Shown: piece after piece, positions 1 to 64,000 of the stretch
Numbering within the stretch: the first letter of the stretch is position 1
How the letters are laid out: every line of letters starts with the position of its first letter
Assembly (NCBI GenBank): GCA_965204375.1
Contig: OZ241986.1
Location: 5,632,001 to 5,696,000 of the forward strand
DNA length: 64,000 nt
Source: Candidatus Latescibacterota bacterium
Lineage (GTDB): Bacteria > Latescibacterota > UBA2968
Direction of reading: 5' to 3'
The notes under the pieces: model-generated
Told to the model about the DNA's origin: nothing
The model's database searches: none
What the model saw: the letters and a program-made list of their open reading frames with translations, nothing else
Made by a program: the position numbers and the translations under genes

Positions 1-2
1 CC

Positions 3-938
3 CATCCGAATGTGCTTGAGGTAACGGCTTATCGCTGGTGGGTTGGATGGGGTGGGGGTATTACCCGAACCATTCGGGCAGAGGGTCACGAGGGCACGGA
101 CTGGCGCATGCCCCTTCTGGAGGTCGATGAAGATTATCTCGATGTGTTTCAAATCGGGCTGGTAGAAGGGCGAAAATTTGATCCGATTGCATTTCCCACA
201 GATACGTCGAAGGCTTTTATCATTAATGAAACGGCGGTGGCTCGGCTCGGTTGGGATGATCCTATTGGCAAGTCTTTTGAGTGGGTTGACCGGGTGAGAA
301 ATCGAAAGGGGACGGTGATTGGCGTGGTGAAAGATTTTCACTTCAGTCCGCTACGAGAGGAAATTGGTCCTATTGCGCTGACGATTCGACACCAGCAGTT
401 TTACAATCTGGGCGCGCGCGTCAAAACCGAGGGTCTGGAAGAGACGCTCGCTTTTTTTGAAGAGACCTGGAAGCGTTTCGCTCCTGCAGATCAGCCTTTT
501 GACTATCTGATGTGGGATCAGCAGTTTGAATTCATGTACTATGCAGAACAACGGGCGCAGGCGCTGACCTTGCTCTCTTCGGGGATGGCGATTTTGCTCG
601 CGTGTATGGGGCTTTTTGGTCTTGCGGCATTTACGGTTGAGCAGCGTGTGAAAGAGATTGGGGTGCGAAAGGTTTTGGGTGCGAGTGTGTCAAATATTGT
701 GATGCTCATTTCCAGGACATTTGCAATTATGGTTTTGATTGCGAATCTGTTTGCATGGCCGGTTGCGTATTTTGCGATGCGAAGTTGGCTGGATGGTTTT
801 GCCTATCGCACGGATCTTTCGTGGTGGATATTTGTTTTGAGTGGTGCGATCGCATTGGCAATCGCGTTGTTTACCGTGAGTTTTCACGCCCTCCGCGCGG
901 CTGTGTCCAATCCTGTGGAAGCACTGCGGCATGAGTAG
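3..938 (+). CDS. ABC transporter permease, MacB/FtsX family (5'-truncated by window edge)
   Basis: Open frame from the window start; VIGVVKDFHF periplasmic motif, LACMGLFGL..EQRVKEIGVRKVLGAS FtsX motif, C-terminal NPVEALRHE. Confidence 0.92.
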   Translation, partial: HPNVLEVTAYRWWVGWGGGITRTIRAEGHEGTDWRMPLLEVDEDYLDVFQIGLVEGRKFDPIAFPTDTSKAFIINETAVARLGWDDPIGKSFEWVDRVRNRKGTVIGVVKDFHFSPLREEIGPIALTIRHQQFYNLGARVKTEGLEETLAFFEETWKRFAPADQPFDYLMWDQQFEFMYYAEQRAQALTLLSSGMAILLACMGLFGLAAFTVEQRVKEIGVRKVLGASVSNIVMLISRTFAIMVLIANLFAWPVAYFAMRSWLDGFAYRTDLSWWIFVLSGAIALAIALFTVSFHALRAAVSNPVEALRHE

Positions 939-956
939 ATTGGGATAATGAAAATA

Positions 957-996
957 AAAAAGGTCTGTGATATTTGTCACAGACCTTTTGCTTTTT
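957..996. terminator. Probable bidirectional intrinsic terminator
   Basis: AGGTCTGTGA-tatttg-TCACAGACCT perfect 10-bp stem flanked by an A-run and T-runs, between convergent genes. Confidence 0.8.
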
Positions 997-1008
997 GCGG
1001 GTGGTCGT

Positions 1009-1641
1009 TTACTCAGCGGGTTGCTGTATGACGCGCAAATAGGGTTTTACAGCGGTGTATCCGGGGAAGCGTTCGTCGGCTTCTTCGTCTGTAACCGTGG
1101 GTGAGATGATCACGTCTTCGCCGGGTCGCCAGTTTACTGGCGTGGCCAAACTGTGTTTGGCTGTCAATTGCAGGGAATCGACTACGCGCAGGATTTCGTC
1201 GAAGTTGCGGCCCGTAGATGCCGGGTAGGTGAGCATCAGTTTGATTGTTTTGTCGGGTCCAATTACAAATACCGATCGCACGGTCAGGGTGTTATCTGCA
1301 TTGGGATGGATCATTTCGTAGAGGTCGGCTACCTGGCGGTCGGGGTCGGCGATCATAGGATAATTCACGGTTGCATTTTGCGTTTCGTTGATGTCGCTAA
1401 TCCAGCCTTCATGGGATTCGAGGGGATCAACGCTGATCGCCAAAACTTTGACGCCGCGCTTGTCAAATTCGTCTTTGATATTCGCCATGGCGCCCAATTC
1501 GGTGGTGCATACTGGCGTAAAGTCAGCCGGATGGGAAAACAGAATACCCCAGCCATCACCCAACCATTCGTGAAAATTGATGGTGCCTTCCGTGGTTTCT
1601 GCCGTAAAGTCGGGGGCAACATCGCCTAACTGCAATGACAT
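1009..1641 (-). CDS. 1-Cys peroxiredoxin (Prx6 family)
   Basis: FSHPADFTPVCTTE and YPASTGRNFDEILR motifs; start set at MSLQLGD (ATG 1641) after AAAGGA. Confidence 0.95.
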   Translation of the reverse strand: MSLQLGDVAPDFTAETTEGTINFHEWLGDGWGILFSHPADFTPVCTTELGAMANIKDEFDKRGVKVLAISVDPLESHEGWISDINETQNATVNYPMIADPDRQVADLYEMIHPNADNTLTVRSVFVIGPDKTIKLMLTYPASTGRNFDEILRVVDSLQLTAKHSLATPVNWRPGEDVIISPTVTDEEADERFPGYTAVKPYLRVIQQPAE

Positions 1642-1824
1642 AGTATAATCCTTTCTATTGGATTGTGGAGGAGAATAAAGCGAGAATCCAACTGCGTGGC
1701 GATAATATAAGACAAAACGATACTCCGTCAAGTTGTCAAGTTTATCGCGTTGTTGCATGAGGTGGAGCTTTAAAATATATTCGATGAAACGCAGATTGGT
1801 TTGATGATCTCAAGGGAGGCGATT

Positions 1825-4020
1825 GTGTCCACGATTCATTTTGATAAACTTTCGATGTACGACCGTATTGGCGAACCCGTTTCGCTCGGTATTCCATTTG
1901 CCCAGGGGCGACTCACCGACTCTGGGCAATTTGGTATTTGTAATGATGGAACAGATATAGCGGTTCAGACAGATGTTACAGCGCGCTGGGACGATGGGTC
2001 GATCAAGTGGCTTATGGCGCATTTTCTGGCTGATCTTCCCGGCAACCGCGCGCACGATCTCACTTTTGCCACTGATGGCAGTATTTCTACGCCTGATCTC
2101 GATCAGAGGACCACAGTGACGCAACGGGGAAATTTCTATACTATTGATACGGGTGTTCTTTCTGTTGATGTTGGGGTCGGGACAGATCTGTTTAAGGCTG
2201 TTCGGGTGAATGATGCTGAATGGTTTGGTGCAAATGCTTCTTTTGGTATAACTGATGCAGAAGGTGGATTGTATTTCGCCAATATTGACCAGATTACGAT
2301 TCTGGAGTCAGGTCCTGTACGGAGTCTTGTCGAATGTGCAGGTAAACACGTTGGCGATGCAGGAACATTGTTCGATGTGCGCGTTCTCATTGAGGCATGG
2401 GCGGGAAAACCTTTTGTTCGTCTGGACTATCAGTTTATCAATCGAGAGAAGGCAGCGAGTGTTGATGTGGCAGAGATTGCGTTGAAGTTCGCCGCATCGG
2501 GTGCGGGCGATGTGCGCTGCGCTACTGGAGAGGGTTATTATCGCACCGATCTTACAGAGGGGGCAAATGCGCGTCTTCTGGATGCTGAGACGATTCTTTT
2601 TCAGTCTGTTGAACACGTGCTTGAGACGTTTTATGGAGATTTCTGGGCAGACTGGTGCGATGCTGAAAAGGGCGTTTGTATTACGCCTTTTCATGCCCAT
2701 CAAAATTTTCCCAAGGGGATTGCAGTTGGCGAAGATGGCATTGATTTCGATATTTATCCCGCGAGTGAGGATCCCGTCAAAATTTTGCAAGGCGTGGCCA
2801 AAACTCATCGCATGCAATTTTATTTTCACACTTCTGCCGTGTCTCTGGACGATGTTGTTGTTCAATCGCTCCAATTTCAATATCCGGATATTGGTATTTT
2901 GTCCGAGTCCTGGTATCGCGAAGCGAATGTGTGGGAGAATCTCTTTCCCGAAAATAAGAATCAGGATATTGAAGCCAGTATTATCAATATGGCCGATGGG
3001 CGCAATCAGGGGCTTGGGATGATGCACTGGGGCGATGGTCCGGATCACGGGTACACGCAGCAGGGTCGGGGTAAAGGGGAGTTGGTGTGGACCAATAATG
3101 AATACGATTTTCCACATGCGATGTTTTTGCTCTATGCGAAGACGGGCGAGCGCCGGTTTAGAGATGTTGCGTGTGTGGCTGCACAACACTGGATTGATGT
3201 GGATTTTTGTCATTATAGCGATGATCCACTCAAGATGGGTGGGCAACCCATTCACACGGCGGGGCATGTGACGGGCAGTGTAACGCCTTCGCACGAGTGG
3301 ACCGAGGGGTTGCTGGATTATTATCACATGACTGGTAAACGGGAGGCTCGCGAAAAGGCCATTTCTATTGCGGATAATATGATCCGCCATCTCGAGTCGC
3401 CCAAATTTGCGCGCGCCGGGGGGCAGCAAGCCCGGGAGACTGGCTGGGCGATGCGCGGTCTGATTGCTGTGTACATTGAGACAAAGGAAGAGAAATACCT
3501 CGATGCGTGTCGCAGTATTGCCGAGCAATTTATCGCGTGGAAAGAAAAATGGGGTGCTTTTCTCGCGCCTTATACCGCGCATACGCTGGTGCGCGTTCCT
3601 TTTATGATTTCCATAGCGATCAATGCGTTGCATCGCTATTATACCGCGACGGGAGATGGTCGTATTCCACCGCTTATTGTAGCGGAGATGGGCGATTTGC
3701 TCGATCACTGTGTGATGCCCGATGGACGCTTTTTTTACAAGGAATTGCCGAGCCTCCAGCGGCGCGCGGGCGGTCCTCGAGAAATGGAAGCGCTGTGTCA
3801 TGCTTATGAGCACTCGGGCGATAAACGCTTTTTGGAACAGGCTGAGCGCATGATGAAATCCATGCGTCCGGGTGGCAGTCGTAGTGGCAAGCGCATTGTT
3901 AAGGATCTCGTTGGTGATACCGTGCTTTTCGATGGTTCAGGTCCCAAAGCGTTTGCTTCTTTTTATGTTCCTTTTATGTCTTCGTACAAGATTTTGTCGG
4001 ATGAGAATTGCCTGACTTGA
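1825..4020 (+). CDS. Exo-rhamnogalacturonan lyase-like (PcRGLX/YetA-like) protein
   Basis: N-terminal EPVSLGIPF..RWDDGSIKW motif, WTNNEYD motif, helical C-terminal region; GTG start after GGAGG. Confidence 0.65.
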   Translation: MSTIHFDKLSMYDRIGEPVSLGIPFAQGRLTDSGQFGICNDGTDIAVQTDVTARWDDGSIKWLMAHFLADLPGNRAHDLTFATDGSISTPDLDQRTTVTQRGNFYTIDTGVLSVDVGVGTDLFKAVRVNDAEWFGANASFGITDAEGGLYFANIDQITILESGPVRSLVECAGKHVGDAGTLFDVRVLIEAWAGKPFVRLDYQFINREKAASVDVAEIALKFAASGAGDVRCATGEGYYRTDLTEGANARLLDAETILFQSVEHVLETFYGDFWADWCDAEKGVCITPFHAHQNFPKGIAVGEDGIDFDIYPASEDPVKILQGVAKTHRMQFYFHTSAVSLDDVVVQSLQFQYPDIGILSESWYREANVWENLFPENKNQDIEASIINMADGRNQGLGMMHWGDGPDHGYTQQGRGKGELVWTNNEYDFPHAMFLLYAKTGERRFRDVACVAAQHWIDVDFCHYSDDPLKMGGQPIHTAGHVTGSVTPSHEWTEGLLDYYHMTGKREAREKAISIADNMIRHLESPKFARAGGQQARETGWAMRGLIAVYIETKEEKYLDACRSIAEQFIAWKEKWGAFLAPYTAHTLVRVPFMISIAINALHRYYTATGDGRIPPLIVAEMGDLLDHCVMPDGRFFYKELPSLQRRAGGPREMEALCHAYEHSGDKRFLEQAERMMKSMRPGGSRSGKRIVKDLVGDTVLFDGSGPKAFASFYVPFMSSYKILSDENCLT

Positions 4021-4114
4021 TTTGAGACCGACAAATGGTTACTTTTGAAATGTTGTGTTTGATTCGAGGCTGTGCAGATGCCGGGTTAATATTTAGACAG
4101 GTGATAAAAATTCT

Positions 4115-5053
4115 ATGGCTTTTGATGAGATAGGTGAGACGGGTATCCAGCAGGTGAATGACTCCATGAAGATGCTTATGGGGGAGTTGGCTAATTTTCA
4201 GGATATTGCCCGCTACGTCAAACCATTGCCGGGGGAAATACCCGCGCTCGATGGTGTTGATATTTACGGTGAGACCATTCCGCTCAACGGTATAGTGGGT
4301 GGCGATCATATTGTCTATGTCGATTTTAAGAAGCGCTATGATCTCGATGCTCGAATAAAAAAAGCCCGCGACCGAGGGCAGGATTATGTTGTCAAAAAGC
4401 TGGAGGAGTGTCGCTTTAAGGCCGGTGTGGCTGTGGCCGATGTTTCAGGGCATCAGATCACGGACGCGCTTCTCGCCGCGATGCTCCATCAGGCTTTTTT
4501 GATGGGTGCGATTTACGAGATGGATTATTACGGCAATATCACGGCCAAGTTGTTTGAAAATCTCAATACGCGGTTTTACAATTCGTCGAGTCTCAGCAAA
4601 TTTATTACGATGATTTACGGTGAGATATCTCAGGAAGGGCATTTTCAGTTTTTGTCGGCGGGGCATCCCATGCCGCTGGTGTATTCGCGCAAGTACAAAG
4701 GTATTGTCGAAGTGCCCGAAGATAGGATGATCGCCTCTCCGCCCATTGGCACGCTTCCTTCGGGACGCGATATCGATCGAAATATCAATGAGAGTGTGCT
4801 CGGTTTTAAGGAAGAGTACGAACTTAATGAATGGGATTTAATGGGCACGGGCGATATTCTCATTCTTTACACCGATGGTCTGGTTGAACACCACTGCAAT
4901 GGCGAGTTTTACGCGCCGCATTATCTCGAACAAAAACTTCACGAGATCAGAGATCTGACCGCCAAAGAAATTTTCTACGCGATCAAAGAGGATCTCATCG
5001 CGTTTAATAGACCGGATGACGATATCAGTTATGTTGTTATCAAGCGGAACTAA
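4115..5053 (+). CDS. PP2C-type Ser/Thr phosphatase (SpoIIE/RsbU family)
   Basis: VGGD, VADVSGH, SAGH, LYTDG and DDIS motifs. Confidence 0.9.
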   Translation: MAFDEIGETGIQQVNDSMKMLMGELANFQDIARYVKPLPGEIPALDGVDIYGETIPLNGIVGGDHIVYVDFKKRYDLDARIKKARDRGQDYVVKKLEECRFKAGVAVADVSGHQITDALLAAMLHQAFLMGAIYEMDYYGNITAKLFENLNTRFYNSSSLSKFITMIYGEISQEGHFQFLSAGHPMPLVYSRKYKGIVEVPEDRMIASPPIGTLPSGRDIDRNINESVLGFKEEYELNEWDLMGTGDILILYTDGLVEHHCNGEFYAPHYLEQKLHEIRDLTAKEIFYAIKEDLIAFNRPDDDISYVVIKRN

Positions 5054-5073
5054 TCAACATCCCTCCTTTCGCA

Positions 5074-6309
5074 CTATCCTTCTTCTACTTCATCCAGTGC
5101 GCCTACTTTCCTCAAGCTCGGGGAAGCTATTGCGGTTATGCCTGTGACCAATAGTGTTCCGATGCCGCCGCTTACGACTGAGAATACAGGTCCATACAAT
5201 TCCGCTACACCTCCAGATTCGAGGCCGCCCAGTTCATTTGACGCGCTCACAAATACCCCGTTTACAGCCGATACCCTGCCGCGCATTGCATCGGGTGTGA
5301 TTAACTGTACGAGTGTGTGACGAATGACCATGCTGACGTTGTCAAATGCCCCGGTCAATACGAGCATCGCAAATGACAACCAGAAGTTTTCCGATATTCC
5401 GAATACTATGGTTGCGATGCCAAATCCAGCTACGGTGAGGAGCAGATTTCTGCCAGCTTTTTTCATTGGCGGCAAGTGTGCCAGTGTGAGTGCCATTATC
5501 AGGGCACCCACCGCAGGTGCTGATCGCAAAATTCCGAATCCCTCGGATCCTACCTTCAATATGTCCTGTGCGTATATCGGCAATAAATACACGGCTCCGC
5601 CCAGTAGCACGGCAAACATGTCCAGTGCCATGAGCGACAATAGCAAGCGGTTGTTCTTTAAGAATACCAGCCCGCCCATCAGATTTTGCAATGGTGAAAC
5701 CCGCTCTGCGTTTTTATCGCGTTCTACGGGCGGTACGCGCAATCGGGACAATATCAGCAAAAACCACCCTGTACATCCGGCACTTGCCAGGTACGCTGCG
5801 GGTACGTAAACTGCTGCGATAAAGCCCCCGATCATAGGTCCCACCACCCACGCCATTTGCATCAAGCTCATGCTCCAGGCCACGGCATTGGGAAATATCC
5901 CGCGCGGTACCAGTTGGGGTACGATTGCCCGCCGTGCAGGTGCGCCGAGTACGGTTATTGCGGCATCTGCTACGAGTATGGCGTACATCAGGGCAATTGG
6001 TCCCTGTTTCCACGATACCGCGGCAAGGCCCAGAGAGGTTAGGGTCGTACCCGTTAGACTCAACATCATGACCGTGCGCCGGTTAAAACGGTCGGCGAGA
6101 TAACCCGCGGGGAGTGCCAGGATCATTGTGGGCAATGCAATTGCCAGGCCCACGAGGCCGAGCGCGAGTGCTTGCCCGGTGCGGGCATACATTTCCCATC
6201 CTATGGCGGCACTCTGAATTTGCGTGCCGACCAATGCGGCAAACCAGCCCAGCGCGTATAACCGAAATTCCCTGATGCGAAATGCTTCATAGGGATTGTG
6301 TTTTGTCAA
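5074..6309 (-). CDS. MFS transporter (DHA3/H+ antiporter-like)
   Basis: About 12 hydrophobic segments; GYLADRFNRR motif A; TPDAMRGRV; start uncertain (TTG 6309 or 6327). Confidence 0.9.
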   Translation of the reverse strand: MTKHNPYEAFRIREFRLYALGWFAALVGTQIQSAAIGWEMYARTGQALALGLVGLAIALPTMILALPAGYLADRFNRRTVMMLSLTGTTLTSLGLAAVSWKQGPIALMYAILVADAAITVLGAPARRAIVPQLVPRGIFPNAVAWSMSLMQMAWVVGPMIGGFIAAVYVPAAYLASAGCTGWFLLILSRLRVPPVERDKNAERVSPLQNLMGGLVFLKNNRLLLSLMALDMFAVLLGGAVYLLPIYAQDILKVGSEGFGILRSAPAVGALIMALTLAHLPPMKKAGRNLLLTVAGFGIATIVFGISENFWLSFAMLVLTGAFDNVSMVIRHTLVQLITPDAMRGRVSAVNGVFVSASNELGGLESGGVAELYGPVFSVVSGGIGTLLVTGITAIASPSLRKVGALDEVEEG

Positions 6310-6489
6310 TATAATTCCTGTTCGCAAGAATTATGTCAAATTTGGACATGATTATAGTTATCTTACACCGGATGTCAACACATCGCTAAAAGTTATGTGT
6401 TTGCCCTTGACATTTGCTCAAATTAAAACTATACGTGTGTTCAGTATATTTGCTTGTGAAATCGTGTTAAACAATCTCGGGAGAAATTC

Positions 6490-7338
6490 ATGCGACGTAC
6501 TTTTCAATTTGACCAGAATACCCCGCCCCTTTGTCGCCTGGGGCTGGCTACGAGGGGCAATACGCACTTGTCTCCGGCAGATGTTCGTTATGCGGTTGAG
6601 CGCGGTGTCAATTATCTCAACTGGTGCGGTCGTCCCGATGGTTTGAGCAGCGCGGTTGCGGGTATGGGGGCGGAGCGGGAGGAGATTGTGCTGGCATGGC
6701 AGCTCAAGTCCCGTACTGCTTCAAGTGCGGAACAAGAGCTTGACAATGCGTTGTCTGAGTTGAATACCGATTATATAGATGTTGTGACTTTTTACTATGT
6801 GGAGAGCGAAGGTGAATGGTGCGATATCGCGTCCGATGGGGGTGCTTATGAAGCTATGGCTCGCGCCCGCGAGCAGGGCAAGGTGCGCTTTCTCGGTCTT
6901 ACCAGCCACCAGCGCAATATGGCTGCTCGCATTGCTACGGGTGAACTCAGAGCACCTGAACAGGTTGAGTCCCGCCCTCTGGATATGCTGATGCTCCGGT
7001 ACAATGCCGCCCACCGTGGTGCAGAAGAGGATGTGTTCCCTTTGACCGATCCGTGCAATATTCCGGTGGTTGTCTATACCTGCCTGCGCTGGGGCGCTTT
7101 GATGAAGCCTACGCCGGATGATCCGCCCAATTTTATACCGCCACCCGCAAGAGAATGGTACCGCTTTGCACTGGCTCATTCTTCTGTCGCTATTGCCATT
7201 GCAGCGCCCAATGACCGCGCGGAGCTTGAGCACGATTTTTCACTGTTGGACGATTGGCGGGCGCCTGCGCCCGAAGAGTATGATATGCTTATGGCACACG
7301 GTGACCGCGTCTATCAACACGGGGGACGTTTTCCATAA
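6490..7338 (+). CDS. Aldo/keto reductase family protein
   Basis: LNTDYID, GKVRFLGLTSH and MLRYNAAHRGAE motifs. Confidence 0.8.
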   Translation: MRRTFQFDQNTPPLCRLGLATRGNTHLSPADVRYAVERGVNYLNWCGRPDGLSSAVAGMGAEREEIVLAWQLKSRTASSAEQELDNALSELNTDYIDVVTFYYVESEGEWCDIASDGGAYEAMARAREQGKVRFLGLTSHQRNMAARIATGELRAPEQVESRPLDMLMLRYNAAHRGAEEDVFPLTDPCNIPVVVYTCLRWGALMKPTPDDPPNFIPPPAREWYRFALAHSSVAIAIAAPNDRAELEHDFSLLDDWRAPAPEEYDMLMAHGDRVYQHGGRFP

Positions 7339-7344
7339 ATCTCC

Positions 7345-8730
7345 ATGTTTTACAATTTTTTGACAGTTGCGATTCGCAATGCGATGCGTCACAAGTTCTA
7401 TGCGATTATCAGCCTGAGCAGTCTGGCCATTGGATTGACGTGTGCTGTGCTTATTATGCTTTCTATCCGCTATGAAATGAGCTACGACGCCTTTCGTCCC
7501 TACGCTGACCGCGTCTATCGAATTATGAAGAGGGAGCTAAACGCGCACGGACGGAGGGGTGGGTTTGAAACCCACCCGTACGAATGGCGTGGGGCACTTC
7601 CCTCAGAGCTTGCCGTGCATTTGCGCGATGAATATCCCGAGGTCGAGGCTGTTGTTCAGTTCCGTCGCATTACGTCCTGGTTTCGCGCGGAGGACCGCTT
7701 GTTCCAACAGCGCCTTTGTCCGGTTGATGGAGATGTTGTGGATTTCTTTGGTCTCGATATTATTCGGGGAGATGTTGCCGCGCTCAAACGCCGAGATGCG
7801 TCTGTTGTTTTAACGCAGGGCGTGGCCCGCAAACTCTACGGTAATGTAGATCCTATTGGTCGCACTGTTGAGGTGCAGCGCGAGACCTATCAGCAGGTGT
7901 TTACGGTTGTTGCCGTGATGAAAGACCGCCCGACCAATACGCGATTGGAGTTTGATAGTGTAACTTTTTTTGCGTCCGATAACTGGGCCATACGCGCTGC
8001 GCCGATTTACGTGCGTTTGCGTCCCGATGCAGATGTTGAGGCTCTGGAGCGCGCGCTTGCCGCGCATTTTCCCTCTGAATCGGAGGCGACTTATCATCTC
8101 CAGGCCCTGCCGCGTATCCATCTGTATTCCAGGATTGATCTGGAGGGTTTTACAGGGGATTCGGGGATGCCGTATCGGGATATCCGCGATCTCTACCCCC
8201 TGTCTGTTCTGGGTCTGGGTATTTTGCTTATCGCCTGTATCAATTTTATGAATCTGGCTACTGCGCGATCAGCTATTCGCGCCCGCGAAATTGGTCTGCG
8301 CAAGGTTGTGGGGGCGCGTCGGCAGCATATTGTGGGGCAATTACGGCAGGGGCGCATTTTTACGCGGTCCGCAATTGTCGCCGTTGTGCTGGCCTGTCTG
8401 GGTCTGGCGGGTCTGGCGGCTTTTGCCGCTGAACAGCGCACCCGCGAAATTGGTATTCGCAAGGTGCTGGGTGCTTCGGCATCCCATCTCGTCGTTTTGA
8501 TTAGCCAGGATTTTGCCAGGCTCGCTGTGTTCGCCAGTTTGATTGCGTGTCCGGTTGGATATTTTTTGATGCGAGACTGGTTGCAGAATTTTGCCTATCA
8601 GATTGATCTCGCGGTTTGGCCGTTTCTTTTGAGTATAGCTGTCCTGCTTTTTATAGCTGTTTTAACAACAGGATGCCTTGCATGGAAAACAGCGTGTGCC
8701 AATCCCGTTGATATATTGCGATGTGAATAA
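7345..8730 (+). CDS. ABC transporter permease, MacB/FtsX family, apparently with an in-frame internal deletion
   Basis: Normal N-terminus and two FtsX motifs (REIGLRKVVGA, REIGIRKVLGA) only about 53 aa apart; 461 aa against about 800 aa expected. Confidence 0.8.
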   Translation: MFYNFLTVAIRNAMRHKFYAIISLSSLAIGLTCAVLIMLSIRYEMSYDAFRPYADRVYRIMKRELNAHGRRGGFETHPYEWRGALPSELAVHLRDEYPEVEAVVQFRRITSWFRAEDRLFQQRLCPVDGDVVDFFGLDIIRGDVAALKRRDASVVLTQGVARKLYGNVDPIGRTVEVQRETYQQVFTVVAVMKDRPTNTRLEFDSVTFFASDNWAIRAAPIYVRLRPDADVEALERALAAHFPSESEATYHLQALPRIHLYSRIDLEGFTGDSGMPYRDIRDLYPLSVLGLGILLIACINFMNLATARSAIRAREIGLRKVVGARRQHIVGQLRQGRIFTRSAIVAVVLACLGLAGLAAFAAEQRTREIGIRKVLGASASHLVVLISQDFARLAVFASLIACPVGYFLMRDWLQNFAYQIDLAVWPFLLSIAVLLFIAVLTTGCLAWKTACANPVDILRCE

Positions 8731-8979
8731 AAAAAGGTTGAAATCATTATGCGCTAATGATAACTTGCGCCAGGTTCAAATGTAGTGATTGGTTTGCGTT
8801 CTGGGAGAGAATTGGCGAAACAAAGGCGGGATGAATTGATGTAAGTGCGCCAAAAGAAGATCGTAGAATAGAGCAGAATATTGAGAAGGCATTTGAAAAA
8901 CAAACAATAATCATTGTTACGAACCGGGTGCGCACAGCGGAATCAAATTTTGGGTCAATGAGAAAGGTGGGGGGGAGCA

Positions 8980-10545
8980 ATGGAATATATCCATGTCATT
9001 ATGGCCGGGCTAACGGCGATTATTCTCTTCATCTTTGGATTGGAGAATTTTTCAGCGGAGATCGAACAAGTCTCTGGCGAAAAATTCCGAAGATTTCTCG
9101 CCAAGGCGACCAAAATTCCAGTTATAGGTGTGCTCATAGGCGCGCTCGTAACCGCTGTGATCCAGTCGAGTTCTGCGACCTCGGTGATTGCTGTGGGTCT
9201 GGTCAATGCGGGCGTGCTTTCGTTCAAAAGTAGCGTAGGCATTATTTTTGGATCGAATATCGGCACCACGATTACGGCTCAACTGGTCGCATTTAAGCTC
9301 ACGGCGTTTGCGCCCGTATTTATCATTCTGGGATTTGTCCTTTCCTTTGTTCGGTCGAGAGTTGCTATTTTCGGCAAGTCTATTTTTTATTTTGGTTTTG
9401 TTTTTTTTACCCTCAATCTGATCTCTTCTTCACTTGGTCCTATCCAGAATGATCCCGCGCTGACTCAATATCTCATAAATCCTCAAAACCCGCTACTCGC
9501 GATTCTGGTGGGCTGTCTGTTTACGGCTGCCGTGCAATCGAGTTCGGTGACTACAGGTCTGGCAATTGTATTCACGCAACAGGGGTTGTTGAGTCTGGAA
9601 AACGCGGTGCCCATCATCATTGGGGCGAATATCGGCACTACGGCAACGGCATTACTCGCGATGGTACACATGGACTTTGCCGCCAAGAAGACCGCGCTTT
9701 CTCATTTTTTCTTTAATGTGGGCGGTGTGCTGCTTTTTTTACCCATCCTTTTGCTTTTTGGCGATAGACTGAATGAATTTTCCACCGACCCCGCGATCGC
9801 ATTGGCCAATATTCACCTCGTATTTAATGTGGTGACCAGTCTGATTTTTGTTCTTTTGATCACGCCTTTCACGCGATTGATCGATATGCTTTTGGGGGAG
9901 GACGAGATGGATTTTGAGCGATTGGCCATTCCCGCGTTTGACGAGCAAATCGCTTTTAAGAAAGTAAAATCCGAACTGCGCCAAAATCTCGTTGATCTCC
10001 TCTCCTTTTTGCAGGAAAGCTACAATCTCGTTACGCTGAGTATCGAGTCTAATTACCGTGGCATCTTTGAGGCGTCTGCCAAGCGCCTGGAATACGTCAA
10101 CTTTTTGGAGAAGGAATACGTGAGCTATTTTTCCCAAGCTGTCGTATCCGTTACCCGTGAACGCGAATCCCGGGATTTGCTCAAGTTGCATACCCAGTTT
10201 GATTATCTTTTTTCGATATACGATTCAATAGACGATATCTTCAATACCAAGAAAGCGTTGAACATGTATTATGTGGAGTTGGAGAGCGACATTTTATTGA
10301 TGGTCAGAACGCTTTCTGGACATACATTGGCTTTGTTCGAAGATATCTGCAAGTCGCTTGAGGAGGAGTCCAAGGTAAAGGTCGAGAAAAGAGCCGAAAA
10401 GCTTCAGGAGGTGCTGGATGAGATCAACCGCGAGTTGCTGCCGCTGTTGGTGCAGCCGGACAGGCGCGATGCGGGTACGCTCTCCAATTTTGTCACCTAT
10501 TCCCGGCGCCTCAAGGACAAATTGGTCAATTTTGCAGACCTGTAA
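8980..10545 (+). CDS. Na+/Pi cotransporter family protein
   Basis: Two QSSS repeats with G(S/A)NIGTT motifs; helical PhoU-like C-terminus. Confidence 0.9.
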   Translation: MEYIHVIMAGLTAIILFIFGLENFSAEIEQVSGEKFRRFLAKATKIPVIGVLIGALVTAVIQSSSATSVIAVGLVNAGVLSFKSSVGIIFGSNIGTTITAQLVAFKLTAFAPVFIILGFVLSFVRSRVAIFGKSIFYFGFVFFTLNLISSSLGPIQNDPALTQYLINPQNPLLAILVGCLFTAAVQSSSVTTGLAIVFTQQGLLSLENAVPIIIGANIGTTATALLAMVHMDFAAKKTALSHFFFNVGGVLLFLPILLLFGDRLNEFSTDPAIALANIHLVFNVVTSLIFVLLITPFTRLIDMLLGEDEMDFERLAIPAFDEQIAFKKVKSELRQNLVDLLSFLQESYNLVTLSIESNYRGIFEASAKRLEYVNFLEKEYVSYFSQAVVSVTRERESRDLLKLHTQFDYLFSIYDSIDDIFNTKKALNMYYVELESDILLMVRTLSGHTLALFEDICKSLEEESKVKVEKRAEKLQEVLDEINRELLPLLVQPDRRDAGTLSNFVTYSRRLKDKLVNFADL

Positions 10546-10631
10546 GATGCTGTGGTACCCGCGTTTTGATTTGTCGATTGGGTAATGCAAATAAAGATGG
10601 ATTTCATACACATGAATTGGAGGTGGTCGCT

Positions 10632-11090
10632 ATGAACGAGACGCGAAGAGACTGGCTGGCTAAAGTTACAATGGGTGTAGGGCTGGTTTTGGGCTATGGG
10701 GCGTTCGCAACACAGGGTCTTCTCTTTTTGTTGCCCAAACGTTTGAAGCCAAAGACGAGGCGGTTGTTTGTGGGACCGGTAGATCGATACCGCGTGGGAC
10801 AGGTGGCATCGGTCTATGATTTGGAGGGCAATGAAATTCTGGTGAAGCGGAGCGAGGCCGGGTTTGTGGCTTATTCCTCAACCTGCCCCCACCTGGGGTG
10901 TAAGGTTCATTGGATGCCGGATAAGAGGGAATTTCTCTGCCCCTGTCATCAAGGTGTGTTCAATGCCGATGGCGTGGCTATTTCCGGGCCGCCAGCCGAT
11001 GCAAAACAGGATCTGTTTCAGGTGCCGTTAAGCGTGGAAGGCGGTGTGGTCTATCTGGATGTCGTGGATGCGAAACGGAGGAAAGTGTGA
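10632..11090 (+). CDS. Rieske [2Fe-2S] subunit of a Rieske/cytochrome b complex
   Basis: Tat-like TRRDWL plus TM helix; CPHLGC and CPCH boxes; ATG 10632 after GGAGG. Confidence 0.92.
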   Translation: MNETRRDWLAKVTMGVGLVLGYGAFATQGLLFLLPKRLKPKTRRLFVGPVDRYRVGQVASVYDLEGNEILVKRSEAGFVAYSSTCPHLGCKVHWMPDKREFLCPCHQGVFNADGVAISGPPADAKQDLFQVPLSVEGGVVYLDVVDAKRRKV

Positions 11091-12148
11091 GTTTAAGTTC
11101 GAAGGATAGGCCTGATTCCCGTTTGGAGGCACTGTTCCCTCTGGACTGGGATTTGATCCGCCATGCGGGGGCCGAACCCGTGCCCCATCATTTGAAAAAG
11201 TGGTGGTTCTGTCTGGGCGGTACGCCGTTTTATCTGTTTGTGGTGCAGGTTGTTACGGGAATTGCGCTCGCATTTTATTATGTACCGACGCCAGAGGGTG
11301 CATACCAGAGCGTGGCGGCGATTACCCATGAGGTGCGATTTGGATGGTATATCCGATCACTGCACAAATGGTCGGGCAATTTGATGATTGTGGCGGTGTT
11401 TTTGCATATGCTTCGGGTTTATTTTACTGGGGCTTATCGTCAGCCCAGGCAACTGAACTGGTGTATTGGAATTTCGCTTTTGGTGACCACGCTGGCATTC
11501 GGATTCACGGGGTATTCGCTGATCTACGAGCAACTCAGCTTTTGGGGCGCGACGGTGGCTTGCAATCTGGCTGAGGCTGTGCCTCTGGTGGGATCCCATA
11601 TTGGATATTTTTTACGGGGAGGTCCGGAAATTGGCGAGAATACCCTGACCCGGTTTTTTATGCTGCACATTGGCGTGTTGCCAACGGTTATGTTTTTTTT
11701 GTTAGGGCTTCACGTTTTTTTGATTCGTTCGCATGGGGTGACTGAGTTTGAGGATGAGGTTGTGCCGGAAGAGAAACGATTTTTCCGCTTTTTTCCCGAT
11801 CATGTGACCACCGAGTTGTTGATCGGCGTTTTGCTGATGTACATATTGACCCTTCTCGCATTGATATTTCCGGCTGGGTTGGGTGCGCCTGCCGACCCAA
11901 CGCAGACTCCACCCCACATCAAGCCGGAGTGGTATTTTTATTTTAATTTTCGCCTGTTGAAGCTCACCTCTTTAAGGATGAGTGTATTGCTGACTATGGC
12001 AATTGGGGTGGTTGTTTTTTTCTGGCCCTTTATCGAGGGTTTTCTCGCGCGACGGCTCAAAATGCCGGAATGGGTATCGGTGCTTTTGGGCGTGATTGGG
12101 TTTTTGGGATTTCTGGTGCTGACGGTTTGGGAGAGCTTTGCGGTATAA
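11087..12148 (+). CDS. Cytochrome b, b6-type with fused subunit IV
   Basis: Four heme-ligand His (13 and 14 intervening residues), FCLGG heme ci Cys, PEWY motif; GTGA overlap with the Rieske gene. Confidence 0.92.
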   Translation: MSLSSKDRPDSRLEALFPLDWDLIRHAGAEPVPHHLKKWWFCLGGTPFYLFVVQVVTGIALAFYYVPTPEGAYQSVAAITHEVRFGWYIRSLHKWSGNLMIVAVFLHMLRVYFTGAYRQPRQLNWCIGISLLVTTLAFGFTGYSLIYEQLSFWGATVACNLAEAVPLVGSHIGYFLRGGPEIGENTLTRFFMLHIGVLPTVMFFLLGLHVFLIRSHGVTEFEDEVVPEEKRFFRFFPDHVTTELLIGVLLMYILTLLALIFPAGLGAPADPTQTPPHIKPEWYFYFNFRLLKLTSLRMSVLLTMAIGVVVFFWPFIEGFLARRLKMPEWVSVLLGVIGFLGFLVLTVWESFAV

Positions 12149-12158
12149 GGAGGTATGT

Positions 12159-13754
12159 ATGACACTGACGACAAAACGGTATATTGTGGGGGTGCTGTCG
12201 TTCTTGTTTCTGGCCTCGCTTTTACTGGTGGCCTATCAGGAGTCGAAGCGGCACCGGGAAGAGGTAGAACCAGGGCCGATTGTGACGGCTCCGAATGAGG
12301 GCTGCGTGACCTGTCACATGCAGGATTCACCGGCGATGGTCATGGAGTGGCAACGCTCGCGACACGCGCAATTTGGGGTGGGTTGTGTCGATTGTCACGC
12401 CGCACAAGAAGGGGAGATTGACGCTTGGGAACACGAAGGCAGAGTGGTGTCTGCACTGGTGACGCCTAAGGATTGTGCAAGGTGTCATGTGCGCCAATTT
12501 GAGGAATTTTCTCAGAGCCACCATGCCAGAGCGGGCGAGATTCTGGCCAGTCTGGACAATGTGCTGGCCGAGAAGGTGGCTGGTATGCCGGGCAATATTG
12601 CCGATGCCGTGAACGGGTGCTGGCAGTGTCATGGGAGCATTGTGAAGTTTGTGCGGGATGAGGATGGACAGGTAAAACGCACGGGCAAGGAATACCGTCC
12701 GGTGATTGACCCGGATACCTGGCCCAATAGTGGAATGGGACGGCTCAATCCAGATGGGTCAAAAGGGTCGTGCCATGCCTGCCACTCGCGCCATGCATTT
12801 GAAGCCAAATTGTCGCGGTCTCCTGAAAACTGCGGGAAATGCCACATGGGGCCTGATCACCCGCAGATCGAAGTCTATAACGAGTCCAAGCACGGGATTG
12901 CATTTTACGCCAATCGGGACCTTATGGCGCTGGACAAACCGGGCGACTGGGTGCTGGGTAGAGATTATTCGGCGGCTCCAACGTGTGCGACCTGTCACAT
13001 CAGCAGTTATATGACGCCGCAGGGCGTGTACAATGCCAATACACATGATGTGGGCGAGCGGATTAGCTGGACGTTGCGCCCGGTGGTGAGTACCAAACTG
13101 AATCTGGTGATTTTCGAGGATGGGTTCAAAGAAGATTACCCGGATACGCGGAGCTTGCCAGAGGTTGGCTCTGAGGTGGCAACGGTTGAAAAGGTGGTGG
13201 AAAACGAGATGCTGGTGAGTAAGACCGTGATGCGGAAGGTGGAGAGGATTGTGACCTGGGAGGATCGACGGGAGACGATGAAGGGAGCCTGTCGGAATTG
13301 TCACAACGATACTTATATCGATAATTTCTACAAGCAGTTTGACGATCTGGTGGTGCTTTATAACGAGAAGTTCGCCAAACCTGCAAAACAGCTTATGGAT
13401 GAGTTGAAAGCCGATGGCGTGCTCAATCCCAATGCGCCATTTGAACACGAGGTGCAATGGGTGTTCTGGGAGTTGTGGCACCACGAAGGGCGCAGGGCGC
13501 GGCATGGCGCGAGTATGATGGGACCAGATTATACACATTGGCACGGAATGTATGAGGTGGCGAAGCATTTTTATCAAAAGTTTTTGCCCGAGGTGGTTGA
13601 GGCCGCTGGGACGAAAGGATCGCAGATGAAGGAAAAGTACGCGCAAAGGGTTGCCCAACTGCTCGCACAAGACGAGCACCTCTGGCAGAAGGGGTTGAGC
13701 GCGGAAGAGGCCGAGCGTTTGAGGCAAATGTACCAGGAGCGTTATGATCAGTGA
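12159..13754 (+). CDS. Octaheme cytochrome c, hydroxylamine oxidoreductase (HAO) family
   Basis: N-terminal TM anchor; 8 CxxCH motifs (CVTCH, CVDCH, CARCH, CWQCH, CHACH, CGKCH, CATCH, CRNCH); CHMGPDHPQ and MMGPDYTHWHG. Confidence 0.9.
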   Translation: MTLTTKRYIVGVLSFLFLASLLLVAYQESKRHREEVEPGPIVTAPNEGCVTCHMQDSPAMVMEWQRSRHAQFGVGCVDCHAAQEGEIDAWEHEGRVVSALVTPKDCARCHVRQFEEFSQSHHARAGEILASLDNVLAEKVAGMPGNIADAVNGCWQCHGSIVKFVRDEDGQVKRTGKEYRPVIDPDTWPNSGMGRLNPDGSKGSCHACHSRHAFEAKLSRSPENCGKCHMGPDHPQIEVYNESKHGIAFYANRDLMALDKPGDWVLGRDYSAAPTCATCHISSYMTPQGVYNANTHDVGERISWTLRPVVSTKLNLVIFEDGFKEDYPDTRSLPEVGSEVATVEKVVENEMLVSKTVMRKVERIVTWEDRRETMKGACRNCHNDTYIDNFYKQFDDLVVLYNEKFAKPAKQLMDELKADGVLNPNAPFEHEVQWVFWELWHHEGRRARHGASMMGPDYTHWHGMYEVAKHFYQKFLPEVVEAAGTKGSQMKEKYAQRVAQLLAQDEHLWQKGLSAEEAERLRQMYQERYDQ

Positions 13755-13848
13755 TTCAGAATTTCCCTTGATAGATATACAAATGTTCACTATAATTTAT
13801 TAGAAGACGTGGAGATGTTGTGCATTGATGTTCGAGAAAGGAATTAAC

Positions 13849-15537
13849 ATGGATACAAATGGAACTTATCAAGTCGCTGACTTGTGCGAAGCGGCAAGTG
13901 AGGGCGATGTCGCCAAAATTCGTCATATTCTGGATGTGCAACCCGATCTGGTCAATGTTCATATGGCCGAAAATGACGAGCACCTCGCCATTCACTACGC
14001 GGTTATGAATCAGCACGCGGATGCAGTGCGCATGCTGATGGAGGCGGGTGCAGATCACACGTCGGGTATTTATCCCCACCGCGATGCTACGGACGCGCTT
14101 ACCATAGCAGATGAACGCGGCTTGGATGATATTGTTCAGATTTTGCGAGAGGAAGACGAGAAACGCAAACTCGCGGCTTGCGAGAATATTACCATTACGG
14201 AGGAGAATGACGCGCTTTTTGAGGCTATTCGTGAGGGGCGGATGATGGAGACCGTGGAAATTCTCTATAAGAATCCCGATTTGATTAACGCCTGCCATCG
14301 CAATGGCGGTAGTGTGATTCACACTGGTGCATCTCTTGGAAATTATGAGCTTGTTCAATATCTGCTCAAGCGCGGTGCGGATATCACCCATCTCACGCCC
14401 GAGGGTCAATCGCCTCTCGACGGTGCTGTTCACAATATTCGCGGTCGCAACAGGCCACTCAACGAGGGGTGTTTGATTTGTGCGGGTATTCTCCTTCAGG
14501 CCGGATGCGAACAATCGCTTGAGTCTGCTGTCGCGCTTGGGGATCTTGGTTTTGTTCGCGCGTATAAGAGACAACATCCCGAACGCTTTCAGTCCAATGA
14601 CAGCGAGCGAGACGGTCTTTTACAGATCGCTGTGCAAAATGACAATCTCGATATGGTGCGTTTGCTGCTGGACCTGGGTCTCGATCCCGACGACAGATAT
14701 CAACTTCACCACTATGAAACCAAACCCTATTCATGGGGTCAACCGCTGGCTCATGCGGCGGGTCACTCGCAGTATGAGATTGCCGAACTTCTGCTCGAGC
14801 GCGGTGCCGATCCCAATGCGAGTATTTACGCGAGTGGCAATCCCATAGCGGCTGCGTACAATAATCGCGACGATAAGATGAAGGGGTTGCTGTTTAGATA
14901 CGGTGGGGTTTTGGATCATATTACTGCTGGACTTGAAGGTGAGACGTCTGCTGCTGCTGTTGCGCTTCACAATGATTCTTCGCTTGCGGAAAGACTTTTG
15001 TGGGCTGCGGGCTGTGGGGGCGATCCCAATATTGTGGGGATGTGTCTGCGCCAACTCGAATGGGGTCCCGATGACGGTCGCTGGTTTGGCTTGCTCGAGC
15101 AACCTGTGCGCCTGTGGCGCACTCACCCGCATCGCAAATTTCGAGATTTTGACCGCACGGTTTATCCCGAGATTTTTCGCATGATTCTCGATCACGGCGT
15201 CAGTCCCAATCTGGTCGGGCGTTTCGGGTATCGCCTTGCCCATCACATGGCGGCATGTGGTGTTGTGTGGGGAGAGGTGATTATGACTGAGGCCGAGCGC
15301 GTTGCTTTTGCCACTATTCTCCTCGACTATGGTGCAGATCTCGATGTGATTGATGAGCTTTTGCAATCTTCACCGCTTGGCTGGGCTGCGCGATGGGGCA
15401 AGTACGATCTCGCGCGTCTCTATCTCGAGCGCGGTGCCGATCCCACACTGACGGGTGCTGATTGGGCAACGCCACTCGCCTGGGCAGAGAAAAAAGGATA
15501 TGGGGATATTGCCGATCTCATCAGACGGTATCTGTAA
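13849..15537 (+). CDS. Ankyrin repeat protein
   Basis: Repeated ankyrin motifs (LLKRGAD, LLERGADPN, SPLGWAARWG, TPLAWAEKKG). Confidence 0.9.
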   Translation: MDTNGTYQVADLCEAASEGDVAKIRHILDVQPDLVNVHMAENDEHLAIHYAVMNQHADAVRMLMEAGADHTSGIYPHRDATDALTIADERGLDDIVQILREEDEKRKLAACENITITEENDALFEAIREGRMMETVEILYKNPDLINACHRNGGSVIHTGASLGNYELVQYLLKRGADITHLTPEGQSPLDGAVHNIRGRNRPLNEGCLICAGILLQAGCEQSLESAVALGDLGFVRAYKRQHPERFQSNDSERDGLLQIAVQNDNLDMVRLLLDLGLDPDDRYQLHHYETKPYSWGQPLAHAAGHSQYEIAELLLERGADPNASIYASGNPIAAAYNNRDDKMKGLLFRYGGVLDHITAGLEGETSAAAVALHNDSSLAERLLWAAGCGGDPNIVGMCLRQLEWGPDDGRWFGLLEQPVRLWRTHPHRKFRDFDRTVYPEIFRMILDHGVSPNLVGRFGYRLAHHMAACGVVWGEVIMTEAERVAFATILLDYGADLDVIDELLQSSPLGWAARWGKYDLARLYLERGADPTLTGADWATPLAWAEKKGYGDIADLIRRYL

Positions 15538-15552
15538 AAATGGATATTATCC

Positions 15553-15592
15553 AGAACGCCATCGGAAATGCTTGCGATGGCGTTTTCTTTTT
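15553..15592 (+). terminator. Intrinsic terminator
   Basis: AACGCCATCG...CGATGGCGTT stem followed by TTCTTTTT, just after the ankyrin gene. Confidence 0.7.
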
Positions 15593-15651
15593 GTACCATG
15601 AAAGCGCCAGAGGTTGATTTAGCCAACAGTAAGATCAAAAGGAGATAGAGC

Positions 15652-16593
15652 ATGGTTCGCACGTTGATTGGCAGTCGGTATTCAGAGGATGTTGAGGCGT
15701 TGTTAGAAGGTGCGCCTTCTGAGGTTGAGGTGATTTTTCTGCCGGAGGGGGAAAAGCAGGCTGATTATTTGTCGGGCGTGGAAGTGCTTTTTGGCCGGCT
15801 TCCGGAATCCGATTTTGATCACGCAGATGCGTTGAAGTGGGTTCAGCAGCCCCATGCGGGGGCCGAAGGGCATTTGTATGAAAAATTTAAGAATAGCGAT
15901 ATGGTTTTGACCAATGCTGGGGGATTGTTCGGTCCTCAGATTGCAGAACATGGGTTTGCGCTTTTGCTGGCGTTGACGCGACAGATTCACACGCAGTTGG
16001 AGTTTATGAAGCGCAAGCATTGGGAGCGCGTGCCGTGTTTGGAACTGGCGGGTATGACGATGGGTATTATTGGTTTGGGGGGTATCGGGCAGGCGATTGC
16101 AGACCGCGCAAAAGCGTTTGAATTTCGGGTTATTGCCGTCGATCCCGAGGATATGGATTGTCCGGATTCTGTGGATCGGTTGGAAAAGATGGATTATTTA
16201 CCCGAACTTATGTCGCAGTCCAATGTGGTTATGGTGTGTTGCCCCAGTACGGCTGAAACGCATAAGATGCTATCGGGCGAGATGTTTGACCGGTTGATGG
16301 AGGGTAGTTTGCTCGTCAATGTGAGTCGGGGAAAGGTGGTGGATGAGGAGGCTATGGTCGCGGCGTTGCGATCGGGCAAACTGGCGGGTATTGGGCTGGA
16401 TGTAACTTATACGGAACCCTGTCCGGAAGATAGTCCGCTGTGGACCGAACCCAATGTGATTTTGACATCGCACAGTGCGGGGTCTTCACAACATATTCGG
16501 AGGCGCGCTATGGTGCGGTTTGTGGATAATTTGCACAGGTATGTGAGGGGTGAGGCGCTGCAGAATGTGGTGGATAAGGTGAAGGGGTATTAG
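15652..16593 (+). CDS. D-2-hydroxyacid dehydrogenase
   Basis: GIIGLGGIG, NVSRGKVVDE, GLDV..EP and TSHSAG motifs. Confidence 0.93.
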   Translation: MVRTLIGSRYSEDVEALLEGAPSEVEVIFLPEGEKQADYLSGVEVLFGRLPESDFDHADALKWVQQPHAGAEGHLYEKFKNSDMVLTNAGGLFGPQIAEHGFALLLALTRQIHTQLEFMKRKHWERVPCLELAGMTMGIIGLGGIGQAIADRAKAFEFRVIAVDPEDMDCPDSVDRLEKMDYLPELMSQSNVVMVCCPSTAETHKMLSGEMFDRLMEGSLLVNVSRGKVVDEEAMVAALRSGKLAGIGLDVTYTEPCPEDSPLWTEPNVILTSHSAGSSQHIRRRAMVRFVDNLHRYVRGEALQNVVDKVKGY

Positions 16594-16603
16594 GGGCTTC
16601 CCT

Positions 16604-17332
16604 TTATTCCCCCAAAAAAGATGCTTTCCAGAGATTTGCAAAGTGGCGTTTTACCCATTTTAATGGTTTTTGAGCGAGTGCATTAAACCCACCCCATGTC
16701 CACCGCGTGGGGTGGGTTTTTTTTGTTATTTGCTGGAATAGTTCTCGACGGTCTGCATCCAACCAGTTGAGTGTGTCAGATAGATAGATCAATTCGCGCT
16801 CGTATTCCATGGATACCATCGCTTTCATGTGTGCATCGACTTTGTCGGTTTCTTGTAATTTTGTTTTTGGGCATACTGTGTATCGCTCTGTGGATAAGAA
16901 GGACGATATCCATTGATAGGGTACCTGGTTGCGTGCGGATTCAGCGGTGGCGTTGACCTGCGATACCTGGTTCAAAATACCGTAAGTGCGACAGGTCAAG
17001 GGGCGCGCCGAATGGATTGAGCAGCCGCCTTCGGGTGTTAAGAACGGACAGCGACGCGGGCGTTCTTCGACTGTGTTTAGCAATTCTCGCTGTTTTTTGG
17101 GGTCAAAGTGCGAGCGCACATAATCTATGATGTTGATGTATTCGACGGCGTAGAGCGGATACATGGTTGCAAAATTGTCGTTGTATTCGGCATCTGTTAG
17201 TTCACAACAGCTTCCCGGGGCATCGCAACCGGCGCACGATACAGCGGGGACCTGTGCATACACTGCGTTCAGGCGCGCGCGGGTCTCTTCGGGTAAAATT
17301 GGCGATGCGATTTGTAGCAAGGAGTCACTCAC
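16604..17332 (-). CDS. YkgJ/FliB-like cysteine-cluster protein
   Basis: CAGC...CC, CPFL....CSIH..RPLTCR motifs. Confidence 0.8.
   Translation of the reverse strand: MSDSLLQIASPILPEETRARLNAVYAQVPAVSCAGCDAPGSCCELTDAEYNDNFATMYPLYAVEYINIIDYVRSHFDPKKQRELLNTVEERPRRCPFLTPEGGCSIHSARPLTCRTYGILNQVSQVNATAESARNQVPYQWISSFLSTERYTVCPKTKLQETDKVDAHMKAMVSMEYERELIYLSDTLNWLDADRRELFQQITKKTHPTRWTWGGFNALAQKPLKWVKRHFANLWKASFLGE
16685..16724 (+). terminator. Terminator-like hairpin inside the antisense strand of the YkgJ-like CDS
   Basis: AAACCCACCCCA...TGGGGTGGGTTT perfect 12-bp stem with a T8 run, about 90 nt after the dehydrogenase stop. Confidence 0.5.
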
Positions 17333-17343
17333 TTTTTGCGCCT

Positions 17344-19184
<1,841 letters not shown>

Positions 19185-19189
19185 AAGTC

Positions 19190-19212
19190 GGTAGTCAGTG
19201 GTTAGTGGTTAA
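19190..19212. repeat. Short degenerate 7-mer tandem (tagtcag/tggttag/tggttaa)
   Basis: Seen directly in the intergenic gap. Confidence 0.35.
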
Positions 19213-19240
19213 TCCGCCTTGCTTCCCAATTTTTAATTTA

Positions 19241-20224
19241 TTATACCTTTCCCCGTCCGCCGGAAATAAATTTGGCGAGTTGTCGATGGAGATGGGCGCG
19301 CACTTCTGGATTATCTGGATTCAATGCAATGGCCTGGCGGATGATGAAAATGGCGCGTTCGGTATTGCCCATCTGGTAATGCAATTCGGCCAGTGTGTCC
19401 AGATAGGAAGGCGTGTGTGGGCGCAGGCGCAAAGACCGCCGCGATAGGCGAATGCCTTCGCGCAGGTGTATCCCCTGAATGGCGTATATCCAGGCGAGAT
19501 TGTTCAGGCTGCTGTCGTCGAGGGGGTTGAGTTCCAGTGCTTTTTTGTAAAATTCTTCGGCTCGCTCATAGTTTTTGCGCTCGTAATAGACATTGCCCAA
19601 CTCGCCGTGCGTGCGTGCCTGTATTTCCAATTCATTGTTGTTTTTGGGTTCAATATCCAGTGCCTGTACATAAGCCTCTTCGGCGCGCTCGGGCCATTTT
19701 AATACCATGTAAAGACCGCCCAGTTGAAAATGTGCCCACATGGTTTTCGGCCATTGTTCGACAACTGTTTCCAAAAGGGATTGCGCTTCGCTCAACTGGT
19801 CGTGAGCCAGATAGAGGCTGACGAGGTCGCGGTAAGATTCCCGGTGCGCGGGCACTTGCGATATGGCTTTTTCCAGCCACGCGATAGCGGCGTCTGGCCT
19901 CTCAAGTGCTTCATTGACGATTGCGAGGTCACGGTACAAGATCATATAATTGGGAGCTAATCCGAGCGCAGTTTCAAATTCGACGCGCGCTGCGTCGTAT
20001 TGGCTGCGCCTCAGATATGCCCTGCCCAACCACCGCCGCAAAACCGCGTCTTCGGGGCAAATATCCACAGCAGCCTGAAATATCGCCAGCGCTGTTTCGC
20101 GATCGCCATTGGCCTCGATAGCAATGGCGCGGTCTAAATGGCGATACGCCCGATACTGTGCACAGCCAGACAAAAGCAGGACGGATGCGAGTGTGCAAAA
20201 GAGAATTGTGCGTGTGTTATCCAT
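19241..20224 (-). CDS. TPR lipoprotein
   Basis: LLSGC lipobox; multiple TPRs; NNLAW..A and YLDTLA motifs; start set at MDNTRT after GAGGAG. Confidence 0.85.
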   Translation of the reverse strand: MDNTRTILFCTLASVLLLSGCAQYRAYRHLDRAIAIEANGDRETALAIFQAAVDICPEDAVLRRWLGRAYLRRSQYDAARVEFETALGLAPNYMILYRDLAIVNEALERPDAAIAWLEKAISQVPAHRESYRDLVSLYLAHDQLSEAQSLLETVVEQWPKTMWAHFQLGGLYMVLKWPERAEEAYVQALDIEPKNNNELEIQARTHGELGNVYYERKNYERAEEFYKKALELNPLDDSSLNNLAWIYAIQGIHLREGIRLSRRSLRLRPHTPSYLDTLAELHYQMGNTERAIFIIRQAIALNPDNPEVRAHLHRQLAKFISGGRGKV

Positions 20225-20360
20225 AGAGCTACTCCTCAGGGGAAGTATAGAAATCGCAACAGGGGTTGTCAAGGTGCAAAGGTGTTTTCCCTTGACGCAT
20301 ATAGGTGGGCGGGTATAATTAGGCAAATAAATTTCTGTTCACTTTTTCTGAGGTTTTTCC

Positions 20361-21359
20361 ATGTCGCGTATCTATTTCGTTCTTGTTTTTTTGTTTTGTA
20401 TCTCCTGTGGAGCACCGCAGGAGGGTATGCAGACGCAGAATTTGATTATTGCAACGGCTACGCCCGGCGGTACGTATTATCCGGTGGGTGTTGCGCTGAG
20501 TACGACGATTACACAGAAGCTACAGCCCAAGATTGTGGCAGCAGCTATCAATTCTGCAGGGTCGGGCGAGAATATTCAGATGCTGGTCAATCGAGAGGCA
20601 CATCTGGCGATTTTGCAGGGTTTGTACGGTGCGATGGCTTATCGCGGAGAGGGTACCTATCAGGGGCAAGCGGTTAGAGATCTCCGGTCTATTACCCTGC
20701 TATGGGAGAATGTCGAGCATTTTCTACTTCGGGCGTCTGATGCCAAAACAGGTACTGTTGAGGACTTGAGAAAACTCGGCCGCAAATACGTTATTGGCAA
20801 ACGCGGCAGTGGTACAGAAGGCGCGACTCGAACTATTCTCGCAGCGCTTAATATTTCTCCGGATGAGGATTTTACGTCTGAATATCTGGGTTATAGTCCG
20901 TCTGCTCAAGCGATGATTGACGGTCGTATTGCAGGGGCGACGCTTTCGGCTGGTCCGCCCGTGGCCGCTGTGACGCAGGCTTTTGCCCAGCTCGGTGCGG
21001 ACGGGGTTTCTGTGCTTGCTTTTAGCGATGATCATCTCATGGCGATCCAAAATGCGTTTCCCGTGTGGACGCGGTATGTTATTCCGGCCAATACGTATCC
21101 CGGGCAGTCCGAAGCGATTGAGACGATTGCACAACCCAATTTTTTGGCGTGTAGAGCAGATTTGCCCGAGGATGTGGTCTATGAGATTACAAAAACTATT
21201 TATGAGAATTTAGAGGAGATTCAAAATATCCACAAGGCCACGCTCGCAATGTCTCTCGAGAAAGCGACGATGGGCCTGGCTGTTCCCCTGCATGCGGGTG
21301 CCGCGCGCTACTATAGCGAGAAGGGTATCGATATTTCGCCGTCTCTGATAGGGGAATAG
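20361..21359 (+). CDS. TAXI-family TRAP transporter solute-binding protein
   Basis: ATATPGGTYYPVG, GSGEN and VPLHAGA motifs. Confidence 0.93.
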   Translation: MSRIYFVLVFLFCISCGAPQEGMQTQNLIIATATPGGTYYPVGVALSTTITQKLQPKIVAAAINSAGSGENIQMLVNREAHLAILQGLYGAMAYRGEGTYQGQAVRDLRSITLLWENVEHFLLRASDAKTGTVEDLRKLGRKYVIGKRGSGTEGATRTILAALNISPDEDFTSEYLGYSPSAQAMIDGRIAGATLSAGPPVAAVTQAFAQLGADGVSVLAFSDDHLMAIQNAFPVWTRYVIPANTYPGQSEAIETIAQPNFLACRADLPEDVVYEITKTIYENLEEIQNIHKATLAMSLEKATMGLAVPLHAGAARYYSEKGIDISPSLIGE

Positions 21360-21361
21360 GT

Positions 21362-23245
21362 TTGAATTCCGAATTTGAACAGGGCGGCGAAGTGAGTACA
21401 CCGCATCGCGTGCTTACTGGCAGGCATCAGGTGCTCGTGGTTGTTGTGGGGGTCTGCCTGTCTCTGTTTCACCTGTGGAGCAATACGCTGGGTGTTTTGC
21501 CTGAATTACAGCGCAATGCCGCCCATTATGCTTTCATTCTTTTTTTGGGATATCTGCTTTATCCCGTTTCTACGCGCTATGCCTCGCGCACGCTGATTCT
21601 CGATTATTTTTTTGCTATTCTCTCTTTCGTCGTTGCCCTTTATCTCGTGTTTTTTGAAGACGCGCTGCACGCCCGCAACGAAGTGCCGAATACGGCTGAT
21701 CTCGTTTTTGCGGGTATTGCGATTCTCCTTTTGCTCGAGATTACGCGTCGTACGACCGGTTTTTTTATTCCTCTGCTCGCGCTTGTATTTCTCACTTACG
21801 CGCTTTTTTGGGGGCAATATGTTTCGGGTATATGGGCGTTTCCCGGGGTGTCATTGCCGCGCTTGTTGTATCGCATGTATTTCGCTCCCGATGGTATTTT
21901 TGGAACGATTGCGACTATTTCATCTACTTTTGTCGCGCTTTTTGTGCTTTTTGGCGCGTTTCTCCTGCGTTCGGGTGCAGGCGATTTTATGATTCGTCTG
22001 GCGCTCGCGTTGCTGGGGCGCACGGTGGGCGGACCGGCAAAGATGGCGGTTTTTGCCAGTGGTATGCTCGGCTCGATTTCGGGGAGTGCTGTGGCGAATA
22101 CGGTGGGGTCGGGTTCGCTTACTATTCCGATGATGAAGCGCACGGGTTTTTCGCCTACGTTTTCAGGCGCGGTCGAAGCGGCGGCATCTACGGGTGGTCA
22201 ACTCATGCCGCCGATTATGGGTGCGGGCGCGTTTATTATGAGTCAGTGGACGCAAATTCCCTATCTGACTATTGTCGCTGTGTCCTTTATTCCCGCGCTG
22301 ATCTATTTTTTGAGTGTTATCTTTTTTATACATTTTCGCGCGCGAAAACGGGGGATTGCGCCTTTACCTGCCTCAGAACTTCCAAATATCCGCGATACGG
22401 TCCGCGAAGGCTGGCATTTTGCGATTCCTATTGTGGTGCTCGTGGGTACACTGATCTACGGTTTTACACCCACGTTTGCCGCGGCAACGGGAACCGCGAG
22501 TATTGTCGGTGCGAGCTGGCTGAATAAGAATACGCGCATGAATATCCGCGATATTGTCGATGCTCTTGCGCTGGGTGCTCACAATATGATTACCACGGGT
22601 ATTATTCTGCTGTGTGCGGGTATTATTGTGGGTGTGGTGCTGATGGTTGGCGTTGGGATCAAATTTTCTTTGCTCATTTCGGCGATTGCCGGAAGCAGTG
22701 TGCTTATTACTGTTGTGCTCATCGCCATTGCGTCTCTGATTCTGGGCATGGGCCTGCCGGTGACGGCATCTTATATCGTGCTGGCAGTGCTGGCTGCGCC
22801 CGCGCTGACCAATCTGGGCGTTAGCCTGATCGCGGCGCATTTGCTGATTTTCTGGTATTCACAGGATGCCAATGTCACGCCGCCGGTTTGTCTGGCTGCG
22901 TATTCCGCTGCGGGTATTGCGGGGGCAAATCCGCTGCGTACGGGTTTTGAGTCGTGGCGCATCGCTAAGGGTATTTATTTTATTCCTCTGCTTTTTTGCT
23001 ATACGCCCATCCTTTTTGAAGGGGAGACCTGGCGCGTTATTGAGACAGTGATAGCTACGCTTCTGGGGTTGCTGTCTTTTGCGGCGGCTTCTGAGGGTTT
23101 TCACATGGTGTCGCTGGGTGTATTATATCGCGTCTTATTCCTGGCGGCAGCGGTGCTGTTGCTTTGGCCTTTGCTGGTATGTCATGCTGTTGGAGCGGCG
23201 ATTTTTCTCGTTCTGGTGTTGGTGCAAAAACGCGTCGCTACATAA
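21362..23245 (+). CDS. TRAP transporter fused (4TM/12TM) permease
   Basis: GGPAK, SGSAVAN, EAAASTGGQLMPPIMGA and TPPV motifs. Confidence 0.93.
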   Translation: MNSEFEQGGEVSTPHRVLTGRHQVLVVVVGVCLSLFHLWSNTLGVLPELQRNAAHYAFILFLGYLLYPVSTRYASRTLILDYFFAILSFVVALYLVFFEDALHARNEVPNTADLVFAGIAILLLLEITRRTTGFFIPLLALVFLTYALFWGQYVSGIWAFPGVSLPRLLYRMYFAPDGIFGTIATISSTFVALFVLFGAFLLRSGAGDFMIRLALALLGRTVGGPAKMAVFASGMLGSISGSAVANTVGSGSLTIPMMKRTGFSPTFSGAVEAAASTGGQLMPPIMGAGAFIMSQWTQIPYLTIVAVSFIPALIYFLSVIFFIHFRARKRGIAPLPASELPNIRDTVREGWHFAIPIVVLVGTLIYGFTPTFAAATGTASIVGASWLNKNTRMNIRDIVDALALGAHNMITTGIILLCAGIIVGVVLMVGVGIKFSLLISAIAGSSVLITVVLIAIASLILGMGLPVTASYIVLAVLAAPALTNLGVSLIAAHLLIFWYSQDANVTPPVCLAAYSAAGIAGANPLRTGFESWRIAKGIYFIPLLFCYTPILFEGETWRVIETVIATLLGLLSFAAASEGFHMVSLGVLYRVLFLAAAVLLLWPLLVCHAVGAAIFLVLVLVQKRVAT

Positions 23246-24416
23246 GATCATCTGAGTCGGCCAGTTGCACTGTCAGTTTGGTCAAGGCATGGGTGAGGTG
23301 TACAATTTTTTGTAGATCAATTGCACGAGGCCAACGGTCGGCGGGATGATGGAAGAGACGATTGCGACCTGTGATGGAAATATATTGCCCGCCTCTGTCG
23401 TAGATATTCCGCGCTTCGCCGCCGGGGCGCGTGCCAACAGGTGTAAAGTCTATTGCCGAAACACTGACTCCCGCAATGGCACGATGGGCCAATTGCGCCA
23501 ATTCCTCGCGTGACGCTTGTAGTCTTATGGGACAATTTGCTGCTGCAAAATTCGCGCCCAGATGAATCCAGATGTGCGCCGCTTTGATCAATGGACGATG
23601 GTGCGAGAGGAAGAAATCCAATCCCAGGTGCCCCAATTCGTGTCCCGTGCTTGCGACAAACCACACGTCTCGCTGTGGCTGATGTTCAGAGAGGGCGCGG
23701 ATCATTTCGAGCCAACATGCTATTCCACCTCCGCGTTCCGACACACATTGCCACCAGCCACTTCGCGGGGTGATGACTACGAGCGGGGGCAGGGATGAAT
23801 TTTTGCCCTGTATTCGCGTTTCAACGTTCAGTGCCTGGACTTCTGTGCGCGCTACCTGGGCTATTAAGCGCGCTTCTTTTTTAGCAGATATGGCTTCTGC
23901 GATACGCTCTTCGGCACTGTCCGGTACCTGTAATACGGGCGGTCCAAAAGGTGTTGTAAAATTCTCTGCATTGGTCGGTGTCAATCCGCGCATGTCATCG
24001 GGATAGGTTCGTTTGCATATTGCAATCATGGCTTTGACGTTGCTCCGTTGCCGGGTATGGGTAAGTTGTGGCTTGTCCCATCCCCGATTGGTCAGGTGGT
24101 GTCCCACTGCTATGGGTGCGTTATTTTCTGGACCACCCATCCGCCCTCTTACGCCATTTTTATCTGTAAATGTGCCGTCAAAAAAGGGTATGCCTTGAAT
24201 TGTTTGGTTGCCGATTTGAAGCTCTGACTGTATTGGATCAACGCGCAAATGCCGAAATTTTGTCAATAGAGGTTTTTGGCCCGTTGCTTTTATTTGTTCG
24301 GCCAAATAGTGTGCATTTTCCGTATCTCCTATTGTTCCAGTACGGTGAATGCCCTGCTGATCGTAGGTCTCCAAAATTTCGGCGACTCGTTGTTCGAGAG
24401 ATTTGTTTTTAGACAT
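23238..24416 (-). CDS. Uncharacterised protein, possibly PA-domain/M28 peptidase-like
   Basis: HRTG, PRSGWW..SERGGG, STGHELGH and FHHPAD motifs resemble a Zn-exopeptidase fold. Confidence 0.5.
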   Translation of the reverse strand: MSKNKSLEQRVAEILETYDQQGIHRTGTIGDTENAHYLAEQIKATGQKPLLTKFRHLRVDPIQSELQIGNQTIQGIPFFDGTFTDKNGVRGRMGGPENNAPIAVGHHLTNRGWDKPQLTHTRQRSNVKAMIAICKRTYPDDMRGLTPTNAENFTTPFGPPVLQVPDSAEERIAEAISAKKEARLIAQVARTEVQALNVETRIQGKNSSLPPLVVITPRSGWWQCVSERGGGIACWLEMIRALSEHQPQRDVWFVASTGHELGHLGLDFFLSHHRPLIKAAHIWIHLGANFAAANCPIRLQASREELAQLAHRAIAGVSVSAIDFTPVGTRPGGEARNIYDRGGQYISITGRNRLFHHPADRWPRAIDLQKIVHLTHALTKLTVQLADSDDLM

Positions 24417-24507
24417 TTTGTTTCTCCATAATTCTTTTGGCTAACTTCTACAACACAAAAGTATTATTATACACGATCACAATAGAATTTCAAACAGGAG
24501 ATAGACG

Positions 24508-26979
24508 ATGAATCCAGAACGCGATAAGCAAGCACCATTGACCGGGATTCGCGTTGTCGATTTCGGTCATTATATTGCCGGGCCGTTGACGGGGATGTTA
24601 CTCGCAGATCAGGGGGCTGAGGTGATTAAGGTGGATCGGCCGGGCAAACCGGATTGGGATACGCCGGCAAATGGCGTTTTTAATCGGGGCAAACAGCGCA
24701 TTACTCTTGATCTGAAAGATGTAGATGGTCTCGCGACTGCGGTGAAGTTAATGCGTTCGGCAGATGTGGTTATTGAAAATTTCCGCCCGGGCGTTATGCA
24801 GCGATTGGGTTTGGGTGCAGAAGAGATGACTGCGCTGAATCCGGGGTTGGTTTATCTCTCTTTGCCGGGTTTTGCTTCGACGGATGAAAGAGCACCAATT
24901 CGCGCATTTGAAGGTATTATCAGTGCGGCAATAGGTCAATATACAGATCTTCAGAGTAGAAGACCGGATTTGCCGCCTGTTTATACGCCGATGCCATTGG
25001 GTTCGACTTATGGTGCAATTCATGGTGCTATCGCTGTTACGCTTGCGCTGTATGCGCGTGAGGAGAGCGGGCGTGGTGATGTTATTGAGGTTTCTCTGGT
25101 TGGTGCGGCGATGTCTGCTATGGCGGTTATTATGCTGGATGTGGCGGATAAACCCGCGCGATATGGCACGCCGACTAATGCTGTTCGTCAGAAACAACGC
25201 AGTAGCGCGGGGTCGCCTTTTAGTGGTACGTTTCGGGCGGGAGATGGGCAATGGCTTTATATTATTGCGGCTGGACATTCCCGAAATAGTCGGTCACTGG
25301 TCAAGGCGCTGGAGGTGTACGATGATTTGATCGCGGAGGGGATGGTCGATGTGCCCGTGTATGAGAATCTGCATCTGACGAATAATATTCCCGATTCATC
25401 CCATTTGTCCAGTGAATGGAATCTCAAAGCGCGAGAGAAAATTGAAAGTGTGCTGGCGAGTGAACCCGCACAACACTGGGTCGATGTTTTGACGGCTGCT
25501 GGCGTGCCGTGTACGATTCAGCGCACGGCACAGGAGTGGTTGCACAAATCCGAGACCGAAGAGGCGGCTTTGACTGTTGTGGTTGACGATCCCGAATACG
25601 GTCAGATGCGGCAACTCGGCGTGCAGACGTGGCTTTCCAAGACGCCCGATGAATGCGCGATTCCCAGGCCGTCGAGACCTTTAGAAGCGTATCCGCAGAT
25701 GACGCAGATGAACGCAGATGGATCTTTTGCAGGTGGCGGTGAATCCAAATCTATAGAAGCTGCAAAACCCATTCTGGAAGGTATTCGCGTTCTGGATTTG
25801 TCCAATGTGCTCGCGGGACCAGCCAGTGCGCGCACGCTGGCGGAATACGGCGCGGAGGTTATTAAGATCGATCCGCCGGAGCCTTATTTTGGTCCGCGTA
25901 TTTCCAGTTGGTTTCCTCTGGAGGTCAGCCCTGGCAAGCGCAGCGTGATTTTGAATTTGAAAGACGAGGCTGGCAGGGTAGCTTTTATGAAGTTGGTTGA
26001 GACAGCCGATGTTATTGTTCACAATTTCCGGCCCGGGGTTGCGCAGAGTTTGGGTATTGGTTACGATGCTGTTAAGAGGCGCAAACCCGATATTGTGTAT
26101 CTCAATCTGACGGCTTTTAATGGTCCGCGTCCAGGTCCGTGGATGAATCGTCCGGGTTTTGATCCACTGCTTCAGGGATCGACGGGGATACAGATGCGCT
26201 ATGGCGGTGAGGGCAATAGACCGGTGTTGCACGGTTGGGCGTCTTGTATCGATTATATTACGGGATATTCAGCTACTTATGGCGCGGTGCTGGCGTTGCT
26301 CAAGCGCAGACGCAGTGGCGTTCCCGATGGCGGTGATTTTGTGGCGACTTCGCTCGCGCAGGGGGGGCAACTCGTGCAGGCGCCTTTTATGTATGCTTGC
26401 GAAGCCGGGTGCTCGGGCGATGAGCCGTCGGGACAGGGTGCTGTTGGTGAGCACGCGCTTCACCGCATGTATCGCGCGCGCGATGGCTGGGTTTTTCTGG
26501 GTGGTTTGGAGCAGGAGATGGGTAAGTTGAGGTGTGTTGTGGGGTTGGAGAATACACCCGATGAAGATGCTGGCGAGTTTTTAGAGGGTGAGATCAGAAA
26601 ACGCGATGTGGGTCATTGGGTCGAGGTTTTTAACGAGGTGGGACTGGCCGGGCATCGCATTGATTCGTTAGAAGATATTCGCGAGATGTTTTTGCACGAG
26701 GTAGGTGACGATAATTTGGACGCCTGGGATGATGGGCGGTCTATTTCTATTGTTCGTTTTACAGATCACCCGGTTGGCAGTGCTGTCGATCTCGCACCGC
26801 CCGCGTATGTGCGTTTGAAGAATGCGCCTGTTCAATTGCTCTACGCTTGTCCCAAACAGGGGGCGCATACGAGGGAGATTCTCGGGGAATTGGGTTATGA
26901 TGACGATTATGTTGACGATTTGATCGCAAAGGGCGTGGCGAAGGAGCAACTTCACAAATATTATTTGCCACACGGTTAG
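24508..26979 (+). CDS. Family III CoA-transferase (CaiB/BaiF) with tandem duplicated domains
   Basis: Two copies of the PL.GIRV.D...AGP...LA..GAEVIK and ADV...NFRPG motifs. Confidence 0.92.
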   Translation: MNPERDKQAPLTGIRVVDFGHYIAGPLTGMLLADQGAEVIKVDRPGKPDWDTPANGVFNRGKQRITLDLKDVDGLATAVKLMRSADVVIENFRPGVMQRLGLGAEEMTALNPGLVYLSLPGFASTDERAPIRAFEGIISAAIGQYTDLQSRRPDLPPVYTPMPLGSTYGAIHGAIAVTLALYAREESGRGDVIEVSLVGAAMSAMAVIMLDVADKPARYGTPTNAVRQKQRSSAGSPFSGTFRAGDGQWLYIIAAGHSRNSRSLVKALEVYDDLIAEGMVDVPVYENLHLTNNIPDSSHLSSEWNLKAREKIESVLASEPAQHWVDVLTAAGVPCTIQRTAQEWLHKSETEEAALTVVVDDPEYGQMRQLGVQTWLSKTPDECAIPRPSRPLEAYPQMTQMNADGSFAGGGESKSIEAAKPILEGIRVLDLSNVLAGPASARTLAEYGAEVIKIDPPEPYFGPRISSWFPLEVSPGKRSVILNLKDEAGRVAFMKLVETADVIVHNFRPGVAQSLGIGYDAVKRRKPDIVYLNLTAFNGPRPGPWMNRPGFDPLLQGSTGIQMRYGGEGNRPVLHGWASCIDYITGYSATYGAVLALLKRRRSGVPDGGDFVATSLAQGGQLVQAPFMYACEAGCSGDEPSGQGAVGEHALHRMYRARDGWVFLGGLEQEMGKLRCVVGLENTPDEDAGEFLEGEIRKRDVGHWVEVFNEVGLAGHRIDSLEDIREMFLHEVGDDNLDAWDDGRSISIVRFTDHPVGSAVDLAPPAYVRLKNAPVQLLYACPKQGAHTREILGELGYDDDYVDDLIAKGVAKEQLHKYYLPHG
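25693..25720 (+). repeat. Degenerate tandem (cgcagatg)x3 inside the CoA-transferase linker
   Basis: ccgcagatg-acgcagatg-aacgcagatg, encoding PQMTQMNAD. Confidence 0.6.
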
Positions 26980-26992
26980 GAGGAGGGTTTAT

Positions 26993-27397
26993 ATGCCGCC
27001 AGAAGAAGCAGTTGCACAGGCGAGAGAACGGGCGATTCCCGTGCTGGATGCGTGGATGGCCGGTTTTAATGCGCTGGATCTACAGGCGTGGAAGGCGACG
27101 ATGCATTTTCCACATTTTCGCCTGGCTTCGGGAATTATGCACCGATGGGAAGACGCGGATATGGACGATGGGTTTATCGCGCGTGTGAGGACGGGGTTGG
27201 GCAATATCGGTTGGCACTATAGTGTTTGGACCCGGCGCGAGATCGTCCATTGTTCGGATGAGAAAATTCACGTTGATACGCAATTTACCCGCTACCGCGA
27301 AGACGGTTCGGTGATTGCCGCTCACGATTCACTTTATGTTTTGACGTATGAGGATGGCAGGTGGGGTATTAAATTGCGCTCCAGTTTTGCCAGATAG
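26993..27397 (+). CDS. Small hypothetical protein, probable NTF2-like fold
   Basis: 134 aa with RBS AGGAGG; HFPH and [23 protein letters not shown] pattern. Confidence 0.6.
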
Positions 27398-27402
27398 CTA
27401 CT

Positions 27403-28440
27403 ATGAGTTACCAGAGAGAGTTCGAGAGTCGGCTGAATGTCGGCGTTGTTGGTGTGGGGTCACATTGCTACAGGAATATCCTGCCTGCGATGCATTATCT
27501 TCCGGTGAGGCTTAAGGCTTTTTGCGATTTGAGGCTGGATCTCGCGAAGGCGACGGCGGAGGAATACGGCGTGGATGCTTGCTATGCCAGCACTGCGGAT
27601 ATGTACGCGGGTGAAGATCTGGATTGCGTGTTTATCTGTGTGTCTCCAGAAGCACATCCAGAGCTGGTGTGCGAGGCGCTGGATGCCGGGCTGCATGTGT
27701 GGATGGAGAAGCCGCCCGCTACGCTCGCTTCTGAGGTGGAAACCATGATGCGCCATCGCGGGGATCGCGTGGTTGTTGTTGGTTTTAAGAAGGCATTTAT
27801 GCCGGCGACCCGGAAGGTGATTGAGTTGATGGAGACAGAGGATTGCGGTCCGCTCAGGGGACTTTCCGCAGAGTACCCGATGACTATTCCCGAAGATGGA
27901 GAGCAGGTACTCAGAACGCGCGAAGCGCCCAATTGGCTGAAGAATGGCTGCCATCCGCTTTCGCTGCTGCTCGCTGTTGGAGGCGATGTTTCGGCTGTTA
28001 CTATGCATAGAAGCGATTACGGTACTGGTGTGTGTATTCTCGAATTTGCGAGCGGTGTAGTAGGGTCTTTTAATCTGGTTTCCGCGCGTCGGGGATGCGA
28101 GCGGTATGCATTTTGGGGGAATCAGCATGTGGCGATTGACAAAGACCTTCGCGTGACTCTGGAACGCGGTATTCCTTTTAATTATTCACGTACGACAAAT
28201 TATATTCCCACGGGTTTGGATTCTGGTGCGATCTCCTGGGAACCCCAGGATACGCTGGGGACCCTTGAGAATAAGGCGCTTTTTACGCAGGGTTTTTACG
28301 ATGAACTGCGCTATTTTTGCGATTGTGTTCTGGAGGATAGGACGGCAGAGGTCGGGTCCCTGGAGTTCGCTTTGTCTGTTATGAAGGTTTATGAGGCGGC
28401 GCTGATGTCGAGAGGGCGCAGGGTCGCGATTCCGCAATAA
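27403..28440 (+). CDS. Gfo/Idh/MocA family oxidoreductase
   Basis: VGVVGVG and GLHVWMEKP motifs. Confidence 0.9.
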
Positions 28441-28449
28441 GGAGTTTTT

Positions 28450-29895
28450 ATGGCTGATCAACCCAATATTCTCTATATCTTTTCCGATCAGCATCGGGGT
28501 GATGCGATGGGGTGCGTTGGGCATCCGGTGGTTAAGACGCCAAATCTGGATCGTCTCGCGTCTGAGAGTGTCACTTATACGCAGTGCTATACCAATTGTC
28601 CGTTGTGTATGCCGTCTCGCGCATCTATGATGAGCGGTCTGTATCCCCGCGAACACGGGCTGTGGGCAAATGACCAGGATGCCAATTGCGAAGGTTCCAG
28701 CCATGTGCGTCAGGTGCGCGATGCGGGTTATCATACGGCTTTGATCGGAAAGTCACATCTCTATCTCCACGGCGGGGTGCCGGCTTCGCATAGCAGAGAT
28801 CGCGTCGATGTGCTCAATGCGTGGGGGTTTGACGATCCGCACGAGCTTCACGGTCCGATTGCTTCGGGGAGACACAGTTCACCTTATACGGATTATCTCG
28901 AGGAGATGGGGCTGCTGAGGACGCATCGAAAATTTATCAATGATTATCGCATTCCGTGGCAAAGAGGGACGCTCAAGCCCTGGGAGGAACCTCCCTGTCC
29001 ACTGCCTACTGAGGCGCATTTAGATAGTTATACGGGGCGCACTGCGGCGAATTGGATTCGCAATTACAGGGGCGATAAGCCTTTTTATTTGCAGGTTCTT
29101 TGTCCCGGTCCCCACGATCCATTTGATTCTCCACAGGAGTACCGGGATATGTACGATCCCGGGGATATGCCGGCTGGTATTATGGATGCGCCGGGTGATC
29201 CCGTTCCGCTGAATGTTCGACGTATGCAGAGGAGTAAGAATTTGTCGGGTATGACGGTTGAACAAAAGCAAATTATGATGGTGAATTATTTTGCGAAGAT
29301 TACGCTGATTGATCACTATATTGGCAAGATGCTGGACGCGCTTGAGGAAACGGGTCTCGCGGATAATACATGGGTGATTTACAATTCTGACCACGGCGAG
29401 ATGCTGGGCGATCATATGTTGTATAATAAGATCGTTTTTTACGATGCGTCTGTTCGCGTTCCCCTGATTGTGCGTCCGCCCGGAGGTTCGCGGGGTTGGC
29501 AAACCGGGGCGTTGACCGATGTGATTGATGTGGTCGCTTCTATTGTTGATATTGCCAATGCCGAACCTTTGCAGACCGATGGACGGTCTTTTGTTTCACA
29601 GGTTCAAGCCGGTGCGGATGCAGAGGGCGCGCAGAGGGGGAAGGATGCCGTGATTAGTGAGGTTTTGGGGCATACGATGGTGTTTGACGGGCGGTATAAG
29701 CTCGGGGTGGAATCTGTTTCGGAGAAGTCGGTTGAGCTTTACGATTTGGAAGCCGATCCGGATGAGCTGAATAATCTGGTGGAAGATGCTGAGCTTGAAT
29801 CCGTTCGTCAGGATTTGATCGAGACGCATATTGGACCATTGCGCGATCGCTTTGATCACGATAAATACCAGCGATGGGTAAATTTGAGGAGATGA
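28450..29895 (+). CDS. Sulfatase
   Basis: PNILYIFSDQHR, CMPSR (CxPxR), GKSH and SDHG motifs. Confidence 0.93.
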   Translation: MADQPNILYIFSDQHRGDAMGCVGHPVVKTPNLDRLASESVTYTQCYTNCPLCMPSRASMMSGLYPREHGLWANDQDANCEGSSHVRQVRDAGYHTALIGKSHLYLHGGVPASHSRDRVDVLNAWGFDDPHELHGPIASGRHSSPYTDYLEEMGLLRTHRKFINDYRIPWQRGTLKPWEEPPCPLPTEAHLDSYTGRTAANWIRNYRGDKPFYLQVLCPGPHDPFDSPQEYRDMYDPGDMPAGIMDAPGDPVPLNVRRMQRSKNLSGMTVEQKQIMMVNYFAKITLIDHYIGKMLDALEETGLADNTWVIYNSDHGEMLGDHMLYNKIVFYDASVRVPLIVRPPGGSRGWQTGALTDVIDVVASIVDIANAEPLQTDGRSFVSQVQAGADAEGAQRGKDAVISEVLGHTMVFDGRYKLGVESVSEKSVELYDLEADPDELNNLVEDAELESVRQDLIETHIGPLRDRFDHDKYQRWVNLRR

Positions 29896-29966
29896 CCACC
29901 TGAGATCCCCGTCAGAAGGACTCACCCAGTGGAATCGGTTGCATTATTGTGGGAAAGGAGAGATAA

Positions 29967-30431
29967 GTGAGCAAACTACTTGAGGAGATACTGGAGCGAA
30001 AGCGAAAGCAACAGGCCGAATCGGAATTTGAACATGTAGCCGTTCGTCAGGAATGGATCTCCAACTGCGAAAAGCTCATGTCAAGGATAACCGAATGGTT
30101 GAAGCCTCTCGAAGGCGAAAACTATCTCGAAATTCAGTTAGAGTACGTTCCGATTCGAGAAGCGTTGATTGGGGATTACGAAGCCCCAGCCCTACAACTG
30201 GTCTTTTTAGACAGCCTAATTCTCAATTTTAAACCGGTCGGGTATTTCGTTATAGGCTCTCAGGGCCGGGTTGATGTGGTTTCGGGTGGCACACGTCTCG
30301 CAATGCTGATTCATAAAGGGAATGATGAGTGGGATTTCGCCAGGAGAGAGGAAATGTATGGGAAACCCAGGACATGGCCATTTAATAGAGTAACCTTCGA
30401 GGTATTTCTGGCTGATTTCCTAGAAGAATAA
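29967..30431 (+). CDS. Hypothetical protein, possible antitoxin/partner of the downstream HEPN protein
   Basis: 154 aa, GTG start after AAAGGAG; lower GC and different codon usage from neighbours; 2-nt gap to the next gene. Confidence 0.7.
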   Translation: MSKLLEEILERKRKQQAESEFEHVAVRQEWISNCEKLMSRITEWLKPLEGENYLEIQLEYVPIREALIGDYEAPALQLVFLDSLILNFKPVGYFVIGSQGRVDVVSGGTRLAMLIHKGNDEWDFARREEMYGKPRTWPFNRVTFEVFLADFLEE

Positions 30432-30433
30432 AA

Positions 30434-30964
30434 ATGCGCGAATTTGCTTACAATTCGTTGCTTCAAGATTACGCCTTGGTCCAACAGGGTGTGAAAGATC
30501 TTAGAGACGAGAATTTCGATTACCCCACGTCTGTTGAACGAGAGGAACACCGTACAGACCTGCTTGAGGAGATACGCAAGGACTATGCATTCAAGCTCCT
30601 TACGCTTCTGGAGGCAGACCTTCGAGAAGATTTTCTCAACTCTATCGAAAGTAGAAAGCGCGATACACTTAGCCGAGCGTATCGAGATTTATGTTTGGAA
30701 TATCGCAGGGAGACTCGTCAAATTAGCAAACGTGCTGCTCAGGCGTGTAGTCGGATGCCACTTGACCGGATATTCGACAAATTACGCGACTGTTTCCACA
30801 GTATTGATGAGGAATTTCGGAGGATATGTTCGGTGACCAAGGGGTACTTTAGCTTTCGGAACTGGTATGCACACGGTCGGATTCGCGCAATGCCGGTTGT
30901 TCCAGATCCAGAGGACGTATATGATGCGTATGAGCAGTTTCGAGAGAAGGTGTTGGATAGATAG
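30434..30964 (+). CDS. Putative HEPN-domain protein
   Basis: Predicted helical 176 aa with an RxxxxH motif (FRNWYAHG) near the C-terminus. Confidence 0.65.
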   Translation: MREFAYNSLLQDYALVQQGVKDLRDENFDYPTSVEREEHRTDLLEEIRKDYAFKLLTLLEADLREDFLNSIESRKRDTLSRAYRDLCLEYRRETRQISKRAAQACSRMPLDRIFDKLRDCFHSIDEEFRRICSVTKGYFSFRNWYAHGRIRAMPVVPDPEDVYDAYEQFREKVLDR

Positions 30965-31014
30965 AGGTAGGTCTGCTTGACAATTATGTGGACAGCGAGA
31001 TGAGAAGGTTAGAG

Positions 31015-31045
31015 GCTGACTGCTGAAAGCTGATGGCTGATTGCT
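31015..31045 (+). repeat. Degenerate 7-mer tandem (gctgaNN)x4
   Basis: gctgact-gctgaaa-gctgatg-gctgatt-gct just upstream of the SDR RBS. Confidence 0.7.
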
Positions 31046-31059
31046 TAGAAGGAGTTTTT

Positions 31060-31872
31060 ATGGATCGTTTGAAAGATAAGGTCGCTATTGTTACGGGTGC
31101 GGGGACGCGCGAGGTTGAGGATGAGAAGTTGAGAGGGATAGGGAGTGCGACTGCGGTGCTTTTTGCCCGCGAAGGGGCGAGGGTCATTCTGGCGGATATT
31201 GATGAGGGAAATGCGGAGAGGTCCCGGGCGGAGATTCGGGCAGAGGGTGGAGAGGCAGAGATTGTTTTGGCCGATGTTTCAAAGACGGATCAGTGTCAGG
31301 CGATTGTGGATGCGGCGATTGAACACTATGGGAAATTGGATATTCTGTTTAATAATGTAGGGGTTCACGGGCCTGGTAGGGTGACAGAAGTCGAAGAAGA
31401 GAACTGGCATCGCGTGATGGATGTGGGGCTTAAGAGTATGGTTTTTTTGTGCAAGTACGCGATTCCCAAAATGGCGGCATCTGGCGGTGGTTCTGTTATT
31501 AATATTTCGTCTATTGACGGTATGCGCGCTGGCAGTTCGCGCAATGTTCCCTATGGGATTACCAAGGGGGGGATTATTACGCTGACGCGATTGGCTGCGG
31601 TTCACCATGGGCGCGAAAATGTGCGTGTGAATAGCATTGCTCCCGGGCATCTGCACACGACTTTTGTCGGCAATATTCCCCAGGAGTTGCGAGATCGCCG
31701 CCGCAAAATTGCGCCGCTGGGCACAGAGGGAAATGCATGGGATATTGCCTGGGCTGCCGTGTTTTTGGGTAGCGACGAGTCGCGCTGGATTTCGGGCGTG
31801 GTCCTGCCCGTGGATGCCGGGCTTTTTGCGGGGTCGCCGCTGTCTATGTATGACAATTTGAATGAGGAGTAG
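31060..31872 (+). CDS. Short-chain dehydrogenase/reductase
   Basis: VAIVTGAG..GIG, NNVG and YGITK (YxxxK) motifs. Confidence 0.92.
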   Translation: MDRLKDKVAIVTGAGTREVEDEKLRGIGSATAVLFAREGARVILADIDEGNAERSRAEIRAEGGEAEIVLADVSKTDQCQAIVDAAIEHYGKLDILFNNVGVHGPGRVTEVEEENWHRVMDVGLKSMVFLCKYAIPKMAASGGGSVINISSIDGMRAGSSRNVPYGITKGGIITLTRLAAVHHGRENVRVNSIAPGHLHTTFVGNIPQELRDRRRKIAPLGTEGNAWDIAWAAVFLGSDESRWISGVVLPVDAGLFAGSPLSMYDNLNEE

Positions 31873-31899
31873 GTGAAACCTTAAAAAAAGGAGTTTTTT

Positions 31900-32736
31900 A
31901 TGGCTTATAAATTTCAACCCGATAAGATGTATCGCATGCCCACGCATTTTGGCCCGCTTATGGGTCCTCGCCAGGGGCCAGATGGTCGCAAATTTGAATG
32001 TGTGGATAATCCGAAGAATACTTCAATTTCGGTGTCGTTTCTTTCAGATGCGAAACAGCTCAAGGCGCTTTTGCCCGATTGTTTTGAACTCGGCAGGGAG
32101 CCTGTTGTGTCGGTATATGCCAATTATATGAAGGAAATTGAATGGCTGGCAGGGCGCGGTTACAATATTCTGGGTGTTTCTTTTCCGGCGGTGTTTAAGG
32201 GGGCGAGAGACCATGTTCGCGGGCCTTTTCTTTCCGTGCTCTGGGAAAATCTCTGTGATCCGATTATCACCGGGCGTGAGGAACTCGGGTTTTCGAAAAT
32301 TTATTGCGAGATGCCCGAGCCGCGTATTACGAGCAGTGAAGCGCAAGCTGTTGCGGGTTGGTTGGGGTTCAATTTTCTGGATATTTCGGTGACTAATCTG
32401 AGGCCACCGTCTGAAAATCCGACACCTGCGAAGGGCGGTGGCGGGAAGGTCGATGGGACGCTTCACTACAAATATATGCCCCGAACAGGCGTATGGGGTA
32501 AGGAGGATATTGCCTATCCGGTTATTACGCCAGCAAAGGGGGGGCATCGAAAGGTTGAGGAACATCTGGTTGGCGATGGGTGTATTACGTGGAACCGCGC
32601 GCGTTGGGAAGATTTGCCTACGATGTATAATATTGTCAATGCGCTGGCCGATTTGGAGGTTGTGGAGTATTTGGGCGGGTCGCTTACGCGCACGGTTGGT
32701 GGCAAGGATTTGAGCGATCAGCGCATTCTGTACTAA
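31900..32736 (+). CDS. Acetoacetate decarboxylase family protein
   Basis: WLAGRGYN and PIITGREELGFSK motifs (Schiff-base Lys position). Confidence 0.8.
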   Translation: MAYKFQPDKMYRMPTHFGPLMGPRQGPDGRKFECVDNPKNTSISVSFLSDAKQLKALLPDCFELGREPVVSVYANYMKEIEWLAGRGYNILGVSFPAVFKGARDHVRGPFLSVLWENLCDPIITGREELGFSKIYCEMPEPRITSSEAQAVAGWLGFNFLDISVTNLRPPSENPTPAKGGGGKVDGTLHYKYMPRTGVWGKEDIAYPVITPAKGGHRKVEEHLVGDGCITWNRARWEDLPTMYNIVNALADLEVVEYLGGSLTRTVGGKDLSDQRILY

Positions 32737-33560
32737 TGCACCATGGCCGCTCCGCCCGATATGCTGATTGCCTGTCCGGTCATGTAATCGCCATCGGGAG
32801 AGGCCAAAAATGCAGCGACGTTTGCGACATCTTCTGGCTGTCCAATGCGTCCGAGTGGGTTGTTCTGAGAGGAGCGTTCGACCATTTGCGCTCTAAAGTC
32901 TTCGATTGATGTTCCGCTGGGCTTTAGTCCGCTGGCTATGCCGTGCAGGCGTTCGGTTTCGATGAGGCCGGGGCAAATTGCGTTGACCTGAATGCCGTAG
33001 GGTCCCATTTCCTGGGCGAGGCATTGCGTGAACCCGATGACGGCAAATTTTGAAGAGCAATAGGCCGCGAATCTGGCGATTCCGCGCAGTCCCGAGGTTG
33101 ATGAGATGTTGATAATTTTGCCCCCATTATTCCGTTTGATGAGGTGGCGGACAACGGCGCGGGAACATAAGAAGGTGCCTTTGACATTTACGCGTTGAAC
33201 ATGGTCGAAGATGTCTTCTTCTAATTCGGCAACGGGTACGCGGTCCGGTCCGGCGGGGGCACCCGCGTTGTTGACGAGGATGTCGATTTTGCCAAAGCGC
33301 GCGAGTGCGGTGTTCACCATTTGTTCGACTTGCTCTGCGCTGGTGACATCGACTTCTGTTGCGAGAACCCTCCGCCCCATTGCTTCGATTTCTTTGGCAA
33401 CCGCGGGCAATCCGGCCCAGTCGCCGCGGGCATTTGCATCTATATCACAGATAACAATATCAGCGCCTTCTCGCGCAAAACGCAACGCTATTGCGCGTCC
33501 GATTCCGTGTTCACCACCAGCACCGGTTATCAGGGCTACTTTGTTTTTGAGATTGGACAT
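32733..33560 (-). CDS. Short-chain dehydrogenase/reductase
   Basis: TGAG..GIG, VNNAG and YCSSK motifs. Confidence 0.93.
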   Translation of the reverse strand: MSNLKNKVALITGAGGEHGIGRAIALRFAREGADIVICDIDANARGDWAGLPAVAKEIEAMGRRVLATEVDVTSAEQVEQMVNTALARFGKIDILVNNAGAPAGPDRVPVAELEEDIFDHVQRVNVKGTFLCSRAVVRHLIKRNNGGKIINISSTSGLRGIARFAAYCSSKFAVIGFTQCLAQEMGPYGIQVNAICPGLIETERLHGIASGLKPSGTSIEDFRAQMVERSSQNNPLGRIGQPEDVANVAAFLASPDGDYMTGQAISISGGAAMVH

Positions 33561-33584
33561 TTCTTTCCTTTCGTATATAAGGCG

Positions 33585-33708
33585 CGAATAGACGAATAGA
33601 CGGAGCGGGGTACAACTGGCCGCCTCTCAGGCCAGTTCATAGACGAATGGCAATACATACTGATTTTGGGAGAATGGGCGGGGTTCGTTGATTCGCAGAT
33701 TCGTTGAT
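33585..33708 (+). repeat. Dispersed repeat element, copy 1 (gacgaata arms plus conserved core), with an internal hairpin insert
   Basis: Shares gacgaatgg..atacaNactgattttgggagNatgggcggggttcgNNgattcgNagattcg with 55717-55811. Confidence 0.85.
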
Positions 33709-33761
33709 GTCTATTATAGCAGGTGAAGGGGAAGAACGCAACAATACCGAGAGGTTGTGTT

Positions 33762-36566
33762 ATGGAATACACTGTTTTGTCAAAGACCGGCTCGACGCGT
33801 GGCACAGCTTATGGGATGAGCAATAAAATTATCACGCATGAGGGCAAGACGCATGTGGTGTGGCTGGATCAGATTCACAAGACGTATGCGGCAACGTATT
33901 GTCACGAGGCCAAAGTGTGGAGCGATCCGGTTTTTGTGGCGGATGGGGTTGATAATCACGCGGGCGCGGCGATGACAATGGATTCTAAGGGGTATCTCTA
34001 TCTCGCGTTTGGTCCGCATCACAATCCGATGCAACACGCGGTGAGTGTACGTCCCAATGATACGTCCAGGTGGAGGATCCTTACCCCTTTTGGCGGTGTG
34101 AATGCGACGTATCCCAGTCTGGTGTGTGGTGCGCGCGATGTGTTGCACGCGTGTTATCGGGGGGCGTATGAGCGCGAGCGACCCTGGGGTCTGTTTTATC
34201 AGAAGCGGTCTGTGGATGGGGATTGGACAGAACCGGTGAAGCTGGTCGATCCGCAGGGACCGTCGGCTTATGTGCATCTTGAGAATTGTATCCATATTGA
34301 AGGGGATGTGCTTTATTTGTCTTTTCACCTTGCGCGGAGTAATGAGGATAATCCGGGAGATACAAAGGGCCGCGGTTTTGGCATTATGCGGTCGCGCGAT
34401 TGGGGTGAGACATGGGAGACTGTGGCGGGGGAGAGGCTCGACTTACCCGTGACGCCAGATTCTCCGTGTGTGATTGAATACAGCGATGGGTTCGATATTC
34501 GCATTGGCAATGTGGTGACCTGTGTGGGCGATGTGGTGCTTTTTACGTTGAACCGGCGAGAGGGCGAGTTTGAGGAGACGTTTTTGTATCGCTGGCAAAA
34601 AGGGGAATGGGAGCGGAAGTCTTTTTTGCCTTTGGCTGAGAAAGTTTTTGGGCGGTGTGCGATGTCAGATCGGTGTGTGTTGAGTGTGTCAAAGGATGGT
34701 GTGCTGTACGCGGCGGGTGTGGTGTGTAAGCGCGGCGGGCATTGGGCCGATCCGACAAATGCTATTGTGTTGTTTGTATCGCGGGATGTGGGTGAGACTT
34801 GGCAGGCGTACCGGGTTTCGCCGGAGGATGAGACGGTGTCGGATTGGTTGCCGAGTTTGGAGCGTTGCGCTACGCCCGAGAACAAGATCGGGGTTCCTCA
34901 GCTTTTGTACACGCACGGTGAAAGAGGTGAGGGATGTAGCCCGGATATCGATACAGAGATTCGGCATGTGTTTTTGGACGAGGTTGCCGAGCGCGAGAAT
35001 GCACTGGTGGATCGCGCGGTGTCGGGTTTGGGAAATATTGCTGGGTTGCCATTTTCCAGGGCGCAATGGAAAAAGGTACGGGGGCAAATTGAAAGGCAGG
35101 GGCGGCAATATGTCGCTTTGCGCAATGTGTCGGTGGGATATGATGTCGAGCCACCTCTGGTGTTTGTGCCGGGGGATGTGCCCGAGGGCGAACAGCAGCC
35201 GTTTGCGCTGAGTGACGCCAATATTGCGCGGCCAGATGCCGATGATGAGCTGGCTTTTTTGCCAGCGAGTTCTCTTGCGCGTTTGATTGAGCAGAGGGAG
35301 ATTTCACCGGTTGAGTTGACGCGGTTGTACCTGGATCGCCTCGCGCGTTATGGCGAGAAGTTGAAGTGTGTGGTTACGCTGACAGAAGATCTGGCGATGG
35401 GACAGGCAAAGGCCGCTGAGGCGGAGATTGCGAGGGGCGATTATAGAGGTCCGTTGCACGGTATTCCCTGGGGTGCGAAAGATTTGTTGAGTACAAAGGG
35501 TATTCGCACGACGTGGGGGGCTACGCCGTTTAGAGATCGGGTGCCGGATGAGGACGCGAGTGTGGTGAAAAAATTGAGACAGGCGGGTGCTGTGCTGGTT
35601 GCCAAGTTGTCACTGGGTGCGCTGGCGTCGGGACCGACGTGGTTTGAGGGTATGACGCGCAATCCGTGGGATACCGAGAAGGGATCGAGCGGGTCGTCAG
35701 CCGGGTCTGGCGCGGCAACCGCGGCGGGATTGGTGGGGTTCAGTATCGGGTCTGAAACGCAAGGTTCTATTGTTTCGCCAAGTCACACATGCGGTGTGGT
35801 GGGGTTGCGCCCGACTTATGGGCGGGTGAGTCGTTATGGGGCTATGGCTCTGAGTTGGACAATGGATAAATTGGGTCCTATGTGCCGCAGTGTAGAGGAT
35901 TGTGCTGCTGTGTTTCACGCGATTTGTGGACCAGATGGCAGGGATCGTTCGGTGGTGGATGCGCCGTTTAACTGGTGTCCCGATGTGGATTTGTCCGGGT
36001 TGCGGATTGGATATCTGGCGTCTGAGTTTCAGAAGGAGGCAGATGGCGAAGATCCCACTGGTGTTTATGCTGAGGCGCTGGACGTGATGCGCGGTTTGGG
36101 CGCTGATTTACAACCCGTTTCGTTGCCGGATTATCCGACGGATGCGATTGCGATGGTGCTTCGGGTTGAGGCTTCCGCGATGTTTGACGATGCAACTCTG
36201 CGCGGAGAACTGGATGTGATGACGGAAGCGGATAAGAGTTCGTGGCCCAATACTTTTCGAGCGGCGCGCACGGTGACGGCTGTGGAGTATTTGCGGGCGC
36301 AGCGTTTGCGTGCTCTGTTGATGCGCGATGTGGCACAGGTGATGCAAGACTGGGATGCGGTGCTGGTGCCGCGCGGTGGAAGGACGAGTTTGGCTGTGAC
36401 CAATTTGACGGGACATCCCGCGATTATTTTGCCTTGTGGGTTTTCTGAGGGTACGCCGAGAGGGTTGACTTTTTTGGGCAATTTATACGATGAGGCGACG
36501 ATTCTCGCGGTTGCACGAGCCTATGAACAGGCTACCGATTGGCACGCGATGCATCCGATAGTATGA
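33762..36566 (+). CDS. BNR/Asp-box beta-propeller fused to an amidase-signature domain
   Basis: N-half has SRDWGETW and SRDVGETW Asp-boxes; C-half has GPLHGIPWGAKD, GSSGSSAGS and GSETQGSIVSP; one continuous ORF. Confidence 0.85.
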   Translation: MEYTVLSKTGSTRGTAYGMSNKIITHEGKTHVVWLDQIHKTYAATYCHEAKVWSDPVFVADGVDNHAGAAMTMDSKGYLYLAFGPHHNPMQHAVSVRPNDTSRWRILTPFGGVNATYPSLVCGARDVLHACYRGAYERERPWGLFYQKRSVDGDWTEPVKLVDPQGPSAYVHLENCIHIEGDVLYLSFHLARSNEDNPGDTKGRGFGIMRSRDWGETWETVAGERLDLPVTPDSPCVIEYSDGFDIRIGNVVTCVGDVVLFTLNRREGEFEETFLYRWQKGEWERKSFLPLAEKVFGRCAMSDRCVLSVSKDGVLYAAGVVCKRGGHWADPTNAIVLFVSRDVGETWQAYRVSPEDETVSDWLPSLERCATPENKIGVPQLLYTHGERGEGCSPDIDTEIRHVFLDEVAERENALVDRAVSGLGNIAGLPFSRAQWKKVRGQIERQGRQYVALRNVSVGYDVEPPLVFVPGDVPEGEQQPFALSDANIARPDADDELAFLPASSLARLIEQREISPVELTRLYLDRLARYGEKLKCVVTLTEDLAMGQAKAAEAEIARGDYRGPLHGIPWGAKDLLSTKGIRTTWGATPFRDRVPDEDASVVKKLRQAGAVLVAKLSLGALASGPTWFEGMTRNPWDTEKGSSGSSAGSGAATAAGLVGFSIGSETQGSIVSPSHTCGVVGLRPTYGRVSRYGAMALSWTMDKLGPMCRSVEDCAAVFHAICGPDGRDRSVVDAPFNWCPDVDLSGLRIGYLASEFQKEADGEDPTGVYAEALDVMRGLGADLQPVSLPDYPTDAIAMVLRVEASAMFDDATLRGELDVMTEADKSSWPNTFRAARTVTAVEYLRAQRLRALLMRDVAQVMQDWDAVLVPRGGRTSLAVTNLTGHPAIILPCGFSEGTPRGLTFLGNLYDEATILAVARAYEQATDWHAMHPIV

Positions 36567-36572
36567 GAGGTG

Positions 36573-37439
36573 TTATTCGTTTAGAATAGATAATAGAAAT
36601 TGTCCATAGCTGTTTTGCGCCATGGTTTGCGCGAGTTGTTCGAGTTGTGCAGCGTCGATGTATTCCTGGCGATAGGCGATTTCTTCGATGCACGCAATTT
36701 TGAGGCCCTGGCGTTCCTGAATCGCCTGCACAAAACCCGATGCCTGGTGAAGCGATTCAAATGTGCCGGTGTCGAGCCAGCAATACCCGCGGCCGAGCAA
36801 TTCGACTTCGAGTTGTTGGCGTTTGAGATATTCTTCGTTCACATCGGTGATTTCGTATTCTCCACGCGCCGAAGGCGTCAGACTTTTGGCGATGTCAACG
36901 ACCTGGTTGTCGTAAAAGTAGAGGCCGGGAACGGCGTAGCGCGATTTGGGGTGTTCGGGTTTTTCTTCTATGCCGATGACGCGGCCCTGGTTGTCAAATT
37001 CGATGACGCCATATCGCTCGGGGTCGGTTACTGCATACCCAAAGATGAGGCCGCCTTTGGTGAGTTTTCCGGCTCGGTGTAATATTTCGCCGAGTCCGTG
37101 GCCGTAGAAGATGTTGTCGCCGAAGATTAAGCAGACTGGGTCGGTGCCTATAAAATCGCTTCCGATCACAAATGACTGGGCAACGCCTTCGGGGCGCGGT
37201 TGCTCGGCATATGTGATGTTGAGGCCGAGATAGGAGCCGTCGTCGAATAAACGCCTGTAGAGGGGCAGGTCGTGGGGGGTGGAGATGATCAATATATCGC
37301 GGATGCCGGCCAGCATGAGGACGGAGAGGGGATAGTAGATCATGGGTTTGTCGTAAACGGGCTGGAGTTGTTTGCTGACCACGCGCGTGATGGGATAGAG
37401 GCGGGTGCCAGCCCCACCTGCGAGTAAGATGCCTTTCAT
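36573..37439 (-). CDS. rfbA: Glucose-1-phosphate thymidylyltransferase
   Basis: [31 protein letters not shown] and WLDTGT motifs. Confidence 0.97.
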
Positions 37440-37554
37440 GTATTGTCTCCTGAGGTTGAGATGTTAAATATGGATACTGGTAGGGGATATTGTCAAGGGG
37501 TAGAACACATGAGGTGGTTTTTGGTTCAGTTTTGGAAATCGCAAGGAGGTGATT

Positions 37555-38382
37555 ATGAGCGATAAAGGGTATGTGAATCCCGAGTTGTTGATTTCGCCGC
37601 GGGATTTGTATGAGAAGGCTGCCGATGTCTGCATTGTGGATACGCGACCGACGCATGCTTATGTCGCCGGGCATATTCCGGGTGCGCTTCATCTGGATCT
37701 TTACGCAATCAGTTTGAACGATACCCGCGAACAGGCTTTTGATGCGTTTATGTGGATGCTCGGTTATTTGTTCAGCAATCGAGGTATTGGTACGGATAAG
37801 ACGGTGGTCTGGTACGAGGATGATTCCGGGGTGCGCGCGTCGCGGGGTTTTTGGATTTGTGAATATCTGGGCCATCCCGATGTGCGCGTGCTGGATGGGG
37901 GATGCAATGCCTGGACGGCCATGGGCTATGAATTGACGAGGGACAGTGAGGAGGCAGAACCTGCGGAGTTTGTCGCAGAGGCGGTGCCGGGGCGTCACAT
38001 GGGGGCTGATGTTTTAAATGGTCTTTTGGAACGCGAGGATGTTGTGCCTCTGGATACGCGCGGTGACGATGAGTATTTCGCACGCAATGTGCGGGCTGCG
38101 CGCGGGGGTGCTATTCCAGGTGCTGTGCATGTTGAGTATGTGAATAATCTGGATGAGACAGGGGCGTTTAAGCCAGCAGATGAGTTGCGGGCGATGTACG
38201 AGGCTGTGGGTATTTCGCCCGATAAGGAAATTGTGCCTTACTGACAGGGCGGGTACCGCTCTTCCCAAACGTACCTGGCATTGCGGTTGCTGGGTTATGA
38301 AAAGGTCCGAAATTATATCGGGTCTTGGAAAGAGTGGGGTGACCGGCTGGATTTGCCGGTCGAAGTGCCTGAAGAGAAGTAA
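37555..38382 (+). CDS. Two-domain rhodanese/sulfurtransferase, probable selenoprotein (UGA at 38242-38244)
   Basis: GHIPGA, VLDGG and GAIPGA motifs; reading through the TGA gives [37 protein letters not shown], which completes the rhodanese signature; TAA at 38380-38382. Confidence 0.88.
38246..38295 (+). promoter_or_regulatory. Candidate SECIS hairpin(s) for the rhodanese UGA
   Basis: AGGGCGG-GUA-CCGCUCU (38246-38262) and ACCUGGCA-UUGCGGU-UGCUGGGU (38273-38295); neither has the canonical spacing. Confidence 0.4.
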
Positions 38383-38401
38383 TACAGGAGGAGACCATAT
38401 C

Positions 38402-39859
38402 TTGGATTATAATAATCGTCCCAATGTTCTCATTTTGATGTCCGATCAACACCGCGCAGATTGGATGACATGTGCGGGTAATAATACGGTGCCCACGCCG
38501 ATGATTGATCGCGTGGCTGCGCGTGGGGTGCGGTTTGAGAATGCCTATTGTCCCTATCCGGTGTGTACGGCTTCGCGTATGTCGCTGTTGACGGGTTTGT
38601 ACGCACATAATACGGGGGCAATTAATAATAGTGATCGGCTGGATTGGCGCTATCGCACGGTGGCACATCATTTTGCGGATCATGGATATTTGACGAGTTT
38701 GATCGGCAAGATGCATTTTAACGATGCACATAATCACGGTTTTGCGTCGTATTTGTCGATTAACGATTGGTTGATGTATTTGGGTCCAAAGGTTGAGCAT
38801 TATGCGAATGAGATTGCCAATCACGCGATAGGCGAAGGATTTTTTGATTCGGTTTTTGATACGGGTAGTGGGTTTCCCGATGTGTCGTTGCTGTGGGATG
38901 GCGCAAGTCCATGGGCGGGCAATGTGGCGCGGTGGGATTTTTCGAGTACGGCTTCGCCGCTTGATGCAGAAGATCATCTGGATATGTTTGTGGCGCGCGA
39001 GTCTGTGAAGTTTATGCGCGAATATCGCGATCAGCCATTTTTTCTGGTGGCGAGTTTTATGAAGCCCCATCCACCTTTTTACCCGCCGCGCGAATGGGCA
39101 GAGCAGTTTCCGCCGGGGTCGGTAGATCTGGTGGAGGTGGGGGATAGTTCGCAATATCCGAGGCATATACAACAGCGTATTGATAGGACGCAGGGTATGG
39201 GTGAAAAGCGGCTTCGGGCGCATAAGGCGGGGTATATGGGCAATCTGGCTTTTGTCGATTATTGCATCGGGCGCGTGCTGGATGGGTTGGAGGAGTTGGG
39301 GTTGGTGGAAGATACGATTGTGGTCTATACTTCGGATCACGGCGAGATGGGCGGTGAGCACGGGTTGTATCAGAAGTTTTGTATGTTTGAGCCTGCGGTG
39401 AAGGTGCCTTTGATTGTGAGTTGTCCTTCTCGTTTTCCAGTGGATCGGGTGGCTTCTGCGTTGACCGAATATTTTGGTCTGTATCCCACGCTTTCAGAGT
39501 TGTGTGGGTTGTCGGCACCCGGTCGGACGACACTAATGGATTTTGATGGTGCTCGCGATACAATGGATGCGAAGAGTTTTGCCAGTATTGTGCGCGATCC
39601 CGATACGTCTGGTCCCGATGCTGCGTTTTCCGAGTTCGGGTTGCGTTCTCCTATCGCCCAGTATATGGTGCGGGCTGAACGGTTTAAATACGTTTATAAC
39701 GATGGTGGTTCGCGGCATGAATTATACGATTTGGAAAATGATCCGGGCGAGTGTAGCAATTTGATCGACAATCGAGATTTTGCGGCTGTTCGCGCGGATT
39801 TGCAGGAGCGATTGTTCGCGTGGTACGATCCTGGTTCCAATCCTTATAGCGAACGGTGA
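38402..39859 (+). CDS. Sulfatase (choline-sulfatase-like)
   Basis: PNVLILMSDQHR, CTASR, GKMH and SDHG motifs; TTG start after AGGAGGAG (the longer ORF extension overlaps the rhodanese 3' end). Confidence 0.9.
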   Translation: MDYNNRPNVLILMSDQHRADWMTCAGNNTVPTPMIDRVAARGVRFENAYCPYPVCTASRMSLLTGLYAHNTGAINNSDRLDWRYRTVAHHFADHGYLTSLIGKMHFNDAHNHGFASYLSINDWLMYLGPKVEHYANEIANHAIGEGFFDSVFDTGSGFPDVSLLWDGASPWAGNVARWDFSSTASPLDAEDHLDMFVARESVKFMREYRDQPFFLVASFMKPHPPFYPPREWAEQFPPGSVDLVEVGDSSQYPRHIQQRIDRTQGMGEKRLRAHKAGYMGNLAFVDYCIGRVLDGLEELGLVEDTIVVYTSDHGEMGGEHGLYQKFCMFEPAVKVPLIVSCPSRFPVDRVASALTEYFGLYPTLSELCGLSAPGRTTLMDFDGARDTMDAKSFASIVRDPDTSGPDAAFSEFGLRSPIAQYMVRAERFKYVYNDGGSRHELYDLENDPGECSNLIDNRDFAAVRADLQERLFAWYDPGSNPYSER

Positions 39860-39880
39860 GATTGAGATATTGGAGGGGCT

Positions 39881-42226
39881 ATGGCAGACCGAAAAACTGT
39901 TTTGATGCAGGCGATGCGCGGTGAGATAACTGTTGATGAGGCAGCCGATCAATTGGGTATTTCGCGCGGGTCGTTTCGGGATTTTCAACGGCGGTTTTTG
40001 CACCAAAAATTGCCCGGGACGGAGGAGATGGTAAAAGCACCGGTAGATCAGCCGGTGACGGTGTTGCGCGACCGGTGGGGCGTGGCGCATATCGAGGCGG
40101 CTTCGATGGCGGATTGTTTTACTGCGCTGGGATATGCAATGGCGCAGGATCGGTTGTGGCAGATGGATTATATGCGGCGGTTGGCACACGGGCAATTGTC
40201 GGAGATTTTAGGAGCGGATTACCTGGCGCAGGATCGCTTGCATCGAACGATTGGTTTGACGCGCGCGGCACAGGGGGCAGCTTCGGCGATGTCGGATGAG
40301 GTGAAGATGGTGTTGCAGTCGCTGGGCAGCGGTGTCAATGCGTGGATGGAAGCGATGGGGGATCGGCGTTGTGTTGAGTTTGATTTGCTGGATTACGATC
40401 CCGCGCCGTGGACGGTGGTGGATTCGATTGCGATATGGAAATGGCGGTGGTGGATGCTGACGGGACGACTGAGTGGGGTTGCGGTGAATGAGGCGGCCAA
40501 ACGCCATTTGTCTCCCGATTTGTTCGATTTGTTTTTGACGACAGAGGCTTCAGAAGAGACCATTGTTCCGTCTGATGAACCGGCCGGTGTGGGGGGATAT
40601 GATACGGGGATTGGTAGCAATAACTGGGTGATTGGGGGCGAGCGGACGGCGAATGGCAAACCCGTGCTGGCAACGGATCCGCACAATGATGTGAGTTTGT
40701 GCAGGCAGTGGTATCAGGCACAGGTGCGTGCACCGGGTATGGATGCTGTGGGTGCGTTTTTTTTGGGGACGCCGGGTATTTATCTGGGACATACGCGCGA
40801 TACGGCGTGGGGCGTGACCAATCACTCGGCTTCGGTGCGCGATTTGTATGTTGAAGATGTGTCGGAGGAGGATGAGAGTTTGTACCGGGATGGGGATGCA
40901 TGGCGTCCGTTTGAGGTGGAGGAGCAGGCGATTTCCGTGCGCGATGCCGCAGCGGATGTGCTGGTGATTCGCCGGTCCCGTCGCGGTCCAGTTGTCAATG
41001 AGTTTGTGCCTGCTGTAGGGGATGGGGAGCAACCCGTGCTGTCTATGCGCTGGATAGGGGCTGAGGCGACAACGGGATTTGAGGCGATGCTGGAGCTGAT
41101 GCGGTCAAAAAATGTCGCGCAGGTTCTGGATGCGCTCGCCAAATGGCCGATGCCTATTTTGAATTTTGTGTTTGCCGATTCCGATGGAAGGCTTGGATAT
41201 CACGTGGTTGGGCATGTGCCAACGCGCAAGGTGGGGGATTTTGGTTTTCGTCAGGCAAATGATCCGGATCACGAATGGGGCGCGCCACACGCTTTTGACG
41301 AGTTGCCGCATCTGGTGGATCCCGAGCGCAATTGGGTGGCGACTGCAAATAATCCACCGTGGGGTGGTCGGGGTCCTTATCTGTCGCTGGGTTCATGGTC
41401 GGAGGGGTATCGGTTTCGGCGGATTGTGGCGCGTATTGAGGAGTTGGAGACACATACGCAGGAGAGTACGGGTGCTATTCACGCCGATGTTGTACACGGG
41501 CGGGGGGAAGATCTGGCGCCGATTGTTGCAGGGATTGCGCTGAGAGCGGGAAATAAGCGCTTGCGCGATCTGGGTGAGTTATTGCGCGGCTGGGATGGCG
41601 CGTATTCGGTTGATTCGATTGCCGCTACGGTGTTTACGGCATTTTGGGAGCATTGGGTGCGGCGGGTGGTGCGGGTTCGATTTCCCGAGCAGGTGGCTCA
41701 ACTGGTGGTGGGGCGAGGTGGCAGTGTGGCGCGGCAGGTGTTGACGGGTCAGGCGTTGGATTGGACGCCGGATGATTGGGATCTGGATCGGGAGGTGCAG
41801 GCGGCATTGGGCGATGCGCTGGATTGGTTGCGCCGACGCGTGGGTCCGCGCAGATCGCAGTGGCGCTGGGGGCGTTTGCACACTGTGACTTTTCGGCATC
41901 CATTGAGTGATGGTGGGGCGTTGTCAAAGATGTTTGATGTGGGGCCTTTTGAGTCGTCGGGGAGTACGGGTACTGTGCGTGCAACGGGGTATAATTTTGG
42001 CAAGCTGTTTGAGGTTGGTTCGCTTTCGACCTATCGGATGGTGGTGGATATGAGCAATCCGGCGCAGAGTATGGCGACGGCGGCTGGCGGACAGTCGGGA
42101 CATCCACTCAGTCCGAATTATCGCACGCAGTCCGAATTGTGGGCCGCCGATGAGTACCATCCCCTGTTGATGGATTGGGAAGATATAGTGGGGAATTTAC
42201 AGAGCAGGTTGGAGTTGAATCCTTAA
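39881..42226 (+). CDS. Penicillin acylase family Ntn-hydrolase with an HTH-like N-terminal extension
   Basis: RDRWGVAHI, AQDRLWQMD, GSNNW (autoprocessing Ser) and GGQSGHP motifs. Confidence 0.92.
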   Translation: MADRKTVLMQAMRGEITVDEAADQLGISRGSFRDFQRRFLHQKLPGTEEMVKAPVDQPVTVLRDRWGVAHIEAASMADCFTALGYAMAQDRLWQMDYMRRLAHGQLSEILGADYLAQDRLHRTIGLTRAAQGAASAMSDEVKMVLQSLGSGVNAWMEAMGDRRCVEFDLLDYDPAPWTVVDSIAIWKWRWWMLTGRLSGVAVNEAAKRHLSPDLFDLFLTTEASEETIVPSDEPAGVGGYDTGIGSNNWVIGGERTANGKPVLATDPHNDVSLCRQWYQAQVRAPGMDAVGAFFLGTPGIYLGHTRDTAWGVTNHSASVRDLYVEDVSEEDESLYRDGDAWRPFEVEEQAISVRDAAADVLVIRRSRRGPVVNEFVPAVGDGEQPVLSMRWIGAEATTGFEAMLELMRSKNVAQVLDALAKWPMPILNFVFADSDGRLGYHVVGHVPTRKVGDFGFRQANDPDHEWGAPHAFDELPHLVDPERNWVATANNPPWGGRGPYLSLGSWSEGYRFRRIVARIEELETHTQESTGAIHADVVHGRGEDLAPIVAGIALRAGNKRLRDLGELLRGWDGAYSVDSIAATVFTAFWEHWVRRVVRVRFPEQVAQLVVGRGGSVARQVLTGQALDWTPDDWDLDREVQAALGDALDWLRRRVGPRRSQWRWGRLHTVTFRHPLSDGGALSKMFDVGPFESSGSTGTVRATGYNFGKLFEVGSLSTYRMVVDMSNPAQSMATAAGGQSGHPLSPNYRTQSELWAADEYHPLLMDWEDIVGNLQSRLELNP

Positions 42227-42247
42227 AATATATCGGAATGCATTCTT

Positions 42248-43011
42248 ATGGTTACGCTTCCTGAAATTTTGGCCTCTGAAATAGACGAAATTGCCGAATA
42301 TTTGACCAATCTATTTGGTAATGCAGCCAATTGAGTAAACACTTATTTCAGTCCAGAAAGGTTGGTCAAGCAGCCCCGTAATATTGAACCTCTCCCTGAG
42401 GAAAGAAGACAACTATCCAGCTATCGAACTCGTATAGGAACTATGCTGGAGTATGCGTTGAGTACGGAGGCAGTGCATTTGCTCAAAGAGAGATATGATG
42501 ATCAGTACTTTTTGACATTTTCTGTCGCACATGAATACCCTGATTTCTATTTCGCGATCAGGCATTGTCTATTTTGTTGCGGATAGAAATGAAAGCGGTT
42601 GACGCTGACTCTGATGAACAGGCGGCACGCTTCAGTACGCCAACGGTACAGATCAATTCTGAAGAAGATTTACTTTTGCTAATAGGTTGGGAGTGGCGGA
42701 GTTTAATACGAAGGGAAAAAATAATCGGTGAATACCCTCACATTTTTGCCTGCTGCATCATTCCTGCTGGTGAAATTGCACAGGAGCGTGATATTCGGTT
42801 AGAAAAAACGGATGGTAAAATTGAAGGTGAGCAAGTATATGTTTATAGCACCCAAAAAAGAGAATATGTACCTGATCCGGGAAATTATGGAAAGTTATGG
42901 AGAATTATTCACACATCGCGTCGGGATCCGGATATATTGAGCAAATCTATGAAGGATTTTTTGCAATTTCTAAAAGAAATTGATGATCGTTCAAATAGAA
43001 ATCGCCTTTGA
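42248..43011 (+). pseudogene. Disrupted PD-(D/E)xK restriction endonuclease
   Basis: ATG 42248, in-frame TGA at 42332, frameshift near 42551 between YPDF and IEMK; low GC; convergent with a DNA methyltransferase. Confidence 0.7.
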
Positions 43012-43023
43012 AACGGATCTGAT

Positions 43024-45300
43024 TCAATTTTTATTCGGACACAGGTTCTCTCGAATATGCGCTTCTGCTGTTTTGAGCGTTTCCTCGCCTTCCTCTAAAA
43101 TCATTCTGCTTCTTTCGCGGCAATTGATAAAATGTTTCCAGGCCATTTTGTATGTTGCGACAATTTCGTGTTGAACAGATAAAGGGGGAAGTGGAATTTT
43201 CAGGCTCAGAATAGCAGATTGATTGACGCGAGGTCTTCCAACGCCAGTAATTTGATATACAATTTGACCAAAAATAATATCACTTCGCAATAAGAAGGCG
43301 AGGTATTCTTTGTCAATTTGCCATTTTGTTTTTGGCAATATTTTTGAGGCTTCTTCTCCTAAGTCTGGATCGTCTATCGCGCTTTCAAGAGTGCAAAATA
43401 TCAAGCATTCGGAAGAAGCAAATCCTTCATTTTCATCATCTCGAATTAGAACGCATTTACGCAATTCAGGCCGCAATTTGGAAAAAAGGATATCTCCCTC
43501 ACGGTACAGGCGGACATTACTTTTTATTTGTCTTCCCAGCATTTGAGACACTGTATATTCTCCTTTATCCGGAACTATGTTCGCAAGCCCGACATAGTTC
43601 CAAATTTCGTCGGGGTCTTGCTTGGCGGGAATGGCTGTTATATTACGCGTAATGACAAGCTCTGCTAATTTGGGTGTGGGATAAATAGAACGGTTGAGTA
43701 TTTCTTCCGCAATTTTACGAGAAGGATGGTGAAATGGAACATCTAGCCTGATTCCTTGCTCCGTATTTTTAAATTGATCGGGAGAACATATAAATATCTT
43801 TGGAGCTAAATGCGTAAGTGCCTGTTCTCCATGTGCGAGATAGTTGATCCAATTTTTCAAAATAAAGGGCAGTTCATCCTGCATCTCAGGTTGTCCGTTA
43901 TCATCTCGATGTTCTGCATATAGTGGGTCTCCATTGGATTTCCGTCCCACATGCTCTGCGTGTGCCATAAAAATAGGAGGCTGAGGTTCATTGACATCCT
44001 GTTTTTTATGCAAAAAAAGTATGGATGCTTTTGCTGTTGCATATGGCATGAACGTCACATCTGGCAAACTTACTACTGCCTCAATAATAGATTGATGCAA
44101 GATTAACTGACGTACATCCGTATTGGTTTTGCCATTTAGAATACTGTCATCAATAACAATGCCCAGTCGTCCGCCAGGTTTCAGCCAATTCAGACAGCGT
44201 TCAATAAAAAGAGCACCTCTACGTCTGGAAGTTTTATTTTTTCCAAGCTCGTACTGAGATAGAGAAGTTAGATCGGAAAAATCACTTCCAAAAGGCGGAT
44301 TGGTTAAAATCAAATCTATGCTGTTGGGTGGGACAATTTCGTTTAAATGATCTGAAAAAGCGAGTGACCCACCATCCCTGAGATGATAAATCGTTCCTCG
44401 CCCATCTCCATGCATGAGAAGGTTCATTTGTGCAGTCCAGGCCATTCTTCTGTCAATTTCCAGCCCAATCAATTGGGAATTATTCTCTCTATGCTTTCTC
44501 ATGTAGGAAGTGGTTTCAATGAGAAAACCACCGCTTCCGCAGGCAGGATCACAGATTACTTGATCCGGACGAGGTTTCATAAATTCAACCATGAAGTGGA
44601 CAACTTGACGGGGAGTAAAGAATTGTTGATTGTCGGATTTATCAAAGGTGTTCCGAATCAATTCTTCATATACAACTCCTTTTATATCCTCTGAAAGGTT
44701 ATAAAGCTGTATGTCTTGTAACAATTCAACTACTGTCACAATAGCCTTTTTGTCATCACTCAATTCTCGGTGTCCATTAGTGAACACATCGGGTAGTTTT
44801 TCAATGGCTTGACGGTAAAGCAAGGTTATTCTTTCATAGGTTTCCGCAATAGATTCTCCTGGAATCTGCAAGAAAGATGTCGTATTGCGATTGGATGATA
44901 AACTTTTTCGTTCATCATAAAGTTTACAGTACAACAATTTAGAAATTTCTTCAAAGCGTTCTAGCAAACCGCCCCCCATAGAGTCTCGAAAAGCACTGCT
45001 CATTTGGCGAATCAGCAGGCGAAAGGCACGGATATCTAACTGTGGGGGTGTAGGGGAAATGGGGAAAAGCGTAGGTTGAATGACTGATGGGGTAACTGTT
45101 GGCATTCGAGTTTGATAGACCGTTCCTTGTTCACGCACAAGTTCCATCATTCGGTCCAGTGAATAAAGACGATAGCCATTTATTGGATGCCGTTCAGCGA
45201 TGAGTTTTCCCGATTTATCCCAATTGCGGAGGGTCGTAGAAGTAACGCCAAGAAGCTTCGCCGCTTCTTTTATTGTGAAGTATTCTGATTGTTTATTCAT
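43024..45300 (-). CDS. N6-adenine DNA methyltransferase with N-terminal MerR-like HTH and C-terminal target-recognition (HsdS-like) region
   Basis: TIKEAAKLLGVTSTTLRNWD..GYRLY; QFFTPR, DPACGSGGF and NPPF motifs; GDILFSKLRP and LKIPLPPLSVQ. Confidence 0.9.
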   Translation of the reverse strand: MNKQSEYFTIKEAAKLLGVTSTTLRNWDKSGKLIAERHPINGYRLYSLDRMMELVREQGTVYQTRMPTVTPSVIQPTLFPISPTPPQLDIRAFRLLIRQMSSAFRDSMGGGLLERFEEISKLLYCKLYDERKSLSSNRNTTSFLQIPGESIAETYERITLLYRQAIEKLPDVFTNGHRELSDDKKAIVTVVELLQDIQLYNLSEDIKGVVYEELIRNTFDKSDNQQFFTPRQVVHFMVEFMKPRPDQVICDPACGSGGFLIETTSYMRKHRENNSQLIGLEIDRRMAWTAQMNLLMHGDGRGTIYHLRDGGSLAFSDHLNEIVPPNSIDLILTNPPFGSDFSDLTSLSQYELGKNKTSRRRGALFIERCLNWLKPGGRLGIVIDDSILNGKTNTDVRQLILHQSIIEAVVSLPDVTFMPYATAKASILFLHKKQDVNEPQPPIFMAHAEHVGRKSNGDPLYAEHRDDNGQPEMQDELPFILKNWINYLAHGEQALTHLAPKIFICSPDQFKNTEQGIRLDVPFHHPSRKIAEEILNRSIYPTPKLAELVITRNITAIPAKQDPDEIWNYVGLANIVPDKGEYTVSQMLGRQIKSNVRLYREGDILFSKLRPELRKCVLIRDDENEGFASSECLIFCTLESAIDDPDLGEEASKILPKTKWQIDKEYLAFLLRSDIIFGQIVYQITGVGRPRVNQSAILSLKIPLPPLSVQHEIVATYKMAWKHFINCRERSRMILEEGEETLKTAEAHIRENLCPNKN

Positions 45301-45455
45301 AGAAAAATCTTTTAGTGTTTTGTAAGGTTTGAACATTATAAAAATGATGTTTGTTTAGTATAGCGTATTTTATACGAGTGTCAAGCAAATTTACCGAGTT
45401 TTTTAATTCCGGCGTAACTATTTAGGTCATTTGAATGATGAAGAAAAAAGATGCT

Positions 45456-45509
45456 GTAGGAGCGGCATCCTTGCCGCGATTAAGGCCGGGAAAGGGATTT
45501 CCCTCCTAC
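45456..45509. repeat. GTAG-type REP-like inverted doublet
   Basis: GTAGGAGCGGCATCCTTGCCGCG paired with ...GGGATTTCCCTCCTAC. Confidence 0.6.
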
Positions 45510-45709
45510 GCGACCGCAAGAACCTAAATAATTACATTCCGGCTTTGTCCAGAAATGGACTATGCTCTGAAAATGATCCTTTATATGGCACGGTATTTGC
45601 AGAAGTGACATAGTGCCAAATATGAGTCGTTTTTTGGTCATTTTGAGATCGTTTTTTTCAATCAGAAGGACAATTTTTTCACTCACACACTGTGGAGGAG
45701 TTTTGAGAT

Positions 45710-46798
45710 ATGAAATTGACGCTTTCAATTCCGCGTTCTCGTCCGGCGCATCTGGCGAGTTTTTCCGCTCCAGAGGGATGTGAGGCGCCGCTGTTGCAGT
45801 TGAAGGGGAGAGGTGAGGTGCTGATTGCCGAACGCGATCCTTCTGCGCCTGTTTATCACGTGAATCTGCCCGCGCTGGCCGGGGGTGAGGAAGCGAGTTT
45901 TGAGGTGTTGGCATTGGATAGTGCAGATGCGGCTGCGGGGATTTCGTCGCGCGATGCCGATGGGAAACTCAGTGTTTCTCTGGCGAGTTCGCCATTTATG
46001 ACGTTTCACCATACGACGGATTATCCCAAGCCGGTTATCAATCCGATTTTGACGCCGAATGGGACCAATATGTTGCGCGAGCCGATGGCGGCGTGGGGGG
46101 AGGGTGAACACCCCTGGCAGCGGGGGTTGACCTTGATGCAGGGGGCTATAAATGGGGTGGATTGCTGGAATGAGCGGCCCAACCAACCGGGATATGGGCG
46201 CACGGCGCAGGATGATATTTCTATTTCGCACAATCCATTGTCTCTTGTGATCGCTTCTGAAAATACGTGGTATGAAGGCGACCGCGCGCTGATGAGTGAT
46301 AGTCGTTTGTATCGATTGTACGATTCGGGGCGGGATGCCGCGGTTCTGGATATTGCGCTGACGCTCAAGGCTTCTCACGGTGCGGTGACAATTGGGGATA
46401 CGAAGGAGGGTGGATTTTTGTGCATTCGCGTGAATCCGTCGATGAATGCCAATGCCGATGGAGAGATGCGCAATGCCTATGGTGCGACGGATGAGACGGG
46501 GTGCTGGTCGTTGCCTTCTCACTGGATGGATTACTACGGTCCGGTGGGCGATGAGGTGGCCGGGTTTGCCATTTTTGATCATCCGCAGAATTTCCGATAT
46601 CCTACCACATGGCATGTGCGCGGTTATGGTTTGTTTGCGCCCAATTGCTGGATGTTCAAGCCAGACCACCTTATGCCCGATGGCGAGTCTATGACGTTTC
46701 GCTGGCGCGTGATTGTGCATACGGGGGATACGGCGCAGGCCGATATTGCAAATCGCTTTTTGGATTATGTGGATGGGTCGCGTGTGGTATGGGAATAG
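45710..46798 (+). CDS. PmoA-like (PF14100/DUF6807-type) protein, not methane monooxygenase
   Basis: HPWQRG, DTKEGG and FDHPQN..PTTWHVRGYGLFAPN motifs. Confidence 0.75.
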   Translation: MKLTLSIPRSRPAHLASFSAPEGCEAPLLQLKGRGEVLIAERDPSAPVYHVNLPALAGGEEASFEVLALDSADAAAGISSRDADGKLSVSLASSPFMTFHHTTDYPKPVINPILTPNGTNMLREPMAAWGEGEHPWQRGLTLMQGAINGVDCWNERPNQPGYGRTAQDDISISHNPLSLVIASENTWYEGDRALMSDSRLYRLYDSGRDAAVLDIALTLKASHGAVTIGDTKEGGFLCIRVNPSMNANADGEMRNAYGATDETGCWSLPSHWMDYYGPVGDEVAGFAIFDHPQNFRYPTTWHVRGYGLFAPNCWMFKPDHLMPDGESMTFRWRVIVHTGDTAQADIANRFLDYVDGSRVVWE

Positions 46799-46822
46799 AA
46801 AGGTTTGGGGAATTTAAAAAAA

Positions 46823-47233
46823 TTAAGAACTGTGGAGGAAGTTTGCGATTTTGTCTCGTATTTCATCGCGCACTTTGCGAAATACGCGCAGGCGCTCTTC
46901 TTCTGTGCCCTGGGCATCGGCGGGGTCTTCAAAGGGCCAATGTCGCGTGTTTTTGGCTCCGGGGAAGATCGGACAATTTTCTTTGGCGTTGTCGCAAACG
47001 GTGATGACGAGGTCAAAATCTCGATTGAGATATTGATCGATGCTGTCGGATGTGTGGTGGGATATGTCGATGCCGATTTCACGCATGGCGCGAATGGCGA
47101 GTGGGTTGACTGTTGTGGGGCTGACGCCTGCGCTATGGGCGTCATAGGTGCCATTGCTCAGATGGCGAAATAGCCCTTGCGCCATCTGGCTGCGGCAGGA
47201 GTTGCCCGTGCAGAGGATGAGTACGCGGTTCAT
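46823..47233 (-). CDS. arsC: Arsenate reductase (thioredoxin-dependent, LMW-PTP fold)
   Basis: CTGNSCRSQMA, TVCD...CP and HWPFEDP motifs. Confidence 0.92.
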   Translation of the reverse strand: MNRVLILCTGNSCRSQMAQGLFRHLSNGTYDAHSAGVSPTTVNPLAIRAMREIGIDISHHTSDSIDQYLNRDFDLVITVCDNAKENCPIFPGAKNTRHWPFEDPADAQGTEEERLRVFRKVRDEIRDKIANFLHSS

Positions 47234-47250
47234 GGGATGGCTTTCATGGA

Positions 47251-47964
47251 TTAACAACAGCCTTTGACGTCGGTGCCGGGGTCGGAATGGCAGCGGATAA
47301 ATTCGTAAAAAAACGCGCCTGCGGTTGCGCCGAGAATGGGGCCGAATACGTAAGCGGGAAAATGGGTCCAATCACCAGCGGCCAGAGCGGGTCCAAGGCT
47401 GCGCGCCGGGTTCATGGAGGCGCCGCATAGTGGACCGGCAAACATGGCTTCAAACCAGATGGTGCCGCCAATGGCAAGGCCAGCGGCTTGACCCGTGGCG
47501 CGGTAGTCTGTGGCTACGGCCATGATGACGACCATTAAGAAGAAAGTTAGCAAAAATTCCCAGATAAAAGCTGTGGCAAACAAATTATCCATCGGTTGTG
47601 TAACACCCAGGTTGAGGGTTTGATCGGGGTGTTTTGCTTTTAAGATGGGTGCGAGAGACCAGAGGTGAATGCCGCTGGCGGCAATGGCTCCGAGACATTG
47701 CGCTGCGATGTAGGGCAGGATTTCGCGTTTGGGAAAGTGGCGGGTGAAGGCGAAGGCAGTGGTGACGGCGGGGTTGAAGTGCGCGCCCGATATGTGTCCG
47801 GTGGCATAGACCATTGTCATGACGATGAGGCCAAAGGACGTTGCTATGCCCACGTGGGTGATGGCGCCTTCGGATAGCTGGTTGATGGCGACGGCTCCGC
47901 ATCCGCCAAAGACGATGGCAAATGCGCCGATGAATTCGGCACCACATTTTTTGAGGAGGTTCAT
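47251..47964 (-). CDS. MIP/aquaporin family channel (likely arsenite-conducting)
   Basis: SGAHFNPAVT and ASMNPARS motifs; C-terminal GCC; adjacent to arsC. Confidence 0.9.
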   Translation of the reverse strand: MNLLKKCGAEFIGAFAIVFGGCGAVAINQLSEGAITHVGIATSFGLIVMTMVYATGHISGAHFNPAVTTAFAFTRHFPKREILPYIAAQCLGAIAASGIHLWSLAPILKAKHPDQTLNLGVTQPMDNLFATAFIWEFLLTFFLMVVIMAVATDYRATGQAAGLAIGGTIWFEAMFAGPLCGASMNPARSLGPALAAGDWTHFPAYVFGPILGATAGAFFYEFIRCHSDPGTDVKGCC

Positions 47965-49556
47965 GGCGTCCATTTCTGGATGTCGGCGAGGATTTTTTCG
48001 GCATCGGGGTGCTCGGGTTGCAGGCGCAGCGCGGTTTGCAATTGCTGGACAGCGAGGTCAAAGCGCTGGTGCTCGGCATGGAGATAGCCCAGGCGTATGT
48101 GTGATGGGACGTGGACAGGGCTGATGGCGATTGCACGCATGTATCCGTTAATTGCGCGTTCATTTTCTCCTTTTTGGCGGTCGATTTCGGCCATTTGAAA
48201 ATGCGGTCGGTGGTCATCTGAGGTGCGTTCGGCGTATTTCTGAAAGGCTTCATAGGCGCTGTCTGTCTGCGCGGTTGCGAGATAGCTCAGGCCCAGGTGA
48301 TAGCGCGGAATGACGTAATTGGGTTCGACTTCGATGGCTTTTGAAAAGGCTTTGATCGCCGCGTCATGGCGTTCGAGCAGGTGGAGTATGGTGCCGAGGC
48401 GAAAATGGACGCGGGTGAATTGGGTGTTGTGCGCTGCGGCTTTTTGGAGGTGGTCAACGGCTTGTTCGTGATTTCCTTTTCGGTGTGCGATCATGCCGAG
48501 TTTGAAATGCGCATCGGCGAGTGTGGAATCGCGTTGTAGGGCTTGCTGGTAGTATTTTGTGGCTTCGTCGATGCGGTCGAGTTCGTTATAGGCATTGGCC
48601 AATTCATAACAGGCAATGGGATCATTCGGATTGGCCTGGATGGCCTGGCGAAGTTGGGCAGTGATTGTTTCAAAGGTTTGGGCGTATTGATTGAAGAACA
48701 TGCCGGATAAGGCTGCCTGAATATCGGGGTTTATGGGCGACTGCTGGATGGCTTGTTCGAGTTCGCTCATGGCTTCTTCTGTGTGTCCGCGTTTTTTGAG
48801 GATCAAGGCCAGGCGATAGCGTGCAACAACGTGTTCAAAGTCGATTTTGAGGGCGTTGCGATAGGCATTTTCCGCTTCTGTTATTTTGTCGCGCGTTTCG
48901 TAGATGCGCCCGAGATAATAGTGGGGCATCGCGCTTTTGGAATCGCGTTGGACGGCGCGTTTGAGACTGCCTTCGGCTTGTGTGAGCAGAGCGTCGTCAA
49001 TGGGAGATTGTCGCAGTGCCCGATACAGTGCCATCATGCTTTCGGTTGCGATGCGGAGTGCTTCTGCATCGTGAAACATGGGCATTTGCAGACGGGTTTT
49101 TTCATGGGGTGTCAGGGTCACGTTTAACTGAGCTGGAATGGCGTAGAGCACTGGCAAGATGGCGTCGAGCGGTGCAGAGACGGATGCCTGCCCCGTAAAG
49201 GTTTCGATGACTTCGCCCGTGGTCGTATGAAGCATGTCGGTTTCGATTTGGATGCGCGATCCCATAATGTGATAACGCCCGCTTAAAATCAGGTGGATGT
49301 CCAATTTTTTTGCGAGATCAGAGGAGCTTACCGGCGTGTCTCCGAGTTTGTGGCGCAGATATTCTTCGTCAACGGCATGTATTTTCGGTACATGGTAATA
49401 GGCGTTGACATATCCTTCGACAATGGCTGCGGAGAGCCAATTCCACTGCGGGTCGCCCAATGTGTTTTCATGGGGCAATACGGCGATGTTCCATTGGGCG
49501 TAGATGGGCGCGTGGATCAGGGTGATGAGCATGCTGAGTTTGAGGAGTTTTTTCAT
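47961..49556 (-). CDS. Secreted TPR protein with an N-terminal TolB-N/FlgO-like domain
   Basis: Signal peptide, IAVLPHEN...WL motif, roughly 9-10 TPRs. Confidence 0.8.
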   Translation of the reverse strand: MKKLLKLSMLITLIHAPIYAQWNIAVLPHENTLGDPQWNWLSAAIVEGYVNAYYHVPKIHAVDEEYLRHKLGDTPVSSSDLAKKLDIHLILSGRYHIMGSRIQIETDMLHTTTGEVIETFTGQASVSAPLDAILPVLYAIPAQLNVTLTPHEKTRLQMPMFHDAEALRIATESMMALYRALRQSPIDDALLTQAEGSLKRAVQRDSKSAMPHYYLGRIYETRDKITEAENAYRNALKIDFEHVVARYRLALILKKRGHTEEAMSELEQAIQQSPINPDIQAALSGMFFNQYAQTFETITAQLRQAIQANPNDPIACYELANAYNELDRIDEATKYYQQALQRDSTLADAHFKLGMIAHRKGNHEQAVDHLQKAAAHNTQFTRVHFRLGTILHLLERHDAAIKAFSKAIEVEPNYVIPRYHLGLSYLATAQTDSAYEAFQKYAERTSDDHRPHFQMAEIDRQKGENERAINGYMRAIAISPVHVPSHIRLGYLHAEHQRFDLAVQQLQTALRLQPEHPDAEKILADIQKWTP

Positions 49557-49557
49557 G

Positions 49558-51345
49558 TCATTTCTCATCTGTTGTTAAGTTTTCATCATCGTGCGTGACA
49601 TAGAGAAATGCGGTACACATTTCATCGGTCGATTTTTCGCCCCATCGCACCAGCCTGGGTGGATTGTTGGGGTTTCGGGGGTTGTCGGCAGAGTTGTCGT
49701 AAAAGGCTTCGAGCGTGATACGGGTGCCGCGCGGGAGTGCGATGGGTGTTTTGTACACGTAGGTTTCTTGCCAGTTAAAGTCCCAGGGTTTGACCCATAT
49801 TAAGGATTGTTGCGTGCCGCCGGGATAGGTTGCGGTTATTTTCATTTCCGTGCCGAGCAAGTGCATGTGAGGCAAGATGCCGAGCAGGTGCTGGTCGCGT
49901 GTGATGGTGATTGCGCCGGTTACTCTGTGTTGTTTGATGTTGGGTGGAATGAAGAGCAAACGGCTGTTGATGACTTCTTCGCGGAGTTGTTTTTGTACGG
50001 GTTTTTGGGCAAAGTAGATGCCCAGGCGGGAATGATCTTTTACGGCGCGGCCAATTTTGTGATAGTGGATCTGGAGGATGATGTCGCTGTTGGGCGGCAA
50101 ATCGCGGCCTATGCCATCTGGAAGAACAAAGGGGGTGTTGCCGGGTGCCCAGCCGCCCAGGGATTCGTAGATGGGTACGCCAATGCCGCCAAAGCAGGGG
50201 TATCCAGGCGAGGATGCGTTTTCCTGTTGCAGGCGCGCTTTGCCAGAGATGTCGATGTACACGCTGACGTGGTGGACGACTTCGCGCTCTCCGGGCAGGA
50301 CTTCAATAGCCGATACGTAGTTGCCCGTGTCCTGTTTTGTGGGCAAGACAAAGCAGCGGTATTCGTCGCGGCCCATGGCTTCGAGTGGATAGGGTGCTTC
50401 GGGTTCGAGGATCAGGTCGGGCGTGCCCAGGGTCCAGCTTTTGGAAAATGCGATGGGTTCGGGCTGGTCGGCGGGATTGCCCTGGGGCATGCCGCTGTTG
50501 ACCCATTGCGCGAAGGTGTGGATTTCGGCGTCTGTGAGTCTGCGGGAATTTTTGAAGTCGCCGTATTCGGGGCGCGCTTTCCAGGGTGGCATGATGCGGG
50601 CTTCGATGGAGTCGCGCATCTGATAGGCCCAGGCGAGTACTTCTGTGTAGTCAAAAAAGGGTACGCGACCGATGCCGCCGGGGCGATGACAGTTCTGACA
50701 GCGATTTTGGAGCAGGGGCAGGATGTCGCGATAAAATGTTGGGGTGGAGGTGTTCGCGACAGTTGTTTGCCGGGGAGTGCGTCTGATTTCACAGCCAAAA
50801 CTGGGGAGGCTGGTGTTGGCGATTTTGCGGTTGGCGAGTAGTGCATCAAGGGCGTCCCATAATCCGCGCGAGGTCGTATCTTCGGGGATGCCCCAGCCGT
50901 TGTCGATTTCGCCCTTGTAACGCAGGCGGCGCTGGGCGTCAAAGAGAAAGGCATGGGGGGTATGGGTCGCGCCGAGGTGGTCGGCGAGTTTGTTGTGAGG
51001 GTCGCGCAGGACAGTGAAGGGTACGGGGTTTTGAGCGTAGTGTTCTTTGATGTCTTTGTCGGTTTCGTTAAAATTGGCATTTACAGATATCAGGTGTACG
51101 CCTTTGGGGGCATACTGATCGTGTATTTTTGTTCGGTGTATGTCGTATTTGAGCGAGGCAGGGCAGACGACGGAACTGAAGATGATGACGAGTGCGCGGT
51201 CCTGGGATAAATCACTGAGGGTAACGGGCGAGCCGTTGAGGTCGGCAAGGGTAAAGTCATTGAGGGTGTCGCCGATTTGGAGGGGAGCGGCCCAGGGGCA
51301 AATCGGGAAGGCGAGAAAGAGTGCGATGACGAGAGGGCGTTTCAT
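49558..51345 (-). CDS. Redoxin + cytochrome c-like + copper type II ascorbate-dependent monooxygenase-like multidomain protein
   Basis: Signal peptide; CPAS..THTPHAF..YKGEID redoxin; CQNCH; VVHH, QIHYH, PHMHLLG, WDFNWQ and DEMC motifs. Confidence 0.8.
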   Translation of the reverse strand: MKRPLVIALFLAFPICPWAAPLQIGDTLNDFTLADLNGSPVTLSDLSQDRALVIIFSSVVCPASLKYDIHRTKIHDQYAPKGVHLISVNANFNETDKDIKEHYAQNPVPFTVLRDPHNKLADHLGATHTPHAFLFDAQRRLRYKGEIDNGWGIPEDTTSRGLWDALDALLANRKIANTSLPSFGCEIRRTPRQTTVANTSTPTFYRDILPLLQNRCQNCHRPGGIGRVPFFDYTEVLAWAYQMRDSIEARIMPPWKARPEYGDFKNSRRLTDAEIHTFAQWVNSGMPQGNPADQPEPIAFSKSWTLGTPDLILEPEAPYPLEAMGRDEYRCFVLPTKQDTGNYVSAIEVLPGEREVVHHVSVYIDISGKARLQQENASSPGYPCFGGIGVPIYESLGGWAPGNTPFVLPDGIGRDLPPNSDIILQIHYHKIGRAVKDHSRLGIYFAQKPVQKQLREEVINSRLLFIPPNIKQHRVTGAITITRDQHLLGILPHMHLLGTEMKITATYPGGTQQSLIWVKPWDFNWQETYVYKTPIALPRGTRITLEAFYDNSADNPRNPNNPPRLVRWGEKSTDEMCTAFLYVTHDDENLTTDEK

Positions 51346-51350
51346 TGTGA

Positions 51351-52040
51351 TCAAATGTTGCGTTTTCGCAGGTAGTCGATGAGAAAGATGAGTGTGACTA
51401 TTCCAAAAAATCCGGCGATTGATAGGGCGATGTAGTGGCTTTCGTTCGGGAGTCGCCAGTATTGTATTATAACAAATATAAGGGCGGGGACAAAGAAGAT
51501 GAGCGTGCCCAACAATGCATATATCGATTGTGTGGCGGGTTCTATTTGAGGCGTATCGCGAGTTGTGGGCTTTATGGTTGGAGGAGCCGTTTCGGGAGGT
51601 TTGACGCGGGCGAGCATTTCTATGACGTTTTTGCGATAGCTGTTGTCGGCAGCGGCATATACGCTCCAAAAGGCGGAGATTTCTTCGGCACCCGTGCGGG
51701 TAAATTTCTTTTCGAGTGCGCGTTTGCGCTCAAGAGAAAGTTCGGCGGGTGCTTTTTTTTCGTGTTTTCGAAGGTCGTCGAGAATGTGTGTGAGGCTGGC
51801 GTCGTACCCGTGAATCCAGGGATAGGTGGCGTGTTGGAGCAATTTTTCATCGGGGTTTGTGTCGCCAAATTCACGGAGATATGCGTCAATGAGTTTTTTC
51901 CGCTCGATTTTAGACCCTGCGCCGGGAAAGTGTTTTGCCCGCAATTTGCCGTCGCGTTGAAAGGGCAAATAGAGATGGTTGTGATCCGCTATTTCGAGGA
52001 TGCGTTTGAATGCGTTGATGAGCGTTTGGCGGTGGGACAT
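51351..52040 (-). CDS. Hypothetical protein with two C-terminal TM helices
   Basis: 229-aa ORF filling the operon gap; no family recognised. Confidence 0.65.
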   Translation of the reverse strand: MSHRQTLINAFKRILEIADHNHLYLPFQRDGKLRAKHFPGAGSKIERKKLIDAYLREFGDTNPDEKLLQHATYPWIHGYDASLTHILDDLRKHEKKAPAELSLERKRALEKKFTRTGAEEISAFWSVYAAADNSYRKNVIEMLARVKPPETAPPTIKPTTRDTPQIEPATQSIYALLGTLIFFVPALIFVIIQYWRLPNESHYIALSIAGFFGIVTLIFLIDYLRKRNI

Positions 52041-52068
52041 GGAAGATAGTGTAGGATAACCACAGGGA

Positions 52069-52098
52069 GTAGAGACAACCTCTTGAGGTTGTCCCTAC
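52069..52098. repeat. GTAG/CTAC-bounded REP-like palindrome
   Basis: GTAGAGACAACCTC-TT-GAGGTTGTCCCTAC. Confidence 0.65.
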
Positions 52099-52107
52099 AG
52101 GCGGATT

Positions 52108-53418
52108 TTATCCGTTGACTGCTTTTCCAAAGCTTGCGACAAATATGAGAAAGTCGGGAAAGTCAACAGTGCCGGATCCGTCGAGATCAAAGGTTGCATT
52201 GGCCGTGCCAAAGGCTTCTGAGAATAGGAGGAAGTCATAAAAGTCAACGGTGAGCGAACCATTGAAGTCGGTGCGTGGGTCAGCGGGGACGAAGATGGCC
52301 GAACCGGTGATGGTCAGGCTGATTGAGGTTTTTTCCGGGTCGTTTGAGATTATGTCGATGGTGCCGGTAATTGGACCTGGGGCTGGCGGATTGAAAGTCA
52401 CGGTGATGTCCTGAGATTGACCGGGTGGCACTGTTAATTGGGTTTCTGAAAGCGCAATGCCCGCGATGTCGGATTGGATGTCTGTGATGTTGAGTGGGCC
52501 TGTACCAGTATTTGTGATGGTAAATGTTGTTGTGACGCCTCTGCCCATTTCGATTTCGCCCAGGCTCAAGTTTTCCTGAATTAGTGATATGGTCGGGAGT
52601 TGAGACGCTTCGATGGTGAGGTTGACAAAAGGGAACTCCAGGGCGCCAACACTTTGTTCGCCGTGTTGCAGGGTGATTTTACCCGAAAATGTGCCGGCTT
52701 GTGTCGGCGTCAGGGTGATTTGTAAGGTTTTGCTTTCGCCGGGTGCTATGGTCAGTGTGGATGGCTCCATTGTGATGCCTTCGGGAGCTGTGTATCCGGT
52801 GATTTCGAGGGGACCGGCACCGGTGTTTTCGATTTTAATTTCGACGGTTTTGGATTGTCCCACTTCAAGGGTTCTGCCAAAGTAGATCTCCGATGGGAAG
52901 AGGGAAATAACAGGCGTTTTGTTGAGTAGTGCATCGACTTGCGCGTTGATCAGGTCATGAGTGCCGGTGGCGATTGCTGTGGTCCTGAGGCGCAAGATGC
53001 CTCCCTGGTCGATGACGAGGATATCTTCGTTGCGAGTGCCGAGGGTTCCGGAGACGCCCGAGGCATTTGTGAGTAGCGGTGTCGTAACACTGGATTGTGT
53101 CAGATAGGATGTTGCCTGTGTGCGGTTGCCGTCATATCTGTCGAGTGTGAGGATCTGTATGCCGGTTTTGTCTTTGTTGCGTTGGTGAATATTTTTTTCA
53201 AAGGCGGGACCCGCCCCTATGCAAGTCCCTCAGTTGTAGCCTACAAAAAAGAGGACGGAGACGGTATTTGTCGAATGGCTGACGCCGTAAAACCTGCCAT
53301 CGGTGGCTTGAAGTTGAAATTCGCCTACTTGTTCGCCTACTCTGGGCTGGGCAAAAGTTGTTGTGCATAAGCCCAAAAATAGGGCGATAGAGAAAATACG
53401 CATTTGCAGGTGTTTCAT
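52108..53418 (-). CDS. Secreted redoxin (UxxC) selenoprotein with two Ig-like domains and a paired EF-hand/dockerin-like C-terminus
   Basis: The 62-aa ORF (signal peptide, FQLQATDG..VLFFVGYN) ends in TGA 53232-53230; the frame stays open (U-G-T-C..ILVIDQGGILR) and joins ORF 52108-52995; 436 aa in total. Confidence 0.85.
53200..53218 (-). promoter_or_regulatory. Candidate bacterial SECIS element
   Basis: After UGA plus an 11-nt spacer: AGGGGCGG-GUC-CCGCCUUU, with G23/U24 in the loop as in E. coli fdhF. Confidence 0.72.
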
Positions 53419-53572
53419 GGTGTTCCTCCATAAGGTGAGAGAATTGACCGCTGATTGCTAATATACTAAATCGCGTGCAAAATGTCACGGGGTTTGCGCT
53501 TGATTTTGGGGTTTGGTTTATCTACATTGTCTTTACGTTTCGAGTGTTCTGCGGTTCCCATTTTTTTCTTCT

Positions 53573-54706
53573 ATGTCTCTATCTATAAATGACTTTGAAG
53601 CTGTGGTTCAGCGCGCCATCGCGCTCCGCGATGGCGGCGATCTGGAAGCGGCTGTTGCGGGTTTTGATGCAGCTGTTGCGATCCGCGATGGCGATCCCGT
53701 TGTGTTTGTTCAGCGCGGGATTACTTATGGGCAATTGGGGAGCTTTGATGCGGCGATTGCAGATTTTGACCGCGCAATCGCTCTGACACCAGATGATCCA
53801 TGGGTGTGGAGCAATCGCGCGATTGCCTGCGGGTTGATGGGGCAGTTTGATGCGGCGATAGATAGTTTCGGAAAGGCTGTTGCGCTCGATCCGGAAAATA
53901 CGCAGGCACTTGCCAGCCGGGGGGAGACCCTGCGCGAGATGGGGCGGTTTGAAGAGGCTCTGGGGGATCTCAATCGGGTTTTGGCGTTGGATGCGGATTA
54001 TTTTGGCGCGCTGATCAGTCGCGGGCATGTGTCGATGCAGTTGGGGCAGTTTAACGCGGCGGCGGTCGATTTTGACCGGGCGATTGCAGTTGGCAATGGG
54101 CATCCGGATGCGTTTGCCGGGCGGGCGGAGATCTATCGACAGGCTGGTGAGGCTGAGGCCGCGATGGAGATGTTTGGGGAGGCTTTGAAGGCGATGCCCG
54201 ATCATCTGGGTGCATTGATCGGACGGGGCGAGGTGCTGCGAGAGTTCGGTCAAGTGGAGGACGCGCTTTTGGATTTTGACCGCGCACTCGTTGTCGCACC
54301 TGACGACCCGGATTTGTTGGCCGCGCGGGGTGATATGTTGCGGCAATTGGGGCGAAGTGCCGAAGCAATACGCGATTTTACACGGGCGCTGGAGATTTTT
54401 CCCGATCATCTGTGGGCACTTATGGGGCGGGGCGTTGCGTTGCGGATGGAAAATGATCCCGAGGCGTCACTGGTCGATTTTGATCGGGCGGTGATGCTGG
54501 AGAACAGGGATGCGTGGATTTGGGCAAATCGCGGGGAGTCTCGACGGATGCTGGGGCAATTTGAGGCAGCGGTTTCGGACTTTACACGGGCGTTGGATAT
54601 CGATCCTGAAAATGGATGGGCACGAGAACTTCGCGCGGAGACGTTTCGTCAAATGGGACGATTTGCCGAGGCGGTTGAAGATATGAATCGGGCACGGGCG
54701 CAATGA
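53573..54706 (+). CDS. TPR repeat protein (about 10 regular 34-aa repeats)
   Basis: Repeated RG....LG..D.A..DFDRA.AL.P pattern; ATGA overlap with the YcaO gene. Confidence 0.9.
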   Translation: MSLSINDFEAVVQRAIALRDGGDLEAAVAGFDAAVAIRDGDPVVFVQRGITYGQLGSFDAAIADFDRAIALTPDDPWVWSNRAIACGLMGQFDAAIDSFGKAVALDPENTQALASRGETLREMGRFEEALGDLNRVLALDADYFGALISRGHVSMQLGQFNAAAVDFDRAIAVGNGHPDAFAGRAEIYRQAGEAEAAMEMFGEALKAMPDHLGALIGRGEVLREFGQVEDALLDFDRALVVAPDDPDLLAARGDMLRQLGRSAEAIRDFTRALEIFPDHLWALMGRGVALRMENDPEASLVDFDRAVMLENRDAWIWANRGESRRMLGQFEAAVSDFTRALDIDPENGWARELRAETFRQMGRFAEAVEDMNRARAQ

Positions 54707-55713
54707 GCGAGTCGCATCATATTGTTGTTGCTGATCGCACGGTTCCGTTTGAAGAGACTATTGAGCGGTTCGGGGAGGCACTGTCCAGGAAGTGTCGGTT
54801 TCAAACGCGCGCGCGGCGGTTTTACGATACGGTGTGGATCGCCGATTGTTATACGGATTACGTGCAGTCGGCGCTGTTTCGCAAATACGAAGGGCCTCTG
54901 ATGGAGGGTATCGCGCTTCGCACGATGGGCAAGGGGCTTTCCAAACAGCAAGTGCTGGCCGGGGCGATGGCAGAGGCGGTAGAGCGCATTTCGTTTTTTG
55001 ATGCGCTGGCGAGCGGGAGGGAGACTCCCATTTATGAGTTGACTACCGATGTAGAGCTTGTGCCGTCCAGTATGAAGGTGTCGGATGTGCCGCATTTGAA
55101 TGATTCGGCAAATGGGGTATCGGCGGGTAATACTGTGCTGGAGTGCGTGTTTCACGGTTTGCTGGAGATGCACGAGCACCTGGATGTGGGGAGGCATTTT
55201 TACTGGCCCGGGTTGGAACACCGGCAATTTATCGATCCGAATTTGACGGGTTTTTCCCCTCGCGTCACAGAGAAGATGCTGGCTGTGGCCGTGCCGGGGG
55301 AAAATGAGAAGGTGACGACGGTTCACGCGGTGGTGTGCCCCAAAGATTTGGGACCTCTGGTGCGTACATGCACGCATTTGGATGGGCGCATGGCATTGCA
55401 GCGGGCGTTTAATGAGACTGTTCAGAGTCACAAAACGCGGTTTGTATCTGATTTGCAGACTTTTGATGCCGAGATTGCACTGTGGGATTTGCCCAATCAT
55501 TTTACGGATGATTTGATAACTGATATTCAGGTGGTTTTGGGCGGTATGAAAAATTCGGTTTATGTGCAGGATTGGACAGATCCAGAGATGCAAATTCCAG
55601 TGTTGCGGCCATTTAGTTTAAAGACCTCAGAACACGAGCGGGACCACGCCATGATCGAGACGTATGTGCATCGCATTATGGTGGATTCGGGCAATTATAT
55701 TGTTTGGACGTGA
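54703..55713 (+). CDS. YcaO-like family protein
   Basis: DRTV..EET, GKG......AMAEAVER and SANGVSAGN......HGLLEMHEH ATP/Mg-binding-like motifs; DWT.PEMQIPVLR. Confidence 0.8.
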   Translation: MSESHHIVVADRTVPFEETIERFGEALSRKCRFQTRARRFYDTVWIADCYTDYVQSALFRKYEGPLMEGIALRTMGKGLSKQQVLAGAMAEAVERISFFDALASGRETPIYELTTDVELVPSSMKVSDVPHLNDSANGVSAGNTVLECVFHGLLEMHEHLDVGRHFYWPGLEHRQFIDPNLTGFSPRVTEKMLAVAVPGENEKVTTVHAVVCPKDLGPLVRTCTHLDGRMALQRAFNETVQSHKTRFVSDLQTFDAEIALWDLPNHFTDDLITDIQVVLGGMKNSVYVQDWTDPEMQIPVLRPFSLKTSEHERDHAMIETYVHRIMVDSGNYIVWT

Positions 55714-55716
55714 TGT

Positions 55717-55811
55717 GACGAATAGACGAATAGACGAATAGACGAATAGACGAATGGAGATACACACTGATTTTGGGAGGATGGGCGGGGTTCGTAGATT
55801 CGTAGATTCGC
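55717..55811 (+). repeat. Dispersed repeat element, copy 2: (gacgaata)x4 + core + gattcgta-type arm
   Basis: Four perfect octamers plus one variant; core shared with 33585-33708; the two arms are roughly complementary. Confidence 0.9.
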
Positions 55812-55831
55812 GACTGCCGCAGGAGGATTCA

Positions 55832-56677
55832 ATGATACCAAAAGCCATTTATCGATTCGGCGTTTTGGGTATTGCATTGACCATGGCTTGTAGCAAGGCG
55901 GCCGATCCTGAATATGTGATTGAAGAATCTGTTGTGACCACGCCTGCGGGTACTGAGCATGTGCAGGTTTTTGTTCCGGCCAGTACTTTTACGATGGGGG
56001 CGAGCGATGGTCCCACCAATGAACGTCCGCCGCACGAGGTGATGCTCGATGCATTTTATATCGATAAATACGAGGTGACCAACGCGCAGTATTTGGCTTA
56101 TGTCGAGGCCACGGGAAGTGAACATTCGCAGTTTTTTGGGATAGAGGGCTTTGACCAGCCCGATCAGCCGGTGGTGGGGGCTTTGTGGTCTCAGGCGCGG
56201 GATTATTGCCAGTGGGCGGGTTTGCAATTGCCGAGCGAGGCGCAATGGGAATTGGCCGCTGCGGGTACGGATGGGCGCATGTTTCCCTGGGGCAATGAGC
56301 CTGCGAGTGAATTGCTGTGCAATTTTAATTTCAGTTCGGGCCCCATGCCTGTGGGCAGCTATCCAGATGGTGCAAGTCCTTATGGCGCGATGGATATGGC
56401 GGGCAATGTGTGGGAGTGGACGCTGGATGAATATCAGCATACGTATTACGCAAATAGCCCCATGCACAATCCGGTGAATTTGCAAAATTCAGGTATGGAA
56501 GATGGGCCAGATCGCACGTTGCGCGGTGGGAGTTGGTTTTCACCACAACCCAGTATCCGCGTGTTTGTGCGGAGTACGGTTTTGATTATGGAAGAGCAAG
56601 CTCTGTCGCGCGACGATTTTGATACTTATGAAATATTTGCCCATATTGGGTTTCGGTGTGCGCGGGGAGAGCCTTAA
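55832..56677 (+). CDS. FGE-sulfatase (SUMF1-like) domain lipoprotein
   Basis: LTMAC lipobox; F.MG, YEVTNAQY, LPSEAQWE, DMAGNVWEW, RGGSW and GFRCA motifs; ATG after AGGAGG. Confidence 0.9.
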   Translation: MIPKAIYRFGVLGIALTMACSKAADPEYVIEESVVTTPAGTEHVQVFVPASTFTMGASDGPTNERPPHEVMLDAFYIDKYEVTNAQYLAYVEATGSEHSQFFGIEGFDQPDQPVVGALWSQARDYCQWAGLQLPSEAQWELAAAGTDGRMFPWGNEPASELLCNFNFSSGPMPVGSYPDGASPYGAMDMAGNVWEWTLDEYQHTYYANSPMHNPVNLQNSGMEDGPDRTLRGGSWFSPQPSIRVFVRSTVLIMEEQALSRDDFDTYEIFAHIGFRCARGEP

Positions 56678-56772
56678 TTGTATTAAAAAAGCCAAGTCAT
56701 CGCATTGGTGGCCGTTGCTCTTGTGGGGGTGACGGTTTACATTTTTTTATTGGCGCATCAACAGGACGTGTT

Positions 56773-59538
56773 ATGCGGTTTGGGAAATTTCACATTTTAT
56801 GGGTGATTCTGGTGTTTGCGTCGTGCAGCCGGGAGCGCGAGGTGCCCAATTTGGTGCGTGCTTCTGAGCCGGGGTTTACGGGGCTGGAACGGTGCGCTGC
56901 CTGCCATACCGACAAGTATGCCGAGTGGCGGCAGAGTTTGCACAGTGTCGCTATGACTGTGCCGAGTGATTCGACGATTGTGGGCGATTTTGACAATGTG
57001 TCCCATGTGTATGGCGGTGTGCGTTCGCGCATGTTTCGCAGGGGTGGTGCGTATTATATGCAGACTGAGGATAAGGATGGGCGCGTTGAGGCATATCGCG
57101 TGGATTACGCGATTGGCAAGCGACAGCATCAGGCTTATTTGACGGCTTTTCCCAATGGGCGATGGCAGGTGTTGCCGCTGTATCACGATGGCGCGACAAA
57201 TGATTGGGTCGATGCACAAGAAGGGGGGGTGGTGGCTCAGTCGCGGCCCCTGTCGGGAGAAGATTATTATTTCTGGACGAATGCGGGGCGCACGTGGAAT
57301 TTTCACTGTTTTGATTGCCATGCCAGCCGGGTGCAAAAGCATTACGATGTGCCTACTCAGGCTTATCGCACGACTGTGGGCAGTCTGAGTATTGATTGCG
57401 AGGCGTGTCACGGGCCGTCGGGCAAGCACGATGAGACGCGCGGACAGGTCGATGCCCCGTTGCATTTGCTGTTGTTGCGGTCGCTGGATAAGGAACGAGC
57501 TGTTGAAGTGTGTGCCCAGTGTCATGCTGCCAAGGAGATTGTGGCGACCGGGTATTTGCCGGGTGAGAATTTTTACGATTATTATTCTCTTGTGTTGCCA
57601 GATGACGAGGCGATTTTTTATCCCGATGGACAGCCCCGGGTTTATTTATATCCCACAGCATTGCATTTGATGAGTGCGTGCTATGTTCAGGGCGAATTGA
57701 CATGTACGACATGCCACGACGCGCACGGAACAGCGCGCGATGTCGATCTGGTGGCGGATCGAAATGGCGTGGAGTTGTGCGAAACGTGTCACGGTGATAT
57801 CGCAGCTGATCCGGTCGCGCATGGGCATCACCGCGCGGGCAGTGTGGGCAATCAATGCGTGCAATGTCATATGCCGTATCACTATGTGACGGGGGAAAAT
57901 TTGACGGATCATCGCATTGCATCTCCTGCGCCTGAAAATACGGTGGTCAATGGCGTGCCCAATGCGTGCAATCAATGTCACGACGATAAGTCTCCGCAAT
58001 GGGCTTCTGCGTGGGCAAAGCAGTGGTACGGCGATTATCAGCGCGAAATTGTGGCGCGTACAACGGCGATTGCCAATGGGCAAAAGGGCGGTGGGGTGGC
58101 ACCGTTGATGCAGTTGGTAAACGACGGGGGTGAGAGTGCGGTTTGGCGTGCAACGGCTGCGTCTTTGCTGGGGAGCCTGGGGGATGTACGCGCAGTGCCA
58201 GCGCTGGTTGAGGCGATGGACGATTCGCATGCGATGGTGCGGATGAAAGCCGCGATTTCGCTGGGGCGTTTGGGCGATGTACGCGGTCTGTCTGCGCTTT
58301 TGGATGCGTTGTCCGATTCAGCGCGTATTGTGCGGGTGCAAGCGCCGTTCGCGCTGATGGATATTGGCTATTTGCCAGATGGTTCTGCTGTGGGCGATGC
58401 GTTTCGCAAGGCACTTGAGGAGCATCGCGATGTGGTGTATGGCGTGCAGGGCGACGATCCGGGCTTTCACGAGAGTTTGGGACAGGTGTATGAAGCGCAG
58501 GGGCTTTTTGAAGATGCGAGGCGGGAGTTTGAGATTGTTGCGAAGTTAGATCCCCGGCATCCGGAGACCGCGGCTGATCTGGCGCGATTGGCGCAAAAAC
58601 AGAAGCGTTTTGGGCAGATGAGGGACTCGCTCAAGGAGAAGGGCGATTTGATTTCTCGATTGCGCGCAGGTGCATTGCTGTTGCACCACGGGCGCTATGT
58701 AGATGCTGCGGTTGCTTTTGATGATGTGCGCGATGGTTCGCCCGTTTTGCATACTGCTGTGGGGAATGCGCTGTGGGGCAGTGGGGACCGCGCAGGTGCT
58801 ATCGAAGTCTATCGCCGTGCGCTTGCAATTGCGCCGGGATACAAACCGGTGATTCGACAACTCGCGTTATTGGCGTTTTCGGCTGGCGATGGCGAGGTGC
58901 GCGATGATTATGAGTGGGACGAGATGCCGATAGGCGATTGGGTGGAAAAGGGGACGGCACACGCACTGTCGGGCGATTGGGCACTGGCACGCGCGGCATA
59001 CCGCAGAGCGCTGGAAATGGAGGATGCGGGTACGGGATTATTTGGGTTGGGCAGGCAGGCGCGAGAAGCGGGGATCGCAAAATCGGATTCGGCTTTTGCC
59101 ACCGGGCACCGCGTCTATGTACAGGGTGCGCTGGCAGATGCGTTGCCGCATTTTGAAGTTGCGAAAAAATACCATGCCAACCGCGCCGATGTGTATGCGA
59201 TGCAGGGGCTTATTCGCGCTGATTTGGGCGAGTTAGAGGTTGCCGAGTCTCTTTTGCTCGATGCGTTGATTGTCGATCCTTTTTATGTGCCCGCGCTTAC
59301 GGTGCTGGGTACGGTTTTACAGGAGCGCGGCGATATAGAAGGTGCGCTGTCTGTGTATCGACAAGCGTGGGTGCTGGAGCCGGAAGCGCAGGGGTTGGAG
59401 TTGTTTATGGGACAGGCTTATGCCATAAGTGGACAGCGAGATAGTGCGATTGTGGTTTTGCGGCGCGTGATTGCGCGCGAGCCGGGCAATGTGCAGGTGC
59501 GCGATTTGTTGCGCGAATTGGAAGGGCGTGAATTGTGA
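56773..59538 (+). CDS. Multiheme (8 CxxCH) cytochrome c with HEAT and TPR repeats
   Basis: CAACH, CFDCH, CEACH, CAQCH, CTTCH, CETCH, CVQCH, CNQCH; LG.LGD.RA...L HEAT repeats; C-terminal TPRs. Confidence 0.88.
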   Translation: MRFGKFHILWVILVFASCSREREVPNLVRASEPGFTGLERCAACHTDKYAEWRQSLHSVAMTVPSDSTIVGDFDNVSHVYGGVRSRMFRRGGAYYMQTEDKDGRVEAYRVDYAIGKRQHQAYLTAFPNGRWQVLPLYHDGATNDWVDAQEGGVVAQSRPLSGEDYYFWTNAGRTWNFHCFDCHASRVQKHYDVPTQAYRTTVGSLSIDCEACHGPSGKHDETRGQVDAPLHLLLLRSLDKERAVEVCAQCHAAKEIVATGYLPGENFYDYYSLVLPDDEAIFYPDGQPRVYLYPTALHLMSACYVQGELTCTTCHDAHGTARDVDLVADRNGVELCETCHGDIAADPVAHGHHRAGSVGNQCVQCHMPYHYVTGENLTDHRIASPAPENTVVNGVPNACNQCHDDKSPQWASAWAKQWYGDYQREIVARTTAIANGQKGGGVAPLMQLVNDGGESAVWRATAASLLGSLGDVRAVPALVEAMDDSHAMVRMKAAISLGRLGDVRGLSALLDALSDSARIVRVQAPFALMDIGYLPDGSAVGDAFRKALEEHRDVVYGVQGDDPGFHESLGQVYEAQGLFEDARREFEIVAKLDPRHPETAADLARLAQKQKRFGQMRDSLKEKGDLISRLRAGALLLHHGRYVDAAVAFDDVRDGSPVLHTAVGNALWGSGDRAGAIEVYRRALAIAPGYKPVIRQLALLAFSAGDGEVRDDYEWDEMPIGDWVEKGTAHALSGDWALARAAYRRALEMEDAGTGLFGLGRQAREAGIAKSDSAFATGHRVYVQGALADALPHFEVAKKYHANRADVYAMQGLIRADLGELEVAESLLLDALIVDPFYVPALTVLGTVLQERGDIEGALSVYRQAWVLEPEAQGLELFMGQAYAISGQRDSAIVVLRRVIAREPGNVQVRDLLRELEGREL

Positions 59539-60728
59539 AGCGCTGGATGAAAATTGTCGGTGTTGGCGTGCTGGCGTTGGGTTGCGTCTCTGGTGTGTTT
59601 TATGTGTTGCAGCCGGAAGAGGCGGTTCGGTTTGCCGCTCGCCCGGGTTTTTTGTGGCGCATCCAGAGTGACCAGTCGTGCGAAGGGTGTCATCGGAATA
59701 TCGATCCGGGTATGGATAAACAGTGGCGCGAAAGTGCCCATTTTCGAGCCAATGTGGGGTGTGCAGATTGTCACGGCGAGAACCACGAGACGGTTTTTGC
59801 TGTTCGGGGGCAGGTGTCGGCGGGGATGTGTGGCAAATGTCACGCAGAAGAGGTTGCGGCATTTGCCGAGAGCGGACATGCCGATGCAGAATTGGCCGCG
59901 TTGTCAGATGCGCGTTTTTTGGCGCAGTCTCGCGCGATGCAAGAAGAGGGGTGTATGGGGTGCCACAGCATTGGTGCCCGGTTTGCCGATGGCAGCGTGG
60001 GGGGGTGCAATACCTGTCATCCGAGTCATGAATTTAGTGCGGCGCTTGCGCGAGAGCCAGAGGCATGTGCCGTTTGTCACGGCGGTCCGGATCATCCGGT
60101 GATGGAGGCGTATAAGACGAGTATTCACGGGGTTTTGTATTATGCGGATAGGGATGCTGAGAAGTCGCCGAGTTGTGTGACGTGTCACATGCCCAATGGC
60201 GATCACGGGCATGTGGCTAATATCGGGTTGGGTGCGGTATTTACGGGCGCGGTACTCGAGGAGGATTTTTTGCCGCATCTGGCGATGAAGCGTTTGACAA
60301 AAGAGGAATTTGAAGCGAATCGGAATGCGATGTTGCAAGTGTGCGCGCCGTGTCATTCCAATCGGTTTTCTCGAGAGAGCCTTGAGCGCGCAGATGCGAT
60401 TAAGCGCGAGGCAGACGCGCTGGTTGCGGAATCTTATGCGTTGATTAAGGCGTTGTACGATGAAGGAGCGTTGGATCCCATGCCCGAAGACCGTCCGGCC
60501 AATCCGGTGGTTGGACACGCTTTTGAGCTGGGCGGGCAGCAGTTATACGAAAATACATCGGAGATTGAGCAGGCGTTTTTCAGGTTGTTCAAGTTTTATC
60601 ACGCGACTACGTTTAAGGCGGCGTATCACCATTCGCCAGATTATACGCATTGGGAGGGTATCGTGCGGATGAAGATGGAGATGGATAAAATCCGTACGGA
60701 GGCAAGGCGGTTGCGGAAAGGCAACTGA
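59535..60728 (+). CDS. Compact octaheme cytochrome c, HAO family
   Basis: N-terminal TM; CEGCH, CADCH, CGKCH, CMGCH, CNTCH, CAVCH, CVTCH, CAPCH; CHGGPDHP and HHSPDYTHWEG; GTGA overlap. Confidence 0.88.
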   Translation: MKRWMKIVGVGVLALGCVSGVFYVLQPEEAVRFAARPGFLWRIQSDQSCEGCHRNIDPGMDKQWRESAHFRANVGCADCHGENHETVFAVRGQVSAGMCGKCHAEEVAAFAESGHADAELAALSDARFLAQSRAMQEEGCMGCHSIGARFADGSVGGCNTCHPSHEFSAALAREPEACAVCHGGPDHPVMEAYKTSIHGVLYYADRDAEKSPSCVTCHMPNGDHGHVANIGLGAVFTGAVLEEDFLPHLAMKRLTKEEFEANRNAMLQVCAPCHSNRFSRESLERADAIKREADALVAESYALIKALYDEGALDPMPEDRPANPVVGHAFELGGQQLYENTSEIEQAFFRLFKFYHATTFKAAYHHSPDYTHWEGIVRMKMEMDKIRTEARRLRKGN

Positions 60729-60749
60729 TCTTCGCGGTGTGGAATGGCC

Positions 60750-60808
60750 GTAGGGGCGAGGCAGGCCTCGCCCGTGTTTGTCATCGCGGCATGATTTTGA
60801 GCCGCGAT
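60750..60808. repeat. GTAG REP-like hairpin plus a second hairpin, possibly the operon end
   Basis: GTAGGGGCGAGGC-AG-GCCTCGCCC; ATCGCGGC...GCCGCGAT. Confidence 0.55.
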
Positions 60809-61098
60809 CAAGTGTTTGTATTGTAAGTGATTACTAAACTGTTAAAAGATGTAAAAAAAATGAGTTGCATAGCGCATAATTTTTTTTTACATTAAATCGA
60901 AATTTTTGGAAACATTTTTGAAACAAACTTTTAATCTGTTGTGTCTTGATGGCTGTTTTTGTGCTGTATGTTTCAGATGTGAGAAGAAAATAATAAAATA
61001 AAAAGGAGGTGATGGATAGAGATAGATTTGTTTTGCGTTGCATATAGTAAAGTTGTTAAGTCGTTCATTTTTCGCAGTTTGCGAAAGGAGGTAGCACT

Positions 61099-61872
61099 TT
61101 GAGATGGTTTAAAGTTCTGAGTTTTGTCGTCGCAGGTGTGTTGGCGTCGGCAAGCATGTCTTCGGCTCAGGTTGCCGGCAAGTGGGGTCTGGGCGGTTTT
61201 GTCAGCTATACCAATCCCCTGTTCACCTTTGGTGAACGGTTTGGCAGTGGTGTGGATAAATGGGGGCTTACTGCCAGTCGCGTGAGTAGCTCTCGCCTGA
61301 CCGTTGAAGCCGAATTTCACCACACGCAGATGGATGGTGGTGCTCTGGAAACCGGTGAGTTTACCTGGTCCCCCAAGGCTTTGACAGCCAAACAATACAG
61401 CAGCAAAGATATCAACCCGAATAGTTCGCACACGAATCGCTTTAATAGTGTGCTATTGTCCGGGTTGTGGTTTTTTAATGCGGACCGTTCAATGGATGAG
61501 GGGAGTTTTTCGCCCTATATCGTTGCGGGTGGCGGTGTTTACGATCACAAGACCATAGCAGAAAATATCGTTTGGCCGGGGCAGAGTCCGACCGATGCCA
61601 GCGGTGTAGATGCGACGAATGTGGATGCCCAGGGCGATATTTTGCCCCAGGTAGTGATGGACCGTCAGGAAGATACACGCACGGCCGTGACCGCGGTGTT
61701 GGGGTTGGGGTTGGAAGCGCATGTGACGCAGACGATCGCGCTGGATGTGCGTGCGCGGTATCATTTTATTCTCGGCGAACTCCGCCCTCGAGATGCATGG
61801 GGTCTGGATAAGGCATTTCCGCTTCAGATGTTTGATCTGAGTGCTGGGTTCAAGTTTTATTTTTGGGACTAA
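61099..61872 (+). CDS. Outer-membrane beta-barrel protein (OmpA-like membrane domain)
   Basis: Signal peptide; SPYIVAGGG, LDVRARYH and terminal GFKFYF; RBS AAGGAGG. Confidence 0.8.
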   Translation: MRWFKVLSFVVAGVLASASMSSAQVAGKWGLGGFVSYTNPLFTFGERFGSGVDKWGLTASRVSSSRLTVEAEFHHTQMDGGALETGEFTWSPKALTAKQYSSKDINPNSSHTNRFNSVLLSGLWFFNADRSMDEGSFSPYIVAGGGVYDHKTIAENIVWPGQSPTDASGVDATNVDAQGDILPQVVMDRQEDTRTAVTAVLGLGLEAHVTQTIALDVRARYHFILGELRPRDAWGLDKAFPLQMFDLSAGFKFYFWD

Positions 61873-61887
61873 AGGAGGTAAAAGTTG

Positions 61888-64000
61888 ATGCAAAAGATAC
61901 TCTCAATAATTGTGCTGGCCTTGCTTGTTAGCGCGGGTGTTTCACATGCCGCGATAACGGGAAAAGTGCAGGGTACCGTGCGCGACGCGCAGACGGGTGA
62001 GATCGTGCCGGGTGCCAATGTGGTGATCGATGGTACACAGCGCGGTGGAGTCACCGATGCCGATGGATTCTTTGTAATTTTGCTCGTCGATCCCGGCACG
62101 TATTCAATGACGGCCTCGTTAGTGGGTTATGATTCACAGCGTCAGACCGACATCAGGGTTCAAACTGACTTGACGACGACGGTTGATTTCCAGATTCGGG
62201 AAGCAACTCTGGAGTTGGGTGAAATCACGGTGATTGCAGAGCGTCCGCCGGTTGAGCCAGATAAGACGACGAGTAAATATATTATGAGTGCCGAAGATCT
62301 CGAGGCTGTGCCCATCGTGCGCGATATGGGTGAGTTCATCGAGCTTCAGGCTGGTGTTTCAATCGATGCCGATGGTAATGAGCTTCAGATCCGCGGCGGC
62401 GACCCCGACCATGTGGCATACATCGTGGATGGCGTTCGCATTGCTTCGAGTGCTCGCTCGGGTATTGGTCGGAGCCTGAACAAGAGTGCGGTTCAGGAAC
62501 TCCAGGTGATTACGGGTGGTTATAACGCCGAGTATGGCAATGCCCAGGGTGGTGTGGTTTCGATGGTGACGCGCGATGGCGGTTCGGCATACAGCGGTAT
62601 GCTGGACTATCGATTCACACCTGCCGGACAGAAGCACTGGGGTGCGAATGTGTACGATTCGCCAATGCACCGGGGCAGCAACAGGTGGGATAGTGCCGAC
62701 TGGGTTGCAGAGCAGATCGAGATCCCCGCTGACCTGGATGGCGATGGTGCCAATGACATCGTGCAGGCGCACAAGCGTCTGGACTACACGGGCAAAATGG
62801 GACATCGCATCGATGCCAATATCGCGGGTCCACTGAGTCAGGACATGACATTTTTTGCCAGCACGGTCTGGCGCAAAGAGCCGTCGGCATTGCTGAATGC
62901 CAATTTGACGACGCCCCCGAATACGCGCAATACGGCGAAGCTGACGTTTTCCGCGTCTCCCAGCTTGAAGTTGCGAGCAGGGGGGATTTACAATTGGAGG
63001 GAAGGTACCTCTAGCGGCCCGAGCGAAGGCGGCAGGTTGGATTTGCGCAACGCTGGTAAAAATATCTTTTTACACGTCGTAAATCCAACGGGTAATTTCA
63101 TTGCCACAGATGCGTTGTTTTACGGTGCTGTGACGCATTCCCTGTCTCCCAAGACTTTTTACGAAGTGAATCTGGCCTATTCGACGACGGACCGCGATAC
63201 AACGGGTTTTCATGGCCACTCTGTCGTGGATGAAGATCTGACGTCTTCCAGCACAAAGGATGCGGCGGGTCACTACACGATTTACCGCGAAGTGTCCAAC
63301 TGGGCCCTGTCGAGTTACAAACGATTGAGCTTTAAGGCAGATCTTTCCAGCCAGGTGAACAAGCAGAACTTTGTGAAAGCCGGCGTGGAAGTGATCCGCT
63401 ACGACAACTGGTATCAGCGTTGGTGGTCAAATGGTCCCACGCACCGTAGCCTTATTTGGTTCTCCAAGAATTATACAGATACGGCATTCTGGCCGAATGG
63501 GAATAATGTGGGCCTCAATCCCATTGATTTTGGTGTTTATATTCAGGACAAGATCGAGTTTGAGGGAATGATCGTGAATGCGGGCCTGAGGGGCGAGCTT
63601 TTCTTCCCGAATACCTATATCAAAGACACCGATGCCTGGTACGGTGCTAAGGCACCCTGGAATGGCATGACGCGTTCCGCCTATATTCCCACAACCAAGG
63701 GACCCACGATCAAAGCATTTCAGCCTCGCGTTGGCGTGTCGCATCCGATTACGGAAAAGAGTCTCGTGCGCTTCTTCTACGGTCGGTTTACGCAGCGCCC
63801 GACTCTCAGCCAAATGTTCCAGAACCAGTTCACGTCCAATGAGGCCGTGGATAGGGATCTGAATGGCAATGGTGCAATTGATCCCGGTGAGCAGTTCAAC
63901 GAGTTCAATGACTCTGGCTCACGGCACGGCACTCCGTATTTGCCTCCCGAAGAAACCACTTCTTTTGAAGTGGGCCTGGACTGGAACTTTGTGGGTGATT
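61888..64000 (+). CDS. TonB-dependent receptor with N-terminal carboxypeptidase-regulatory-like domain (3'-truncated by window edge)
   Basis: Absent from the ORF track because no stop occurs in the window; MQKILS..ITGKVQGTVRDAQTGE.VPGANV, IRGG, VITGGYNAEYGNAQGGVV, YIQDKIEF and FQPRVGVSHPI motifs. Confidence 0.92.
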   Translation, partial: MQKILSIIVLALLVSAGVSHAAITGKVQGTVRDAQTGEIVPGANVVIDGTQRGGVTDADGFFVILLVDPGTYSMTASLVGYDSQRQTDIRVQTDLTTTVDFQIREATLELGEITVIAERPPVEPDKTTSKYIMSAEDLEAVPIVRDMGEFIELQAGVSIDADGNELQIRGGDPDHVAYIVDGVRIASSARSGIGRSLNKSAVQELQVITGGYNAEYGNAQGGVVSMVTRDGGSAYSGMLDYRFTPAGQKHWGANVYDSPMHRGSNRWDSADWVAEQIEIPADLDGDGANDIVQAHKRLDYTGKMGHRIDANIAGPLSQDMTFFASTVWRKEPSALLNANLTTPPNTRNTAKLTFSASPSLKLRAGGIYNWREGTSSGPSEGGRLDLRNAGKNIFLHVVNPTGNFIATDALFYGAVTHSLSPKTFYEVNLAYSTTDRDTTGFHGHSVVDEDLTSSSTKDAAGHYTIYREVSNWALSSYKRLSFKADLSSQVNKQNFVKAGVEVIRYDNWYQRWWSNGPTHRSLIWFSKNYTDTAFWPNGNNVGLNPIDFGVYIQDKIEFEGMIVNAGLRGELFFPNTYIKDTDAWYGAKAPWNGMTRSAYIPTTKGPTIKAFQPRVGVSHPITEKSLVRFFYGRFTQRPTLSQMFQNQFTSNEAVDRDLNGNGAIDPGEQFNEFNDSGSRHGTPYLPPEETTSFEVGLDWNFVGD

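Follow-up and report, generated by a model that had tools for sequence, protein, structure and literature searches.

A probable exported selenoprotein with Ig-like and dockerin modules encoded across an in-frame TGA

We analysed a 64,000-nucleotide stretch of contig OZ241986.1 (the window) from a Candidatus Latescibacterota bacterium, and found that positions 53418..52108 of its minus strand most probably constitute one gene for an exported selenoprotein, in which a redoxin domain containing selenocysteine (Sec) is followed by an Ig-like spacer and by a dockerin that would dock the enzyme on a cohesin-bearing scaffold. Comparison with related sequences indicates that the TGA interrupting this gene is very probably a selenocysteine codon. 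The gene is conserved but has escaped annotation, and it represents a variant of an already known type of bacterial selenoprotein.

Results

The minus strand at 52108..53418 forms a single open frame of 436 codons, closed by a TAA stop (52110-52108), when its sole interruption, a TGA at codon 63 (53230..53232), is translated as selenocysteine (U). The resulting product has 436 residues and one non-standard step, U63, which lies in the context VLFFVGYN-U-GTC. In the list of open reading frames for the locus it appears as two pieces, one of 62 amino acids (53230..53418, minus strand) and one of 295 amino acids (52108..52995, minus strand). The translation agrees with the preliminary description of this DNA, according to which the shorter frame ended at the TGA just where a CxxC motif should begin, and then ran free of stops into the longer one to give 436 amino acids in total. 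Indeed, query residues 1-436 were matched with one TGA in genomes of the same genus. A Shine-Dalgarno-like GGAGG (53425..53429, minus strand), presumed from inspection of the sequence to function as such, stands 6 nt before the ATG (53418-53416). The first 23 codons (53350..53418, minus strand) encode a putative signal peptide with a basic N-terminus, a hydrophobic core and an FA end before QP, where cleavage would be expected; an equivalent hydrophobic leader is present in every family member.

One RNA-library contig (X9), ~94% identical, covers 52110-53444 and so includes the TGA position; as contigs of this kind can carry DNA, and the differences were tabulated only for positions before the TGA, it is evidence neither of transcription nor of the codon in that relative. 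Runs labelled sponge metagenome contain a relative that is ~94% identical. The prediction that gene callers would split the gene was borne out by the public records: the 25 proteins retrieved for the family (295-371 amino acids) all start after the TGA and none reaches it, and one of them is named 'choice-of-anchor D domain-containing protein'. We also observed that the second gene downstream codes for a redoxin joined to copper-monooxygenase-like domains, an order that is kept within the genus.

What had been described as a redoxin-like segment, residues ~25-165 (52924..53346, minus strand) with the motif U63-G-T-C66, has a TlpA/ResA-like (Prx-like) thioredoxin fold by profile search, AF2 modelling and Foldseek. 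A profile built from 22 family domains matched PDB entries 2ls5 (E 5e-16), 3kcm and 3hdc, as well as ResA, and in the profile alignments with 2ls5, 3kcm and 3hdc the U aligned with the first cysteine of CxxC. The AF2 model of the domain (pLDDT 94.5) places the active site between strand 29-35 and helix 40-57, and a Foldseek search with this model returned 2ls5 (TM 0.86), followed by TlpA, DsbE, ResA and CcmG proteins. There were, in addition, weak profile matches to GPx and structural matches to Bcp and AhpE. Like TlpA, ResA and CcmG (DsbE), which give its best sequence and structure matches, the domain combines a thioredoxin fold having a central insertion with a leader peptide for probable export and a CxxC-type site at the N-terminus of helix 1. 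It is unlike them in having, on our reading, Sec for the attacking cysteine, and G-[YHFW]-x where they have W; it also has no membrane anchor and carries the additional Ig-like and dockerin modules. A conserved cis-proline opposite the active site is a feature of TlpA/ResA-type proteins, and this too is missing: no proline is conserved before strand 108-112 in the family alignment, and the proline of 3kcm aligns to a non-proline position.

The window copy scored 25.4 bits with the Pfam family AhpC-TSA (PF00578), which is 0.6 bit under the cut-off of 26; more distant Sec forms (families f3 and f4) scored 54-60 bits, and a Cys twin, P0033, 50.4 bits. No NCBIfam selenoprotein model covers the redoxin domain, for which the best NCBIfam match was redoxin_TUGYCR (E 0.03). 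A weak match to the NCBIfam model 'OS_HP2 family (seleno)protein' was rejected, since it scored far under its cut-off and fell within the Ig-like domain, at a distance from the TGA. A likeness of U-G-T to the GPx motif was also set aside, because paralogues have U-P-T and U-S-V.

Peroxiredoxins are characterized by a PxxxTxxC(U) motif, with a threonine three residues before the catalytic site, and by a conserved arginine. In the family alignment an invariant glycine is found three residues before U, and no arginine is invariant. With the cis-proline absent, and PxxxT and the arginine absent as well, the redox chemistry is therefore not pinned down. One possibility, which we regard as tenable but doubtful, is that the selenoprotein is a Prx/GPx-like peroxidase that clears peroxides of host or environmental origin at the cell surface. 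Such a role would suit the choice of AhpC/TSA as the best Pfam family, the name 'peroxiredoxin' that one source gives to the Cys relatives, the GPx and Bcp/AhpE matches and the close relative in runs labelled sponge metagenome. The motif, however, is U-x-x-C, as in thioredoxin and TlpA, the position of the peroxiredoxin threonine is taken by glycine, the arginine is not invariant, and TlpA/ResA/DsbE-type reductases remain the strongest matches in both sequence and structure. The most likely role would be that of an extracytoplasmic selenol/thiol-disulfide oxidoreductase.

The Ig-like part of the earlier description resolves into two choice-of-anchor-D domains. Domain 1 (residues ~168-265; 52624..52917, minus strand) is of the choice-of-anchor D/ASH/HYDIN-VesB type, and domain 2 (residues ~268-373, best stretches 275-372 and 268-362; 52300..52617, minus strand) is of the choice-of-anchor D/DUF1573 type. 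Pfam ASH (80.8 bits), Pfam HYDIN_VesB_CFA65-like_Ig (94.3 bits) and NCBIfam choice_anch_D (NF012200; 106.7 bits against a cut-off of 45) each matched in two stretches.

The C-terminal end, first described as EF-hand- or dockerin-like, is a dockerin-fold module (residues ~380-436; 52111..52281, minus strand) with two EF-hand-like calcium loops, a helix following each of them. An AF2 model of the last 70 residues (pLDDT 93.3) returned only dockerins as its top 11 Foldseek matches in the PDB (best 2y3n_B, E 1e-3, TMq 0.72), and a wide VIA-align search gave dockerins as 14 of its 16 top matches (best 2ozn_B, Z 7.0, rmsd 1.5 Å over 52 residues). By sequence models the window copy scored under the cut-offs (Pfam Dockerin_1, 16.8 against 22.9 bits; NCBIfam dockerin_GC, 21.5 against 29 bits), while among 20 sibling modules of the same genome four passed the cut-off of Pfam Dockerin_1 at the E limit used.

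Searching the genome with the dockerin module gave 73 matches. The tagged proteins include peptidases, a haem binder, pectate-lyase-like proteins and proteins with LRR, WD40 and LDL-receptor repeats, and the module is found at either the N- or the C-terminus. Cohesin modules are encoded by the same genome, with four matches over the Pfam cut-off, two of which lie within giant ORFs ending in type IX tails; hmmscan of these two giant ORFs as wholes listed no Cohesin, though the excised segment (43.4 bits) and the genome search match, and it is on the latter two results that we rely. A complex prediction for cohesin segment P0178 with the dockerin alignment and two calcium ions scored 0.02 and 0.05, the mark for any answer being 0.32, and thus counts neither for nor against binding. 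The module thus resembles cellulosomal type I/II dockerins (2ozn_B, 2y3n, 2vn5) in its duplicated calcium-loop-plus-helix fold and in the occurrence of cohesins in the same genome, but differs in that the host belongs to a Gram-negative-type phylum, the cargo is not cellulolytic, the module may stand at either terminus and the binding is a prediction.

In place of the Ig-like and dockerin parts, Sec forms of the sister family f4 have a FlgD_ig/Por_Secre_tail type IX secretion tail (5 of 5 scanned), suggesting that the enzyme is destined for a site outside the cytoplasm. Type IX tails are also found on Cys relatives elsewhere. For the window protein, which has a signal peptide only, we identified neither an outer-membrane route nor an electron donor. 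It could be argued that the protein stays in the periplasm as a TlpA/ResA/CcmG-like reductant for the maturation of cytochromes or copper proteins, with the dockerin-like tail acting only as a calcium-binding or oligomerisation module. This would be consistent with a signal peptide of the Sec type and the absence of a type IX tail, with the copper-monooxygenase-like redoxin encoded nearby, and with the nature of the closest solved relatives, which are periplasmic maturation reductases. We consider it rather improbable, given that the type IX tails of the sister-family Sec forms and of the Cys relatives imply crossing of the outer membrane, that the tail has the fold of a dockerin and that cohesin modules sit on proteins with type IX tails; the synteny, moreover, is seen within one genus only and says little. 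We prefer export followed by docking on a cohesin scaffold.

The TGA is conserved far beyond the window. In a search of 41 genomes it was kept in 20 of 20 genomes of the same genus (67-93% identity), and is therefore not a read error, a concern raised in the preliminary description. Among the matches listed in this search, every one that spans query residue 63 has the TGA, including paralogues with 31-47% identity; one paralogue has two TGAs and one TAA. When 168 genomes of the phylum were searched with the redoxin-domain profile (E<=1e-15), 105 matched, each carrying 1-8 such genes; by family, the domain is present in 29/30 genomes of f1, 20/22 of f2, 2/3 of f3, 52/76 of f4 and 1/36 of all others. 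Among the matches listed, five are without a stop, one has a TAA, one has a TGA plus a TAG and the rest have exactly one TGA; these counts cover the matches listed, and 25 further matches lie beyond them.

U-x-x-C occupies the same column throughout a set of 40 loci, all taken from rows that a TGA flag had already marked. Of 28 further domains, 23 also have it, and the remaining five have TGT (four) or TGC (one). CxxC occupies the column, in uninterrupted reading frames, in many other homologues and in two unnamed Cys proteins from metagenome protein sets, P0033 (435 amino acids) and P0051 (440 amino acids), that have the same full architecture. The last two show that this four-part layout, which the preliminary description did not recognise as described, does occur elsewhere. 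In line with the initial reading of the TGA, the residue at this position in homologues is Sec (TGA) or Cys (TGT/TGC), and never Trp or Arg. The protein sequence is conserved on both flanks of the TGA in the family alignment, and in the alignment of the redoxin domain U is invariant, together with F10, L12, G36, C42, D69, G73, V111 and G116.

The genome contains tRNA-Sec (70.1 bits; called by ARAGORN as tRNA-SeC, anticodon TCA), selA (500 bits in the genome search), selB, recognized by its wing-3 (76.5 bits) and adjoining selA, and selD (368.7 bits), which adjoins tRNA-Sec. All of selA, selB, selC and selD, on which the preliminary description had made its proposal depend, are thus present. 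The selD gene itself contains one in-frame TGA with a 7-bp hairpin and GGU loop, and further in-frame-TGA redoxins with similar hairpins occur in the same genome. TGA is at the same time a normal stop: of the 1802 long ORFs in this genome it closes 717, and it also terminates 14 of the 35 genes of the redoxin family itself.

Downstream of the UGA, an 11-nt spacer is followed by the arm of a hairpin, a GUC loop and the complementary arm (nt 15-33, counted from the U of UGA; 53200..53218, minus strand). The stem has 8 bp (9 bp with U14-G34 included), and its apical loop contains G23 and U24, exactly as first described. Folded alone, the hairpin forms 9 bp at -11.0 kcal/mol (z -1.93), and 12 of 200 shuffles fold equally well. 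A mutually exclusive helix, pairing nt 4-12 with nt 19-27, would bury G23 and is the minimum-energy fold in 43-61 nt of context (-16 to -16.9 kcal/mol). Since this competing helix is the more stable one in the window copy, the fold of a single sequence does not single out the SECIS-type hairpin; comparative data, as far as related sequences can indicate, do.

The same TGA column, with a hairpin at the same distance, recurs in every relative examined. In each of the 55 unique Sec-form sequences a perfect hairpin with a stem of 4 bp or more begins within nt 11-20; it begins at nt 13-14 in 38 of them and has a dG <= -6 kcal/mol in 43. These 55 hairpins use 22 different 5' arms; stem sequences differ between clades, and the hairpin is kept even where the amino acids AGP are replaced by AEAA or SRAE. 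Pairing holds for 79% of the cells of the paralogue alignment, compared with 35-51% when the partners are slid, and covariation is modest, with double changes in 2 of 7 pairs and 29 of 500 shuffles reaching the observed score. Relative to synonymous recoding, Sec forms have a mean z of -1.67 (25 of 54 at p<=0.05, 29 of 54 no more stable) and Cys forms a mean z of -0.2 (1 of 5 at p<=0.05). A residual hairpin is seen in some of the five Cys paralogues; only one of the five is more stable than its own synonymous recodings. In 18 of 21 rows the glycine of the loop is encoded by GGT, compared with 24% genome-wide. In f1-f3 part of the hairpin comes free from the conserved Gly-Pro codons (GGN CCN), and one orthologue, L033, has a weak 4-bp hairpin only.

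RNAalifold, given 33 unique sequences, chose a 5-bp helix of nt 4-12 with nt 19-27 and not the SECIS hairpin; none of the pairs of the chosen helix has a compensatory change. Between clades the hairpin moves by 1-3 nt in register, and a single ungapped consensus therefore cannot capture it; the hairpin was assessed by per-clade pair counts and by a per-sequence hairpin scan. The hairpin and TGA counts come from related sequences and are therefore not independent; judged by the sequences compared, the combination of TGA and hairpin exceeds chance.

The proposed match to the geometry of the E. coli fdhF SECIS holds in part. In the accessible text of PMC8659212 that element is a hairpin of nt 15-31, 11 nt from the UGA, with G23 and U24 in the loop. 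The window hairpin shares the 11-nt distance and the presence of both nucleotides in the apical loop, and the f1/f2 paralogues have the loop GGUC. Unlike the E. coli element, it has no bulged U17, nt 17 being a G paired with U31 in the window copy and an unpaired C in the f2 paralogues, and its stem is of 8-9 bp with a 3-nt loop. The hairpins of distant clades start at nt 13-14, 1-2 nt earlier, and have other loops, AGG or CGUGC.

Given that the Sec reading is drawn from sequence comparison, and that the hairpin departs from the E. coli consensus in the missing U17 bulge and in its clade-specific loops, one may ask whether the UGA is read through without selenocysteine, either by near-cognate insertion of Trp, Cys or Arg or by a local reassignment. 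We find this very unlikely, because the genome has the complete Sec machinery, the position is that of the catalytic cysteine of CxxC, a classic site of Sec/Cys exchange, and the hairpin is maintained at SelB distance. Similar hairpins occur in this genome's other redoxin genes with an in-frame TGA and in its Sec-type selD, and TGA is used to terminate genes of this very family. Most improbable is that the TGA is a true stop, leaving a 62-aa peptide gene and a separate 295-322-aa 'choice-of-anchor D' gene, or a pseudogene: gene callers and public records do give the downstream piece only and TGA is common as a stop in the genome, but the stretch from the TGA to any start further on shows conservation at the protein level and completes the thioredoxin fold, homologues with a Cys codon are uninterrupted, and the TGA column persists in four taxonomic families as well as in paralogues of ~30% identity, which would not happen in a decaying pseudogene. 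The TGA is best read as a selenocysteine codon.

Discussion

The accessible text of PMC13188914, PMC9312934 and PMC2398784 catalogues as selenoproteins both the 'Prx-like thiol:disulfide oxidoreductase' proteins (PF00578, UxxC/UxxU) and the related groups 'Prx-like 1-3' and 'Redoxin family protein' of the ocean-metagenome selenoproteome, in keeping with the premise that UxxC redoxins are known selenoproteins. By the domain and motif rule given there, the predicted window protein would fall in the Prx-like thiol:disulfide oxidoreductase class: it has an AhpC/TSA-type thioredoxin fold, though with a PF00578 score just under the cut-off, a putative Sec as the first residue of UxxC, Cys homologues and a SECIS-type hairpin just downstream. 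It is unlike the Prx-like selenoproteins of that text in that a signal peptide precedes the redoxin domain and two Ig-like domains plus a dockerin follow it; in the sister family a type IX tail takes the place of these last modules. Since the class is already catalogued, what we describe is a new architectural variant and not a new kind of selenoprotein. The words 'Gemmatimonad', 'dockerin' and 'choice-of-anchor' occur zero times each in the accessible text of PMC13188914, and 'Gemmatimonad' occurs zero times in that of PMC9312934 and PMC5029168.

We propose that the translating ribosome reads the UGA of codon 63 as selenocysteine, and that SelB with Sec-tRNA(Sec) would bind the hairpin 11 nt downstream, with G23 and U24 displayed in the apical loop. 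A ribosome positioned over nt 4-12 would block the competing helix and leave only the SECIS hairpin. After cleavage of the signal peptide, the product would be a TlpA/ResA-like (Prx-like) thioredoxin-fold domain, in which the U63-x-x-C66 redox pair, at the N-terminal end of helix 1, would have selenium as its attacking atom. The two choice-of-anchor-D Ig-like domains would act as a spacer, and the calcium-type dockerin at the C-terminus would hold the enzyme on a cohesin-bearing scaffold protein, itself with a type IX secretion tail. Its neighbours on such scaffolds may be ~60-70 other dockerin-tagged proteins, among them peptidases, a haem binder, pectate-lyase-like proteins and eukaryote-like repeat proteins.

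The finding bears first on annotation. With 25 of 25 public calls for the family starting past the TGA, the catalytic domain is lost and naming follows the Ig-like part alone; no NCBIfam selenoprotein model would rescue the annotation, and the same error concerns 105 of 168 sampled genomes of the phylum. The phylum is absent from the accessible text of the selenoproteome reviews (PMC13188914, PMC9312934, PMC5029168), and in its exported redoxin Sec, not Cys, appears to be the default. This would make the family a helpful case for studying the preference for selenium under oxidising conditions outside the cytoplasm. The natural series of SECIS variants over different amino-acid sequences could help to refine models of bacterial SECIS elements, and a selenoenzyme linked to dockerin, cohesin and type IX display would offer a testable handle on non-cellulolytic cohesin-dockerin systems.

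More speculatively, and with considerable reservation, we suggest that one class of Gemmatimonadota, including the sponge-metagenome relatives, might run a dedicated cell-surface selenoenzyme system, in which exported Sec-redoxins, either tethered by type IX tails or plugged in through dockerin and cohesin, would work beside peptidases and eukaryote-like adhesion proteins and carry out extracellular redox reactions without a cytoplasmic electron supply. If this were true, possible jobs of the system would be the opening of disulfides in host matrix or mucus proteins, or the removal of host oxidants, and with the protein described here a cohesin-dockerin assembly would, for the first time, have a selenoprotein among its subunits.

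Gene structure and conservation of the in-frame TGA

The 62-codon open reading frame at 53418..53230 of the window (minus strand) stops at a TGA, and a 295-codon reading frame that follows 3′ of it on this strand is in frame with it, ending at a TAA (52110-52108, minus strand). Reading the TGA as selenocysteine (U) requires one recoded step, U63, and gives a 436-residue product in which the residue lies in VLFFVGYN-U-GTC; a GGAGG, read from the sequence, stands 6 nt 5′ of the ATG on the same strand. The preliminary description had proposed a hidden selenoprotein at this place, and its statements on the sequence were each correct when the ORFs, the read-through frame and the hairpin were rechecked. 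The proposal was also right in substance, given the conserved TGA column, Cys forms, sel genes and hairpins described below, and the gene is almost certainly a selenoprotein gene. As had been foreseen, gene callers split it: 25 of 25 public gene calls are truncated, starting 3′ of the TGA.

When 41 related genomes were searched in six frames with the present protein, the gene was found in 20 of 20 congeners (67-93% identity), with one TGA each, as were paralogues in other genera (31-47% identity), likewise with one TGA; among the matches listed, every one spanning residue 63 had TGA. A paralogue in the congener G006 (G006:C1:3769338-3770609) had two TGA codons and a TAA and is probably a decaying gene. 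The orthologue in the same genome (L033) had a weak hairpin (4 bp, -4.6 kcal/mol), and the redoxin family may be decaying there.

A redoxin-domain profile run against 168 genomes of the phylum (Gemmatimonadota) at E≤1e-15 matched 105 of them; by taxonomic family, matched genomes were 29/30 in f1, 20/22 in f2, 2/3 in f3, 52/76 in f4 and 1/36 in ten other families together. Among the matches listed, the redoxin domain had no stop in five, TAA in one and TGA plus TAG in one, and all the remaining ones had exactly one TGA (25 more matches were obtained beyond these). We extracted 40 loci chosen among those flagged with TGA; in 40 of 40 the TGA was the first position of U-x-x-C in a single alignment column, and the protein was conserved on both sides of it. 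In a second set of 28 domains, taken from families further away, this column held TGA in 23 and TGT or TGC in five, the Sec-or-Cys pattern expected of homologues of a selenoprotein. One locus (L092; G036:C1:5119700-5124000) contained three family genes in tandem, Sec, Cys (TGT) and Sec. Its Cys copy keeps the hairpin, with a GGCC loop replacing GGUC, and looks like a recent Sec-to-Cys switch.

Selenocysteine machinery and TGA usage

The genome, a single contig of 6.34 Mb, encodes the Sec machinery that such a gene requires: selA adjoined by selB, and a tRNA-Sec (anticodon TCA) adjoined by selD, which is itself interrupted in frame by a TGA, at the position expected for its SCGG-U-ASK loop. TGA is not reassigned in this genome; it ends 717 of 1802 long ORFs and is the terminator in 14 of 35 genes of the redoxin family.

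Outside the window, a selenium cluster (G000:C1:5302053-5303902) consists, in this order, of a gene resembling TlpA whose W-U-G-C motif contains an in-frame TGA, the Sec-type selD and tRNA-Sec. Four AhpC/TSA-domain matches, also outside the window, had one in-frame TGA each (G000:C1:3674373, 1766858, 414344 and 5441215); the types among them were a PxxxTxxU peroxiredoxin type, W-U-P-H-C, W-U-L-N-S and a paralogue of the present gene, and hairpins lay at a similar distance 3′ of the TGA in these four. Together with the two selenium-cluster entries and the present gene, they bring the genome to at least seven candidate selenoprotein genes. Another AhpC/TSA match, a strong one near the beginning of the window (114.6 bits; window about 1240-1626, minus strand; G000:C1:5633240-5633626), had no internal stop.

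The RNA element

A hairpin of 8-9 bp with a GUC loop lies 11 nt 3′ of the UGA (window 53218-53200). Of the fdhF-like SECIS proposed earlier, the 11-nt spacer and the G23 and U24 at the tip (counted from the U of UGA) held, but a bulged U17 was absent. Folded alone, the hairpin had -11.0 kcal/mol; in a longer context the minimum-energy fold was a mutually exclusive helix of nt 4-12 with nt 19-27 (about -16 kcal/mol), and an RNAalifold consensus preferred the competing helix over the SECIS hairpin. A single-sequence fold is not what identifies the SECIS of this gene.

The loop of f1 and f2 is GGUC (nt 22-25), with the letters and positions of the E. coli fdhF loop. The present copy and f3 have one extra C on the 3′ side, giving the GUC triloop. 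In f4 the amino acids A-G-P under the hairpin become A-E-A-A or S-R-A-E, and the hairpin, which here starts at nt 13-14, is rebuilt from other letters and has AGG or CGUGC as its loop. This replacement of stem letters across clades at a fixed distance is, all evidence considered, the strongest argument for a SECIS. The E. coli SECIS rules used for comparison were those in the available text of PMC8659212.

A scan for perfect hairpins (4 bp or more, beginning at nt 11-20) was positive in 55 of 55 unique Sec-form sequences (start at nt 13-14 in 38, dG ≤ -6 kcal/mol in 43/55, 22 distinct 5′ arms), counts that are not independent because the sequences are related. Sec forms were stabler (mean z -1.67; p≤0.05 in 25/54) than synonymous variants generated with the codon usage of the genome, and Cys forms (n=5) were not (mean z -0.2; p≤0.05 in 1/5). 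Pairing held for 79% of the cells of the paralogue alignment, versus 35-51% with slid partners; double changes occurred in 2 of 7 pairs, with a covariation score reached by 29 of 500 shuffles. The loop Gly codon was GGT in 18 of 21 rows versus 24% genome-wide, the f1-f3 stem is in part a consequence of Gly-Pro codons, and some Cys paralogues have a residual hairpin. In selD of the genome the hairpin has 7 bp and its loop is GGU.

Domain architecture

The redoxin, Ig-like and dockerin-like domains named in the preliminary description were all recovered. A profile built from 22 family members matched, among solved structures, 2ls5 (E 5e-16) and then 3kcm, 3hdc and ResA, that is, the TlpA/ResA type, and U aligned with the first Cys of CxxC in three printed alignments. 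AlphaFold2 confidently modelled a thioredoxin fold (pLDDT 94.5), in which strand 29-35 and helix 40-57 flank the active site; Foldseek with this model returned 2ls5 (TM 0.86), then DsbE, ResA, CcmG and some Bcp/AhpE peroxiredoxins. True peroxiredoxins carry a PxxxT/Arg signature, and TlpA/ResA-type proteins a conserved cis-Pro. Both were missing from the family in the family and PDB alignments, and we therefore call the domain a predicted TlpA/Prx-like selenol-thiol oxidoreductase.

Searched exhaustively with the profile, 1.84 billion representative sequences yielded 19,612 relatives at E≤1e-3, 49 of them at E≤1e-30, and the active site was Cys in 14 of 14 relatives retrieved. The layout had been thought undescribed; it is a new architectural variant, but two unnamed Cys-form proteins from metagenome protein sets, P0033 (435 aa) and P0051 (440 aa), share its redoxin, two Ig-like domains and dockerin. 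Other Cys relatives were type IX secretion tail fusions or tandem redoxins, and the names on these Cys relatives were uninformative.

The assignment of two choice-of-anchor-D Ig-like domains is firm (NF012200, 106.7 bits versus a cut-off of 45; Pfam matches to ASH, DUF1573 and HYDIN-VesB). The last ~60 residues of the present copy fall below curated dockerin cut-offs. Their model is confidently folded (pLDDT 93.3), and by two independent methods its best matches are dockerins, which points to a dockerin fold: the top 11 in Foldseek (best E 1e-3) and 14 of the top 16 in VIA-align against 48,161 chains (best Z 7.0, 1.5 Å over 52 residues).

The dockerin module had 73 matches genome-wide, placed N- or C-terminally. 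We delimited 40 carrier ORFs and scanned 20; under the E limit applied, 4 of these passed Pfam Dockerin_1. The cargo, in which peptidases and eukaryote-like repeats (LRR, WD40, LDL-receptor class B) are abundant, included a subtilase, a matrixin, HmuY, pectate-lyase-like proteins and another (Cys) redoxin. Four Cohesin modules exceeded the Pfam cut-off in the genome, two of them in giant ORFs, one of 1255 and one of 2207 codons, ending in FlgD_ig/Por_Secre_tail type IX sorting domains. The locus L099 (G000:C1:4198500-4211500) is part of this large cohesin-dockerin system, whose host phylum is of the Gram-negative type.

In the five f4 Sec-redoxins scanned, a type IX tail takes the place of the Ig-like and dockerin regions, and one of the five has a beta-lactamase-family domain as well. 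At L078 (G115:C25:22500-25800) a single 651-residue frame holds a Sec-redoxin, a serine hydrolase domain of the beta-lactamase family (216 bits) and a type IX tail. With dockerin or type IX tails on Sec-redoxins, the redoxin has thus been repeatedly coupled to export or surface-display devices. Docking by the present protein, like its substrate, is something we infer; with these details set aside, the combined statement on the gene is very probably correct.

Neighbourhood and occurrence

Gene order is conserved in the genus: a divergent TPR gene, the selenoprotein, a 229-aa protein, and a redoxin with copper-monooxygenase-like domains. Conservation within one genus is too shallow, so no functional link is argued from it. 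The 229-aa ORF (window 51351-52040, minus strand), directly 3′ of the selenoprotein gene, has a hydrophobic C-terminus, matched no Pfam or NCBIfam family, and is 74-92% identical in 19 of 19 congeneric loci. Two genes downstream of the selenoprotein gene, the product of 49558-51342 (minus strand) has a signal peptide and is an unusual fusion: it combines a Redoxin/AhpC-TSA match (51 bits) and a weak haem-binding/cytochrome-c-like stretch with a copper type II ascorbate-dependent monooxygenase, matched in both its halves (Cu2_monoox_C at 30.5 bits; Cu2_monooxygen at 24.4 bits, under the cut-off).

Near-identical DNA of the present locus occurred in three sequencing runs of one study, perhaps its source, and relatives ~94% identical in runs labelled sponge metagenome, RNA libraries among them. 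One RNA-library contig covers the whole gene at ~94% identity, but this does not prove that the gene is transcribed.

Comparison with known selenoproteins

No NCBIfam selenoprotein model reaches the redoxin domain. A search of the openly available literature, judged by title and abstract, found nothing on Gemmatimonadota selenoproteins or on Sec with dockerin. The available text of PMC13188914 has none of the words 'Gemmatimonad', 'choice-of-anchor' and 'dockerin', and that of PMC9312934 and PMC5029168 lacks 'Gemmatimonad'. The family tables, as available, of two selenoproteome reviews (PMC13188914, PMC9312934) and an ocean metagenome study (PMC2398784) include a 'Prx-like thiol:disulfide oxidoreductase' (PF00578; UxxC/UxxU), a 'Redoxin family protein' (PF08534; UxxC), a 'UGC-containing TlpA family' and several fusion forms. 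By the domain-plus-motif rule of the reviews the present protein would belong with the 'Prx-like thiol:disulfide oxidoreductase'. The selenoprotein gene is thus real and strongly conserved; what is new about it is its architecture and its phyletic position, while the kind of selenoprotein is a known one.

Follow-up and report, generated by a model that had tools for sequence, protein, structure and literature searches.

Here we describe a pair of overlapping genes, encoding an all-TPR protein and a compact YcaO-family protein, that heads an operon of exported redox lipoproteins in an uncultured, sponge- and coral-associated lineage of Latescibacterota. The pair lies in a window of 64,000 nucleotides, the whole stretch of DNA that was analysed, and its features are collected in Table 1. 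The reading that we favour, while holding it tentatively, is that the two proteins form a cytoplasmic, ATP-dependent enzyme that activates backbone amides, and that the substrate of this enzyme is a gene-encoded protein rather than a RiPP precursor. The modification is more likely to be of the thioamide than of the azoline type, and, as no known helper or target of YcaO enzymes accompanies the pair, the protein that is modified is probably a new one. To our knowledge, only two protein substrates of YcaOs are known, McrA and ribosomal protein uL16, both of them core parts of central enzymes. An isolated and constrained YcaO clade that is paired with a TPR protein and lacks TfuA is a candidate for acting on a third and, with its altered ATP motif and invariant cysteines, for TfuA-independent delivery of the nucleophile, while its conserved neighbourhood narrows the testable substrates to a few. 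Since the clade is confined to a single family of uncultured bacteria associated with sponges and corals, the breadth of this significance is limited.

Table 1. The TPR-YcaO pair and neighbouring features, in window coordinates.
Feature	Position	Strand	Remarks
hyp229, orphan membrane protein gene	51351..52040	-	without Pfam or NCBIfam family
Secreted thioredoxin-like selenoprotein gene	52108..53418	-	divergent from TPR gene; UxxC
Intergenic (promoter) region, selenoprotein gene/TPR gene	53419..53572	.	divergent genes; ORF map
TPR partner protein gene	53573..54706	+	377 aa; Pfam TPR families
ATGA stop/start overlap, TPR gene/YcaO gene	54703..54706	+	translational coupling; ...gcaATGAgcg...
Compact YcaO-family protein gene	54703..55713	+	336 aa; PF02624
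8-nt tandem repeat, 4.9 copies	55717..55755	.	YcaO-FGE spacer
FGE-sulfatase-like lipoprotein gene	55832..56677	+	PF03781 E 3.4e-47; lipobox LTMAC; next operon gene
Multihaem cytochrome c lipoprotein gene	56773..59538	+	8 CxxCH; HEAT + TPR regions; Pfam
Octahaem cytochrome gene	59535..60728	+	Multi-haem_cyto PF13447 E 8.1e-24; 8 CxxCH
Terminator-like hairpin, best in region	60754..60773	+	8-pair stem, 7 GC pairs

The 336-aa protein is a member of the YcaO superfamily by HMM score, by fold and by its acidic ATP/Mg residues. It matches PF02624 (IPR003776) with 49.1 bits (E 6.5e-13; gathering score 25.7 bits) over residues 130-254 only, and the orthologues of two related loci, L020 and L024, likewise pass the threshold. 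The AF2 model is of moderate confidence (pLDDT 65, pTM 0.73) and gave 40 Foldseek matches at E <= 0.001, those listed all being YcaO-type and including the YcaOs of Methanopyrus kandleri, Methanocaldococcus jannaschii and Escherichia coli as well as LynD, TruD, MusD and McbD; the best of them was 6cib (E 1.9e-9, TMq 0.62). The YcaO fold assumed in the original prediction, which had been made from the sequence alone, is thereby found at the level of both profile and model.

Three ATP/Mg motifs were tested, namely GKG...ExxER, Sx6-7Ex3Qx3ExxE and RAxxExxQ. In the translation, the first reads GKG...AEAVER at residues 76-95 and the second S-x6-E-x3-H-x3-E-x2-E-H at residues 140-159, and both are invariant across 22 aligned family members; the kept GKG..EAVER and S.G.SAG..E..E motifs and the EMHEH in place of ExxERD, all three pointed out originally, are thus traits of the family. 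The residues E91, E94, R95, S140, E147, E155, E158, R234, E238 and Q241 do not vary among these 22 members, and all of them except S140 and R95 are also common to seven distant YcaOs. Invariant in the family and the seven together are G76, K77, G78, E91, E94, G142, E147, H151, E155, E158, R234, E238, Q241 and D290, columns that cover the published motif, quoted as Sx6-7Ex3Qx3ExxE(R) (PMC7774982; this and the other papers are cited from excerpts). The Arg of ExxER is replaced by His159 in 22/22 sequences and, this being the Arg of the published ATP motif, the use of ATP could be altered. The roles that we attach to single motif residues are assumed from secondary quotations and general background. 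Furthermore, Cys49, Cys148, Cys212 and Cys223 are invariant in the family, Cys148 standing directly after the Mg-binding Glu147 and Cys223 two residues before the conserved His225 of an HLD motif. The PxPxP tail is absent, there being no Pro in the last 30 residues, which agrees with the lack of a C-terminal PxP motif reported before, and the pI of the protein is 5.43.

Judged by its scores against curated NCBIfam models, the protein falls in no curated YcaO clade, and the family is extremely isolated. The best score was that of the McrA type TIGR03266 (38.3 bits, cut-off 365), the SagD-type model TIGR03604 giving 15.7 bits (cut-off 219.25) and the E. coli-type model NF040716 15.6 bits (cut-off 700). 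Among 1.84 billion representatives the family makes up a single cluster at 50% identity, which is in keeping with the divergent YcaO subfamily proposed at the outset. With the YcaO fold present and the TPR gene conserved beside orthologues (see below), none of the three conditions first named as refuting that proposal was observed. The family is present in 27 of 168 Latescibacterota genomes, all in one family (f1), and the whole 6.34-Mb genome from which the window is taken (96% complete) encodes one YcaO only. Excerpts of the literature joining YcaO and Latescibacter contained no mention that we could find of a TPR-YcaO family. Where relatives share 60-62% identity in YcaO, they share 40% in the TPR protein, 43-45% in the FGE-like protein and 32-37% in hyp229, which makes YcaO the best-conserved gene of the cluster by a wide margin and points to strong constraint on it.

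The TPR partner consists of 11 canonical 34-residue repeats throughout its length (Pfam scan, TPR_1 E 9.4e-64), without a signal peptide. It is acidic (pI 4.49), and position 7 is Arg in 11/11 repeats, which results in a ladder of Arg at residues 14, 48, 82 ... 354 with a period of 34; the solved sequences closest to it are consensus TPR superhelices and the TPR domain of OGT. Its orthologues align end to end over all 11 repeats at 39-95% identity. In three distant relatives a stop codon directly precedes the conserved ATG, which places the start of the TPR gene at 53573 rather than at the TTG at 53513. The TGA stop of the TPR gene shares bases with the ATG of the YcaO reading frame, and for this overlap, already part of the original prediction, coordinates, Pfam matches and junction sequence agree. 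Across 14 related loci examined, the junction is ATGA in 11, GTGA in one and a short gap in two, so that the overlap is kept in 12/14. Moreover, of 25 related loci, 24 have the TPR gene immediately 5' of YcaO and the last one lacks upstream DNA, and this pairing, which exceeds chance, holds down to 60% identity in YcaO and 40% in the TPR protein. As related genomes from a single bacterial family are not independent samples, the synteny may reflect one ancestral arrangement and not selection. Complex prediction for the two proteins gave an ipSAE of 0.00 in both runs, which, with no controls folded, speaks neither for nor against binding. A fused TPR-YcaO form was not found among longer proteins (656-2000 aa), which by the search tool's own statement is weak evidence.

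The pair forms the 5' end of an operon encoding exported redox lipoproteins; the original prediction had missed this context, as well as the co-distribution of the pair with the orphan membrane protein hyp229. The FGE-like gene is found 3' of YcaO in 23/25 loci, and the multihaem cytochrome lipoprotein (its start set at the Met preceding the lipobox) or a paralogue of about 40% identity is found near YcaO in 21/25. No cytochrome gene stands beside YcaO in L013, L014, L017 and L023, the last of which ends within the YcaO gene, and in L014 the FGE-like gene is also located elsewhere. The octahaem cytochrome gene overlaps the preceding gene by 4 nt, and its product is weakly HAO/HDH-like (NF052343, 105 bits, far under the cut-off of 900). 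The cytochrome family is missing from the same two genera that lack YcaO; elsewhere in the genome, about 12 kb separates a cytochrome paralogue from an FGE-like gene, and no YcaO accompanies them. The hairpin after the octahaem gene is the probable end of the operon; terminator-like sites in total number 13 vs 11.2 in shuffles, which is not above expectation. Here a tandem repeat lengthens the spacer between YcaO and the FGE-like gene to about 119 nt, compared with about 12 nt in relatives, whose RNA-library contigs skip it. RNA-labelled library contigs from two studies, of 2,321 nt and 4,623 nt, span TPR and YcaO, and the longer runs on into the FGE-like and cytochrome genes; such contigs are a hint of expression and no proof of transcription, and nothing follows from uncovered stretches or from runs that hold only a small share of the sampled words. 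Within the divergent intergenic region one sigma-70-like site occurs, on the minus strand at 53488-53460, and an RNA-library contig begins at 53459.

On the other side of this region, the selenoprotein gene carries an in-frame TGA at 53230-53232 (N-U-G-T-C context in the read-through translation), which is kept in 10/10 relatives examined, and its product combines AhpC-TSA and choice-of-anchor-D Ig-like domains with a match to an OS_HP2 (seleno)protein domain. The divergent arrangement noted at first is real, while the chalcogen link that had been drawn from it, with gene adjacency as its sole basis, is not upheld. Beyond the selenoprotein gene lies hyp229, the protein of which has a cytoplasmic domain that is basic (pI 9.5) and helical throughout, and ends in a membrane hairpin of two helices at its C-terminus (AF2 pLDDT 82). 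It has the same distribution as YcaO, being present in 27/168 genomes of the phylum, all in f1, and occurs in 21/25 loci, the remaining four being without upstream DNA. Its 86 database clusters bear no informative name and no Pfam family except for the weakest partial match; its model had no Foldseek match at E <= 0.001 and no usable one in the ESM Atlas, and VIA-align matched the C-terminal helical hairpin only (Z <= 7.8, a range common for helices), the N-terminal domain being effectively not tested alone. The TPR protein (pI 4.5) and YcaO (pI 5.4) are complementary in charge to the soluble domain of hyp229 (pI 9.5), an electrostatic principle like the one that excerpts of PMC13063428 report for EcYcaO and uL16. 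Together, hyp229, the FGE-like lipoprotein, the multihaem cytochrome lipoproteins and the thioredoxin-like selenoprotein are the genes conserved around the pair.

None of the customary partners of YcaO enzymes was found. A Pfam scan of 18 neighbouring products (33.7-64 kb of the window) showed no TfuA, ThiF/E1, SagB/nitroreductase or RRE domain, and TfuA (PF07812) has no match anywhere in the 6.34-Mb, 96% complete genome, so that the absence of TfuA, ThiF/E1 and SagB first claimed for the vicinity is borne out and, for TfuA, reaches across the genome. In the intergenic gaps on either side of the pair (154 and 119 nt), the only ORFs are 25-37 aa long and look random, so that a precursor peptide is, as had been stated, not obvious here, and the conserved gene set contains no transporter, protease, dehydrogenase or RRE. 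A cysteine desulfurase was considered as a local source of sulfur and rejected: only L023 and L024 have an Aminotran_5 gene, about 5.3-5.5 kb 5' of the TPR gene, and since neither the window nor any other locus examined has one, it does not belong to the conserved set.

How might such an enzyme work? Through the three retained motifs, YcaO would bind ATP and Mg2+ and phosphorylate a hemiorthoamide at one peptide bond of its substrate. The nucleophile, most probably a sulfide or persulfide equivalent that yields a thioamide, would come from outside and not from the side chain of a neighbouring Cys, Ser or Thr. The family-specific invariant cysteines after Glu147 and before His225, putatively close to the active site (the model being only moderately confident), may deliver or hold this nucleophile in the stead of TfuA. 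The acidic, 11-repeat TPR superhelix could serve as scaffold or as substrate adaptor, a split equivalent of the TPR domain that is fused to E. coli YcaO; recruitment of the substrate by the TPR protein, as originally proposed, would fit this role. Thioamide-type chemistry is favoured by the His at the Q position of motif 2, by the nearest solved relatives being TfuA-independent and thioamidating, and by the absence of PxPxP. A protein rather than a peptide substrate is suggested by the lack of a nearby conserved ORF of precursor size, of E1/ThiF, RRE and SagB and of TfuA, together with the single YcaO and the strong constraint on it. The substrate would most likely come from the conserved neighbourhood, where the basic and co-distributed hyp229 is a candidate, as are the exported redox lipoproteins of the operon, if modified before Sec export. 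A bolder version, improbable in its full extent, is a third protein-substrate YcaO system, guided by TPR and using a Cys relay, that places a thioamide (or conceivably, in a selenoprotein-rich organism, a selenoamide) in hyp229, a cytochrome or the FGE-like lipoprotein prior to export, and that forms a mechanistically distinct YcaO branch with the compact A4 group described below. If true, this would be the first link between backbone editing and periplasmic redox machinery.

Other explanations have to be weighed against this one. YcaO might edit a universal cytoplasmic protein, e.g. a ribosomal one, with the redox genes as its neighbours by descent only. Its conservation, well above that of any other gene in the cluster, is what would be expected of an enzyme that recognises a conserved folded target, and EcYcaO, which has a TPR domain, likewise lacks TfuA and a local substrate gene. 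A universal target is, however, odd for an enzyme limited to one family of bacteria and to one isolated cluster world-wide. Furthermore, the score against the EcYcaO model is far under its cut-off, the pI is not the 4.4 of uL16-modifying YcaOs, and the pairing with hyp229 and the operon survives the shuffling of gene order; we consider such a housekeeping role unlikely. An altered function could be envisaged instead, with YcaO as an ATPase or scaffold that activates a non-peptide target, or as a factor that regulates the exported cytochromes or helps to assemble them. The change from Arg to His is invariant, and the distant compact relatives (A4) are also without the Arg. Yet all acidic Mg/ATP ligands, like motifs 1 and 3, show no variation either, which argues for retained phosphotransfer chemistry, and we know of no YcaO with a demonstrated non-peptide substrate. 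A small oxyanion, molybdate, has been put forward as the target of the YcaO-TPR protein DVU2210, as a hypothesis only (excerpts of PMC7774982). We hold this altered function to be rather unlikely.

The TPR protein could also replace the RRE/E1 leader-binding partner of a RiPP maturase, the small precursor being encoded elsewhere or missed. TPR domains do bind extended peptides. Moreover, according to excerpts, most characterised YcaOs are RiPP enzymes (PMC13063428) and sponge Latescibacterota are rich in biosynthetic clusters (PMC9426513). Nonetheless, a typical precursor gene would not fit into the gaps beside the pair, the conserved set lacks the usual processing and export functions as well as an RRE, PxPxP is absent, and the partners in the operon are redox lipoproteins and not tailoring enzymes, all of which make a maturase of this kind quite improbable. 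The modification of a gene-encoded protein by the TPR-YcaO pair remains the reading that we prefer.

How does the pair compare with known YcaO systems? The azoline-forming TOMM cyclodehydratases of the SagD/LynD/TruD/McbD type have the YcaO fold and the ATP/Mg glutamates in common with it. Unlike these, the YcaO described here has neither PxPxP, which has been called canonical for azoline-forming YcaOs (excerpt of bioRxiv 10.1101/2025.07.11.664356), nor an E1-like/Ocin-ThiF/RRE partner, a dehydrogenase or a precursor nearby. The metagenomic compact YcaO-like proteins P0033, P0038, P0041 and P0045 (alignment A4), of about 350-410 aa, are 21-22% identical to it and also lack the motif Arg, their ExxE being followed by L, H or T. 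In hhalign, the family matches the A4 group with a probability of 99.5 and E 9e-23 over residues 9-307, including the N-terminal domain, compared with E 6.7e-9 for canonical TfuA-linked YcaO, and by these profiles the A4 group is specifically related to it. A metagenome scan with the A4 group, made to see if TPR pairing predates the family, returned four loci, namely P0033 itself, one partial match and two classic YcaO-TfuA pairs; the P0033 gene lies 228 nt from its contig end, which hides any upstream neighbour, and downstream of it come a response regulator and a large protein that matches TPR_19 weakly.

With E. coli YcaO and DVU2210, the system shares the combination of YcaO with a TPR module, the lack of TfuA and of a local precursor and, on the reading preferred here, a protein substrate. 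E. coli YcaO, the structure of which (4q84) is matched by our model with E 1.8e-8, thioamidates Met82 of uL16 without TfuA or a local substrate gene, and carries a fused C-terminal TPR domain of about 150 residues (excerpts of PMC13063428); DVU2210 is a fused YcaO-TPR protein (excerpts of PMC7774982). The combination is thus less unprecedented than the original proposal of an undescribed system implied. Here the TPR module is instead a separate upstream protein of 377 aa with 11 canonical repeats, the pI of YcaO is 5.43 vs the 4.4 reported as a hallmark of uL16-modifying YcaOs, and the system is confined to one Latescibacterota family. Excerpts of the same paper (PMC13063428) describe protein-substrate YcaOs as established for McrA and uL16, and state the delivery of a sulfide equivalent to uL16 by E. 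coli YcaO as an open question.

The closest likeness is to the archaeal YcaOs that thioamidate a glycine of McrA (methanogenesis marker 1; M. kandleri 6cib/6ci7, M. jannaschii 6pe3/6peu). These are likewise compact single-domain proteins, of about 340-385 aa, that act on a protein substrate; the M. jannaschii enzyme is the best sequence match in the PDB (E 2.2e-6) and that of M. kandleri the best match in fold, with about 18% identity in the structural alignment. Both types have His at the Q position of motif 2, a choice preferred in TfuA-associated, thioamide-forming YcaOs (excerpt of PMC8120280), and both work or are encoded without TfuA, as some archaeal members of the TfuA-associated/McrA YcaOs do according to an excerpt of PMC5589413. 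In contrast to the McrA type, the YcaO described here is bacterial, has no MCR, and is set apart by a dedicated TPR partner, by the His in place of the ExxER Arg and by four family-specific invariant cysteines.

The assignment of the compact protein to the YcaO family, as made in the original prediction, is borne out by the Pfam model PF02624, which it passes at 49.1 bits (gathering score 25.7), with an alignment limited to residues 130-254 of the 336. A profile search of PDB sequences placed M. jannaschii MJ1094 at the top (E 2.2e-6). An AlphaFold2 model of moderate quality (built on 22 family members; pLDDT 65, pTM 0.73) likewise suggests this fold: Foldseek returned 40 matches at E <= 0.001, all YcaO-type proteins among the matches listed, with M. 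kandleri YcaO 6cib as the best (E 1.9e-9, TMq 0.62), followed by E. coli YcaO, M. jannaschii YcaO, LynD, MusD, TruD and McbD. That the subfamily is divergent, as had been proposed, is evident from scores far under the cut-off on all NCBIfam models, among them the McrA-type (38.3 vs. 365), generic YcaO kinase domain (33.7 vs. 75.65), E. coli-type YcaO (15.6 vs. 700) and SagD-type (15.7 vs. 219) models. A word-indexed search of 5.8 billion clusters brought back 27 proteins, 59-95% identical and named, where at all, 'YcaO-like' or, automatically, 'S12 methylthiotransferase accessory factor'. Searched exhaustively with HMMER, 1.84 billion representatives at 50% identity gave 16 matches at E <= 0.001; the top four are three fragments and the one representative that the family has, and the others start from E 8.3e-7 at 27-38% identity.

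Among 168 genomes of the phylum surveyed, the family occurs in 27, this one included, all from one taxonomic family, f1 (26/30 of its other genomes, against 0/138 from 13 other families). By genus within f1, it is present in g1 (20/20), g2 (1/1), g3 (2/3) and g5 (3/3), and was not found in g4 (0/1) or g6 (0/2, one of these genomes being complete at 8.4 Mb). The genome holding the window, a single contig of 6.34 Mb that is 96% complete, has no other YcaO and, in agreement with the claim that a TfuA partner is missing, no TfuA anywhere.

Residue conservation was counted over the 22 aligned members. Both motifs said to be kept are invariant (G76-K77-G78, E91 and E94-R95; S140, E147, H151, E155 and E158), as is the announced change at the end of ExxER, where the final Arg is H159 in 22/22. 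The third motif's R234, E238 and Q241 show no variation either in an alignment with seven distant YcaOs. The Arg that ends ExxER is presumably a phosphate-contacting position. Because the three motifs are kept and this Arg has become H159, we read the protein, from its residues, as probably active in catalysis, though changed at this phosphate-contacting position. Relative to the published motif, Sx6-7Ex3Qx3ExxER as quoted in PMC7774982, the family also has H in place of Q, and His is the residue preferred in TfuA-associated YcaOs according to PMC8120280. Family-specific invariant residues are Cys49, Cys148 (beside Glu147), Cys212, Cys223 (within C-x-H-L-D), His208, His225 and His243. The last 30 residues contain no proline, as expected from the reported loss of the C-terminal Pro motif; PxPxP is termed 'canonical' for azoline-forming YcaOs in a 2025 preprint (bioRxiv 10.1101/2025.07.11.664356). 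Four distant compact YcaO-like proteins from metagenomes (P0033, P0038, P0041 and P0045; locus L027) also lack the Arg of ExxER. This group is specifically related to the family (hhalign probability 99.5, E 9e-23) and may point to a broader, so far undescribed branch of YcaO.

The predicted gene overlap is present, TPR stop and YcaO start sharing ATGA; over 14 loci, the junction is ATGA in 11, GTGA in 1 and a short gap in 2. When the window's proteins were compared with 25 related loci by tblastn, a TPR orthologue was found directly upstream of YcaO in 24, which answers the co-conservation check that had been proposed; the 25th locus begins within the YcaO gene. This pairing holds in the most distant loci, L020, L023 and L024, where YcaO is 60-68% and the TPR protein 40% identical. 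Fourteen TPR orthologues can be aligned end to end, with one extra repeat in L018 and L019 and one fewer in L019. Repeat position 7 is Arg in 11/11 repeats (residues 14, 48, 82 ... 354, period exactly 34), mostly continuing as R-G/A-E/D-x-x-R, and six of these Arg are invariant across the 14 sequences. With a pI of 4.49 the protein is acidic; it lacks a signal peptide, and among solved sequences it comes closest to consensus TPR superhelices and the OGT TPR domain.

Features of the window around the TPR-YcaO pair
Feature	Position	Strand	Remark
MerR-HTH/N6-DNA-methylase/specificity-domain fusion	43024-45336	-	within low-GC island
Redoxin/AhpC, one CxxCH haem motif, both halves of copper type II (PHM/DBH-like) monooxygenase	49558-51669	-	
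Orphan protein hyp229	51351-52040	-	
Secreted thioredoxin/AhpC-like selenoprotein fused to choice-of-anchor-D Ig-like domains	52108-53418	-	divergent from pair
TPR protein, 377 aa	53573-54706	+	TPR repeats only; TPR_1 E 9.4e-64
YcaO-family protein, 336 aa	54703-55713	+	ORF and PF02624
8-nt tandem repeat GACGAATA	55717-55755		x4.9, between YcaO and FGE genes
8-nt tandem repeat TTCGTAGA	55791-55810		x2.5, between YcaO and FGE genes
FGE-sulfatase-like lipoprotein	55832-56677	+	gene after YcaO
8-haem cytochrome with HEAT and TPR regions	56773-59538	+	same-strand run
Second octahaem cytochrome	59535-60728	+	4-nt overlap with preceding cytochrome gene
Best terminator-like hairpin of region	60754-60773		after second octahaem cytochrome

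The pair heads a same-strand gene run. The spacer before the FGE-sulfatase-like (FGE-like) gene is ~12 nt in most relatives and wider here owing to the GACGAATA repeat, which is not present in relatives; the very high summed depth of RNA-library contigs at its bin indicates that the repeat unit is common elsewhere. FGE-like genes lie near YcaO in 23/25 loci (L023 ends within YcaO; the L014 copy lies elsewhere), and the cytochrome or a ~40% paralogue in 21/25 (missing in L013, L014, L017 and L023). FGE-like paralogues occur in all 31 f1 genomes and the cytochrome family in 28, being absent from g4 and g6, the genera without YcaO. In the distant g5 loci the identical gene set is still together between differing flanks, with a shuffled order: the cytochrome comes before FGE (TPR-YcaO-cytochrome-FGE), the choice-of-anchor-D gene has the opposite orientation, and the TPR gene has hyp229 as its immediate divergent neighbour.

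Outside the window, the genome encodes a paralogous multihaem/HEAT/TPR cytochrome (~742 aa, ~40% identical; G000:C1:2109282-2111357), with an FGE-like gene ~12 kb away (G000:C1:2123466-2124146) and YcaO absent from the surroundings; in g5 and g3 the cytochrome adjoining YcaO is this shorter ~742-aa paralogue. Matches to the 960-aa cytochrome ORF contain one in-frame TGA in five relatives (G072, G078, G079, G083 and G088), which may lie ahead of the true start or mark a selenocysteine. A class-V aminotransferase (cysteine-desulfurase-like) gene is found upstream of redoxin-DUF6029 genes in two g5 loci only (L023 136-1353; L024 242-1462).

The divergent gene had been predicted to encode a selenoprotein, and its in-frame TGA (53230-53232; N-U-G-T-C, UxxC) is kept in 10/10 relatives examined; a GC-rich hairpin (GGCGGG/CCCGCC) ~15 nt downstream could be a SECIS element. 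Distant loci encode the redoxin in a gene of its own, of Cys type. The redoxin/Cu-monooxygenase fusion is conserved in g1 relatives, and further divergently transcribed genes encode another TPR protein and an aquaporin. No Pfam or NCBIfam family matched hyp229; none of its 86 database clusters is informatively named, and Pfam families are absent from them save for the weakest match (partial, 35% of query). Its model (pLDDT 82) suggests that an all-helical domain, ~145 residues long, is joined through a disordered Pro/Thr linker to a membrane hairpin of two helices. With a pI of 9.49 the soluble part is basic, and in the longest coil F38, G40, A41 and G42 are invariant, with P39 and K44 nearly so. 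The gene is near YcaO in 21/25 loci, the remaining four having no upstream DNA, and shares the phyletic pattern of YcaO (27/168 genomes, f1 only; two mismatches, both in fragmented genomes, 82% and 88% complete), although, the f1 genomes being close kin, this co-distribution may reflect one gain or loss.

Contigs over 51000-61000 were examined in four RNA-labelled libraries, each from a different study and labelled as coral or sponge metagenome; such contigs are a sign of neither transcription nor a single transcript. One library's 2,321-nt contig covers TPR and YcaO (53459-55716; 39 differences), and another's 4,623-nt contig, from a relative, extends from the TPR gene across YcaO and FGE and enters the cytochrome. 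As for the window at large, its strand asymmetry is unusually strong, GC skew being positive in every 2-kb bin of 1-64000 (0.01 to 0.34) whichever strand carries genes, and 0.22-0.29 even in the minus-strand block at 47-53 kb. The low-GC island at 42001-46000 (0.42 vs. ~0.52) holds a fusion gene that is probably a horizontally acquired restriction-modification gene.

So what would the pair act upon? A protein-substrate YcaO fits the evidence better than a RiPP role, since the locus has no conserved ORF of precursor size and none of RRE/E1, dehydrogenase, protease or transporter; of the readings considered, a RiPP maturase whose precursor lies elsewhere is the least probable. The strong constraint, the genome's single YcaO and an obligatory TPR module like that of E. 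coli YcaO also argue for a protein substrate. According to PMC13063428, E. coli YcaO thioamidates folded uL16, and its TPR domain serves dimerisation and possibly substrate binding. That a housekeeping protein is modified here is unlikely. An altered or non-peptide function, which we consider less probable again, has on its side the invariant R-to-H change, common to the distant compact relatives, to be set against the three kept motifs.

Our tentative preference, at somewhat less than an even chance, is thus a protein-substrate YcaO with a TPR module and thioamide-type chemistry in preference to azoline. Such external-nucleophile chemistry is favoured over azoline formation because the nearest relatives are thioamidating, the Q of the motif is His and there is no PxPxP; a thioamide specifically as the product is doubtful. 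The invariant Cys near the catalytic Glu could stand in for TfuA, delivering sulfur. As candidate substrate we rank hyp229 first, given its common distribution, constant adjacency and invariant Gly-rich loop, and its basic cytoplasmic domain, of a charge complementary to the acidic TPR/YcaO pair; next come the operon's exported lipoproteins.

In the literature linking YcaO to TPR or Latescibacterota, as far as its accessible text extends, no publication on this TPR-YcaO family was found. The pair is a good, well-delimited target for substrate finding, though of predicted function and narrow taxonomic range. Already known are the YcaO superfamily as such, YcaOs that act on proteins, and fusions of YcaO with TPR. 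New are a YcaO clade without close relatives, with an altered ATP motif and an invariant Cys set, its place in an operon that also encodes periplasmic redox lipoproteins, with a co-distributed orphan membrane protein alongside, and a split TPR partner: whereas E. coli YcaO carries its TPR module fused, here the module is a separate gene, translationally coupled to YcaO.
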